Shown: positions 1-42,082 of the stretch, piece after piece
How the letters are laid out: each line of letters starts with the position of its first letter
Numbering within the stretch: the first letter of the stretch is position 1
Assembly: GCA_045580585.1 (NCBI GenBank)
Contig: JAZNOD010000135.1
Span: 1 to 42,082, forward strand
From: Eubacteriales bacterium
GTDB taxonomy: Bacteria > Bacillota > Clostridia > Oscillospirales > CAG-272
Direction of reading: 5' to 3'
Length of the DNA stretch: 42,082 bases
Made by a program: the position numbers and the translations under genes
The notes under the pieces: model-generated
What the model saw: the letters and a program-made list of their open reading frames with translations, nothing else
Told to the model about the DNA's origin: nothing
The model's database searches: none

Positions 1-1268
1 GTCATCGGTCCGCTCGCAACTCCGCCCGAGTCAAATGCGACACCGGTATAGAGTCTTGGAACAAAGAAGCTTATCGCAAGCGAGATCACATAACCGCCGA
101 TCATAAACGGCAGTATCGGAATACCGGTGAGCACTCGAAGCATCGCAATACCTACAGAAACCGCAACACCGACTGAAAGTCCTGTTCCGATAGTTTTCTG
201 TGTTATAGTGCCGTTTGAAATCTCTTCAACCTGCTTTTTGAGAACATGTACCGCCGGCTCCGCAACAACGGTAAACCAACCAACAAGCATGCCAACGGGA
301 ATGAGCACATATTTGAAATCGCTCGCCGCCAATGTCTCACCGATCAGTTGACCGGCGGGCATGAAGCCGACATTTGCCCCCGTTAAAAAGAGCACGAGTC
401 CCACGTATGTATAGATAAAACCGATAATCGCTTTTGGCAGCGCGTTGCCGTGAAAGCGTCTGAATATGAGCTGGAACAGCACAAATACTACCACGATAGG
501 CAGAAATGCTACCAGCATTTCGTATGCGTAGTGCGGAAGCTGTTTTGCTATCATCACAAACGCATCGCGCGTTGTATGTATATCAGAGATAGGATTTACC
601 GTTGCCGTTGCTTCCGGCGTAAAGAATATGCTGAGCACGAGCACCGACATAATGGGGCCAACACTCGCAAATGCAACTGTACCAAAGCTCTCCTCGCCAT
701 GATGTGAACCGGTAAGCGTTGCCATACCGGCACCAAGTGCCATTATAAACGGTACTGTTATAGGTCCCGTTGTAACTCCGCCCGAGTCAAACGCCGCCGG
801 AATAAACTCGCTCGGCGCGAACATAACGAGTATCATCACAATGAGGTAAAACAAAATAAGCAGATAATTAAGTCTGAATCCGAATTTTGTTCTGAGCATG
901 GACACCACAATAAACAGTCCGACACCGATGGCGACCGACATGATAAGCACCATATTCGGCACTGACGGTATCTGCTCGGCAAGCACCTGCAGATCGGGTT
1001 CAGCTATCGTGATGAGCACGCCCATCACAAAGCAAACGATGAGATTGAGCCAGGTTTTCTTCGACTTCGACATAACGACACCGATGCCCTCACCAAGCGG
1101 CTGCATAGACATTCCGGCACCAAGCGTAAAGAGGCTCATGCCGAATATGAGCGCAAGCGCACCGAGAATAAACAGCGTCATTATGCCGGGATCGATCGGC
1201 GCGATAGTTACGCTGAGGACCAAAACTATCGCCGTTATCGGAAGCACGGAAGAAAATGACTCATTCAT
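1..1268 (-). CDS. DUF1538-family integral membrane protein (partial; C-terminus lies beyond the window start)
   Basis: Manual minus-strand translation from ATG 1268-1266 gives an uninterrupted multi-TM protein (MNESFSSVLPITAIVLVLSV...). It contains two AFDSGGV(T/A)(T/S)GP motifs typical of DUF1538. It has no stop inside the window, which explains its absence from the ORF track. The plus-strand ORFs 127-1314 are antisense to it. Confidence 0.8.
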   Translation of the reverse strand, partial: MNESFSSVLPITAIVLVLSVTIAPIDPGIMTLFILGALALIFGMSLFTLGAGMSMQPLGEGIGVVMSKSKKTWLNLIVCFVMGVLITIAEPDLQVLAEQIPSVPNMVLIMSVAIGVGLFIVVSMLRTKFGFRLNYLLILFYLIVMILVMFAPSEFIPAAFDSGGVTTGPITVPFIMALGAGMATLTGSHHGEESFGTVAFASVGPIMSVLVLSIFFTPEATATVNPISDIHTTRDAFVMIAKQLPHYAYEMLVAFLPIVVVFVLFQLIFRRFHGNALPKAIIGFIYTYVGLVLFLTGANVGFMPAGQLIGETLAASDFKYVLIPVGMLVGWFTVVAEPAVHVLKKQVEEISNGTITQKTIGTGLSVGVAVSVGIAMLRVLTGIPILPFMIGGYVISLAISFFVPRLYTGVAFDSGGVASGPM

Positions 1269-1339
1269 TTTTTCCTTAAAAATCAGAAACACCCCCTTGA
1301 AATTTGCACATTGAAGGGGTTTCAACGCACACTGTTATT

Positions 1340-1368
1340 ATTGTACCATATATAAAAATAAATTGCAA
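1340..1368 (-). promoter_or_regulatory. putative sigma-A promoter of the DUF1538 gene
   Basis: Minus strand TTGCAA (1368-1363), 17-nt spacer, TACAAT (1345-1340). Confidence 0.45.
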
Positions 1369-1396
1369 GGATTTGATTGTTGCAAAACTGTAAATT

Positions 1397-1432
1397 AAGC
1401 AAAAGAACCGCTGTCACACAGACAGCGGTTCT
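1397..1432 (-). terminator. rho-independent terminator of the atp operon
   Basis: 12-bp perfect stem agaaccgctgtc / gacagcggttct (1404-1415 / 1421-1432) followed on the minus strand by a TTTTGCTT tail. It lies 4 nt after the atpC stop. Confidence 0.8.
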
Positions 1433-1435
1433 CTG

Positions 1436-1693
1436 CTATTTCCATTTAAATCCACTTGCAAGAAGCGTAACGTCATCTCCAACTGCGAGAAGACCGCCCT
1501 CTAAGGTGCCGACACGCTCATCTCCGGTTGGAAGAAGTATGCGGCAGTTGCAAGGCTTCAGTGCCGTCATAAACGGCACATGACCTGCCATCACGGCAAG
1601 CTCACCCTCAAGTCCGCGCACATCGAGCTTCACAGCATCCTCGGAAAAAATATCTCCGTCGGGTGTGGATATTTTAAGAGTAAATACGTTCAT
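1436..1693 (-). CDS. atpC: F1 ATP synthase epsilon subunit, N-terminal beta-sandwich domain only (85 aa)
   Basis: Last gene of the atp operon. Sequence MNVFTLKISTPDGDIFSEDAVKLDVRGLEGELAVMAGHVPFMTAL is typical of the epsilon N-domain. It ends at 85 aa, directly before the terminator. Confidence 0.85.
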   Translation of the reverse strand: MNVFTLKISTPDGDIFSEDAVKLDVRGLEGELAVMAGHVPFMTALKPCNCRILLPTGDERVGTLEGGLLAVGDDVTLLASGFKWK

Positions 1694-1705
1694 ATCGCCA
1701 CTCCG

Positions 1706-3148
<1,443 letters not shown>

Positions 3149-3213
3149 TTATAACTACCCTCATCCGTCAAAGTTGCAAAGGCAACTTTGACACCTTCCC
3201 CCTAGGGAAGGCA

Positions 3214-4023
3214 TTACTCGCCTGCTCCGGCGACTATCTCTGTTATCTCCTGGGTTATCGCGCCCTGACGCGCACGGTTATATTTGAGCTGAAGATCATC
3301 AATCATAGCCGTTGCATTCTTTCCGGCGCTGTCCATTGCCATTCGCCTTGCCGCAATTTCAGAGGCAAAGCTCTCGCGAATAGCGCACATGAGCATTCCC
3401 GACACATATTCCGGAATTGCCGCATCAAGCACGCTTCGCTCATCCGGCTCAAATATCATACCGGTTGACTGAGCATTATCCGCACGCTTAAGCGGTAAAA
3501 TCCAATCTATCTCCGCGGTCTGCGTCATCATGGAAGCATACTTCGTGGAAATAATGCCAAGTCGGTCATATTCGCCTTTTACAAAGTCCTCGCACAGCGC
3601 TCTTGCAAGCTTATACGCATCCTTGGATGTGTATTTTTCCGACGAATTTTGCTCTTCGCCATATTTGTCGCACGCGCGCTTTCCTATCGGAATAAACTGT
3701 GCCCCAAAATAATTTGCCGCAAGTCTGAAAACATTAGCGTTGTATCCACCGGCAAGGCCTCTGTCGCCTGAGATAACAATTATACGTGTGCGGGAAATAT
3801 CATCACCGCGAATCTGCATATACGCACTCTTTTGACATTCCGCAGAAGCACAAAGTGCACCGATAAAGCTATCAAGAGATGCCTTATATTCACGGCCCTT
3901 TCTCATGCCCTCATTGGCACGGCGCATTTTCGAGGATGCCACAAGCCCCATCGCCTTTGTGAGGTGGAGCGTTGAGTCAACGCTTTTTATGCGCACCCGC
4001 AGTGCTTTTATATCAGCCCCCAC
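3214..4023 (-). CDS. atpG: F1 ATP synthase gamma subunit
   Basis: 269 aa. The N-terminus (IKALRVRIKSVDSTLHLTKAM) and the C-terminus (LQLKYNRARQGAITQEITEIVAGA) are typical of gamma. Operon position also fits. Confidence 0.93.
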   Translation of the reverse strand: MGADIKALRVRIKSVDSTLHLTKAMGLVASSKMRRANEGMRKGREYKASLDSFIGALCASAECQKSAYMQIRGDDISRTRIIVISGDRGLAGGYNANVFRLAANYFGAQFIPIGKRACDKYGEEQNSSEKYTSKDAYKLARALCEDFVKGEYDRLGIISTKYASMMTQTAEIDWILPLKRADNAQSTGMIFEPDERSVLDAAIPEYVSGMLMCAIRESFASEIAARRMAMDSAGKNATAMIDDLQLKYNRARQGAITQEITEIVAGAGE

Positions 4024-4025
4024 GA

Positions 4026-5552
4026 CTATGCACCTCTTGTTTCGTTAAGGTCGGTGCGAAGACGGTTAAGCTCGTTTATGGCTACCTCCAGCTCGTCGAT
4101 GTCCGACTGCTCCCAGAATCCTGCCTCCAGACGTGCAAGCAGGTCCACATACTTAGCCTCAAGCAGCTCATACAGTGCCTTTTCCCAAACGCTCACGTTC
4201 TTAACCGCAACGCCGTTAAGGAAGCCGTGAATAACCGCATAAACTATCGCCACCTGACATCCGACACGAACAGGACTGTTTCTTCCCTGCTTTAAGACTT
4301 CAACTATACGCTCACCGAGCGCAAGTCTTGCCTTGGTGTCTGCATCAAGGTCGCTTCCAAACTGCGCGAATGCTTTAAGCTCAAGATACTGCGAATATAA
4401 AAGCTTAAGCTCGCCCGAAACCTTTTTCATAGGCTTTAACTGTGCGGAACCGCCAACGCGGCTTACGGAAATACCGGGGTTTATAGCCGGCATAACACCG
4501 GAATGGAACAGCTCTGTTTCAAGGAATATCTGACCGTCTGTTATGGAAATTACGTTTGTCGGAATATACGCCGAAACGTCACCCGCCTGCGTTTCGATAA
4601 GCGGCAGTGCGGTTATTGAGCCTCCGCCGTATTCGGGTGCCACGCATGCCGCGCGCTCAAGAAGACGGGAATGGAGATAGAATACGTCACCGGGATATGC
4701 TTCTCTGCCCGGGGGACGTCTGATAAGGAGCGACAGTGCGCGGTATGCAACCGCGTGCTTTGAAAGGTCATCGTAAACGATAAGCACATCCTTGCCTTGC
4801 TCGCGGAAATATTCCGCCATAGCGCAGCCCGAATAGGGTGCGATATACTGCAGAGGAGCACTTTCCGACGCAGACGCGGCAACAATAGTGGTATATTCCA
4901 TAGCACCGCAGCGAGCAAGCTCATTTGCAATCTGCACCACGGATGTGTTCTTCTGACCTATAGCAACGTAAATACAGATAACGTTCTGTCCCTTTTGATT
5001 TATGATAGTGTCAATCGCGATTTCCGTTTTACCGGTCTGGCGATCGCCAATAATAAGCTCGCGCTGACCGCGTCCGATCGGTATCATGGAGTCTATTGCC
5101 TTGATGCCGGTCTGAAGCGGTACGGATACGCTTTTTCTCTCGATTATACCGGGAGCCTCCGACTCAACCGGGCGAGTAGCCGTGTATTCAATCGGGCCCT
5201 TGCCGTCAATCGGCTGACCGAGCGCGTCAACAACTCGTCCAAGCATAGCGTCACCGACAGGCACGGAAAGAACGTTTCCGGTACGCTTTACAGTAGAGCC
5301 CTCTCGGATACTGTTCTCGTTTGAGAGAAGTGCAACAGATACGGTTTCATTCTCAAGATTTTGCGCCATGCCGAAGCTTCCGTCGTCAAACTCCAAAAGC
5401 TCGTTTGCCATGCAGTTTTTGAGTCCGTACACACGTGCGATACCGTCACCGACCAAAACCACGCTTCCGGTTTCGGTCATTTCGATTTTCGCTTTATAGT
5501 TTTTGATTTGATCTTTTATTATATTTCCGATCTCATCGGGTCGAAGATTCAT
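4026..5552 (-). CDS. atpA: F1 ATP synthase alpha subunit
   Basis: 508 aa. Walker A GDRQTGKT and conserved alpha-subunit motifs. Confidence 0.97.
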
Positions 5553-5595
5553 TTAGTTATGACCGTAACTTTTATAAAGTTTCCTTTCTTCGAAG

Positions 5596-6126
5596 TTAGT
5601 TGCCGATAGAATCGCCAATTTTGGCAAGCTTCGCCTTAAGACTCGCATCCATTATATTGCCGTCCGCCCTAACGATAAATCCGCCAAGAATTGACGTATC
5701 AACATCACAAACAAGCTCAACTTTGCGTGAAAGCTTTTTTTGAAGTTTTTCGCGAAGTGCATCAAGCTGAGCGTCACTAAACGGTGCCGCGCTTGTAACA
5801 TGCGCCGTAACAATACCGTCAGATGCCTCGTAAAGCTTTAAAAACTCTTCGGCACATTCAGAAAAATCACGTATGTGTCCGCGCTCACAAAGAAGCTTCA
5901 GAAATGACACGGCGTACTCGTGAAGAAATTCTCCAAACGCCTTGTCAATAAGCTCACAACGCTCGCACATCGGAATGTTCGGCGATGCGAGAAGGTCGGT
6001 GTACTCGATGTTTTCACTCATTATATCCCTAAGTGCCTTAACCGAGTCGGCGACCTCACGCTTAACATTTTGTTCTGCCGCAAGCGCAAAAAGTGCCTGC
6101 GAATATTCTTCTGCAATCTGTGTCAT
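5596..6126 (-). CDS. atpH: F1 ATP synthase delta (OSCP) subunit
   Basis: 176 aa in the operon position between b and alpha. OSCP-like sequence. Its start shares nucleotide 6126 with the atpF stop (ATGA overlap). Confidence 0.88.
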   Translation of the reverse strand: MTQIAEEYSQALFALAAEQNVKREVADSVKALRDIMSENIEYTDLLASPNIPMCERCELIDKAFGEFLHEYAVSFLKLLCERGHIRDFSECAEEFLKLYEASDGIVTAHVTSAAPFSDAQLDALREKLQKKLSRKVELVCDVDTSILGGFIVRADGNIMDASLKAKLAKIGDSIGN

Positions 6127-6626
6127 TATTCGTCACCGATACTGTTTATAGCGGAATCGATAAGTGCGCTGTGATCCTTTTCATTAACCTCGCGCTCGAT
6201 AAGCTTTCCCGCGATCATAGTAGACACCGCTGCAATCTCACGCTTCACGTCGGACTCCGCCTTCTTCTTGTCAAGCTCGATCTGCTCATGCGCCGCACGT
6301 ACAATTCCCTCGGCATCTTCTTTTGCCTCGGCAACGATACGAGCCGCATGTCGCTTCGCCTCATCTGCCGCATTTTTTCTCATTTCACTTGTCTCATGCT
6401 CGGCATGAGAAAGCTTTTCTTCGTATTCCGCCTGACTTGCAAGAGCTGCCGTCTTGGCTGCATCTGCCGCGGCATAGTCACTCTCGATAGCAGCACGCCG
6501 CTTATCAAGCACACTCTGTACCGGTTTAAAAAGAAACTTTTTGAAAATCAGAAACAGAATGAGCAGATTTGCAAGAGATGCGAGCATCTGCCATAGATTG
6601 ACGGAAATAACTTCCATATTGCCCAT
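6126..6626 (-). CDS. atpF: Fo ATP synthase b subunit
   Basis: 166 aa. A single N-terminal TM helix is followed by a long charged helical region (AEEKLSHAE..., KKKAESD...). Confidence 0.9.
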   Translation of the reverse strand: MGNMEVISVNLWQMLASLANLLILFLIFKKFLFKPVQSVLDKRRAAIESDYAAADAAKTAALASQAEYEEKLSHAEHETSEMRKNAADEAKRHAARIVAEAKEDAEGIVRAAHEQIELDKKKAESDVKREIAAVSTMIAGKLIEREVNEKDHSALIDSAINSIGDE

Positions 6627-6643
6627 TAAACTTCACCTGTATT

Positions 6644-6943
<300 letters not shown>

Positions 6944-6957
6944 TTATTTTCGTTTTA

Positions 6958-7863
6958 TTATTTTTCCGCTTTAGCGGCTTTTTTCGCTTTAAGAGCCTCC
7001 CAGTCGTCAACCGCAAATCCGCTTGACACATAAAGCATGGTCAGCATTGCGAATATAGACGCCTGCAGGCATCCGCTGAATATGTCGAAATACAGGGAAA
7101 ATACAGCGGGAATGCCCACCTGGAAGATTGGGATATCGGAAAGAAAACCAGGAAGCCAACCGAGTGCCATTTTCGACAGTCCCTGAAGCACTGCAGCAAT
7201 AAGCACCGATATAACACTTCCCGAGATAACGTTTCCGTAGTGACGCAAAGCCATCGAAACGGGTGTTGCAACTTCACTTATAATGTTAATCGGTGTAAGC
7301 GGCCACGGATTGCAGAAGCTAAGCGCGTAGTGAACGGGACCGCACTTCATTTTGTAATACGTGATAAGCACGAAAACGATTATTGCCCAGCCGCCAACGA
7401 TATTCATATCAGATGTCGGCGGATAAAGTCCGACAAGAGTTATAAGACTCGAAAGAGCCGAGAGTCCCATAATCGCGGCGATAAACGGTGGAAATCCGCC
7501 GAAGTATTTGTCCGCCCCCATGTTGGTGCGCACCATTGACTGCACTGTTTGAACAATCCATTCAGCCGCCATTTGCCGTTTTGTTTCAACTCCGGCACGA
7601 ATACCGTGAGTGAAATACAGACAAAGGAAGAAAAGCGTAATCATTACCGCCAATGAGTTAACCTGTGACTCGGTTATCGGGAAGTCCTGCAAGGGCATCG
7701 GAAGTATAAAAAATATCTGTGCACCGGCTATTTCTATACCGCTTCCTGCAGGCTTTGTCAGCACCTTTAAAATCATGGCGCTAAGGATCGGCAGTATCAT
7801 CATCGCAATGTAGAAAATATCTACCGCGCGGAAGGTCGAGGTTCTTTTACTGCTCATTTGCAT
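6958..7863 (-). CDS. atpB: Fo ATP synthase a subunit
   Basis: Polytopic membrane protein with the conserved stator arginine context SMALRHYGN. I prefer ATG 7863 as the start because GGAGG lies 6 nt upstream. Confidence 0.9.
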   Translation of the reverse strand: MQMSSKRTSTFRAVDIFYIAMMILPILSAMILKVLTKPAGSGIEIAGAQIFFILPMPLQDFPITESQVNSLAVMITLFFLCLYFTHGIRAGVETKRQMAAEWIVQTVQSMVRTNMGADKYFGGFPPFIAAIMGLSALSSLITLVGLYPPTSDMNIVGGWAIIVFVLITYYKMKCGPVHYALSFCNPWPLTPINIISEVATPVSMALRHYGNVISGSVISVLIAAVLQGLSKMALGWLPGFLSDIPIFQVGIPAVFSLYFDIFSGCLQASIFAMLTMLYVSSGFAVDDWEALKAKKAAKAEK

Positions 7864-8269
7864 TCTCACCTCCACTGCCCGCCGACTTTAAAAACATCGG
7901 ACGCAGCTTCACCGCAACGCTTGGGAACAAAAGCGGTATCAGCACAGCTATCACATCAAAGCACGGCACCAAAAATCCCACTACCATAAACGCCACAAGT
8001 AAAAAATTGCGAAGCGTCATGGAGAGCTTCATCAGATTCTTGGCTTCCTTTTCCTCCTTGGAAACCGCACTTTGAACGGTAAGGCCCATCAAGAAGAAAT
8101 TAAGCACTGCTGCGAATATGCCAAGCAGATTTCCGAGAAGCACGGTAATATTCCATTTACCGATAACAAGGAAGACAGCCTCCATTAAGACGGACAGTAT
8201 CAAAGTCCACGCCGCAACGTACACGGTTTCGCGGCGAACAACAGCATCTATTTTTTTCATAGTCGGCAA
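7847..8269 (-). CDS. atpI: ATP synthase protein I (AtpI-like small membrane protein)
   Basis: 140 aa with about four TM helices. It is the first gene of the atp operon. TTG start at 8269 with GGAGG 6 nt upstream. Confidence 0.75.
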   Translation of the reverse strand: MPTMKKIDAVVRRETVYVAAWTLILSVLMEAVFLVIGKWNITVLLGNLLGIFAAVLNFFLMGLTVQSAVSKEEKEAKNLMKLSMTLRNFLLVAFMVVGFLVPCFDVIAVLIPLLFPSVAVKLRPMFLKSAGSGGENANEQ

Positions 8270-8317
8270 GCGACACCTCCCAACACAACATTAACACAGT
8301 AAAATACATTAGTACAT

Positions 8318-8346
8318 AGTATATCATAAATTTTTCTCATTATCAA
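8318..8346 (-). promoter_or_regulatory. putative sigma-A promoter of the atp operon
   Basis: Minus strand TTGATA (8346-8341), 17-nt spacer, TATACT (8323-8318). Confidence 0.5.
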
Positions 8347-8392
8347 GAGTTTATACAGATTTTTTACGAAAAGTATACATAATCAAAACAGT

Positions 8393-8420
8393 AAAACGCC
8401 GTGGAGCACCACAGCGTTTT
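8393..8420 (-). terminator. rho-independent terminator after the ABC exporter gene
   Basis: Minus-strand hairpin aacgctgtgg-tgct-ccacggcgtt (10 bp including one G-U pair) followed by a U-rich tail. Confidence 0.6.
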
Positions 8421-8430
8421 TTACCATAAA

Positions 8431-10149
8431 TTATATTTTCTCTCTGAATTGCCCGGAGTGAAGTTGTGAATAGAGTCCTCCTGCGGCTACAAGCTCGTCA
8501 TGTGTTCCCTGCTCGATAATTTTGCCCTCGGATATGACCGCGATCTCGTCGGCATTCTTGATAGTTGACAAACGATGTGCAACAACTATTGTGGTACGTC
8601 CGCGGCAAAGCTCGTCAAGTGCTTCCTGAATCATTATTTCTGTTGTGTTGTCAAGTGCGCTCGTTGCCTCGTCGAGAATGAGTATAGGCGGATTTTTAAG
8701 GAATACTCTTGCAATGGAAAGTCTTTGCTTCTGTCCACCGGACAGGCGCACGCCCCTCTCGCCTATAACGGTTTCATATCCGTCGTCAAGAGTCATGATC
8801 CACTCGTGGATATTAGCACGCTTCGCGGCTTCGATAACCTCCTCCTCGGTAGCATCAAGTCTTCCGTAGAGGATGTTTTCACGAATCGACGCGTTGAAAA
8901 GGTAAATATCCTGCTGAACTATACCGATATTACGGCGAAGCGATTCGTTTTTGATCTTGTGGATCTCAACGCCATCGATAAGTATCTGTCCCGACTCGAC
9001 ATTGTAGAAGTGCGGAATGAGGTGACAAATCGTAGTCTTTCCGCCGCCCGACGGTCCGACAAGCGCAAATGTTTTGCCCTTGTCAATTGAAAGATTTACC
9101 CCTTTCAGTACGTCATGCTCGCCGTCGTATGCATATGTTACATTCTTAAACTCAATTTTGCCCTCGGCACTTCCGATATCAACCGCATCGGGAGCGTCAG
9201 CCTCAGGCTCGGCATCAATAATTTCGAGAAATCTCTCAAATCCCGTAACACCGTTCTGATATTGCTCCATGAAGTTTATCATCGTCATAACCGGAGTTAT
9301 GAAAACGCCGACAGACACCATAAACGTGGTATAGTCGCCAAGCTCTATCTTCCCGGCGTACAAAAACAGACCGCCGGCAATAAGCACGATTACGTTAAAA
9401 ATATCAGTGATAAACGATGTCGATGAGTGGAACTGCCCCATTGCCTTGTATGCCTTACGCCTTGCCTCGACAAAATCAACATTCCCCTCTTCAAACTTTT
9501 CCTGCTCCCGCTCGGCATTGGTAAAAGCTTTTGTGACACGTATTCCCGAGATCGAGCTTTCAAGTGAAGCGTTTATCTGCGCTACGGACTGTCGGCTCTG
9601 AAGGAATGCAGCGCGCATTTTGCTGCGCAGTACCGTTGCAATTGCAAGTAAAAACGGAACAGCCACGAAAATGATCAGTGTAAGCCATATATTTATCGTG
9701 GAAAGATATATAAACGCAGTGATAACAGACACGCTGGATATCAGTATGTTTTCAGGGCCGTGGTGTGCAAGCTCGCTTATGTCCATAAGATCGTTTGTCA
9801 TACGGGACATTATTTTTCCGGTTTCGTGATTGTCGTAATAGCTATATGGAAGCTTTTCTAGATGACGGAACATGTCGGAGCGCATCTCTGCCTGCATGCG
9901 CACGCCCATTACGTGACCGTAATACTGTATAAAATAGTTGAGCAGCATGCGAACAACATATAAAAGCAGCAATGCCAGACCGAATATTACGATAAGGCGG
10001 TACTCGCGGTTGGGTATAAGGTCGTTGAGCATGGTGCGCGTAACCATGGGATAGACAATGCCAACCAGTGCGACCACGAGAGATGCCAGCATATCGAGCG
10101 TGAATATCTTCATATGCGGCTTATAATACGACAAAAATCTTTTTAACAT
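8431..10149 (-). CDS. ABC transporter, fused permease and ATP-binding protein (MsbA/multidrug-exporter type)
   Basis: 572 aa. N-terminal six-TM domain. C-terminal NBD with Walker A GPSGGGKTT, signature LSGGQKQR and Walker B ILILDEATSALD. Confidence 0.93.
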   Translation of the reverse strand: MLKRFLSYYKPHMKIFTLDMLASLVVALVGIVYPMVTRTMLNDLIPNREYRLIVIFGLALLLLYVVRMLLNYFIQYYGHVMGVRMQAEMRSDMFRHLEKLPYSYYDNHETGKIMSRMTNDLMDISELAHHGPENILISSVSVITAFIYLSTINIWLTLIIFVAVPFLLAIATVLRSKMRAAFLQSRQSVAQINASLESSISGIRVTKAFTNAEREQEKFEEGNVDFVEARRKAYKAMGQFHSSTSFITDIFNVIVLIAGGLFLYAGKIELGDYTTFMVSVGVFITPVMTMINFMEQYQNGVTGFERFLEIIDAEPEADAPDAVDIGSAEGKIEFKNVTYAYDGEHDVLKGVNLSIDKGKTFALVGPSGGGKTTICHLIPHFYNVESGQILIDGVEIHKIKNESLRRNIGIVQQDIYLFNASIRENILYGRLDATEEEVIEAAKRANIHEWIMTLDDGYETVIGERGVRLSGGQKQRLSIARVFLKNPPILILDEATSALDNTTEIMIQEALDELCRGRTTIVVAHRLSTIKNADEIAVISEGKIIEQGTHDELVAAGGLYSQLHSGQFREKI

Positions 10150-10182
10150 TTATGATAATTCTCCTGAAAATTTTACAAATAC

Positions 10183-10211
10183 ATTATACCACTTATAGAA
10201 AAAATCGGCAA
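10183..10211 (-). promoter_or_regulatory. putative sigma-A promoter of the ABC exporter gene
   Basis: Minus strand TTGCCG (10211-10206), 17-nt spacer, TATAAT (10188-10183). Confidence 0.45.
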
Positions 10212-10239
10212 GAAGTTTTTTCCATTATACACAAAAGAT

Positions 10240-11043
10240 TTACAATCCGCGATGAAAAAGCTTTGACGGAGCAACACCGTGATGTTTTTTAAACATTTTT
10301 GAGAAATTGAACACATCGGGATACCCCGTCATACTTGCTGTATCCGAAACGGAATACCCCCGCCCCAAAAACTCTGCCGCGTGCTTCATTCTGACAGACA
10401 TTATGTATTCCTGCACTGTAGCACCGTATTTTTGCTTAAAAATACGTGACAGATACTGCCGACTCACATGCATACCCCTTGCCAATTCCTCTACAGATAG
10501 GTGGTTCATATAGCTTCTCTCAATATAGCTCGCCGCACGTGATGCCATATCTGATTCGGACACCCGTGTGAAATTATCTTTTGCGAGCAGCTCCGCCATA
10601 AGAAAATACAGATTTCCAACCAAAAGTTCTTCCCGCATTTTTTCGCTGTTCACCGCATTTTGCATCTCAAAAAAGCGCCTTCTGCAGTCGCATGTCACAA
10701 CATCGGGAACGCCATCGAAAGCCTCGGCAAGCTTTCCCATAAATCCTATCCAGATGTAATGCCAAGGCTCCTCTTCATCCGCAACGTAATACGTAATTTC
10801 TCCGGGACGTATCAGGAAAAGCTGACCTTCTGAGAGCAAGTGTTCGCCGCGTTCATTTTTGAATTTTCCCTTTCCGGACAAAATGTAGTGCAAAAGATAA
10901 CAGTCGCGCACTGCAGGTCCAAAGGATTCCCCCGCGCCGCACCGCTCCCAACCAAACAGCACCGGATTTAGATCTTCAAAACCTCTGTCGTTTATAAAAA
11001 TATTCTCCGTATACTGTGATTTTTTTATTGTTTGTTTAAGCAT
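10240..11043 (-). CDS. AraC-family transcriptional regulator (cupin sensor domain plus HTH)
   Basis: 267 aa. The C-terminal AraC-type double HTH reads LSVEELARGMHVSRQYLSRIFKQKYG ... VSDTASMTGYPDVFNFSKMFKKHHGVAPS. It is divergent from the GH4 gene. Confidence 0.9.
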   Translation of the reverse strand: MLKQTIKKSQYTENIFINDRGFEDLNPVLFGWERCGAGESFGPAVRDCYLLHYILSGKGKFKNERGEHLLSEGQLFLIRPGEITYYVADEEEPWHYIWIGFMGKLAEAFDGVPDVVTCDCRRRFFEMQNAVNSEKMREELLVGNLYFLMAELLAKDNFTRVSESDMASRAASYIERSYMNHLSVEELARGMHVSRQYLSRIFKQKYGATVQEYIMSVRMKHAAEFLGRGYSVSDTASMTGYPDVFNFSKMFKKHHGVAPSKLFHRGL

Positions 11044-11179
11044 TTTAGAGTGCTCCTGAATTTCAGTATTGTTTACATTATAACATATTTCGGTTACATT
11101 GCGCCATTCACAATATCACCAAAATATGATATCATTTATTTGAAAGCATAAATAAAAACGCCAAAAAGGAGAATATGCA

Positions 11180-12511
11180 ATGGTAAAAATCACATTTATC
11201 GGCGCAGGAAGCACTATTTTCGCCAAGAACGTGCTTGGCGACATCATGCTCACGCCGTCAGTTCACGATGCGGAAATCGCGCTTTACGACATCGATGCAA
11301 CACGTCTTGAAGACTCATATATCATGCTCACCGCACTTAACAAAAACATAAACGGCGGTGCAGCGACAATCAAAAAGTATCTCGGAGTTAAAAAGCGTAA
11401 AGACGCGCTCCGCGATGCCAAATTCGTTGTAAACGCAATTCAGGTCGGCGGATATGATCCGTGCACCATAACCGATTTTGAGATTCCGAAAAAATACGGG
11501 CTCCGACAGACTATCGGTGACACGCTCGGTATCGGCGGCATATTCAGGGCACTTCGCACGATCCCCGTGCTTGAGGAGATCGCTCACGAAATGGAAGAAG
11601 TCTGTCCGGATGCCTGGCTTCTCAACTACACCAACCCCATGGCGATGATCACGGGATATCTGCAGAAATATACAAAAATAAAGGTAATCGGTCTTTGCCA
11701 CAGCGTTCAGGTATGCGCATCGGGTATACTTAATAAGCTCGGACTCAGTCAGTATGTTGACAACTGCTCCACCACCATCGCCGGCATTAACCATATGGCG
11801 TGGCTTCTCGACATCCGTGATCTTGAAGGCAACGACCTTTATCCTGAAATACGCCGTCTTGCCGTGAATTTTGACAAAGAGCATCAAGACAAGGTACGCT
11901 TTGAATATATTCGACGCTTCGGTTACTACTGCACAGAGTCAAGCGAGCACAATGCGGAATACAATCCATTCTTCATTAAGTCGAAATATCCCTGGCTTAT
12001 CGAAAAATTCAGCATTCCGCTTGACGAGTATCCGCGTCGCTGTGTAGATCAGATCAAGGAGTGGGAAGATCAGAGAAAGCAGCTGGTTGAAAACAGCGAA
12101 TCCCTCACCCACGAGCGCACATATGAATACGCATCATACATCATAGATGCAATAGTGACCGACAAGCCCTATAAGATCGGCGGAAACGTACTCAACACGG
12201 GACTTATCGACAATCTTCCCTCCGAGGCGTGCGTTGAGGTTCCGTGCCTTGTTGACGGCAGTGGAATTACCCCTTGTCATGTCGGCAAGCTTCCCACACA
12301 GCTTGCGGCTATGAACGTCACAAACATAAATCCCCAGCTTCTCACAATAGAAGCCGCAAGAACCAGAAAGAAATCGAAGATATATCAGGCAGCAATGCTT
12401 GATCCGCATACTGCGGCAGAGCTGTCGATCGACGACATCATCGCAATGTGCGACGAGCTTATAGCGGCTCACGGCGATTGGCTGCCCGAATATATTGATG
12501 ACACTCTGTAA
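11180..12511 (+). CDS. Glycoside hydrolase family 4 (NAD+/Mn2+-dependent alpha-galactosidase/alpha-glucosidase type)
   Basis: 443 aa. N-terminal Rossmann motif KITFIGAGSTIFAKNVLGD and the GH4 motif GLCHSVQ. RBS AAAGGAG. Confidence 0.9.
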   Translation: MVKITFIGAGSTIFAKNVLGDIMLTPSVHDAEIALYDIDATRLEDSYIMLTALNKNINGGAATIKKYLGVKKRKDALRDAKFVVNAIQVGGYDPCTITDFEIPKKYGLRQTIGDTLGIGGIFRALRTIPVLEEIAHEMEEVCPDAWLLNYTNPMAMITGYLQKYTKIKVIGLCHSVQVCASGILNKLGLSQYVDNCSTTIAGINHMAWLLDIRDLEGNDLYPEIRRLAVNFDKEHQDKVRFEYIRRFGYYCTESSEHNAEYNPFFIKSKYPWLIEKFSIPLDEYPRRCVDQIKEWEDQRKQLVENSESLTHERTYEYASYIIDAIVTDKPYKIGGNVLNTGLIDNLPSEACVEVPCLVDGSGITPCHVGKLPTQLAAMNVTNINPQLLTIEAARTRKKSKIYQAAMLDPHTAAELSIDDIIAMCDELIAAHGDWLPEYIDDTL

Positions 12512-12529
12512 GCAATGTTCATATAGAAG

Positions 12530-12562
12530 AGGTGATGCACTGACATGCGTCACCTTTCTTTT
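12530..12562 (+). terminator. rho-independent terminator after the GH4 gene
   Basis: Stem aggtgatgca / tgcgtcacct (one G-U pair) followed by TTCTTTT. Confidence 0.65.
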
Positions 12563-12620
12563 ATGCATTTTGCGGTGCATTTTGCACTGCGAAATACGCA
12601 TGTTTTTCCATAATGTACTA

Positions 12621-12649
12621 TTGACATAAAATAAATTGTGTGATATAAT
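12621..12649 (+). promoter_or_regulatory. consensus sigma-A promoter of the aspS-gatCAB operon
   Basis: TTGACA (12621-12626), 17-nt spacer ending in TGTGA, TATAAT (12644-12649). Confidence 0.75.
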
Positions 12650-12655
12650 ATTACA

Positions 12656-12918
12656 TAGATTGTTGCAGTGACGAAGAGAGTAACGTCTGGCAAGCTTGCA
12701 GAGAGTCGTCGGCTGGTGTAAGACGGCAGTGAGCCACACGCGAAAAACACTTCCGAGCACGCGGAAGAACGCGGAGCATTTCCGTTAGTAGAACCGCACG
12801 TTGATCGCGTTAAGATTTAATTAAGGTGGACTCCACAAGCATTGCTTGTGCGTCAATTTGGGTGGTATCGCGGAAGCTGTCTTTCGTCCCATGTTTATGG
12901 GCGAGGACGGTTTTTTTG
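12656..12918 (+). promoter_or_regulatory. T-box leader riboswitch, probable Asn (AAC) specifier
   Basis: AGAGAG motifs; distal-loop GCTGGTG; candidate specifier GAAAAACA with AAC at 12746-12748 followed by A; T-box sequence AATTTGGGTGGTATCGCGG at 12855-12873; terminator hairpin plus a T7 run at 12885-12917, immediately upstream of aspS. Confidence 0.8.
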
Positions 12919-12963
12919 TTTCTTGTCCATTGCATCACCAAAATTTTATTGGAGGAACCTACC

Positions 12964-14739
12964 ATGTTAAGAACACACAACTGTAATGAGCTCACTAAAG
13001 CCAATATCGGCGAGCGTGTAACCCTCACCGGCTGGATCGACACAGTCCGCGACCACGGAGGTGTACTTTTCCTTGACCTTCGTGACCACTACGGCGTAAC
13101 ACAGATCGTCGTAAATGACGATAAAATGATCGCCGGCATGCCCAAGGAAACTGTTATCCTCGTTGAAGGAAACGTAACCGAAAGAGATGCCGAAACCGTA
13201 AACGCAAAAATTGCAACCGGTATGATCGAAGTACGTGCCGACAAGATCGAGGTTCTCGGTCCCTGCCAGCTCGGCCTTCCCTTTGAGATCGACGCTTCCA
13301 CCGAAACCCGCGAGGAAGTAAGACTCAAATATCGCTACCTCGACCTTAGAAACAGAAAGATACACGACAATATTGTTCTGCGCTCCAAGATACTTTCCTA
13401 TCTTCGCTCAGAGATGGAGGATATGGGATTTCTTGAGATCCAGACTCCCATACTCACCGCTTCCTCTCCCGAGGGTGCGCGTGACTATCTCGTTCCCAGC
13501 CGTAAGCACAAGGGCAAGTTCTACGCTCTTCCCCAGGCTCCCCAGCAGTTCAAGCAGCTTTTGATGGCGTCCGGCTTTGACCGTTACTTCCAGATTGCCC
13601 CCTGCTTCAGAGATGAGGATGCGCGTCAGGACAGATCTCCCGGAGAATTTTATCAGCTCGACTTCGAGATGTCCTTCGCAACACAGGAGGACGTATTCGC
13701 AGTTGCAGAGAAGGTTGTATACAACACCTTCAAGAAGTTCTCTGACAAGCCCGTATCCGAGCCGCCCTTCACACGCATCACATTTGCCGATGCAATGCTC
13801 AAATACGGTACTGACAAGCCCGACCTTCGTAACCCTCTTATCATAAAGGATCTCACAAACTTTTTCGCTACTCACGATTTCCTTGAGATCAACGGACGTA
13901 CCATTCCCTTTAAAAACAAGCTTGTTCGCGGTATCGTTGCAAACTATCTTGTTAAGAAGGACGGAGAGGGCGACGGCAAGAAGGCATTTGAAAAGGCTAT
14001 CGACGCATACTCTCGCAGTATCGGCATGAAGTTCGGCTGCGGATATATCACTCTTGAGGATGGAGAATTCAAGGGACCTATCGCGAAGTTCCTCTCCGAT
14101 GCGGAAAAGGCAGAGCTTGTGGAGCTTTGCGGCATCAAGGAGGGCGATTCCCTCTTCTTCATCAGCGACACTCCTGCAGTTATCAACTCTTTGGCAGGTC
14201 AGATGCGCACATGGATCGCAAATGAGCTCGGACTTATCAACAAGGACTCCTTCGAATTCTGCTTCATCGTTGACTTCCCGATGTATGAGCGCAATGAGGA
14301 AACCGGCAAGATCGACTTTACCCACAATCCCTTCTCTATGCCTCAGGGCGGAATGGATGCGCTTCTTAATAAAGATCCGCTTGAGATCTTCGCATATCAG
14401 TACGACATCGTCTGCAACGGCGTAGAGCTTTCGTCCGGTGCTGTCAGAAACCACAATCCCGAAATCATGAAGAAGGCATTTGAGATTGCGGGCTATGGCG
14501 AAGAGGATGTTAAGGCAAAGTTCGGCGCGCTTTACACCGCGTTCAGCTACGGTGCTCCTCCTCACGCAGGTATGGCTCCCGGCGTTGACAGAATGATCAT
14601 GCTTATCGCTGGCGAGGAAACTATCCGTGACGTAATCGCATTCCCGCTTAACGGAAACGCACAGGATCTCATGATGGGTGCTCCGAGCGAAGTCACCGAG
14701 CTTCAGCTCCGCGAAGTGCATATCAAGGTAAGAGATTAA
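12964..14739 (+). CDS. aspS: Aspartate--tRNA ligase, bacterial type (probably non-discriminating given the linked gatCAB)
   Basis: Start MLRTHNCNELT at ATG 12964 with a GGAGG RBS. The ORF-track start at 12826 runs through the T-box leader. Class II aaRS motifs are present (FRDEDARQDRSPEF, GAPPHAGMAPGVDR). Confidence 0.95.
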   Translation: MLRTHNCNELTKANIGERVTLTGWIDTVRDHGGVLFLDLRDHYGVTQIVVNDDKMIAGMPKETVILVEGNVTERDAETVNAKIATGMIEVRADKIEVLGPCQLGLPFEIDASTETREEVRLKYRYLDLRNRKIHDNIVLRSKILSYLRSEMEDMGFLEIQTPILTASSPEGARDYLVPSRKHKGKFYALPQAPQQFKQLLMASGFDRYFQIAPCFRDEDARQDRSPGEFYQLDFEMSFATQEDVFAVAEKVVYNTFKKFSDKPVSEPPFTRITFADAMLKYGTDKPDLRNPLIIKDLTNFFATHDFLEINGRTIPFKNKLVRGIVANYLVKKDGEGDGKKAFEKAIDAYSRSIGMKFGCGYITLEDGEFKGPIAKFLSDAEKAELVELCGIKEGDSLFFISDTPAVINSLAGQMRTWIANELGLINKDSFEFCFIVDFPMYERNEETGKIDFTHNPFSMPQGGMDALLNKDPLEIFAYQYDIVCNGVELSSGAVRNHNPEIMKKAFEIAGYGEEDVKAKFGALYTAFSYGAPPHAGMAPGVDRMIMLIAGEETIRDVIAFPLNGNAQDLMMGAPSEVTELQLREVHIKVRD

Positions 14740-14988
14740 CCATAATATTCTTAAATAGGGATACGGTCGCTTTTTGAAAAAAGCTCCGCAAAAACTTTAT
14801 AGACGCTATCGCTTCATAGACATTGGGGCTAAACTTTAGTCCACACTCTCGGTAGTCGGGGCCCTGCCGATGCCCGCATCGGCATCCCAACAACCGTTTT
14901 GTGTAAAGATTTCGCCCAGCGACATCTTTGGCGTTTGATAAGCAAGCGATATGTGTTGTTCACTACACACACGAAAGGAATAAGATAT

Positions 14989-15279
14989 ATGCTTATAACC
15001 GATAAAGAATCCTTTATCCGTCTGCAAAAGCTCAACCAGCTGGCTCTTACAGAAGAAGAGTCTGCCGCAACCATTGCATTCTTCGAAGCAAGAAATGCAG
15101 AGATTGCCGCTATGGATGCTGTTGACACCGAAAATGTTGAGCGCATGGTGCACGTAATGCCTATGTTCACAGTTGTACGCGAGGATAAGGAGATCAAACT
15201 CTTCACACGTGACGAGCTTCAGAAGTCCGCGCCCGAGTCCTATGAGGGCTACTGGCAGGTACCTCGTCTGGTTGAATAA
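14989..15279 (+). CDS. gatC: Asp/Glu-tRNA amidotransferase subunit C
   Basis: 96 aa from the internal ATG (MLITDKESFIRLQKL...) with an AAAGGA RBS. The C-terminus ...LQKSAPESYEGYWQVPRLVE is typical of GatC. Confidence 0.85.
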   Translation: MLITDKESFIRLQKLNQLALTEEESAATIAFFEARNAEIAAMDAVDTENVERMVHVMPMFTVVREDKEIKLFTRDELQKSAPESYEGYWQVPRLVE

Positions 15280-15294
15280 TTAGGGGGAACTAAG

Positions 15295-16494
15295 ATGAAG
15301 CTTTATATTAACAAAAATGAGAGTGTGGCATCCTCGGCTGTTATACTTGACGATATGATGCTCACCACCGAGCTTCCCACCACCGCAGGCTCGAAAATGC
15401 TCGATGGCTACATGAGCCTTTTTGAAGCAGAAGCGGCAAAGAAGCTTAAAGCGGCAGGATATTCCATCTCCGGCAAGGCAAACGTCGGCGAGTTCGGAAT
15501 CGATCTGCTTGGCGAAACATCCTACTTCGGTGCCATCACCGATGAAAACGGAAATCTCACACTTGCATCTGCCGAGCTTCTCAAGAACGGCGAAGCTAAT
15601 GCAGCTGTGGGACTTGATGTAAACGGCGCACCGCGACGTGCGGCGGCACTCGGCGGTCTTGTTTATATCAAACCGACCTACGGTACTGTATCACGCTATG
15701 GAACGATTCCAGCAGCTTGCTCCGGTGAATGTGTCGGCGTTATGGCAAGCACCGTATCCGACTGTAAGCAGGTTCTTGGCTCTATCGTCGGTCACGACGA
15801 CAAGGACGGAACATCCCTTCCCGAAGAAAAGTGTGCGCTTGTTACAAACGGCGCGGCAAATCTTAAAAGAGCCGCTGTTATAAAGACATTCACAAAGGAT
15901 ATCGACGCTGCAACAGCTGAAAAAATCGCGTCGGCCAAGGCTTCGCTTGAATCTAACGGCGTAAGCGTTGACGAAATTGACTGCGATGTGCTTGCATTTG
16001 CGAAAACAGCATGGAGTGTTCTCATGTGTGCCGAGCTTTGCAACAACGTGTCGCGCTACGACGGCGTGAAGTACGGTCACAGAAGTGAAAACTACACCAC
16101 TATAGGTGAGCTTTACACAAACAGCCGTACAGAAGCATTTGGTGAGCTTACCAAAACCGCTATCCTCTACGGTTCTGAAACGCTTTCCGACGACAACTAC
16201 ATGCCTGTATACGACAAATCCATGCGTGTACGCCGCGTGATCGTTGAAGCGCTCGCAAAGCTTTTCGAGGAGTATGACGTTCTCATTCTCCCCGCATGCT
16301 CCAAGGCTGCATATACTGAGGCTGACACCAAGGCAAACAAGTATATCTCCTTTGATGAGGCACTCTACACAGCACCTGCTTCAATTTCCGGTATTCCTGC
16401 GGCTATAGCCGGCGGAGTACAGCTTCTCGGCAAGGCATTTTCCGAGAACACTCTCTTTGAAGTGGCAAAGATAATAACAAAGGAGGGCAAATAA
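15295..16494 (+). CDS. gatA: GatA-like amidotransferase subunit A homolog with a degenerate amidase signature (short, 399 aa)
   Basis: Lies between gatC and gatB. Clear GatA homology is visible (TTAGSKML, IKPTYGTVSRYG). The GGSSGGS...GGSIRQP signature instead reads GNLTLAS...NGAPRRA. Confidence 0.8.
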   Translation: MKLYINKNESVASSAVILDDMMLTTELPTTAGSKMLDGYMSLFEAEAAKKLKAAGYSISGKANVGEFGIDLLGETSYFGAITDENGNLTLASAELLKNGEANAAVGLDVNGAPRRAAALGGLVYIKPTYGTVSRYGTIPAACSGECVGVMASTVSDCKQVLGSIVGHDDKDGTSLPEEKCALVTNGAANLKRAAVIKTFTKDIDAATAEKIASAKASLESNGVSVDEIDCDVLAFAKTAWSVLMCAELCNNVSRYDGVKYGHRSENYTTIGELYTNSRTEAFGELTKTAILYGSETLSDDNYMPVYDKSMRVRRVIVEALAKLFEEYDVLILPACSKAAYTEADTKANKYISFDEALYTAPASISGIPAAIAGGVQLLGKAFSENTLFEVAKIITKEGK

Positions 16495-16495
16495 G

Positions 16496-17938
16496 ATGAG
16501 ATATGAAACCGTCATCGGTCTTGAGGTTCATGTAGAGCTTGCAACCGAGTCGAAAATATTCTGCTCCTGCTCCGCAAAGTTCGGCGGCGAACAGAACGAT
16601 CACGTTTGCCCTGCGTGCTGCGGAATGCCCGGCATGCTTCCCGTTGTAAACAAGCATGTTGTTGACCTCGGTATGACAGCCGGTATGATGCTTAACTGCC
16701 ATATCAACCGCACAACAACATTTGATAAAAAGAGCTACTACTATCCCGACCTTCCCTGCTCTTATCAGACAACCCAGTGGTTCGCTCCCGTCGCCGTTAA
16801 CGGCACCGTGGACATCGAAACCTCAAAGGGTAAGAAGTCTATCCGCATCAAGCAGATCCACATGGAAGAGGACGCGGGTAAGCTCGTTCACGATGACTGG
16901 ACCGACACCTCGCTCGTTGACTTCAACAGAACCAGCGTGCCGCTTATCGAGATAGTTTCCCAGCCCGACCTTTCAAGCGCAGAAGAAGTTATCGCTTATC
17001 TTGAGCGTCTGCGCTCCCTCCTCAGATTTGCAAAGGTTTCCGACTGCCGCATGGAGCAAGGCTCGATGAGATGCGACGTTAACCTTTCCGTTCGTCCCGA
17101 GGGCTCCGACAAGCTCGGTGTACGCACCGAGATGAAGAACATGAACTCCCTCACCGCTATCACCCGTGCCATCGAGTATGAGGTTGCACGTCACATCGAT
17201 GCACTTGAAAACGGCACAGAGGAGCTTGTTCAGGAAACACGCCGCTGGGATGACATCAAGGGCAAGTCCTACGCTATGCGTAACAAGGAAACAGCCGGTG
17301 ACTACCGCTACTTCCCCGATCCTAACATCATGCCCGTTGTTATTGACGACGAGTGGTATGATGGTATTAAAGCTTCACTTCCCGAGTTTCCCGAGATCAA
17401 GCGTGCTCGCTATACAGGCGAGCTTGGTCTTACAGAGTATGACGCAAACCTTCTCACCGAAAGCCGCGCATTCTGCGATGCTTTCGAAGCGGCACTTGCC
17501 GTATGCGGCTCGGCAAAGGAAGTTGCAAACTGGCTCATTTCCGACTGCATGAATCTTCTTAACCGCAAGCAGATGACCGTTGATGAACTGAATATCGACG
17601 GAAAGGCGCTCGGCGCGCTCATCAAGCTCTGCATGGACGGCACTGTTAACCGCGGCAACGCCAAGAAGATACTCAGCGTTATGTTCGACTCCGACACACC
17701 CATCGATCCTGCAAAGTATGCCGAGGAGAACGGATTTATCGTTTCCAACGACACCGGCAAAATGGATGAAGTTATCAAAGCAGCCGTTGCTGCTGATCCA
17801 AAAGCCGTAGCCGATTTCAAGGGCGGCAAGGAAAAGGCACTTCTCGCAATTTTCGGAAAGTGTATGAAGGAGCTTCGCGGCAACTGTGATCCGCAGATCC
17901 TTCGTGAAGCACTTCTTAAGTATATTGATAAGGTTTAA
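16496..17938 (+). CDS. gatB: Asp/Glu-tRNA amidotransferase subunit B
   Basis: 480 aa. The N-terminus MRYETVIGLEVHVELATESKIFCSC is canonical GatB. A YqeY-like tail is present. Confidence 0.95.
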   Translation: MRYETVIGLEVHVELATESKIFCSCSAKFGGEQNDHVCPACCGMPGMLPVVNKHVVDLGMTAGMMLNCHINRTTTFDKKSYYYPDLPCSYQTTQWFAPVAVNGTVDIETSKGKKSIRIKQIHMEEDAGKLVHDDWTDTSLVDFNRTSVPLIEIVSQPDLSSAEEVIAYLERLRSLLRFAKVSDCRMEQGSMRCDVNLSVRPEGSDKLGVRTEMKNMNSLTAITRAIEYEVARHIDALENGTEELVQETRRWDDIKGKSYAMRNKETAGDYRYFPDPNIMPVVIDDEWYDGIKASLPEFPEIKRARYTGELGLTEYDANLLTESRAFCDAFEAALAVCGSAKEVANWLISDCMNLLNRKQMTVDELNIDGKALGALIKLCMDGTVNRGNAKKILSVMFDSDTPIDPAKYAEENGFIVSNDTGKMDEVIKAAVAADPKAVADFKGGKEKALLAIFGKCMKELRGNCDPQILREALLKYIDKV

Positions 17939-17972
17939 TTTTAGGCGCAGCATAAGTTCTATTGAGGTATAA

Positions 17973-19532
17973 ATGAAAAAATTACGTCTTCTTTCTCTTT
18001 TAGTTGCAGTTATTATCATCTTTTCACTTGTTCCGATGAGCGCGGCGAACAAAACCGTATTTCGCACCTCGGCAAGTGAAGACAACTATGTTCAGTTCAC
18101 AATTTCTGGCAACACCTTAACCGTTGAGGGTAAAATCGTTTCCGAAGATCTTGCAAGCATTTGGATGCGTTCCAAGGAGATAACCAAGCTTAATGAATAC
18201 AGCAAGATCATTGACGCAAAAAGCGGTGAATATTTCCGCGAAACGCTCTCACTCGCAGGCATTTCCGAGCCCACAAACATCACCTTGTATACAAGAAAGT
18301 CCACTGATGAGGCTAATCGCTTCTGGGGATTTATCTGGAAAGATGTTGTTGTTGAGCCGTCTGCTTCCGGATACCGTTTTGTCACATCAAGCATCGAGGC
18401 GCACAACCTTGATATGTACAATCACTGGGTTAATCCGGCGGATGAGCTTGGCGTAACCTCCGACAAGGTAAAGGCAGTGTCCGATGAGATATGCAAAGGA
18501 CTCACAAATAATCACGACAAGGTCTTTGCAATCTACAAGTGGGTTACTGAAAATCTTTACTACGACTACGACTACTACTACGGCAAGCGCGATCTTATTC
18601 ACTATAAAGCCGATGATGTCCTCGACTGTCATCTCACCGTGTGTGCAGGCTATGCCGACCTTTTAAAAGAGCTTCTTTGGGCACAGGGTATTCCTGCTAT
18701 GGAGGTTGACACCTATGCCGCAGGCATTAGTGTGGAAGATTTCGGCACTGCTGCTCCCGGCGCAACCGAGAGCAACCACGCTCACGTTGAAGCATGGGTA
18801 GACGGACACTGGATGATAATGGACGCAACATGGGATTCCAACAACAAATATGAAGACGGAATATTCATAACAAAGGCACCTTCTGACTATAAGTATTTTG
18901 ACATCAGCATCGACACCTTCTCATATGACCACAAAATATTGGTAAGAGATTCTGCCGCTCCCAAGGACACTCCTGCATCGTGGGCACAGCCCGAAGTGAT
19001 CGCCGCACTTGCAAACGATCTTGTTCCGGGTGAGCTCCAGCATGACTATGCGAGTGATATCAGCAGACACGATTTCTGCACACTTCTCATGAGTGCAATT
19101 TGTCATTATGAGGGAGTGGACACTATTGAGGAGTTGTTAAAACTCAAGGGAATCACCCTTAAGGCTTCCCCGTTTGTTGACGATAAGGGACTCGCTGTTA
19201 TCGCGGCAAATCTTCTCGGTATCGTAAACGGAACTGATGCTACACACTTTTCTCCCGATGCAAATATCAAGCGTCAGGAAGCAGCAACAATGATCCGTCG
19301 CGCAGCAACCGTGCTCGGCTTGCATGAGGGCACCGAAATAGCGAAGTTTGCGGACACAGCAAAGCTTCCCGCGTGGGCGCTTGACGGTATCAACTTCACA
19401 TCATCGCTTGTATCAGACCATGGTGCTCGCGTCATGGGCGGTGTGGGCAACAACAACTTCGACCCGAGCGGAACATTCACCGTTCAGCAGTCGATCCTCG
19501 CACTCTACCGTCTGTTTGACACACATCAGTAA
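17973..19532 (+). CDS. Secreted transglutaminase-like cysteine protease-fold protein with three C-terminal SLH repeats
   Basis: Signal peptide MKKLRLLSLLVAVIIIFSLVPMSAA. Transglutaminase core: Cys (TVCAGYADLL), His (HAHVEAWVDGHW), Asp (MDATWD). Three SLH-like repeats in the last ~190 aa. Confidence 0.8.
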   Translation: MKKLRLLSLLVAVIIIFSLVPMSAANKTVFRTSASEDNYVQFTISGNTLTVEGKIVSEDLASIWMRSKEITKLNEYSKIIDAKSGEYFRETLSLAGISEPTNITLYTRKSTDEANRFWGFIWKDVVVEPSASGYRFVTSSIEAHNLDMYNHWVNPADELGVTSDKVKAVSDEICKGLTNNHDKVFAIYKWVTENLYYDYDYYYGKRDLIHYKADDVLDCHLTVCAGYADLLKELLWAQGIPAMEVDTYAAGISVEDFGTAAPGATESNHAHVEAWVDGHWMIMDATWDSNNKYEDGIFITKAPSDYKYFDISIDTFSYDHKILVRDSAAPKDTPASWAQPEVIAALANDLVPGELQHDYASDISRHDFCTLLMSAICHYEGVDTIEELLKLKGITLKASPFVDDKGLAVIAANLLGIVNGTDATHFSPDANIKRQEAATMIRRAATVLGLHEGTEIAKFADTAKLPAWALDGINFTSSLVSDHGARVMGGVGNNNFDPSGTFTVQQSILALYRLFDTHQ

Positions 19533-19538
19533 AAGCAA

Positions 19539-19569
19539 AGCCTCACTCGAAAGAGTGAGGCTGTTTTTT
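19539..19569. terminator. bidirectional terminator between the transglutaminase gene and dinB
   Basis: Stem agcctcactc-gaaa-gagtgaggct with T/A runs on both sides. Confidence 0.75.
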
Positions 19570-20812
19570 ATTTCCCATTATCTAAATCTGCCTTTGCCTT
19601 ATGCTTCTGCCCAACATCTGAAACCGTGCTGCCGCGCTTTATCGTGGCACTTCCAAACTGTTTGCGAACACAGTCAAGAGCAAGATCAAGCTTTTTGTCA
19701 CGCTCAAGCTGTCGCTCGCGCTCTTCATCCGGAAACAGTGTTAACTGACACGCATCACCGCGGTCAATGTCTGTCACAGATAAACCGAGAAGCCGCAATG
19801 GCGTGTACCCGTTCCACAGTTCCCTCAAAAGCGACTGTGCCTCGCGGTATATTTCCCCGGTAATATTTGTGGACTCCGAAAGATTCTTCTGATGCGAACG
19901 GTTTACAAACTCGCTCGTTCGGGTTGACACGGATATACAGTATCCGCGCACTCCGTCACGGCGCAGACGCGAGGCAACGCTGTCAGCCAGCGCGAGTATT
20001 ACAGCATCGGCACTCTCATAATCAGTCAAATCGGTTGCAAGCGTGGTAGAATTGCTGTATCCCTTGGCATCATCCGGCACTGCTTTAATCTCGGAGTTAT
20101 CAATACCGTTAGCACAGAGATGCAGATACTGCGCCGCCTTTTTGCCAAGGAACGCCTCAAGTGCAGCTATGTCACATTCTGCCGCATCGCCTATTGTATA
20201 AACCCCGTGCCGCTCTAATTTTTCCGCAGTAGCCGCACCAACTCCGAAAAGCTCCCCCACGGGAAGATGCCACAGCTTATCTTTAATCTCACGCATAAAC
20301 AGTGTGTGAACCTTATCGGGCTTCTCAAAATCGCTCGCCATTTTCGCGCACAGCTTATTTTCGCCGATACCGATGTTGACCGTGAAGCCGAGTGTGTCGC
20401 GGATCTCATCCTTTATTTTATACGCTATCTCGATCGGGTTGGGATATACCGTTTCGGTGTCACTCATGTCAAGGAAGCATTCGTCAATCGAATACTGCTC
20501 TACCACCGGCGCGTATTTCTCACATACCGCCATAAACGCTCTCGATGAGTGCTGATACAGCTTGAAATTCGGTGAGGCTATAATTAAATTCGGACATTTC
20601 CGTAGTGCCATGGCAATGGGCTCTCCGGTTTTCACACCGAACTTTTTTGCAGGCAGTGACTTCGCGAGTATAACACCGCGACGGCTCTCCCTGTCACCAC
20701 CGATAGCCGACGGAACAAGGCGAAGGTCGTCAAGACCTTCGCCAACGCGCTTCACCGCTTCCCACGAAAGAAACGCGCTATTTACATCCACGTGAAAGAT
20801 AAGCCGTGCCAC
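19568..20812 (-). CDS. dinB: DNA polymerase IV (Y-family translesion polymerase)
   Basis: 414 aa. N-terminus IFHVDVNSAFLSWE plus the SIDECFLD motif. GTG start with a GGGAGG RBS. Confidence 0.93.
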   Translation of the reverse strand: MARLIFHVDVNSAFLSWEAVKRVGEGLDDLRLVPSAIGGDRESRRGVILAKSLPAKKFGVKTGEPIAMALRKCPNLIIASPNFKLYQHSSRAFMAVCEKYAPVVEQYSIDECFLDMSDTETVYPNPIEIAYKIKDEIRDTLGFTVNIGIGENKLCAKMASDFEKPDKVHTLFMREIKDKLWHLPVGELFGVGAATAEKLERHGVYTIGDAAECDIAALEAFLGKKAAQYLHLCANGIDNSEIKAVPDDAKGYSNSTTLATDLTDYESADAVILALADSVASRLRRDGVRGYCISVSTRTSEFVNRSHQKNLSESTNITGEIYREAQSLLRELWNGYTPLRLLGLSVTDIDRGDACQLTLFPDEERERQLERDKKLDLALDCVRKQFGSATIKRGSTVSDVGQKHKAKADLDNGK

Positions 20813-20824
20813 AGTGTTGCCTCC

Positions 20825-20838
20825 CGAACATTTGTTTG
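20825..20838. promoter_or_regulatory. LexA (Cheo-type SOS) box upstream of dinB
   Basis: CGAACATTTGTTTG compared with the Firmicutes consensus CGAAC-N4-GTTCG (one mismatch). It lies between the -10 element and the RBS of dinB. Confidence 0.6.
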
Positions 20839-20843
20839 GTTAT

Positions 20844-20872
20844 ATTATATCACACCCCACGCAAAAAATCAA
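20844..20872 (-). promoter_or_regulatory. putative dinB promoter
   Basis: Minus strand TTGATT (20872-20867), 17-nt spacer, TATAAT (20849-20844) preceded by TGTGA. Confidence 0.5.
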
Positions 20873-20930
20873 GAGGAAATTTAAAATATTTTAAGGGTAA
20901 AAATTTATAATAATACGTAAAAACTCTGCA

Positions 20931-20959
20931 TTGACAAATAACAGCGTTGATGCTATAAT
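20931..20959 (+). promoter_or_regulatory. consensus sigma-A promoter of the GpsA-like gene
   Basis: TTGACA (20931-20936), 17-nt spacer, TATAAT (20954-20959). Confidence 0.7.
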
Positions 20960-20996
20960 TATTTAAGGAAAAATATTCAAAATTAAGGAGATTTCA

Positions 20997-22046
20997 ATGG
21001 CTGTTGTAACAATAATCGGTGCCGGAATGATGGGCTCTGCGCTCGCTTTCCCTGCACGCGAAAACGGTAACGAGGTGCGTCTTGTCGGCACACCGCTTGA
21101 CCGAGAGATAATAGATAACTGCATAAAGGAAAACAGGCACCCCAAATTCACCAAGGCTTTCCCCGAGGGAATAAAGTATTATCAAATAGAAGACATGGAG
21201 TCTGCCATTGACGGTGCCGATATGATAATCGGCGGCGTATCAAGTTTCGGTGTCGACTGGTTTGGAGAGTATGTTCTCCCGAAAATCCCCGAAAGCACAC
21301 CTATAATCACCGTAACCAAGGGACTTTACGATCTGCCTGACGGAACGCTTCTCTGCTATCCCGAAGTCTGGAGTGAACGCCTTTCTAAAATGGGACTTCG
21401 CCGCAACTTAAACGCAATCGGCGGCCCCTGCACAAGCTATGAGCTTGTGGCACACGATCACACAGAGGTCACGTTCTGCGGCAGTGATATTAAAACGCTC
21501 GAATTTTTAAAGAGCGTTATGGCTACCGACTATTACCACATAAGCATCTCCACCGACGTTATCGGCATTGAGAGTGCCGTTGCACTAAAAAACGGTTACG
21601 CTCTTGCTGTTGCGCTAACGATTGGTCTTAATCAGCGCGAATTCGGCGTGGAGAGTGAGCTGCATTTTAATTCGCAGGCTGCGGTATTCTATCAGAGCGC
21701 GAGAGAAATGGCAGAGCTTCTTAAAATCCGCGGCGATGGCAACACCGAAGCGCTCGCTGTCGGACTCGGTGACCTTTACGTAACGGTTTACGGCGGCAGA
21801 ACACGTCTTGTCGGCATCCTGCTCGGACGCGGTCTTACCATCGACGAAGCAAAGGCAGAGCTTAACGGAGTAACGCTTGAGTCGCTCGTTGTAGCCGAGC
21901 GTGTGGCACGCGCGATACGGGCACTCGCAAAATCCGGAAAGCTTGACGCAGAGAAATTCCCTCTTCTTTTGCACGTCGACTCGCTCCTTACCGAGAAAAA
22001 GCCGGCAGATCTTCCATGGGAAGCGTTTGCATACAGAAAAGCTTAA
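20997..22046 (+). CDS. NAD(P)H-dependent glycerol-3-phosphate dehydrogenase family protein (GpsA-like)
   Basis: 349 aa. N-terminal Rossmann motif VTIIGAGMMGSALA, a TKGL motif, and GpsA-like C-terminal domain features. Confidence 0.65.
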   Translation: MAVVTIIGAGMMGSALAFPARENGNEVRLVGTPLDREIIDNCIKENRHPKFTKAFPEGIKYYQIEDMESAIDGADMIIGGVSSFGVDWFGEYVLPKIPESTPIITVTKGLYDLPDGTLLCYPEVWSERLSKMGLRRNLNAIGGPCTSYELVAHDHTEVTFCGSDIKTLEFLKSVMATDYYHISISTDVIGIESAVALKNGYALAVALTIGLNQREFGVESELHFNSQAAVFYQSAREMAELLKIRGDGNTEALAVGLGDLYVTVYGGRTRLVGILLGRGLTIDEAKAELNGVTLESLVVAERVARAIRALAKSGKLDAEKFPLLLHVDSLLTEKKPADLPWEAFAYRKA

Positions 22047-22052
22047 ATAGAT

Positions 22053-22090
22053 AACGCCTTTGCGAAGTGTCGCAAAGGCGTTGTTTTTTT
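22053..22090. terminator. bidirectional terminator (GpsA-like gene / cyclophilin gene)
   Basis: 12-bp stem aacgcctttgcg / cgcaaaggcgtt followed by a T7 run. Confidence 0.8.
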
Positions 22091-22664
22091 ACTTATCTCT
22101 TATAGTAATACTTTCGATTATCGGCTGTTCGCTCGGAAGAATTGTGCCGTTGCCGTCAATGGGGGACGCATCATAGCAGATCGCATCAACTATCTCCATT
22201 CCCTCGATAACACGTCCGAATGCCGCGTAAAGTCCGTCAAGGCTGCTTTGGGCATCCTGATGAACGATAAAGAACTGCGAGCTTGCGCTGTTCATATCCT
22301 CTCCGCGTGCCATGGAAATGACACCGCGTGTATGCGAGATAGGATTGTTGTATCCGTTTGCGGCAAACTCACCCTTTATCTTTTTACCAGAGCCGCCATA
22401 ACCGTTTCCCTCCGGGTCGCCGCCCTGAATTACAAAGCCCGCGTAAATACGGTGGAATGTGAGTCCGTCGTAAAATCCTTCACGTGCGAGCTTTATGAAA
22501 TTTTTGGCGGTTATCGGTGCCGCATCTGAGTCGATCTCAACCGTGATAGTGCCGTAATCGCGGATGACTATGTCGGCGTAGTATTTGCCGCTCACGTTTT
22601 CTGAGGCGCACGAGGTACAGATTATCATAACTAAAATCAAAAGTATCGGCAAAAGCTTTTTCAT
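22089..22664 (-). CDS. Cyclophilin-type peptidyl-prolyl cis-trans isomerase, probable lipoprotein
   Basis: 191 aa. Signal/lipobox-like MKKLLPILLILVMIICTSCAS. Cyclophilin motifs FHRIYAGFVIQGGDP and SQFFIV. Confidence 0.9.
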   Translation of the reverse strand: MKKLLPILLILVMIICTSCASENVSGKYYADIVIRDYGTITVEIDSDAAPITAKNFIKLAREGFYDGLTFHRIYAGFVIQGGDPEGNGYGGSGKKIKGEFAANGYNNPISHTRGVISMARGEDMNSASSQFFIVHQDAQSSLDGLYAAFGRVIEGMEIVDAICYDASPIDGNGTILPSEQPIIESITIRDK

Positions 22665-22760
22665 ACTGTTCTCCTTTATTTTATAATATTATGAGTATAG
22701 CACACTTTTTCAATTTTTTCAAGAGGAAAGTGTATAGTAGCCTATTTTTACATATTCATG

Positions 22761-22789
22761 TTGACAATCTTATGAATTTTTGATATAAT
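22761..22789 (+). promoter_or_regulatory. consensus sigma-A promoter of the acyltransferase/transporter pair
   Basis: TTGACA (22761-22766), 17-nt spacer, TATAAT (22784-22789). Confidence 0.7.
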
Positions 22790-22813
22790 ATTTATGAATA
22801 TTTTGTCAAGGAA

Positions 22814-23965
22814 ATGCTTATGAATATAAAACATTCGATAATCTGGAGAACGCTTCGTCCTCTCGTTGATATCTTTCTGAAGATCAAATTCGGGTACACC
22901 TCGAAAAAGCTGAAAAGATCCGAGCTTCCCGAAAATTATCTCGTACTCTCAAACCATGCAACAGACTTTGACCCACTTTTCGTGGGTGTCAGCTTTAAGC
23001 GTCCCATGCACTTTGTGGCAAGCGAGCATATATCCCGCTGGAAGATTGCATATCCACTACTTAAATTCGCGTTTGAGCCCATAATCCGCAAAAAAGGCAT
23101 GAGTGCCGCACACGCGATAATCGATATTTTGCGAAAACTCAAGCACGGGCACAATGTTTGCATGTTCGCCGAAGGCGTTCGCACATGGAACGGAGTTACA
23201 TCTCCTATAGCACCCACAACCGGTCAGCTTGTAAAGAAGGCAGGATGCGGACTTGTTACATATAAGCTCGTCGGCGGTTATTTTCTCTCTCCCGGCTGGG
23301 CGAAAAAACTGCGCCGCGGTTACTCTCACGGTGAGGCTGTCAATATATATACCAAAGAACAGCTTGATGTCATGAGCGTGGATGAAATAAACGAAGCAAT
23401 TTGCCGCGACCTTTATGAAGACGCTTACGCACGCCAGCTTGAGTCCCCAAGGGTATACAAGGGCAAGCGACTTGCCGAGGGAATTGAAAATCTTCTCTTC
23501 ATCTGCCCCGAATGTAATGCACACGAGAGCATCACATCAAGTGGCAACACTGCACACTGTAAAAGCTGCGGCATGACGCTCGAGTTTGACAAATACGGGA
23601 TGGTTTCCGGCACACAGTATAACACCGTGCGCGAGCTTTACAGTTGGCAAAAGCAAGCCGTCGAAGAACTCGCGAAAAAGGGTGAGAGCTTTGAAATGAG
23701 CGATGCTGTTTTGACCTTGATCGAAAACGAGGCGCAAATAGTTGAAAGCGGCAAGGCAGCCTTCGGCAAGGAAGGCTTCACCATGGGCAACACACACATT
23801 CCCCTTTGTGAGCTTGACGCCATGGCATTTCACGGTAAGCGCAAGGTTGTGTTCTCTTCCGGCAAGAAGTATTATGAGCTTGCACCGGCTGATAACATAA
23901 ACGCAGTTAAATTTGTATGGCTTTACGATTCAATTAAAAGCTTACAGAAAAGCGAAATAAATTAA
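22814..23965 (+). CDS. Lysophospholipid (1-acyl-sn-glycerol-3-phosphate) acyltransferase family protein with a C-terminal Cys4 ribbon
   Basis: HX4D motif NHATDFD and the FAEGVRT motif. CPEC...CKSC zinc-ribbon-like segment. The start may be the second ATG at 22820. Confidence 0.75.
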   Translation: MLMNIKHSIIWRTLRPLVDIFLKIKFGYTSKKLKRSELPENYLVLSNHATDFDPLFVGVSFKRPMHFVASEHISRWKIAYPLLKFAFEPIIRKKGMSAAHAIIDILRKLKHGHNVCMFAEGVRTWNGVTSPIAPTTGQLVKKAGCGLVTYKLVGGYFLSPGWAKKLRRGYSHGEAVNIYTKEQLDVMSVDEINEAICRDLYEDAYARQLESPRVYKGKRLAEGIENLLFICPECNAHESITSSGNTAHCKSCGMTLEFDKYGMVSGTQYNTVRELYSWQKQAVEELAKKGESFEMSDAVLTLIENEAQIVESGKAAFGKEGFTMGNTHIPLCELDAMAFHGKRKVVFSSGKKYYELAPADNINAVKFVWLYDSIKSLQKSEIN

Positions 23966-23988
23966 CTACACGAAAGGCGGTAATTATA

Positions 23989-25359
23989 ATGGATTTTTCA
24001 GCTGCCAACACAGAGCTGTGGGCACCGGTCATACAAATCGGTATCATGGCGGCACTCATTTTTCTGTCCAATGTACTTCTCAGAAAAATACCATTTATCA
24101 AAAAAAGCCTTATGCCCATATCAGTTTTGGCGGGCTTTATACTCCTGCTTCTCCGCACGACCGGAATTCTCGATATTGACGCAGTATTTTTGGAAAAGCT
24201 TACATATCACGCACTTGCTCTCGGCTTTATAGCCATGGCTCTGCGTATCCCCGAAAAAAATTCCGGGACAACAGCTCTTACCGGCGCACGAAGCGGTGCC
24301 CTTATCGTCAGCACATATCTGGTGCAGGCAATAATCGGTCTTAGCATATCCTTAGTGCTCGCGTTCACTGTTATGCCCGATCTTTTCAAGGCAAGCGGCA
24401 TACTTCTGCCAATGGCATACGGTCAGGGTCCCGGTCAGGCAAACAATGTCGGTACGACCTATGAGGCACTCGGAATGGCAGGCGGCAGAACCTTCGGTCT
24501 GTCACTTGCGGCATCGGGATATCTCTGCGCGTGCGTTGTTGGTGTTATATTTCTTAATATATACAATAAGCGCGGCAGTATCCGCCGTGTCTCTGAAAAA
24601 TCAGAGCTGTCAGGCTCGGTAACGCTCGATACCTTTCAGCATCAGGGCGAAATTCCAATATCAGAATCAGTTGACAAGCTCTCGGTTCAGTTTGCACTCG
24701 TTGCTATAGTTTATCTTGTAACCTACCTCATCATATGGGGAATTACTTCCCTGCTCGCTTTGATAGCTCCCGGCTTGGCGGCTACTGTATCAACACTTTT
24801 GTGGGGCTTTAACTTCATTATCGGTTCAGTTGTAGCAATGGGCTGTCGCGCCCTCTTTACAGGGCTGAGATCCGCAAAGCTGATGAACCGTCAGTATCGG
24901 AATAACTACCTGCTCTCCCGTATATCCGGTCTTGCCTTTGACCTTATGATAATCGCAGGCATCGCCGGAATAAATATTGATGACCTCTCGGCAATGTGGA
25001 TTCCCTTCATACTAATGGCTGTTGCCGGTGGAGTTATTACGTTTATTTATCTCAAATATATGTGCAAAAAGCTCTACCCCGGATATGAAAACGAAGGCTT
25101 CTTCTCAATGTACGGCATGCTCACGGGAACTATCAGCTCCGGCGTGCTCCTGCTTCGCGAGATCGATCCCGAGTTTGAAACTCCCGCAGCAAACAATCTT
25201 ATCACGGGAAGCTCATTCGGCATTGTCTTTGGAGCACCTGTATTGCTTCTCGTAAGCCTCGCGGCAAAGAGTACACTCATGTGTATTTTAACGGTTGTTA
25301 TCGCGGCAGTATATCTTATCGCGCTGCTGATTTTCATGTTACTGCGAAGAAAAAAATAA
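23989..25359 (+). CDS. Polytopic membrane transporter, sodium/glutamate symporter (GltS)-like
   Basis: 456 aa with more than 10 TM helices. By eye it resembles the GltS family. It starts 23 nt after the acyltransferase gene. Confidence 0.55.
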   Translation: MDFSAANTELWAPVIQIGIMAALIFLSNVLLRKIPFIKKSLMPISVLAGFILLLLRTTGILDIDAVFLEKLTYHALALGFIAMALRIPEKNSGTTALTGARSGALIVSTYLVQAIIGLSISLVLAFTVMPDLFKASGILLPMAYGQGPGQANNVGTTYEALGMAGGRTFGLSLAASGYLCACVVGVIFLNIYNKRGSIRRVSEKSELSGSVTLDTFQHQGEIPISESVDKLSVQFALVAIVYLVTYLIIWGITSLLALIAPGLAATVSTLLWGFNFIIGSVVAMGCRALFTGLRSAKLMNRQYRNNYLLSRISGLAFDLMIIAGIAGINIDDLSAMWIPFILMAVAGGVITFIYLKYMCKKLYPGYENEGFFSMYGMLTGTISSGVLLLREIDPEFETPAANNLITGSSFGIVFGAPVLLLVSLAAKSTLMCILTVVIAAVYLIALLIFMLLRRKK

Positions 25360-25483
25360 ATTTCACGAAATAGTGTGAGGTCATTTGTAAATGTCATGAA
25401 GACTACCGCCTCGACAAGTGCAGATTTTCCTTGATCAGATGTGGAAGGCTGACATTCGTCCGTAGTAGCCTTCAGAATAAACA

Positions 25484-25639
25484 ATGCTCACTGCAGATAT
25501 GTTGACACTTCATACTGACATTATCACCTCGTATGCAAGATGGATGCCGACGGCATATTTCTCTGTGTCGCTTATTGAGCTTAAATTTACCAAAAAAGGC
25601 AAGGTTACCTACATAAAGATCGTCGTTGACACAAAATAA
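25484..25639 (+). pseudogene. C-terminal relic (51 codons) of a further member of the MENKKWYE paralog family
   Basis: The translation ends ...SLIELKFTKKGKVTYIKIVVDTK*, which parallels the paralog C-termini (LNLKFNGSGTVYFIDVVVDAK*). There is no RBS. The same terminator type follows. Confidence 0.5.
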
Positions 25640-25643
25640 ATTG

Positions 25644-25680
25644 AATGCTCTGCCGTAGCACTTCGGCAGAGCATTTTTTC
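25644..25680 (+). terminator. rho-independent terminator
   Basis: Stem aatgctctgccg / cggcagagcatt followed by TTTTT. The stem core gctctgccg/cggcagagc recurs at 28688-28713. Confidence 0.8.
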
Positions 25681-25700
25681 TTCAAATTTCACAAAAAGCC

Positions 25701-25729
25701 TTGACTTTATTTTACCGATATGCTATAAA
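25701..25729 (+). promoter_or_regulatory. promoter of paralogs 1-2
   Basis: TTGACT (25701-25706), 17-nt spacer, TATAAA (25724-25729). Confidence 0.6.
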
Positions 25730-25764
25730 TATTATAGTATAATTGTGTACGGAGGTCCCTCTAT

Positions 25765-27216
25765 ATGGAAAACCAAAAATGGTATGAGAATATGTATTAT
25801 CTCAACCGCGACCCCGACTGGGACTGCGATTGGATATGGACACAGGAAGGGATGGACGATTCCACTCCCGAGTCCTGCATAAAAGGTATTGAAAAAATCT
25901 TTGGTGAATATCAAAATCCCATCACCGATGCCGGACTTTGCCTATTCTGTCAGGTTGCGCTTCTGCCCTCAAAAGCATACACATGGGGCGGTGAACGCTG
26001 GCCGGAATATTACAACAGAATGCCGGATGCAGCAAAAAGATGGAAGCGCCCGTACAAAATGTTTGCAGAATACAAAATCGACCCGGTTCAGATTTTTATT
26101 GACACCGTAAGAAAAAACAACATCCGTCCGTGGGCATCGTTCAGAATTAACGATATTCATCCGCCGTCAATCCCCACACGCATGTATGTTGAGTGCGCGG
26201 AATCAGATCAGATGGTGGGAAGCCACAACTTCTACAGCTTCCGCCGCAACTGCTTCGATTTTGCCTATCCCAAATACAGAAATGCACTTCGAGATTTAAT
26301 CAAGGAAGTGTTTGACAAGTACGATTTCTTCGGTATTGAGCTTGACTTCATGCGCGAGCCGTATTGCCTTGACTACAAGGGTAATCCCGAATGTCATAAG
26401 ATAATGACCGAATATATCAGAGAGATAAAGGGCATCATGCGCGAGGCTGAAAAACGTCTTGGACATGACATAAAGATATTTATAAGAGTTCCTTCCACCC
26501 CGTCCACATGTATGGAGTTCGGCTTCGATGTGAAAACAATGGTAGACGAAGGTCTTGTTGACGTTGTAGCTCCTGCTCCGCATCAGGTATGCACCGACAG
26601 CGGTATTTCCGTAAAGGAATGGAAAGAATGGGTTGGCAACAAGGTTCCGATAGTTCCCGGAATCGAATCTTCCAATCTCAAATGCACCTCCAACACCACT
26701 GTACCCCTCACAAAAGGATATCTCGCCTCTTTCTTCGGTCAGGGGGCTGAGGGCGCACATCTTTACAACTATTTCATGAGCCCTTTTCATGTGGATACAT
26801 GGAAGATTACAAGAGAAGACGTGCTTCGCGGCACTCGCCAGTTTATCGTAACATACCAGGACTGCTTCGCATATGAGGAAAACCAGTATAAGCCGCTTCC
26901 GATGCGAGTTGACTGCAAAGCAACACTTCCGCTCGAGGTAGGTCGTATAAAGTCCACCGATAAGGTAAGCGTTATTATTGACTATGAGGGCGATACAGCA
27001 CCCACTCTTTCTGTAGCTGGCAAAGAAAATGTCACCGCTGTTCAGATCGAGCCTATCATCCGTCCCGGTCAGGGTCCGGACGGCATGGCGAACCTCACCG
27101 AACACACACCGCTCTCTTTTGACATCAGCGGCATCGAAACTCCGTCGCATCTCGACCCTACATTCAACGGAAAAGGTACAGTACACTATGTAGAGCTCGA
27201 GATCGATGCAAAATAA
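25765..27216 (+). CDS. Paralog 1 of an unassigned ~480-aa cytoplasmic protein family (predicted TIM-barrel glycosidase-like domain plus C-terminal beta domain)
   Basis: 483 aa with a GGAGG RBS. N-terminus MENQKWYENMYYLNRDPDWD. Motifs RINDIH, ELDFMREPYCLDY, IRVP, VPGIE, GQGAEGAHLYNYF. C-terminus GTVHYVELEIDAK. No signal peptide or TM helix. Confidence 0.85.
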   Translation: MENQKWYENMYYLNRDPDWDCDWIWTQEGMDDSTPESCIKGIEKIFGEYQNPITDAGLCLFCQVALLPSKAYTWGGERWPEYYNRMPDAAKRWKRPYKMFAEYKIDPVQIFIDTVRKNNIRPWASFRINDIHPPSIPTRMYVECAESDQMVGSHNFYSFRRNCFDFAYPKYRNALRDLIKEVFDKYDFFGIELDFMREPYCLDYKGNPECHKIMTEYIREIKGIMREAEKRLGHDIKIFIRVPSTPSTCMEFGFDVKTMVDEGLVDVVAPAPHQVCTDSGISVKEWKEWVGNKVPIVPGIESSNLKCTSNTTVPLTKGYLASFFGQGAEGAHLYNYFMSPFHVDTWKITREDVLRGTRQFIVTYQDCFAYEENQYKPLPMRVDCKATLPLEVGRIKSTDKVSVIIDYEGDTAPTLSVAGKENVTAVQIEPIIRPGQGPDGMANLTEHTPLSFDISGIETPSHLDPTFNGKGTVHYVELEIDAK

Positions 27217-27244
27217 ATGGTATATATTTTGGAGGTAAACACTT

Positions 27245-28681
27245 ATGGAAAACAAGAAATGGTATGAAAACATGTTCATGCTCAACCGCGACCCCGACTG
27301 GGACTCGAAATGGCTTTGGGAAAGCAAAGGAAGAGATGATTCCACCAAAGAAGCATGTGAAAAAGGTATAGAGGAGATCTTCGGCGGATATCGAAATCCA
27401 CTGACCGACGTAGGACTTTGCCTGTTCTGTCAGGTTGCACTGTTCCCCACCGACAAGCACCTTTGGGGCGGCAGAATGTTCCCTCTTTACAGATACAATG
27501 ACGGCGCAGGCTGGCGTTGGAAACGTCTTAATATGATCTATGAGGATTACAAGCTTGACCACGTTCAGATGTTCATAGACCAGACTAAAAAGCACAATAT
27601 AAGACCTTGGGCAACCTTCAGAATGAATGACTGCCATTCTTCGAACACTCCTACAGCACTCAAGGTAGAAGCAATAGAGGGCGGAATGGTTGTCGGAAAT
27701 GAATACGGCTATTACCGTCACTGCTTCGACTTCTCCTATCCGAACTACAGAAGCGCACTTCGCGACGTTATCAAGGATGCTGTTGACAGATACGATTGGT
27801 TTGGTGTTGAGCTTGACTTCACTCGTGAACCGTATTGCTTTGACTATAAAAATAACCCCGAATGTCATAAGATCATGACAGAGTATGTCCGCGAGATCAA
27901 GGAAATTGTTTCAAACGCGGAAAAGCGTGTCGGTCACAAGATACAGATACTTATCCGAGTTCCCGCCACTCCTTCCACCTGCCTTGAGTTCGGCTTCGAT
28001 ATCAAGACAATGGCAGAACAAGGACTCATTGACGCAGTAAATCCCGCTCCCAGATGGGCACACAGCGACAGCGGTATTCCGATAAAAGAATGGCATGAGC
28101 TGGTAAATTATAAAATTCCCGTACTCGCAGGCATCGAGCAGATGAATGTTGACTACACCGTTACCACGCTCGAAATGGTAAAGGGTTACGTAGCCGCGTT
28201 CTACGGTCAGGGCGCAGACGGTATTTCGCTCTACAACTACTTCAATTCCTATACTCCCCCGAGCCCTTGGGATATCTCAAAGGAGGTTGCACTTGAGGGT
28301 AAACGTCAGTTTGTCGTAACCGATCAGGACTGCTTCGCATATCCGGAAAACCGTTACAAGCCCCTTCCGCTTGAGATTAGCGGCAAGGTAGAGCTGCCCC
28401 TTGAGGTAGGTCTTATCAAAGCAAATGACAGCGCGTGTATCATCATCGACTTTGATGGAGATGTAATGCCTACTCTCACAGTTAACGGAAAAGAAATTGC
28501 AGCCGTTAAGTGCGAGCCGGTTGAGCGCAGAATTGCCGGTAAGCAGGAAAACCTCAATCTTACCCCGCATAATCCGCTCTCGTATGACATAAGCGGAATT
28601 GAAACGCCTTCCTCGCTTAATCTTACATTCAGCGGAAGTGGTACTGTACACTACGTTGAGGTTGTAATAGACGCAAAATGA
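27245..28681 (+). CDS. Paralog 2 of the same family
   Basis: 478 aa. It starts 28 nt after paralog 1 with a GGAGG RBS. By eye it is roughly 60 percent identical to paralog 3. It ends with a TGA stop. Confidence 0.85.
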   Translation: MENKKWYENMFMLNRDPDWDSKWLWESKGRDDSTKEACEKGIEEIFGGYRNPLTDVGLCLFCQVALFPTDKHLWGGRMFPLYRYNDGAGWRWKRLNMIYEDYKLDHVQMFIDQTKKHNIRPWATFRMNDCHSSNTPTALKVEAIEGGMVVGNEYGYYRHCFDFSYPNYRSALRDVIKDAVDRYDWFGVELDFTREPYCFDYKNNPECHKIMTEYVREIKEIVSNAEKRVGHKIQILIRVPATPSTCLEFGFDIKTMAEQGLIDAVNPAPRWAHSDSGIPIKEWHELVNYKIPVLAGIEQMNVDYTVTTLEMVKGYVAAFYGQGADGISLYNYFNSYTPPSPWDISKEVALEGKRQFVVTDQDCFAYPENRYKPLPLEISGKVELPLEVGLIKANDSACIIIDFDGDVMPTLTVNGKEIAAVKCEPVERRIAGKQENLNLTPHNPLSYDISGIETPSSLNLTFSGSGTVHYVEVVIDAK

Positions 28682-28687
28682 CACCAT

Positions 28688-28717
28688 GTGCTCTGCCGGT
28701 AACGGCAGAGCATTCTT
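28688..28717 (+). terminator. rho-independent terminator after paralog 2
   Basis: Stem gtgctctgccg-gtaa-cggcagagcat followed by TCTT. Confidence 0.65.
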
Positions 28718-28747
28718 GTAAAAACGCAAAAAATCTCATAATATATC

Positions 28748-28776
28748 TTGACTTCCTCTTTGCGATATGGTATAAA
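28748..28776 (+). promoter_or_regulatory. promoter of paralog 3
   Basis: TTGACT (28748-28753), 17-nt spacer, TATAAA (28771-28776). The surrounding sequence resembles 25701-25735. Confidence 0.6.
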
Positions 28777-28820
28777 TATTATGACATAACTGCATGTCAA
28801 TATTTTTGAGGTGACTACTA

Positions 28821-30263
28821 ATGGAAAACAAGAAATGGTATGAAGGCATGCACATGCTCAACCGCGATCCCGACTGGGATACTTCCGGACTTTGGGACAG
28901 AATGGAAAGAGATGAATCCACTCCGGAAGCATGCAAAAAAGGAATTGAGGAAATTTTCGGTTCATACAGAAAGCCGCTGACCGACGTTGCGCTCTGTCTG
29001 TTTGCACAGGTTGCGCTACTCCCTGCGAAGTCATACATCTGGGGCGGAACATTCTGGGAGCTTTACAGATACTCTAACCGTGACGGAGCGCTCAGATGGA
29101 GACGCCCGCACATGATTTTCAAGGAATACGGACTTGATCCCGTTCAGATATTTATCGACCAGACAACAAAGAACGGTATAAGACCTTGGGCAACATTTAG
29201 AATGAATGACTGCCATCCTCCGAGAATTGCAACAGCTATGTATGCAGAAGCTGTAGAAAACGGACAGGTTGTCGGTGAGTCCTACGGCTACTACCGCCAT
29301 TGCTTCGATTTTGCATATCCGAAATACAGAAACGCAGTTCGTGATCTTATTAAAGAAGTTTTCGACAAGTACGATTTCTTCGGACTTGAGCTTGACTTCA
29401 TGCGCGAGCCGTACTGCTACGACTATAAGAACAACCCCGACTGCCACAAAATGATGATCGAGTATCTGCGTGAGATCAAGTCGATCATGCTTGAAGCAGA
29501 AAAGCGTGTAGGTCACGAAATAAAGATACTTATAAGAGTTCCCTCCACCCCCATCGCCTCCTTACAGTTTGGTTTTGATGTTAAGACCATGGCAGATGAA
29601 GGACTTATCGACGCTGTAACCCCCACACCGAGATGGAGAACCAGCGACAGCGGTATTCCCGTAAGAGAGTGGAAAGAGCTTGTCTGCGACAAGATCCCCG
29701 TAATCCCCGGTATAGAATATCTTAACCTTGAGTATACATATACCGATGTCAACATGGCAAAGGGATACTTTGCTTCCTTCTTCGGTCAGGGCGCTGACGG
29801 CAGTTATCTCTACAACTTCTTCAATCAAAGCGGAACTCCCAGCACTTGGGACATCACCAAGGAAAATTGCCTTGAAGGCATGCGTCAGTTCATCGTAACC
29901 GACCAGGACATAGCCGCATATCCCGAAAACCGTTATCTGCCGCTTCCAATGGCGGTTGATGGCACGGCAGAGCTTCCGATCGAGGTTGGTCTTATCAAGC
30001 CCACCGACGATGTAACTCTCATTATAGACTTTGAGGGCGAGGGCGAGCTTACTGTTTCCGCACTCGGCAGAGAAAATGTTGCCGGTGTTAAAATCAACCC
30101 CGTAACAAGAAAAATCTGCGGCAAGCCGGAGTCTGCAAACCTTACACCTCACAGACCTCTTGCATTTGATTTCAGCGGCTGTGAAACTCCCGCTCCAATG
30201 AATCTCACCTTCACCGGAAACGGAACCGTTCACTACGTTGAGGTTATGATCGACGCTAAATAA
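28821..30263 (+). CDS. Paralog 3 of the same family
   Basis: 480 aa. N-terminus MENKKWYEGMHMLNRDPDWD. All family motifs are present. Confidence 0.85.
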   Translation: MENKKWYEGMHMLNRDPDWDTSGLWDRMERDESTPEACKKGIEEIFGSYRKPLTDVALCLFAQVALLPAKSYIWGGTFWELYRYSNRDGALRWRRPHMIFKEYGLDPVQIFIDQTTKNGIRPWATFRMNDCHPPRIATAMYAEAVENGQVVGESYGYYRHCFDFAYPKYRNAVRDLIKEVFDKYDFFGLELDFMREPYCYDYKNNPDCHKMMIEYLREIKSIMLEAEKRVGHEIKILIRVPSTPIASLQFGFDVKTMADEGLIDAVTPTPRWRTSDSGIPVREWKELVCDKIPVIPGIEYLNLEYTYTDVNMAKGYFASFFGQGADGSYLYNFFNQSGTPSTWDITKENCLEGMRQFIVTDQDIAAYPENRYLPLPMAVDGTAELPIEVGLIKPTDDVTLIIDFEGEGELTVSALGRENVAGVKINPVTRKICGKPESANLTPHRPLAFDFSGCETPAPMNLTFTGNGTVHYVEVMIDAK

Positions 30264-30269
30264 CTACCT

Positions 30270-30303
30270 TCCGCGCTGTAATATTGCAGCGCGGATGTTT
30301 TTT
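30270..30303 (+). terminator. rho-independent terminator after paralog 3
   Basis: Stem tccgcgctg / cagcgcgga followed by TGTTTTTT. Confidence 0.8.
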
Positions 30304-30333
30304 CAAATTTTCCATATTGGGCGACAATATTGC

Positions 30334-30362
30334 TTGACGTGCAAATGTAAATGCTGTATTAT
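30334..30362 (+). promoter_or_regulatory. promoter of paralog 4
   Basis: TTGACG (30334-30339), 17-nt spacer, TATTAT (30357-30362). Confidence 0.55.
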
Positions 30363-30396
30363 GTAAATATGATTACAGGCTTGGAGGTAACTTCAC

Positions 30397-31821
30397 ATGG
30401 AAAACAAAAACTGGTATGACGGCTCGCTGTTTTTAAACCGCGCCCCCGACTGATGCCTGCACATAGACTGCTCCACAAAGGAGCTTGCACAGAAAAATCT
30501 CGAGGAAATGTTCTCGGCATATGCAAGCGAGGCTATAACAGATGTTGCCATTAACGTCTTTGCACAAGCGTCATACATTCCAAATTCCGTGTTCGACTGG
30601 ATGCCGGGATATTGGATTAAATATAAGGACACCGATCCCGACTTTGCAAAGCGGTGGGAAAACTTCTATCTATGCTACGCGGAATACGGAATCGACCCCG
30701 TTCAGATTTTCATAGATCAAACCAACAAAAACGGACGCCGTGCATGGGTATCGATCCGCATGAACGACTGCCACAAGGGACTCTCACGCTCAAAATTCTT
30801 TGACGAGGAGCAGGCAGAGGGGCATCTTATCGGTGAAGCATACGGCTACTACTGGCACGCTTACGACTACCAGTATCCGAGATACCGCACACTGCTGAAA
30901 TACTACATAGCGGAAGTTCTTTCAAAGTACGACTTTTTCGGCATAGAGTACGATTTCCTGCGTGAACCGTGGTGCTTTGACTACAACAATATAAAGAACC
31001 CCCACGAAATAATGAACGAGTATCTGCGTGAGCTTAAGGCTATAGTTACCGAGGCTGAAGGGCGTGTCGGTCACAAGATTCAGATTCTAATGCGCATCCC
31101 GCGCGATATAAAAACATGCATGGACTTCGGATTCGACGTTGAAACCATTGCAAATGAAGGCCTTGCCGATGTACTCAGCCCATGTGCGAGATATGCGCCT
31201 ACCGACGGCTGTCTTCCTGTAAGAGAGTGGCTCGCGCGTGTGGGAGATAAAGTAGCCATCATCCCCGGAATAGAAGTGTTTAACAAGCGTATGTTCTTTT
31301 CCGAGCCTAAACATTCAAAGGCGTTTCTTGCCTCATTTTACGGTCAAGGCGCACCTGGAGCATACCTCTACAACTTCTGGAACATTAACAAAGGAAACCG
31401 CGAGGTTTGGACGTTCAACGCCGAGAACTGCCTTAAAGGGCTGCGTGAATTTTACGTAACCGAGCAGGATCTTTGCATTAACCCGGAAACAAAGTACAAG
31501 CCCTTCCCCCTCGTAATCGACGGTGAAGCTGATTTTTCCATGGAAGTCGGAAAAATCAAGGCAAGTGATGACACCAAGATAATTATTGACTTTATCGGTG
31601 ACGTTATCCCAACACTTTCGGCAAACGGCGGAAAGGCTATCACGCCAGTTCAGTGTGAACCTATAAACATGATAAATCACCTTGGCAAGCTCATCACACA
31701 GACCGATAATACTCCGCTTTCATTTGATCTTTCCGGCATTGAAACAGACTCGCCGCTAAATCTGAAATTCAATGGAAGCGGCACCGTATACTTTATTGAC
31801 GTTGTTGTTGACGCTAAATAA
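30397..31821 (+). pseudogene. Paralog 4, interrupted by an in-frame TGA at codon 19 (residual ORF 30508-31821)
   Basis: ATG 30397 with a GGAGG RBS gives MENKNWYDGSLFLNRAPD*. The TGA at 30451-30453 sits where all other copies have TGG (Trp). The same frame continues to 31821 with the family motifs (RMNDCH, EYDFLREPWCFDY, PGIE). Confidence 0.75.
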
Positions 31822-31827
31822 TTCAAG

Positions 31828-31861
31828 CTTCGCTGTGACATGTTCACAGCGAAGTTTTTTG
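31828..31861 (+). terminator. rho-independent terminator after paralog 4
   Basis: 11-bp stem cttcgctgtga / tcacagcgaag followed by TTTTTT. Confidence 0.85.
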
Positions 31862-31908
31862 TAAATTCCACTCGTTTTTTTAATATGTTATCTATTTTTA
31901 AAAATGGG

Positions 31909-31937
31909 TTGACATCCCCCAAAATATGTGATATAAA
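31909..31937 (+). promoter_or_regulatory. promoter of paralogs 5-6
   Basis: TTGACA (31909-31914), 17-nt spacer, TATAAA (31932-31937). Confidence 0.6.
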
Positions 31938-31999
31938 TAAAGTTAATAAGCGATCTTTATCGCGGAAAGGATGCTGTTTTGCAGCAGCTACAGATTTGT

Positions 32000-33449
32000 A
32001 TGGAAAACAAAAAATGGTATGAAGGCATGTATATGATGAACCGCGATCCCGACTGGTGTCTTGGTGTAACAAGTGAATCCAAAGAAGCCTGCGAAGCACA
32101 GCTTATACATCACTTCTCATCCTTCGTTAACGGAACACAGATCACCGATGTAATGTTCAACACATTCTGCTCGCAGTCCTACATTCCTTCATTTGTTTTT
32201 GACTGGTTTGCGATGCGCTGGATTCAGTATAAGGACTACGATTACCTGACAGGAGAAAAGGTAACCGAAATTCCCTTCCAAATTGCGCGCTGGGAAACCC
32301 TTTATAAATGCTACGCCGAATTTAATATAGATCCCGTTCAGATATTCCTCGATCAGATGAAAAAGTACAACAAGCGAGCATGGCTCTCCATACGTATGAA
32401 CGACTGCCACCATGATGTCTATAACGGCACAAAGATGCAGCAGGAGGATATTGCAGCGGGTCAGACAGTCGGTGATGCTTACGGCTACTTCAGCAAGTGC
32501 CGCAACTTCTCATACGGCAGATACCGCACACTGCTCCTCGCTTACGTTGAAGAAGTATTCTCAAAATATGATTTCTTCGGTCTTGAGCTGGACTTCATGC
32601 GGGAGCCGTACTGCTTCGACTACAAGAATACCCCCGACTGCCACAAGATAATGACTGAATATTTGAGAGAAGTGAAGGCTCTTGTTTCCATAGCTGAGGC
32701 GCGTGTCGGAACATGACATAAAAATTCTCATAAGAGTTCCGAGCTTTCCCAAAGCTGCGTTTGCACTTGGATTTGATGTTGAAACACTCTATAAAGACGG
32801 CATTATCGATGCCGTCAACCCCACACCGCTGTTTAATAACACAGACAGCTACATTCCGATTGAAGAATGGAAAGCAATGCTCGGCGACGATGCCGCCATT
32901 ATCCCGGTACTTGAAATACTTAACCATAAGTATCCCTACAACCAGCTTGAAAACGTCAAGGCATATCTCGCGGCCTTTTACGCGCAGGGCGCGCCCGGTG
33001 CATATCTTTACAACTATTACGGCCACGCAAAAAGCGGAATATGGGATCTCACTCCCGAAAAGTGCCTTGAAGGAAAGCGCCACTTTATCGTTACAAACGA
33101 GGACTGCTTTGCATTCCCCGAGGAGCGCAACAAGCCGCTTCCGATAGCGATTGATACAAGCGCAGAGCGAAAGCTTCTCATTGGAAAGGTTAAGCCGAGC
33201 GATAAGGTAACACTTCGTATTGACTTTGAAGGTGAGAAAGCACCTGTGCTTTGTGTTGGCGTGAAAACGAATATTCATGGCACACCAACCGAGTCAATCA
33301 CGCTTGGCGGGAACGGAAAGACGCTTATTCTTTCAGATTACACACCGTATTCTTATGACATAAGCGGCATCGAAACCGATAATGAGATTACCGTAAAATT
33401 CGACGGTAACGGAACTGTACACTATCTTGACCTGCTCATAGAGGCATAA
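32000..33449 (+). pseudogene. Paralog 5, disrupted by a 1-nt insertion (frameshift near 32711)
   Basis: ATG 32000 gives MENKKWYEGMYMMNRDPDW. Frame A stops at 32714-32716. Homology (..ARVG|HDIKILIRVPS..) resumes in the +1 frame (ORF 32703-33449). The extra A lies in GGA-A-CAT. No SD sequence precedes the ATG. Confidence 0.75.
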
Positions 33450-33473
33450 AATAAATACCAAGGAGATTTTATC

Positions 33474-34916
33474 ATGGAGAACAAGAAATGGTATGAGGGC
33501 GCGTATATATTCAACCGCGACCCCGACTGGAACGGTCAGATCAACATGAACACCGACAAGGAAACCTATCTCAAGGATCTGCGCGAAACCTTCGCGGCGT
33601 ACAAGGGTGGCATAACCGATATCGCACTTTGCGTTTTCGGCAAAGGTTCGGTTATTCCCTCTGAAACCACACCGTGGGGCTCTGACAAGTGGCTCAAATA
33701 CAAAGATATTGATCCTAACGAATCCTTTGGTCAGGCTCCCAATCACTATAAATGCTTTGTGGAGTATGGCATAGATGCCGTTGAGGTGTTCATTGAGGAA
33801 ACAAAGAAGAACGGCATACGCCCGTGGCTTTCAATGAGAATGAACGACTGCCACCCGTCTAAATACAACATTGACCTTTATTATGAAGCCGAGGAAAAGG
33901 GTATGCTCCTCGGCAAAGAGTACGGATACTACGGCACATGCTATAACTTCGCGTTTGACAAGTACCGCGATATGACCATTGACTTCATGCGCGAAATGCT
34001 CTGCAAGTACGATGTCTTCGGTCTTGAGCTCGACTTTCTTCGTGAGCCGCACTGTCTTGACTACAAGCACGACGAAAACCGTTGGGAAATCATGACCAAC
34101 TACATGCGTCGCGTTAAAGCAACCGTTACCGAGTGCGAAAAGGTGATAGGACATCCGATCAAGATACTTATGCGTCACCCGAGTAATCCCGAGTCCGCAT
34201 ACGATTTCGGCTTTGATATGAAGACTATCGCCGCAGAGGGACTTATCGACGTATCCAGTCCCGGTCCGAGATGGCTCAACTGTGACAGCTATATTCCCGT
34301 TGATGAGTGGCAGAAGATCGTTGGAGATGACATCCCCGTTATCCCCGGTCTTGAGATATTTAACGTTAAATATATCTACAGCCAGGATTATCACATAAAG
34401 GGTTACATGGCAGCGTACAAGGCGCTTGGTGCAAAGTCTATATATGCATACAATTTCTTCTGGATAAACGAAGACAACCAAAAGAATTGGCAGGTGTCTA
34501 TTGATAACTGTACCGAGGGTTACCGCGAATTCATCGTTGCAAATCAGGACTGCTTCACACGCGAGGACATGAGTTATAAGCCGCTGCCGATAAAGCTTGA
34601 CGGCACTCACGAGTTGCCGCTTGTAATCGGTCTTGTAAAGAGCATAGACGACGTTAAGCTCGTTATAGATTTTGAAGGGGATGAGATTCCCGTAGTGTCT
34701 GTTGAAGGCAAGGAAAATGTGGTCGGATATGAGCGTGAGCCTATCCGCGAAGGTTCAGGCAGCGGCACTCCTGATGCTGACGGAAAATGCATCATCACCA
34801 CACACAACACTATCGAATATGACCTTAACGGAATTTCCACAGACGGTCCCATATCGCTCACATTTAATGGAAAAGGAACTGTACACTACATCAACTTCAG
34901 AATAGACGCGAAATAA
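33474..34916 (+). CDS. Paralog 6 of the same family (most divergent intact copy)
   Basis: 480 aa with an AAGGAG RBS. N-terminus MENKKWYEGAYIFNRDPDWN. Motifs RMNDCH, ELDFLREPHCLDY, PGLE. C-terminus GTVHYINFRIDAK. Confidence 0.85.
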   Translation: MENKKWYEGAYIFNRDPDWNGQINMNTDKETYLKDLRETFAAYKGGITDIALCVFGKGSVIPSETTPWGSDKWLKYKDIDPNESFGQAPNHYKCFVEYGIDAVEVFIEETKKNGIRPWLSMRMNDCHPSKYNIDLYYEAEEKGMLLGKEYGYYGTCYNFAFDKYRDMTIDFMREMLCKYDVFGLELDFLREPHCLDYKHDENRWEIMTNYMRRVKATVTECEKVIGHPIKILMRHPSNPESAYDFGFDMKTIAAEGLIDVSSPGPRWLNCDSYIPVDEWQKIVGDDIPVIPGLEIFNVKYIYSQDYHIKGYMAAYKALGAKSIYAYNFFWINEDNQKNWQVSIDNCTEGYREFIVANQDCFTREDMSYKPLPIKLDGTHELPLVIGLVKSIDDVKLVIDFEGDEIPVVSVEGKENVVGYEREPIREGSGSGTPDADGKCIITTHNTIEYDLNGISTDGPISLTFNGKGTVHYINFRIDAK

Positions 34917-34937
34917 GATTTATAACAGTAAGAGTCA

Positions 34938-34972
34938 AAAATACCGCTGCATAAAGCAGCGGTATTTTCCTT
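34938..34972 (+). terminator. rho-independent terminator closing the array
   Basis: Stem aaaataccgctgc / gcagcggtatttt followed by a T-rich tail. Confidence 0.8.
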
Positions 34973-34999
34973 TGCCTTGCTAAAAATTCGCAAATGTTA

Positions 35000-35028
35000 T
35001 TGACAAACACTTTGCCGTATGGTATAAT
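35000..35028 (+). promoter_or_regulatory. consensus sigma-A promoter of tRNA-Pro
   Basis: TTGACA (35000-35005), 17-nt spacer, TATAAT (35023-35028). Confidence 0.7.
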
Positions 35029-35052
35029 ATCTAAGTCGACACATGAGTATTT

Positions 35053-35128
35053 CGGGATGTAGCGCAGTTGGTAGCGCGCCTGCTTTGGGAGCAGGATGTC
35101 GCAGGTTCAAATCCTGTCATTCCGACCA
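35053..35128 (+). tRNA. tRNA-Pro (anticodon UGG), CCA-encoded
   Basis: A 76-nt cloverleaf folded by hand: acceptor cgggatg/cattccg, D-arm gcgc-agttggta-gcgc, anticodon arm cctgc-ttTGGga-gcagg, T-arm gcagg-ttcaaat-cctgt, then ACCA. Confidence 0.93.
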
Positions 35129-35133
35129 CATGA

Positions 35134-35185
35134 AAATAATCCGAACATTCTCTTACTTGGAGAAGCGTTCGGATTATTTGTTTTA
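35134..35185 (+). terminator. terminator after tRNA-Pro
   Basis: Long hairpin aaataatccgaac...gttcggattattt with inner pairing ttctc/gagaa, followed by GTTTT. Confidence 0.7.
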
Positions 35186-35222
35186 TTTGAGTATCCCAAC
35201 TTTAATAGTAAGAAATGAAAAT

Positions 35223-35256
35223 AGCCACCGATAAGAAAAATTGTCGGTGGCTTTTC
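35223..35256. terminator. bidirectional terminator (serves the Mn-catalase gene on the minus strand)
   Basis: Stem agccaccga / tcggtggct flanked by A/T runs. Confidence 0.65.
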
Positions 35257-35293
35257 TAATGCACGATAGAGTATTTGGTAACAGTAATTATTT

Positions 35294-35956
35294 TCACTTA
35301 AACGCCGGAGCGTGGGTCTCGCCCGTTGCAAAAGCGTTGGGTCCGGGATCGGACATAGAAAAATACATTTTTGCTGCCTTGGTCGTGCCGAAGTCGCGGT
35401 TAGAGCCGGTCTGTTGTACCTTATTGAAGGCATCGCGGAACATCTGATTGTGGGCTTCTTCACGGTTGAGGAGAAAATCAATGGTCTCTCTGACCTTTTT
35501 GTCCTCAATCTGGCGGTAGAGATACTCATAAACCACCTTGGCTCTCTGCTCGGACGCGATATTGGAGAGCAGGTCTGCGCACAGGTCGCCCGTGACGGTG
35601 ACGTAATCTCCCGTCCATGAATATCCCGAAGAATTAATAAGCCCGGGATTCAGTCCGAGCAGAACGTGCGTCTGCACCTCTCCTGCCTGCACCTTGGTGG
35701 CATCCACGTCATGACCGTTAAGAAGATTGATAGTCTGTGCCACCATCTCCATATGACCAAGCTCCTCTGCGGCGATATCAAGAAAGAGATCCTTGATTTC
35801 GGGATCCTTGATCCTGAAGCTCTGCGACATATACTGCATTGCCGCCTTGAGCTCACCGTTACCGCCGCCGAGCTGTTCCTGAAGCAGTACGGCGTACTGC
35901 GAGTTCGGTCTTTCGACCTCTACAGGATGGAATAATTGTTTTTCATGTTTGAACAT
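35294..35956 (-). CDS. Manganese catalase family protein
   Basis: 220 aa. LLQEQLGGGNGELKAAMQYMSQSF and EELGHMEMV match the Mn-catalase di-metal motifs. Confidence 0.9.
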   Translation of the reverse strand: MFKHEKQLFHPVEVERPNSQYAVLLQEQLGGGNGELKAAMQYMSQSFRIKDPEIKDLFLDIAAEELGHMEMVAQTINLLNGHDVDATKVQAGEVQTHVLLGLNPGLINSSGYSWTGDYVTVTGDLCADLLSNIASEQRAKVVYEYLYRQIEDKKVRETIDFLLNREEAHNQMFRDAFNKVQQTGSNRDFGTTKAAKMYFSMSDPGPNAFATGETHAPAFK

Positions 35957-36021
35957 AGCAAATTTAACCTCCGTTTATGGATTTAATACTATTATTTCCC
36001 ATTATGCGAAGGCGTATACTG

Positions 36022-37326
36022 CTATATTCTTTTATCATCCGTCGCGGGATTGTCGATCAGCTCGCCGTCTTCAGTGAAACGTGAGCCGTGGCAGGGGCAG
36101 TCCCAGGTGTGTTCGGCTTTGTTGTATTTGAGGGCGCAACCGAGGTGTGGACATCGGGGCGCGGTGGGTGTAAGAAGTCCGATTGCAGACTCAAAAGCAT
36201 TTACCGCAAGCTGTGGATGAAGAACCGTGCGTGAGGGGTCGAAAACGTCAGCATAAGGGTTGGGCTTTCCTTGAACGAGATCGCAGAGAATATCTGCGGC
36301 GACCATGGCGTTGGTCATGCCCCACTTGTTAAATCCCGTTGCCACAAAAACGTCGGGCGTGGATCTTGAATATTGACCGATATAAGGGATATCATCGAGC
36401 GTCATACAATCCTGCGTCGCCCACTTGCCGACGATCTCGGCATTTTTGTAATACTTACGGGCAAAATCTTCAAGCTCCTGCCAACAACCGCCTTGCTTGC
36501 CAGTTCGGTGTCCGCCACCGCCGAGGAGCAGAAGATCGCCGTAACTTCGGAAGGACAGTCCCGTGTCCGATTCATCCACATACATTCCTTCTACTTTTTT
36601 GGCGTTTTTGAGTGCAAGAACGTAGGAACGATGCTGATAGAGTTTGAGATAGTACAAGCCATGTTTATTGAGCATCGGAAAATGAGTTGCAATAATCAGT
36701 TTTTTGTAGGTGATTTCACCGTGATTGGTGATTGCCTTGTGCGGCATCAGTTCCATGACTTTAGTATGCTCGTAGATTGGCAGATCTTTTGCAATTGTAT
36801 AGAGAAATTTCAACGGGTGGAACTGCGCTTGATCTCTCACGCGCACCGCCCCTGCGACCGTAAACGGAAGCTCGCAGGCATCCAAGGACTCGGCTTTCAT
36901 ACCGAGACGCCCCAAGGCGGCGACCTCTTTTTCAATCTTCTTGCGGTCACCCATAGAATATACGTAGTTATCCCGCGTTTCATAGTCGCAATCGATCTTT
37001 TCACAAAGCTGAGCATATTCTTTGATTGCTTTATTTTGTGCGTCAATGTAAAGGCGTGTTTTATCCTCACCAAAGCGTTTGATCATTTTGTCGTAGATCA
37101 AACCGTGCCCCAAAGTGATCTTCGCCGTGGTGTTTTTTGTGATACCACCGCTGATCTCATTCGCCTCGACCAGTATACAATCCACGCTCGCATTTTTTAG
37201 CTTATAGGCGCATAAAATCCCCGTGATCCCGCCTCCGATGATCAGAATGTCGGTGTTTTTATTGCTACTCAAAGCATCAAAATGCACACGCTTTGCAGTA
37301 TCTTCCCAAATAGAATCCATACTCAT
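36022..37326 (-). CDS. FAD-dependent oxidoreductase fused to a C-terminal Rieske [2Fe-2S] domain (YhfW-like)
   Basis: N-terminal GGGITG dinucleotide fold. C-terminal Rieske ligands CPHLGC...CPCHGS. I prefer ATG 37326 as the start because it overlaps the stop of the upstream small ORF (TGATG). The ORF-track GTG at 37362 is possible. Confidence 0.85.
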   Translation of the reverse strand: MSMDSIWEDTAKRVHFDALSSNKNTDILIIGGGITGILCAYKLKNASVDCILVEANEISGGITKNTTAKITLGHGLIYDKMIKRFGEDKTRLYIDAQNKAIKEYAQLCEKIDCDYETRDNYVYSMGDRKKIEKEVAALGRLGMKAESLDACELPFTVAGAVRVRDQAQFHPLKFLYTIAKDLPIYEHTKVMELMPHKAITNHGEITYKKLIIATHFPMLNKHGLYYLKLYQHRSYVLALKNAKKVEGMYVDESDTGLSFRSYGDLLLLGGGGHRTGKQGGCWQELEDFARKYYKNAEIVGKWATQDCMTLDDIPYIGQYSRSTPDVFVATGFNKWGMTNAMVAADILCDLVQGKPNPYADVFDPSRTVLHPQLAVNAFESAIGLLTPTAPRCPHLGCALKYNKAEHTWDCPCHGSRFTEDGELIDNPATDDKRI

Positions 37327-37505
37327 CACTCGCCGTTTACCAGAGAATCCACGTAGTGACACATCTCATCTCTGCTTTTTACCGCGTGTGTTCCTGCGAT
37401 GATCTGTTGCTTTTGTTCCTCGCTGAGCGTTCCGAACTTCTGCATAGCTTCGGGATTCATCGCAAGCGCCATAGCAAAGCCAACCGGCATTTCGTCTTTC
37501 GTCAT
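37326..37505 (-). CDS. Small hypothetical protein (59 aa), translationally coupled to the FAD/Rieske gene
   Basis: It is not in the ORF track because it is under 60 aa. A GGAGGT RBS lies 6 nt upstream of ATG 37505. Sequence MTKDEMPVGFAMALAMNPEAMQKFGTLSEEQKQQIIAGTHAVKSRDEMCHYVDSLVNGE. Its stop shares nucleotide 37326 with the next start. Confidence 0.6.
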   Translation of the reverse strand: MTKDEMPVGFAMALAMNPEAMQKFGTLSEEQKQQIIAGTHAVKSRDEMCHYVDSLVNGE

Positions 37506-37628
37506 CTTTTTACCTCCGATTTGTGATATGAATAGTATTTGTGATTTTCGGGTCTTACATACCTGTCAAAATCTCGTATAGATCACTTCGGAAATGCCGA
37601 AAATAAAAGAGATAACGGAGGTGAAGAT

Positions 37629-39569
37629 ATGAGCAATCGATTGGCAAAGGAAACAAGCCCCTATTTACTTCAACACAAGGATAATCCCGTGGAGTGGTAT
37701 CCTTGGTGCGACGAGGCGTTTGAACTCGCGGCAAGGGAGGACAAGCCCATATTTTTAAGTATCGGATACAGTGCGTGCCATTGGTGTCACGTGCTTGCTC
37801 ACGAGAGCTTTGAGGACGAAGAAATGGCCGAGATTTTGAATAAATATTTTATATCCATCAAGGTTGATAAAGAGGAGCGTCCCGACATTGACAGTGTCTA
37901 TATGGCGGTCTGTCAAGCCTTCACGGGAAGCGGCGGCTGGCCCACCAGCATCTTTATGACGGCAGATCAGAAGCCGTTTTTCGCTGGAACTTATTTTCCC
38001 AAAACCTCACGGGGCGGTATGATAGGCTTTCGGGAGCTACTGCTCGCCATACACGAAAAATGGGTATCCAACCGCGATATGCTCTTGAGGGATTCGGAGA
38101 AAATTATTGAGCATCTGAACAGCTCGGAGAGCGTGTCGGATATAGCGGATATTGATCTAACACACTTGGCAGTGTCGCAATATGAGCGCATCTATGACGC
38201 AAAACACGGCGGATTCGGACGAGCGGCGAAGTTTCCGACACCGCACAATCTGCTCTTTTTGCTCGATTACTACGAGCGTTACAAAACAGCCTCGTGTCTG
38301 AACATGGCGGAGCAAACCCTCTTGCAGATGTATCGCGGTGGAATGTTCGATCACATCGGATTTGGATTCTGCCGCTATTCCACCGACAAAAAGTTTCTTG
38401 CTCCGCATTTCGAGAAAATGCTGTACGACAACGCGCTCCTGATACTCGCCTATTGTAAGGCGTACACGGTAACAAAAAAGGCATTATATCTTGAGATCGC
38501 AGAAAAAACGGCAAGCTATATTCTCCTTGAAATGACCTCCCCCGAAGGCGGATTTTACAGCTCGCAGGACGCCGACAGCGAGGGTGAAGAAGGAAAATAT
38601 TATCTGTTTACGCCCGACGAGATCACAAAGATTCTTGGCACAGAGGACGGAACGCGCTTCAACCGTCATTTTGATATAACGGACGCAGGCAATTTTGAGG
38701 GCAAGAATATCCCGAATCTCTTAAAAAGCGATCCTTCCAATAACAGCTTTGAATCTTTTCTTCCCATGCTTTATGATTACCGAAAAAAGCGATATTCACT
38801 TCACCGCGACGAAAAGATCTTAACGTCGTGGAACAGCCTGATGATCGCCGCTATGTGTGAGCTGTATCTTGTCAGCGGGAAGGAAATATATCTTTCTGCC
38901 GCACAAAACTCAGATAGCTTTATGCAGAAATGTATGTGTGATGGTGATGCGCTCTATGTCAGCTTTTATATGAAAAAACGGGGCGTAAAAGGCTTTATCG
39001 ATGATTACTCCGCGTATGTTTTTGCCCAACTTTCGCTGTATCGCGCCACTTTGGATAGTGAACATTTGAATAGGGCAAAGCGCTTATGCGATAAGGTTAT
39101 ATCGGATTTCGGAGATAATACGGGCGGATTTTATCTGTATGGCAAAGATCACGAGGAGCTGATTTTGCGTCCAAAAGAAACCTACGACGGCGCGATCCCA
39201 AGCGGTAATTCGCTGATGGCGTATAATCTTGTTCGCCTGTCTCTTATTACAGACGAGGAGAAATACAAAATCGAAGCGGAACGGCAGCTTGATTTTCTCG
39301 CGCAAAGCGCAGCACAATATCCCACAAACCACGCTATGTTTTTGAAAGTGCTTTTGGAGCACGACAAGTCGCCAATGAAAGTAACGGTCGTTTCCGATCA
39401 ACAGACAGACAACAGAGGCTTGCCTCTTGCATTTCCACCTGATGCGATCGTCATTTTTTTAGATGCCCCCACAAAAGAATATCCGCTCAAAAACGGCAAG
39501 ACCACTTATTACGTCTGCCGAGGTCAAAGCTGCCTACCGCCAACCAACGACTTGAATGAATTGATTTGA
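37629..39569 (+). CDS. Thioredoxin-domain protein of the YyaL/DUF255 family (thioredoxin-like N-domain plus (alpha/alpha)6 domain)
   Basis: 646 aa. N-terminus [24 protein letters not shown]...[10 protein letters not shown] is characteristic. RBS GGAGGTG. Confidence 0.9.
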
Positions 39570-39606
39570 ATTTGCGAACACTAAATAGAGGAAAGGAGTG
39601 ATTAAT

Positions 39607-39741
39607 ATGTCTGAAAATAAAGATACGAAAAAAGAACAAGAGCCTAAAGATAAAAAGCCTCTTACTAAGCCCGGAGATATCAAGGGTAAGATCGAGGTTC
39701 CCGACACTTGTGAACGCAGAGACGGTCCCGGAGGAAACTGA
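39607..39741 (+). CDS. Small highly charged hypothetical protein (44 aa)
   Basis: AAAGGAG RBS 8 nt upstream. Sequence MSENKDTKKEQEPKDKKPLTKPGDIKGKIEVPDTCERRDGPGGN. A terminator follows. It is below the ORF-track size cutoff. Confidence 0.4.
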   Translation: MSENKDTKKEQEPKDKKPLTKPGDIKGKIEVPDTCERRDGPGGN

Positions 39742-39750
39742 AGCGGATAT

Positions 39751-39796
39751 AAATAAAAAATAACCTCGGCAAGAAAACTCCCTGCCGAGGCTTTCT
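39751..39796. terminator. bidirectional terminator at the junction with the mobile-element genes
   Basis: Stem cctcggca / tgccgagg with an A-rich 5' flank and a T-rich 3' flank. Confidence 0.65.
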
Positions 39797-39799
39797 ACA

Positions 39800-40090
39800 T
39801 TACGCTACATTAGCCGCGCCCGCTTTCTTCTTTGCTTTCTCCTCCTTATCTAATCGTTCCTTTTCCTCATATTCCTCACGCCACTTTTGAAACTTCGTCA
39901 TCTCCTCCTCATTGTCGAAAAATTCGGTGATGATCGGCGTATACATACGCACGATCTTCAGAATCTCGTGTTCGGGAACTTGGGAACGGCAACGGTAACC
40001 GCCCACCTTATTGTCAAGGCAAAAACGCGCCATACATAAAAACCATTTCCATTTACTTATCTTACCCAATAACTCATCCCCTTTCCACAT
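39800..40090 (-). CDS. Hypothetical protein of the mobile-element operon (acidic/lysine-rich C-terminus); start uncertain
   Basis: The ORF runs 39800-40273, but its first 61 codons overlap the ParB-like CDS out of frame. Candidate starts are ATG 40090 or 40033. Neither has a strong RBS. Confidence 0.45.
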   Translation of the reverse strand: MWKGDELLGKISKWKWFLCMARFCLDNKVGGYRCRSQVPEHEILKIVRMYTPIITEFFDNEEEMTKFQKWREEYEEKERLDKEEKAKKKAGAANVA

Positions 40091-40973
40091 CGTCACGGCG
40101 GCGAAGTGAAGGCATTGCACCAACCTCTCGTCTGCGTTCTTCAAGAATCCGCACAATTGCGTCTTCCATCTGCTTGGTGCTATAATTCGGAGGAAAGAAA
40201 CGGGCGATTCTCTCGTAGCTGAATTTGACCGTCTCTCGCTGATTGGCTTTCGGCTTTGCCATAATATCCTCAATGGTATCCGCCGTCAGCTTTCCCTCGC
40301 TGTGAAGTCTTCTGAATCTAACCGTCTGCGCGTAGGAAGGCGTGGCTTCATCTCTCTCAAAGATCTCCGCAACCTTGTCCTGCAATTCGTGCGGCAGATA
40401 GGAAAGCTCCACAGCGGGGGTAAATGCAATTCGTCCGCTATCCACAATATCCATCAACGGCTTTATAAGATTAGTCAAGCGAATATAGCGGAAGACTTGG
40501 TCTCGGCTCTCATTGGTTGCTTTGCCGATCTCGGTGGCAGCATCCCACTTTGTCGCAGGTTGCGACGAGGTTTGACCGTATCGCTGACCTTGACGGTTCA
40601 GCACCTCCATCTTCGCCTTGTAAGCATAGGCTTTCTCGGAAGGTAGTAGATGCTCTCTGTGCAGGTTGGAATCGATCATACAAAGTGTTGCTTCATCGGG
40701 ATCAAGGTCACGGACGATAACGGGAATAGTCTCCACACCAAGCTTCTGACAAGCAGCATAGCGGCGGTGCCCCGACACGATCTCATAACCTCCTCCGCGC
40801 CTCGGTGTTACGATAAGCGGATTGAGGCCTCCGTTCATGTGGATGCTCTCCACAAGCCGTTCCATTTCCTCATCGTCACGGACTTGAAATGGCTGTTCTG
40901 CCCTCGGGTGTACGTTGCGCAGCAGATAATACTGCGTGGTTTCGGTGATCTGTTCTTTTAATTTTTTATACAT
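40074..40973 (-). CDS. ParB-like nuclease/partition-domain protein
   Basis: ParB N-terminal motif IVSGHRRYAACQKLG. ATG 40973 with an AGGAGA RBS lies 1 nt after the relaxase stop. Confidence 0.85.
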   Translation of the reverse strand: MYKKLKEQITETTQYYLLRNVHPRAEQPFQVRDDEEMERLVESIHMNGGLNPLIVTPRRGGGYEIVSGHRRYAACQKLGVETIPVIVRDLDPDEATLCMIDSNLHREHLLPSEKAYAYKAKMEVLNRQGQRYGQTSSQPATKWDAATEIGKATNESRDQVFRYIRLTNLIKPLMDIVDSGRIAFTPAVELSYLPHELQDKVAEIFERDEATPSYAQTVRFRRLHSEGKLTADTIEDIMAKPKANQRETVKFSYERIARFFPPNYSTKQMEDAIVRILEERRREVGAMPSLRRRDDVERG

Positions 40974-40974
40974 T

Positions 40975-42082
40975 TTATCTCTCCTGTTCTTTGTGTTTTT
41001 GTTTGGTTCTATCCGGCACAAGACGTTCCTCGCAAGCCTTTTCGGCAGCTATTACTTTGGCAAGTCTTATCGAATCGGATAAAATATCGTCCGCAAGGTT
41101 CATATCCCTGCGGACGTTCGTCATTTTCTTTGTGATCGCGCTTCGCTCGGCGCTGTTTTTCTGTTTCTCCTCGGGATCGGTAAGACGACGTCTGCGGTTG
41201 TCAACTGCTTTTCTCTCACGCTCCAAATTTTGAAGCTCGGCTTTCCTCTTATCACGGAACGCGGTCACATCCTCGGTGGTGTGGAGCTCGTACCAGCTCA
41301 TGAGGCGGATCTCGCGGCAATAGCGGTCATTGTTGATCGCCTCTTGCGCAAAATACGGTGATGCGATCTCATACTTGGGCGGCATTCTCTGCTCCTTGGC
41401 AAACGGGTCATCATACGGAATCCCCATCAGCTCAAAGAAGATCATAAACAGTATCTCGATAGTGGAATACCGTTCCAGTGCCTTCATCTGCCTTTCAAGC
41501 GCACAAGCTACACGCCTTTGCGGTTTACGGATATGCGGTACTGGCTCCTTGTGGAGATTATCTCGAATGCGTCGCTCAATAGCTTCAAGGGTATAATTTG
41601 CGCCTAAACTGTCAATGCGCACGGGCTTGCTCCAACCCTCGGTGATGACCGAGAGGTGCTTATATTTGCTGTCTCGTACCACAACGTATCCGAGGTATTC
41701 CAAGGCTTGCAAGAAATACTTGTAGCTGATATTGCTTCGTATAGCACGGTCGATATCGTGGTGCAAGATGGAAGCGTGGGTGACCTTGCCTTGCTTTTCT
41801 GCGATCCATATTTGCCTCGGCACTTTCTTCGGCATTGGATTCTCGATGATGGATAATTGATGCTGACGACATAGCTCGTCAGAAACTCGGCGCAGTTGCC
41901 TATAACTGCCTTTCTGCCAACGGTACTTCTTGCCGTCCTTGAAGGATACGCTGTTGATGACAAAATGGTTGTGAAGAGCCGACGAGCCTTTGACGTGAGT
42001 TGCCACAATGACTTCAAAGCGATCTCCCCACATTCGGTTGGCGGTCTCCACCCCGATCTTGTGACATTCCTCGGGTGTTAGC
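40975..42082 (-). CDS. MobA/VirD2-family relaxase (partial; N-terminus beyond the window end)
   Basis: The frame stays open to the window edge (..LTPEECHKIGVETANRMWGDRFEVIVATHVKGSSALHNHFVINSV). It contains the relaxase HxH metal-binding motif context and a long coiled-coil C-terminal half. Confidence 0.85.
   Translation of the reverse strand, partial: LTPEECHKIGVETANRMWGDRFEVIVATHVKGSSALHNHFVINSVSFKDGKKYRWQKGSYRQLRRVSDELCRQHQLSIIENPMPKKVPRQIWIAEKQGKVTHASILHHDIDRAIRSNISYKYFLQALEYLGYVVVRDSKYKHLSVITEGWSKPVRIDSLGANYTLEAIERRIRDNLHKEPVPHIRKPQRRVACALERQMKALERYSTIEILFMIFFELMGIPYDDPFAKEQRMPPKYEIASPYFAQEAINNDRYCREIRLMSWYELHTTEDVTAFRDKRKAELQNLERERKAVDNRRRRLTDPEEKQKNSAERSAITKKMTNVRRDMNLADDILSDSIRLAKVIAAEKACEERLVPDRTKQKHKEQER

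Follow-up and report, generated by a model that had tools for sequence, protein, structure and literature searches.

In the window analysed here, a 42,082-nt stretch of DNA from a Eubacteriales bacterium, a gatCAB operon encodes a GatA homologue (hereafter GatA', gene gatA') that retains the GatA fold in its predicted structure and has lost all three residues of the catalytic triad together with the glutamine-binding site. GatA' is devoid of the glutamine-splitting machinery, although selection has conserved it in no fewer than 80 related genomes, so that the ammonia used by this "glutamine-dependent" enzyme probably comes from elsewhere. Our preferred reading, held with moderate confidence, is that GatA' is a pseudo-glutaminase retained as a structural subunit, and that the amide nitrogen is ammonia made outside GatA. 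GatCAB is usually treated as obligately dependent on glutamine, with a gated ammonia tunnel linking the GatA glutaminase to GatB, and no published account of a triad-less GatA within gatCAB came to light in our literature search.

The operon and its GatA homologue

Profile and Rfam searches bear out the layout given in the first-pass annotation, in which a T-box leader is followed by aspS, gatC, gatA' and gatB (Table 1). A sigma-70-type promoter-like site stands just 5' of the T-box and follows a terminator-like hairpin. The start of aspS agrees with the gene call in a 99%-identical contig (L001), where a 96-aa gatC is also called. GatB and GatC, which had been described as normal, both score above their curated cutoffs, and gatA' is tightly packed between their genes: the gatC stop lies 15 nt before the gatA' ORF, gatB starts 1 nt beyond the gatA' stop, and the ATG of gatA' is preceded by its own ribosome-binding site inside the operon, AGGGGGA. 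In metatranscriptome X19, gatA' is covered by patchy contigs of low depth, and cross-mapping accounts for the high depth seen on aspS.

Table 1. Features of the aspS-gatCAB region, in positions of the window.
Feature	Position	Strand	Description
Terminator-like hairpin	12528-12557		closes the upstream GH4 gene
Promoter-like site, sigma-70-type	12621-12649	+	TTGACA, 17-nt spacer, TATAAT, with TG; 12/12 consensus match
T-box leader	12659-12894	+	Rfam RF00230, 106.2 bits vs gathering score 93
T-box specifier codon	~12746-12748		AAC (Asn), within GAA-A-AAC-A
aspS	12964-14739	+	bacterial-type aspartyl-tRNA synthetase, 591 aa; NF001750, 764 bits vs cutoff 443
gatC	14989-15279	+	96 aa; TIGR00135, 59.8 bits vs cutoff 47.1; PF02686
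gatA'	15295-16494	+	triad-less, N-terminally truncated GatA homologue, 399 aa; alignments, dN/dS, structure model
gatB	16496-17938	+	canonical kinase/transamidase subunit, 480 aa; NF004012, 586 bits vs cutoff 338; PF02934 and PF02637

Taken as a unit, the Asn T-box, aspS, gatC, gatA' and gatB would form a module that makes Asn-tRNA(Asn) on the tRNA and that is switched on by uncharged tRNA(Asn); the presence of an Asn T-box and the linkage within the operon lead us to presume that the AspRS is non-discriminating. In Clostridium acetobutylicum, a similar operon in which a T-box precedes an extra aspS and gatCAB serves only the formation of Asn-tRNA(Asn), and its amidotransferase is described as functional in a passage of PMC4206432 that cites Saad et al. 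(2012), whereas the GatA' described here is predicted to be catalytically dead. Within the 42-kb window there is no second canonical gatA, nor asnS, glnS or asnB.

The affiliation of GatA' to the GatA lineage is clear at several levels. The protein matches the Pfam family Amidase (PF01425) at 184.5 bits in a profile search and falls below the curated cutoff of the gatA equivalog TIGR00132 (252.8 vs 481.1 bits); all its nearest solved relatives in a search of PDB sequences are GatA subunits, and 41 of the 76 positions canonically conserved in GatA are retained. The predicted model has a pLDDT of 92.8, and in a structural search the ten top-ranking hits are all GatA chains of GatCAB or GatFAB, with TM-scores normalised to the query (TMq) of 0.81-0.87. 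The AtzE-AtzG complex (PDB 6c62), a "vestigial" GatA/GatC pair, is also among the fold matches; there too the GatA-GatC pairing has outlasted a functional change, whereas AtzE works as an amidase on a new substrate and has no partner GatB.

In the alignment with Staphylococcus aureus GatA, GatA' is 86 aa shorter, in keeping with the shortfall of about 85 aa previously estimated against typical GatA. The N-terminal loss that had also been noted is real and larger than the ~50 aa suggested, amounting to ~60 residues; together with a 9-aa internal deletion, another of 6 aa ahead of the GGSS motif and a shorter C-terminus, it explains most of the length deficit. A misplaced start hiding the N-terminus was rejected, since the sequence upstream is gatC and leaves no space for ~60 residues. 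Compared with the bacterial GatCAB complexes of S. aureus (2df4), Thermotoga maritima (3al0) and Pseudomonas aeruginosa (4wj3), the operon has the same three-gene set and order, canonical GatB and GatC, the GatA fold and about half of the conserved GatA residues, but GatA' is without the Ser-cisSer-Lys triad, the GGSS motif, the glutamine-binding Tyr, Arg and Asp, and the N-terminal residues.

Loss of the active site and of the glutamine-binding site

The roles of the triad and of the glutamine-binding residues are taken from PMC2330236, PMC4027206 and 10.1101/733030, and residues are compared with S. aureus GatA, the sequence of which was checked at 100% against 2df4_A. HMMER and MAFFT alignments agree in placing Leu88 (15556-15558) at the cis-Ser position (S154) and Ala112 (15628-15630) at that of the nucleophile Ser (S178), with a spacing of 24 residues, exactly as first reported; no alignment with Ser at these positions was obtained. 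The view that the catalytic Lys is kept, as Lys34 in "GSKML", and that only two catalytic residues are lost has to be corrected: in T. maritima GatA this place is taken by Arg, and the true Lys site, K79 in the S. aureus "GIKDN" and equivalent to K52 of yeast GatA (PMC4027206), is occupied by Asp19 (GAC, 15349-15351), so that the whole triad is gone. Of the 121 members of the family, 119 have Asp and 2 have Glu here. In addition, the GGSS/oxyanion motif has disappeared and the glutamine-binding residues are replaced (Y309 by W240, R358 by A289 and D425 by A356). The replacements in the triad, the GGSS motif and the glutamine-binding site are fixed or nearly fixed in the family, in which the nucleophile position itself varies among A, T, S and M. 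As far as the sequence can tell, the conclusion that GatA' cannot be an amidase-signature glutaminase is therefore supported, in agreement with the expectation of the first-pass annotation that it should be unable to hydrolyse glutamine.

Family-specific residues occupy former active-site positions, namely D19 (98%), N110 (92%), R115 (nearly invariant), E145 (100%) and W240 (100%), and these fixed polar residues show, at the level of residue conservation, that the old pocket is still constrained. Glu145 corresponds to Asp211, which we take to be a residue of the ammonia tunnel. The pocket might thus have a new catalytic or ligand-binding role, either in amide hydrolysis by another mechanism or as a sensor of NH4+, Asn or Asp, a reading that the five fixed residues would favour, as would the acidic residue at the Lys site, which recurs in most of the dead lineages. 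However, no new polar constellation is common to the 60 triad-less representatives searched, the residues that they have in common being conserved in canonical GatA as well; moreover, the nucleophile site is variable and the arrangement fits no known amidase mechanism, and we regard such a role as highly improbable.

Conservation in gut genomes and triad-less GatA in other lineages

The GatA' form is present in 80 species-level metagenome-assembled genomes (MAGs), all from gut or faecal metagenomes. The order gatC-gatA'-gatB is held in all 80 loci as far as the contigs extend, and aspS precedes the operon in about 67 of them. The dN/dS of gatA' is 0.07-0.13, indicating purifying selection, with a dN about three times that of gatB or aspS; a sequencing error or a pseudogene was rejected in view of the 80 orthologues and of the dN/dS of ~0.1. 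GatA and GatB diverge alike in canonical operons (53-59% and 54-55% identity, respectively), and in dead operons the identity of GatA' lags ~6-22 points behind that of its own GatB.

Apart from the window, 12 loci were checked, of which 11 have an Asn T-box with an AAC specifier; among 12 orthologous leaders the motif GAA-R-AAC-R does not vary, and covariation is seen in the helix beneath the specifier. Since no T-box reached the gathering threshold in the operons without aspS or in the human-gut clade, not every operon with a dead GatA carries an Asn T-box.

Triad-less GatA is widespread beyond the family of the window, with a deep clade made up of clusters at 50% identity and, in addition, many losses of the triad that are apparently independent. 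In six other triad-less lineages sampled, the gene is directly upstream of gatB in all six, and gatC is called directly upstream of it in at least four. TIGR00132 is the best curated profile for all 60 triad-less representatives, and no curated family dedicated to dead GatAs was found in searching them.

Dead and canonical gatCAB can co-occur in one lineage: in L085/L086 a gatC-gatA-gatB set with a dead GatA directly precedes one with a K-S-S GatA. This tandem counts against our preferred reading and lends some weight to another, according to which a second canonical gatA or gatCAB elsewhere in the genome does the glutamine-dependent work, while the GatA' complex is a paralogue with a specialised or regulatory function, or GatB pairs with the canonical GatA. 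Redundant AspRS and GatCAB sets are indeed kept in Clostridia, for example in C. acetobutylicum (again in the passage of PMC4206432 citing Saad et al. 2012), and an Asn-only T-box implies that Gln-tRNA is made by something else. We nevertheless judge this reading quite unlikely: apart from L085/L086, a second GatA-like gene is absent from the other 85 loci, with ~1.2 Mb of flanking sequence; in all the genomes gatA' is flanked by gatC and gatB, so that it would be made in step with them and compete with a canonical GatA; and a redundant copy should decay, whereas dN/dS is ~0.1 across 80 species. Furthermore, a non-cognate GatA-like protein in the complex is toxic in the case of Tse8, a type VI secretion effector of P. 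aeruginosa (10.1101/733030). Like GatA', Tse8 has a GatA-like fold without the glutamine-binding residues; it joins GatB and GatC with no glutaminase role, as GatA' would, but it keeps the triad, is encoded outside a gatCAB operon and is secreted as a toxin that poisons a foreign complex.

Possible sources of ammonia and meaning of a GatA predicted to be inactive

GatA' combines the loss of the catalytic residues with a predicted fold that is kept, and persists under purifying selection; it has, in other words, the features of a pseudoenzyme. Its retention may be explained by a requirement of GatB for a GatA/GatC partner in order to form a stable amidotransferase, and possibly a transamidosome with AspRS as well; GatA is known to need GatC for folding and for binding GatB (PMC4027206, PMC2330236). 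GatB would still phosphorylate and then amidate Asp-tRNA(Asn). The scaffold-only GatA originally proposed can be upheld in part: fold, purifying selection and intact operons fit a retained structural subunit, and we infer such a role, but the constrained polar pocket is not obviously required by pure scaffolding and counts against our preferred reading.

Within the reading of an inactive structural subunit, free ammonia has a nearly even chance of being the source. Amidotransferases accept 20 mM NH4Cl in place of glutamine in vitro (PMC4027206), which makes this source plausible; against it, the use of ammonia by bacterial amidotransferases has been reported only in vitro and at high concentration. 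For the genome of the window, the likeliest nitrogen source would be free NH3/NH4+, abundant in herbivore guts, which could enter through the remodelled and N-terminally uncovered glutaminase pocket and the tunnel, or straight at GatB. The pattern recalls NH3-dependent NadE, or AsnA as opposed to AsnB, in which a synthetase half lacking its glutaminase half uses free ammonia; in those enzymes, however, the glutaminase domain is absent, whereas the operon of the window would keep it in the form of an inactive shell. It also weighs against our preferred reading that a canonical gatA, asnS, asnB or a dedicated amidase may be located elsewhere in the genome.

That the ammonia of the inactive-subunit reading is fed by a separate amidohydrolase is, in our opinion, doubtful. 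An asparaginase/GatD-like enzyme of this kind would make the complex a bacterial analogue of archaeal GatDE on a GatC/GatA'/GatB scaffold, and the evidence for it comes from the relatives of the window. Of the 80 loci, 21 have an asparaginase-family ORF of ~350 aa next to the operon; where both flanks reach 2.5 kb or more, the count is 14 of 40 (~35%). The ORF is often 6-70 nt 3' of gatB on the same strand; about half of its closest 45 metagenomic homologues adjoin aspS, gatC, gatA' or gatB, and in one MAG GatA' and the asparaginase-like protein have the locus tags E7456_04565 and E7456_04575. GatD (1zq1) is the only protein to which the profile of this family aligns from end to end, and the two have an S-E substrate motif in common; in archaeal GatDE, GatD is the ammonia donor and is of the asparaginase type (PMC2330236). 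The nucleophile Thr and an HGTDT motif are invariant in the family. On the other hand, the catalytic Lys of the Thr-Lys-Asp triad is replaced by a nearly invariant Gln172, which renders hydrolase activity uncertain; the protein is far under the curated cutoffs for type I asparaginase and GatD, does not have the GatD N-terminal domain, and by fold groups with type I asparaginases in general.

The distribution of the gene likewise limits this alternative, which we consider improbable. No homologue occurs in the 42-kb window, and none of the window's close relatives has the gene, including four in which both flanks reach 2.5 kb or more and several others with one long flank, so the copy of the window genome would have to sit outside the window. 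In one locus (L018) it is upstream of the T-box, and two operons (L116 and L126) combine it with a canonical K-S-S GatA, which indicates that it is not strictly a replacement. GatDE resembles these systems in that a GatB-type kinase/transamidase is fed by an asparaginase-family subunit, a gene of this family being carried by about one third of the related dead-GatA operons, and differs in that GatB, GatC and the GatA shell are all present here. A transglutaminase-like/SLH gene at 17973-19532 was rejected as an ammonia source, being cell-surface-like and kept only in near-identical contigs. As a hybrid of these readings, many gut anaerobes might run a natural glutaminase-less GatCAB, a large subset of them with the GatD-like protein as the ammonia-producing subunit in convergence on GatDE; here GatA would have decayed after the recruitment of the donor, a scenario that seems to us unlikely.

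These results have consequences for both annotation and biology. Proteins of the GatA' type fall below the cutoff of the GatA model, and two homologues carry the NCBI name "hypothetical protein"; in pathway reconstructions for many gut MAGs, the making of Asn-tRNA or Gln-tRNA may therefore be wrongly scored as absent, or wrongly as dependent on glutamine. The asparaginase-like gene that recurs next to the operon supplies a candidate for a new subunit of the amidotransferase, one that can be tested directly. If the proposed reading is true, a large and selected family of dead GatAs would show that the glutaminase half of the enzyme is dispensable in vivo, would offer a natural system in which the structural role of GatA is separated from the catalytic one, and would tie aminoacyl-tRNA synthesis to the ammonia-rich physiology of the gut.

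A truncated GatA homologue without the catalytic triad

The product of gatA', GatA', is a truncated homologue of GatA. The open reading frame starts 15 nt past the gatC stop, with an AGGGGGA ribosome-binding site in front, and ends 1 nt before gatB; its N-terminus cannot be longer. The protein matches Pfam Amidase at 184.5 bits, and its top NCBIfam model is TIGR00132 gatA (252.8 bits vs a cutoff of 481.1). Among proteins of solved structure, those nearest to it in sequence are GatA subunits, namely those of T. maritima, P. aeruginosa, S. aureus, A. aeolicus and T. thermophilus (E-values from 9e-54 to 5e-40); over the T. maritima fragment that aligned, identity is about 32%. The AlphaFold model is confident (pLDDT 92.8, pTM 0.92), and its top ten PDB fold matches are all GatA chains of GatCAB or GatFAB, with TM-scores normalised to the query of 0.81-0.87.

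Residues are numbered here after S. aureus GatA (sequence checked 100% identical to 2df4_A), in which the triad comprises K79, inside GIKDN, S154 and S178, the latter being the nucleophile (PMC2330236); the triad is of the Ser-cisSer-Lys type, S154-cisS130-K52 in yeast GatA (PMC4027206). HMMER and MAFFT alignments, in agreement with each other, place Leu88 of GatA' at the cis-Ser S154, Ala112 at the nucleophile S178 and Asp19 at K79. The first-pass annotation had described a GatA without its catalytic serines, at these same two positions and coordinates; this core observation was correct but understated, since the lysine that it located at codon 34 corresponds to an Arg in T. maritima GatA, the true position is Asp19, and the entire triad is therefore lost. 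In addition, the GGSSGG motif reads GNLTLA, T175 and G176 are replaced by Val and Asn, and the residues reported to bind glutamine in S. aureus GatA (10.1101/733030), Tyr309, Arg358 and Asp425, have become Trp240, Ala289 and Ala356 (D418/R334 are the yeast residues for comparison; PMC4027206). About 60 N-terminal residues and internal segments of 6 aa and 9 aa are missing. Canonical GatA has 76 positions with conservation of at least 90%. GatA' retains 41 of them, including KPTYG.VSR.G, D234/D237/T239, E316, N320, R323-D325-G326 and R347/F351/G352, and many of those that differ, among them the positions of the triad, of the GGSS motif and of glutamine binding, map to the known glutaminase site.

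Features of the window and of related loci (L-numbers)
Feature	Location	Strand	Remarks
F-type ATP synthase operon	window:1706-7875	-	a, b, delta, alpha, gamma, beta
Sigma-70-like promoter	window:12621-12649		perfect match; 5' of T-box leader
T-box leader	window:12659-12894		106 bits
gatA'	window:15295-16494	+	399 aa ORF
Transglutaminase-core protein	window:17973-19532	+	S-layer-homology domain, signal-peptide-like N-terminus
Six tandem paralogues, unknown protein	window:25765-34916	+	~437-483 aa, 41-64% identical among themselves
Gut-1 sRNA	L066:6123-6197	-	RF01706, 61.6 bits; close to one related operon
Asparaginase-like gene	L062:3616-4671; L031:9200-10267; L018:6424-7512		also in 18 other loci

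Conservation, selection and operon context

A protein search returned thousands of relatives, the best 120 of which are 61-98% identical to the query and nearly all 390-403 aa long (five are 410-423 aa). With the query included, the 121 sequences have Asp (119) or Glu (2) in place of the catalytic Lys; 118 of them have Leu in place of the cis-Ser, and the nucleophile position is occupied by Ala (57), Thr (36), Ser (21), Met (5), Tyr (1) or Cys (1). When a single genome per species was scanned, 80 gatA' loci came up, all in MAGs from gut or faecal samples of ruminants, horses, deer and other sources. The nearest (90% identity) carries the label Candidatus Flemingiibacterium; others belong to Oscillospiraceae, Acutalibacteraceae, Christensenellaceae and Pumilibacteraceae, and two at about 50% identity to Coriobacteriia. 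These two (L078 and L080; Eggerthellaceae and Coriobacteriaceae) carry a short triad-less GatA' with gatC and gatB, in operons without aspS or T-box, a pattern suggestive of horizontal gene transfer across phyla or of mis-binning.

In pairwise comparisons with seven relatives, dN/dS is 0.07-0.13 for gatA', against 0.02-0.07 for the gatB and aspS of these pairs, and dN of gatA' is about three times theirs. In canonical operons, used as a control, GatA (53-59% identity) and GatB (54-55%) diverge equally, whereas in operons whose GatA is dead, that is, has lost the Lys/cis-Ser/Ser triad (K-S-S), GatA' falls about 6-22 points below its own GatB. Constraint on gatA' is thus relaxed, as would be expected once catalysis is lost, yet still strong. 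A pseudogene was rejected on the basis of the 80 species-level loci and this dN/dS range.

The order gatC-gatA'-gatB is found in the 80 loci wherever the contig reaches, with aspS immediately 5' in about 67, and in the window GatB (586 bits, cutoff 338) and GatC (59.8 bits, cutoff 47.1) both pass the curated thresholds as canonical subunits. The T-box specifier loop, as placed by structural alignment, is GAA-A-AAC-A, immediately over the basal helix. A T-box precedes aspS in 11 of 12 relatives tested, in which GAA-R-AAC-R is unchanged and the helix beneath covaries; no T-box was found at the gathering threshold in family operons without aspS. From the invariant AAC specifier, uncharged tRNA(Asn) is predicted to switch the operon on, the same logic reported, as cited in PMC4206432, for the additional aspS-gatCAB set in C. 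acetobutylicum.

Elsewhere in the window, the upstream ATP synthase operon is syntenic with contig L001 (99% identical), and the transglutaminase-core gene directly 3' of gatB is kept only in near-identical contigs. The full-length tandem paralogues scanned gave no Pfam match, and one copy is split, probably by a frameshift, into overlapping ORFs (31979-32716 and 32703-33449).

Triad loss in other GatA lineages

In a search of one representative per 50%-identity cluster (P0121-P0269), about half of the best 150 GatA-like matches lack K-S-S, in a list biased because the query is itself a dead GatA; Asp or Glu is by far the commonest state at their Lys position. One group, which is deep and to which the family of GatA' belongs, comprises short proteins (about 340-430 aa), almost all with Asp/Glu at that position. 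In a second, many full-length proteins (470-500 aa), with triads such as DAA, DSA, TST, TCD, AAA and SAS, are nested among canonical GatAs, which suggests repeated independent losses, their count resting on a rough neighbour-joining tree. In all six such lineages for which contigs were fetched the gene lies immediately 5' of gatB; gatC was called immediately 5' in four, and a short upstream gene with no Pfam call occupies this place in the other two. Two complete gatCAB sets in tandem, dead then canonical, are present at L085:5450-12016, and L086 is arranged alike. The first GatA of L085 is triad-less (D/-/A) but otherwise full-length, the second has K-S-S, and the two GatBs are 63% identical; the dead copy still has Y309/R358/D425 and so appears to be in an early phase of decay. 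No curated NCBIfam model covers the triad-less GatAs, and no description of one in gatCAB was found in the literature searched.

Possible sources of ammonia

The kinase and transamidase chemistry belongs to GatB, GatA only feeds ammonia through a hydrophilic tunnel, and GatC is required for GatA folding and GatB binding (PMC2330236); tRNA-dependent amidotransferases can bypass the glutaminase with 20 mM NH4Cl (PMC4027206). Since GatA' is predicted to be unable to bind or cleave glutamine, is under selection and has its gene between gatC and gatB, the model with the best support is that it would act as a scaffold pseudo-glutaminase, with ammonia delivered from outside GatA. The scaffold-only subunit proposed in the first-pass annotation finds support within the reach of sequence evidence.

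A main rival is supply by a trans-acting amidase. When all ORFs of the 80 loci were clustered, the commonest real neighbour besides the operon genes was an asparaginase-family protein of about 350 aa (PF00710 at 85-98 bits; invariant TGGT nucleophile and HGTDT motifs), which 21 of the 80 loci encode, as do 14 of the 40 whose flanks extend 2.5 kb or more on each side. Its gene is often 6-70 nt 3' of gatB on the same strand, or else just 5' of the T-box or 3' in convergent orientation, and in a reverse search of metagenomes (loci L092-L136) about half of the closest 45 homologues adjoin aspS/gatC/gatA'/gatB. The protein is a candidate alternative ammonia donor, a strong lead rather than an established one: its profile aligns full-length only to archaeal GatD, with the S-E motif in common, but it lacks the GatD N-terminal domain, scores far below the curated cutoffs for GatD and type I asparaginase, groups in fold with type I asparaginases as a whole (TM ~0.70) and has a near-invariant Gln at the catalytic-Lys position. 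Furthermore, the gene is missing from the window and from the loci of its near clade, and is found beside two canonical-GatA operons (L116, L126).

For the window genome, free ammonia feeding GatB would be the simplest source; the herbivore gut is rich in ammonia and no partner gene lies nearby. D19, N110, R115, E145 and W240, fixed in the family, may mean that the former pocket has either been plugged or been remodelled to let ammonia in, and loss of the N-terminal helices could lay it open. The other main rivals are that a canonical GatA is encoded in another part of the genome and that the pocket has been neofunctionalised. GatCAB with a dead GatA appears to be an unreported variant of a known enzyme, widespread in gut anaerobes.

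Follow-up and report, generated by a model that had tools for sequence, protein, structure and literature searches.

The window analysed here, i.e., the whole stretch of 42,082 nucleotides of contig JAZNOD010000135.1 from an Eubacteriales bacterium, carries on its forward strand, between positions 25400 and 34916, six full-length units and one stump, all arranged head-to-tail. The open reading frame listing and the translations bear out the seven-member tandem array described in the first-pass annotation (four intact, two disrupted and one relic), the disrupted units being one nonsense copy and one frameshift copy. The array and its borders comprise the following features:

23989..25359, + strand: polytopic membrane protein of 456 aa, left boundary of the array
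25400..25639, + strand: relic copy, made of a C-terminal 51-codon stump at 25484-25639 plus an upstream remnant to ~25400
25643..25676, + strand: intrinsic-terminator-like hairpin (13 bp stem, then a T-run), 3' of the relic and kept after copy R1 in the syntenic genome L081
25684..25745, + strand: promoter-like element (TTGACT ... TATAAT), 5' of W1, called from a consensus match only
25765-27216, + strand: W1, intact GH156-like gene, 483 aa, with a GGAGG ribosome-binding site
27245-28681, + strand: W2, intact GH156-like gene, 478 aa, starting 28 nt past W1
28731..28792, + strand: duplicate promoter-like element, 5' of W3, 74% identical to the W1 element
28821-30263, + strand: W3, intact GH156-like gene, 480 aa
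30270..30295, + strand: terminator-like hairpin, 3' of W3
30334-30362, + strand: promoter-like site, after the W3 hairpin
30397-31821, + strand: W4ps, pseudogene, nonsense copy
32000-33449, + strand: W5ps, pseudogene, frameshift copy
33474-34916, + strand: W6, intact GH156-like gene, 480 aa
34938..34968, + strand: terminator-like hairpin closing the array
35053..35128, + strand: tRNA-Pro(TGG), right boundary of the array

W1 and W2 probably share one transcript. Each unit scores 570-690 bits against the family HMM, far above chance. W1, W2 and W3 are mutually 60-65% identical and every other pair shares 42-47%, in line with the earlier estimate that copies 1-3 are about 60 percent identical and copies 4-6 more divergent; W6 is the most divergent paralogue (42-45% identity to the other copies). 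The C-terminal ending ...(V/I)D(A/T)K, which had been attributed to all copies, does not extend to W5ps, which finishes with ...LLIEA instead of ...DAK. Synonymous sites between paralogues are saturated (pS 0.64-0.83), which confirms that the duplications are old and diversifying, as had been proposed.

The relic retains HMM positions ~101-134 ('QVQIFLDQMWKADIRP') and 456-478. Since a fragment of positions 101-134 is also kept, it corresponds to a 5'-truncated and internally deleted copy; in syntenic L081, its slot is occupied by a Sod_Cu gene and an intact 489-aa copy (R1). The nonsense mutation of W4ps is a TGG>TGA change at 30451-30453 (W19stop), affecting the Trp of the NRDPDW motif, and a second substitution (GAC>GCC at 30442-30444) replaces the putative catalytic base (D16A), both lying within four codons. 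The W4ps orthologues (R5, S4 and J6) are intact, with a dN/dS of 0.07-0.11, so that the inactivation is recent. W5ps contains a +1 A insertion at ~32710 (GGA-A-CAT), inside RVG-HDIKIL, which splits it into two frames, and no Shine-Dalgarno sequence precedes it. In the same-species strain L082, this slot carries a different paralogue (64% amino acid identity), which is itself truncated. Because all these genomes are MAGs, the indel lesions, i.e., the W5ps frameshift and those found at ~6x coverage in L082, could partly be assembly errors.

The family had initially been left unassigned. Neither Pfam nor NCBIfam holds a GH156 model, hence genome annotation leaves GH156-like proteins nameless, and scans of the copies returned GHL10 matches below threshold and one spurious TonB match. 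Sequence and fold searches of the PDB placed the family where these databases could not. Indeed, by sequence, fold and active-site residues, the array genes almost certainly belong to the CAZy family GH156 (inverting sialidases), as diverged members devoid of a signal peptide. The founding member of GH156 is EnvSia156 (PDB 6rzd/6s00/6s04), an inverting exo-alpha-sialidase from a hot-spring metagenome. W1 matches 6rzd directly (phmmer E=2.5e-26), and the profile searches reach EnvSia156 with E-values of 2.9e-54 for the subfamily profile and 5.3e-129 for a broader profile (chain residues 8-501), whose alignment pairs LNE-D14-NS of EnvSia156 with LNR-D16-PD of the array copies. The AF2 model of W1 (pLDDT 92.5, pTM 0.91) predicts a (beta/alpha)8 barrel followed by a C-terminal Ig-like beta-sandwich, as GH156 requires. 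In Foldseek, its best matches are 6s04, 6rzd and 6s00 (TM 0.84/0.82, E ~1e-38, ~520 aligned columns, full length), and the next fold, Cwp19, reaches a TM of just 0.47. The array subfamily shares just ~21% identity with EnvSia156. GHL10/Cwp19-type TIM-barrel hydrolases (PF02638) have a distantly related barrel (Pfam E=0.0016, Cwp19 profile E=3e-10), but they differ in their catalytic residues and leave the C-terminal domain unmatched. This assignment was rejected, the best score being 18.1 bits (W2) against a gathering threshold of 27.9, with no match for W1 and W6. Classical sialidases of the GH33 family are recognised by a six-bladed beta-propeller, BNR repeats and a Tyr/Glu nucleophile pair. 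GH33 was also rejected: no BNR or Sialidase Pfam match was obtained and the predicted fold is a TIM barrel.

The conservation of the active site could be demonstrated residue by residue, using the roles described for EnvSia156 (PMC6811678). The EnvSia156-numbered residues D14, R129, D132, H134, R202, R246 and N346 are kept in all copies of the window and of its relatives, except for D16A in W4ps, and the same seven are invariant across 39 subfamily members. The catalytic dyad Asp14/His134 corresponds to D16/H132 in W1, W2, W3, W5ps, W6 and all orthologues, and the carboxylate triad Arg129/Arg202/Asn346 to R127, R197 and N335 in every copy; Asp132 and the buried Arg246 are likewise common to EnvSia156 and the array. 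Mann et al. count a protein as GH156 when it has at least four of five active-site residues, and the array proteins pass this threshold. The residues around the substrate vary more. The aromatic +1 platform of EnvSia156 (Trp164/Phe203/Phe278/Trp279), which was presented as well conserved when the earliest GH156 homologues were compared, is replaced in the array by Y/F, E, R/H/L and W/Q/Y/F, the H273-Q274 pair at the +1 site of W1 being unique. Since Y-E-R-W is the commonest state at these positions among 40 other sampled relatives, the aromatic platform is a feature of the EnvSia156 subgroup and not one that defines the family. The sialic-acid glycerol contacts Asn15/Ser16 of EnvSia156 are replaced by P17 and D18 in all copies, in a side-chain contact region that varies across GH156 (Mann et al., bioRxiv 10.1101/2022.06.28.497753). 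As both the +1 platform and N15/S16 are replaced, the substrate may differ from Neu5Ac. A crude one-dimensional test on 45 paralogue-specific positions gave no enrichment within +/-3 residues of the contact residues (Fisher p=0.50).

The N-terminus of the array proteins is hydrophilic, the catalytic Asp being residue 16, and the maximal 19-residue Kyte-Doolittle score is 1.51, in agreement with the earlier prediction of cytoplasmic proteins devoid of signal peptide and TM helix. EnvSia156, whose catalytic Asp is also among the first 16 residues, likewise leaves no room for a signal peptide. On the contrary, sister clades bear lipoprotein signal peptides. The proteins P0057, P0061-P0064 and P0070, from related Clostridia, share the catalytic domain (390-540 bits on the subfamily profile) but possess a lipoprotein signal peptide and a ~60 aa linker, and are thus probably extracellular, whereas the array copies would be cytoplasmic.

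Overall, we favor the view that this cluster of cytoplasmic GH156 paralogues probably constitutes a panel of exo-glycosidases, with differing aglycone sites, removing ulosonic-acid-type sugars from imported oligosaccharides. That the intact products are active ulosonic-acid exo-glycosidases is, by analogy, quite probable; that Neu5Ac or Neu5Gc would specifically be their substrate has, on the same analogy, a little less than an even chance. W1, W2, W3 and W6 are each predicted to form a (beta/alpha)8 barrel with a beta-sandwich at the C-terminus. By homology with EnvSia156, they would split off a terminal alpha-keto-acid sugar, of the ulosonic or sialic-acid type, through an inverting, single-displacement hydrolysis. 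During this reaction, Asp16 would activate water, His132 would protonate the leaving group, and Arg127, Arg197 and Asn335 would hold the C1 carboxylate. Lacking any export signal, the proteins would meet their substrates, small oligosaccharides that are sialylated or capped with a ulosonic acid, once these have been imported. The paralogues keep the catalytic core and vary at the aglycone (+1) and side-chain-contacting positions, from which we infer a functional diversification into a set of enzymes that differ in linkage or sugar specificity.

The same fold and chemistry could also serve non-host-sialic substrates, i.e., other 2-keto-3-deoxy acid sugars of the herbivore or bird gut, one per paralogue; the candidates are Kdo and Dha, both from rhamnogalacturonan-II of plants, together with Kdn and the pseudaminic or legionaminic acids of bacteria. 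The residues that bind the side chain and those of the +1 site, which differ both from EnvSia156 and among paralogues, point in this direction, such a substrate diversity being explicitly proposed by Mann et al. (bioRxiv 10.1101/2022.06.28.497753), who also reported that a residue-complete gut GH156 is inactive on 4MU-Neu5Ac. Moreover, the relatives live in ruminants and other herbivores, and the L035 operon pairs GH156-like genes with a GH127-like gene. We nevertheless judge this alternative unlikely. Indeed, in L008 the four-copy array, which belongs to the same subfamily, has a true N-acetylneuraminate lyase (346 bits, cutoff 281) as its neighbour, the three GH156 enzymes with a known biochemistry are all Neu5Ac-sidases, and Kdo/Dha pathway genes were seen near none of the arrays. 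NanA-like genes also follow GH156-like genes in L035 and L040.

To follow the evolution of the panel of GH156 paralogues, the window was compared with three syntenic Candidatus Flemingiibacterium-like genomes (L081, the same-species strain L082, and JAZTXD), the synteny suggesting the same genus for the window. W1 has orthologues in R2 (98%), S1 (93%, frameshifted in L082) and J3 (83%); W2 in R3, S2 and J4 (90-94%); W3 in R4 (88%), S3 (95%, frameshifted near codon 24 in L082) and J5 (92%); and W6 in S6 (90%) and J11 (86%), with a dN/dS of 0.09. Over the orthologues, dN/dS amounts to 0.065-0.14 against L081 and 0.09-0.19 against L082, demonstrating that these copies are under purifying selection. 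The copy number across the syntenic genomes ranges from 6 to at least 11, the latter all intact in the syntenic locus of JAZTXD. Other relatives also carry arrays (at least seven copies in L006; four each in L003, L008, L034 and L042), and GH156-like arrays are hence typical of the lineage.

The content of the locus is far from stable. Compared with the syntenic genomes, the window has reduced one whole copy to a stump and carries a nonsense mutation in W4ps where the orthologues are intact, while the same-species strain carries other lesions; together with the frameshift copy, these confirm the ongoing gene birth and death suggested by the first-pass annotation. Within the species, dS reaches 0.13-0.59 in the array (1.34 in slot 5) versus 0.04-0.06 in most flanks, i.e., a synonymous divergence 3-15 times that of the flanks. 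The W1-R2 dS also speaks for recombination, being 0.13 versus 0.55-1.45 for the flanks. The variable copy number, the strain-differing lesions and the elevated dS of the array thus support birth and death with recombination, in a region located between conserved core genes and tRNA-Pro. There, copies are duplicated, swapped between lineages, inactivated and deleted. On a more speculative level, which we consider unlikely, the locus would be a recombining "specificity cassette" in which each paralogue, as an inverting glycosidase of the cytoplasm, handles its own ulosonic acid or linkage (e.g., Neu5Gc, Kdn, Kdo/Dha, Pse/Leg), strains of one species swapping, duplicating and discarding paralogues to track host-gut glycans. 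If true, this would provide the first non-Neu5Ac activities in GH156.

The same turnover might reflect redundant isoenzymes or copies heading for loss, i.e., the decaying remnant of an amplification, with little function and neutral turnover. Dead units make up three of seven in the window, lesions affect three of six in L082, W5ps has no ribosome-binding site, and neither a dedicated regulator nor a transporter accompanies the array. This reading is improbable, since the intact copies are under a strong purifying selection, comparable to that of housekeeping flanks, since paralogues at 42-65% identity are kept as separate orthologous lineages in at least three genomes, and since JAZTXD retains at least 11 intact copies and expansions arose independently in other lineages.

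We consider it very improbable that the GH156-like proteins team up with an N-acetyltransferase of the AAC(3) type to process compounds resembling amino sugars or aminoglycosides (e.g., ulosonic acids in de-N-acetylated or diamino form, or antibiotic modification) instead of serving carbohydrate foraging. An AAC(3)-like gene (PF02522) does immediately precede the GH156-like genes, in the same orientation, in L002 and L006, and an N-terminal fusion exists in P0021; however, just these three cases were found, the AAC(3) scores fall far under the resistance-gene cutoffs, and neither the window nor its syntenic relatives show one. PF02522 is absent from the N-terminal extensions of seven other long GH156-like proteins, and such an acetyltransferase was rejected as a general partner or fusion. 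Finally, although the source is a metagenome-assembled contig, mis-assembly is very unlikely because any two units share at most ~80% of their nucleotides over 130-300 nt and because three independent assemblies reproduce the gene order, and with the saturated synonymous sites, an artefact or a recent amplification collapsing to one or two copies is effectively refuted.

The array represents no new protein family and no novel type of system. GH156, a family of recent definition, is barely characterised, with one solved structure and three enzymes of shown activity. A confident match to a characterised family already known to occur in arrays would have refuted the first-pass annotation, and this is half the case: the match was found, but no description of GH156 tandem arrays was found in the literature. 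Indeed, EnvSia156 was described as a single gene, whereas here 6-11 tandem paralogues are observed. The gut GH156 candidates of Mann et al. 2022 (bioRxiv 10.1101/2022.06.28.497753), among which GUT_GENOME011168_01282 is the active Christensenellales enzyme, come from uncultured gut Clostridia (Firmicutes_A), as the array does, and share its five active-site residues and variable side-chain and aglycone pockets. The sources differ, being here mainly animal-gut Candidatus Flemingiibacterium-like MAGs, and that report makes no mention of tandem multiplicity, paralogues or localisation. Hence, in certain uncultured gut Clostridia, from 6 up to at least 11 diverged, predicted cytoplasmic GH156 paralogues are maintained side by side, under purifying selection and with a strain-variable gene content. 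Such an array offers a natural enzyme panel for mapping GH156 specificity, possibly including non-Neu5Ac ulosonic acids, and a tractable case of glycosidase genes that arise, die and recombine between lineages.

In the window, no nan catabolic genes, dedicated transporter or regulator adjoin the array, as the first annotation had noted for regulators and partner enzymes, and when 13 flank proteins of the window were compared by tblastn with 80 related loci, none proved to accompany the arrays. The GltS-like transporter announced upstream could not be recovered: the 456-aa membrane protein has no match at E<=0.1 in Pfam/NCBIfam (Glt_symporter PF03616 and gltS models included), nor in the PDB. 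This protein is part of a very large and highly conserved family (>5,500 matches) and flanks the locus in all four syntenic genomes, without being array-specific. It was rejected as a dedicated importer, having no family match and belonging to a family far more widespread than the array, and looks like a conserved chromosomal flank with no dedicated partner role. On the other side, the tRNA-Pro previously noted downstream is indeed present (anticodon TGG), with a perfect sigma-70 consensus ahead of it at 35000-35028, and synteny with the same-species strain L082 stops exactly at its 3' end.

The chromosomal region carrying the array has an ordinary Firmicute gene content (ATP synthase operon, AspRS, GatA/GatB, an SLH-domain transglutaminase-like protein, a Y-family polymerase, G3P dehydrogenase and a cyclophilin). 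A membrane protein gene and a tRNA gene enclose six full-length homologous units (W1 to W6 in window order, ps marking a pseudogene) plus one stump, every one of them on the + strand:

23989-25359: 456-aa membrane protein, left border
25400-25639, + strand: relic, with fragments at profile positions ~101-134 and 456-478
25765-27216, + strand: W1; like W2, W3 and W6 (+ strand), intact, 478-483 aa
start 30397, + strand: W4ps, opening with MENKNWYDGSLFLNRAPD and then a stop
~32710, + strand: W5ps, one-base insertion (GGA-A-CAT) within RVGHDIKIL
35053-35128: tRNA-Pro, right border, downstream of the array as first reported

The array structure is real and was well described by the first-pass annotation, although the stump, which it had noticed, is larger than it gave. 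Protein identity is 60-65% among W1-W3 and 42-47% for every other pair, nucleotide identity between units is at most ~80% over 130-300 nt, and synonymous sites are saturated in paralogue-versus-paralogue comparisons. Low nucleotide identity and synonymous saturation thus argue for old duplications, as already claimed, and not for a collapsed repeat or a recent amplification. W4ps differs from its intact orthologues by two substitutions, GAC>GCC (D16A) and TGG>TGA (W19stop). GGAGG-type ribosome-binding sites precede five of the six units; W5ps has no Shine-Dalgarno sequence. Intergenic gaps measure 28 nt (W1-W2) and 24 nt (W5ps-W6). Terminator-like hairpins stand downstream of the relic, W3 and W6, a promoter-like 62-nt element is duplicated, one copy ahead of W1 and one ahead of W3, and another promoter-like site precedes W4ps; these signals, ribosome-binding sites included, are consensus matches only. 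In the public gene call (P0001), W1 has 474 aa, with Met10 as its start; the start at 25765 is supported by the conserved MENxKWY N-terminus and by a GGAGG site.

Pfam and NCBIfam scans gave no model for the array proteins, only sub-threshold GHL10 matches, and we found no name for them in public sources. A PDB sequence search matched one protein, EnvSia156 (6rzd), an inverting exo-sialidase and the founding member of GH156. The E-value was 2.5e-26 with W1 alone, 2.9e-54 with a 39-member profile of the subfamily (the window copies and their close full-length relatives) and 5.3e-129, over chain residues 8-501, with a broader 44-member profile. The AlphaFold2 model of W1 is confident (pLDDT 92.5, pTM 0.91) and combines a (beta/alpha)8 barrel with a C-terminal beta-sandwich; for it, Foldseek returned 6s04, 6rzd and 6s00 (TM 0.84/0.82, E ~1e-38); the next fold, the GHL10-type Cwp19, reached a TM of 0.47 only. 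An exhaustive HMM search (E<=1e-3) retrieved 3,358 representative relatives, only ~12 of which belong to the tight full-length subfamily.

EnvSia156 uses Asp14 as general base and His134 as general acid, binds the sialic-acid carboxylate through Arg129, Arg202 and Asn346, and has a conserved, buried arginine, Arg246 (PMC6811678). In the broad-profile alignment, Asp14 (LNE-D-NS) aligns with the invariant Asp16 (LNR-D-PD) of the array family. A joint alignment shows that D16, R127, D130, H132, R197, R241 and N335 are kept in all window copies and all relatives' orthologues, with D16A in W4ps as the sole exception, and they are also invariant in the 39 subfamily members. The array proteins are members of GH156 by sequence, by modelled fold and by every catalytic and carboxylate-binding residue. 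The main interest of the first-pass annotation, a family that could not be placed, does not hold.

The pockets around this conserved core differ. The +1 (aglycone) platform of EnvSia156 (Trp164, Phe203, Phe278, Trp279) is replaced in the window copies by Y/F, E, R/H/L and W/Q/Y/F, and, among its glycerol-chain contacts (Asn15, Ser16, Tyr20, Cys53, Asp132, Tyr135), Asn15/Ser16 are replaced by Pro/Asp (PMC6811678 for EnvSia156). H273-Q274 occurs in W1 alone and L-F in W5ps. Since Y-E-R-W is the most frequent platform state in a sample of 40 other relatives, the aromatic platform characterises the EnvSia156 subgroup, not the family as a whole. A crude one-dimensional test showed no enrichment of paralogue-specific residues near contact positions (p=0.5).

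With the catalytic Asp at residue 16, in barrel strand 1, a hydrophilic N-terminus and no stretch of 19 residues of TM-like hydrophobicity (maximum 1.51), the proteins agree with the earlier reading that signal peptides and TM helices are absent. Close sister clades have the same domain preceded by a textbook lipoprotein signal peptide and a linker, and signal peptides are reported for many GH156 homologues; the cytoplasmic location would thus be specific to the subclade of the window.

On homology grounds, the putative activity is inverting hydrolysis of a terminal alpha-keto-acid sugar. Neither nan genes, nor a regulator, nor a dedicated transporter lie beside the array in the window, where the lack of an adjoining regulator or partner enzyme had already been pointed out. 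In relatives, a gene scoring 346 bits for N-acetylneuraminate lyase (NCBIfam equivalog cutoff 281) adjoins the four-copy array of locus L008, and NanA-like genes come immediately after GH156-like ones in L035 and L040, L035 being an AraC-regulated operon that additionally encodes an MFS transporter and a GH127-like protein. These neighbourhoods support a sialic-acid link for the window's own subfamily. Neu5Ac-sidase activity has been shown for three GH156 enzymes only, one residue-complete gut homologue is inactive, and other ulosonic-acid substrates have been proposed for GH156 in general (10.1101/2022.06.28.497753). The small number of Neu5Ac-active enzymes and the inactive homologue, together with the altered side-chain and aglycone pockets, make Neu5Gc, Kdn, Kdo, Dha, Pse and Leg plausible substrates of the array enzymes.

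In two Flemingiibacterium MAGs (L002 3548-4372, L006 457-1290), subfamily genes have an AAC(3)-like N-acetyltransferase gene (PF02522) immediately upstream in the same orientation, and the 766-aa homologue P0021 carries this domain fused at its N-terminus. The acetyltransferase scores far under aminoglycoside-resistance cutoffs, is absent from the window's lineage, and may be a functional link to amino/acetamido sugars. In L008 (5769-8556), nanA comes after the array, with the ATP-synthase operon (atpI, atpB) immediately behind it; in the window that operon lies ~18 kb from the array (1.7-7.9 kb, - strand). A divergent AraC-family regulator and GH4 glycosidase (window 10240-12511) have no connection with the array and form a sugar-utilisation unit of their own.

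In a scan of species-representative genomes, the closest relatives came from Candidatus Flemingiibacterium and other uncultured Clostridia of ruminant and other animal guts, and more distant GH156-like genes from Verrucomicrobiota, Planctomycetota, Kiritimatiellia and others. Tandem copies are typical among the Clostridia members:

L006: 10.2-kb contig, at least seven copies, nothing but array
L003, L008, L034, L042: four copies each
L045/L080 (JAZTXD010000074.1, Flemingiibacterium): ~14 more distant GH156-like genes (730-930 aa) clustered on one contig
L081: flanks 84% identical to the window (nt); six intact copies, R1-R6, running to the contig end
L082: flanks 98% identical
L084 and L001: one MAG, JAZTXD; at least 11 intact copies

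An N-terminal extension of ~180-245 aa without a Pfam match, an undescribed accessory domain, is found in many GH156-like proteins (among them P0066, P0067, P0083, P0146, P0176, P0180 and P0181).

The left flank of the window is common to three genomes (L081, L082 and JAZTXD), and L082, by its flank identity, belongs to the window's species. The 456-aa membrane protein, polytopic and without a Pfam, NCBIfam or PDB match, is a conserved flank; its >5,500 close homologues, many of them 72-89% identical, make up an abundant, uncharacterised transporter-like family in gut Clostridia. One-to-one orthology of W1, W2, W3, W4 and W6 across relatives implies that each paralogue is an old lineage, maintained separately. 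W1-W3 group with a further paralogue of JAZTXD, J2, in a younger four-member subclade, and R1/R6 and J7/J8 (92%) are additional lineage-specific duplications.

Ongoing gene birth and death, proposed from the window, is supported by the relic, by W4ps against its orthologues (intact in all three syntenic relatives), by copy-number differences and by the lesions of L082, which sit elsewhere (W1, W3 and slot-5 copies), its indels being provisional at ~6x coverage. L081 has Sod_Cu and the intact R1 in the relic's slot, with downstream terminator and promoter conserved. The interval from the membrane protein gene to the first array copy differs in its small genes from genome to genome: it holds a Cu/Zn superoxide dismutase in L081 (6147-6614), a TMEM164-family protein in L084 (4288-5031) and the relic only in the window.

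Orthologue dN/dS, W4ps included, is 0.065-0.14 against L081 and 0.09-0.19 against L082, similar to housekeeping flanks (0.03-0.16). This flank-like range (0.065-0.19) rules out simple positive selection on the array, and the still low value of W4ps points to a recent inactivation. Between the window and L082, synonymous divergence is 0.04-0.06 in four of five flank genes and 0.13-0.59 in the array, reaching 1.34 at slot 5, where the two hold different paralogues (64% aa identity). Conversely, W1 and R2 (L081 8333-9784) show a dS of 0.13 and 98% aa identity, below the 0.55-1.45 of the core flanks between these genomes, which indicates a recent transfer or recombination of that one unit between lineages. 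The raised array divergence, the close W1-R2 pair and the low dN/dS thus mark the array as a polymorphic locus that recombines and is under purifying selection. Multigene glycosidase clusters are common in gut bacteria generally. What is noteworthy here is the tandem of six to at least 11 diverged, predicted cytoplasmic GH156 paralogues, each under purifying selection, at a locus that varies and recombines within one species; we found no description of such a GH156 organisation in the literature.

Synteny with L082 stops exactly at the tRNA-Pro 3' end (35128). Beyond it, L082 carries a 641-aa gene and a phage-type integrase (18186-21437), and the window (35294-42051) a Mn-catalase, a DAO/Rieske oxidoreductase and a DUF255 thioredoxin-like protein, followed by:

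40074-41021: ParB
40975-42051: MobA/VirD2-type relaxase fragment

The tRNA-Pro looks like an integration hot spot with different islands per strain. On the other side of the array, the window shares with L081 and L084 a cyclophilin-type PPIase gene (22089-22664, - strand) that is missing from L082, whose alignment skips from window position 22185 to 22697, a within-species indel of a housekeeping-type gene.
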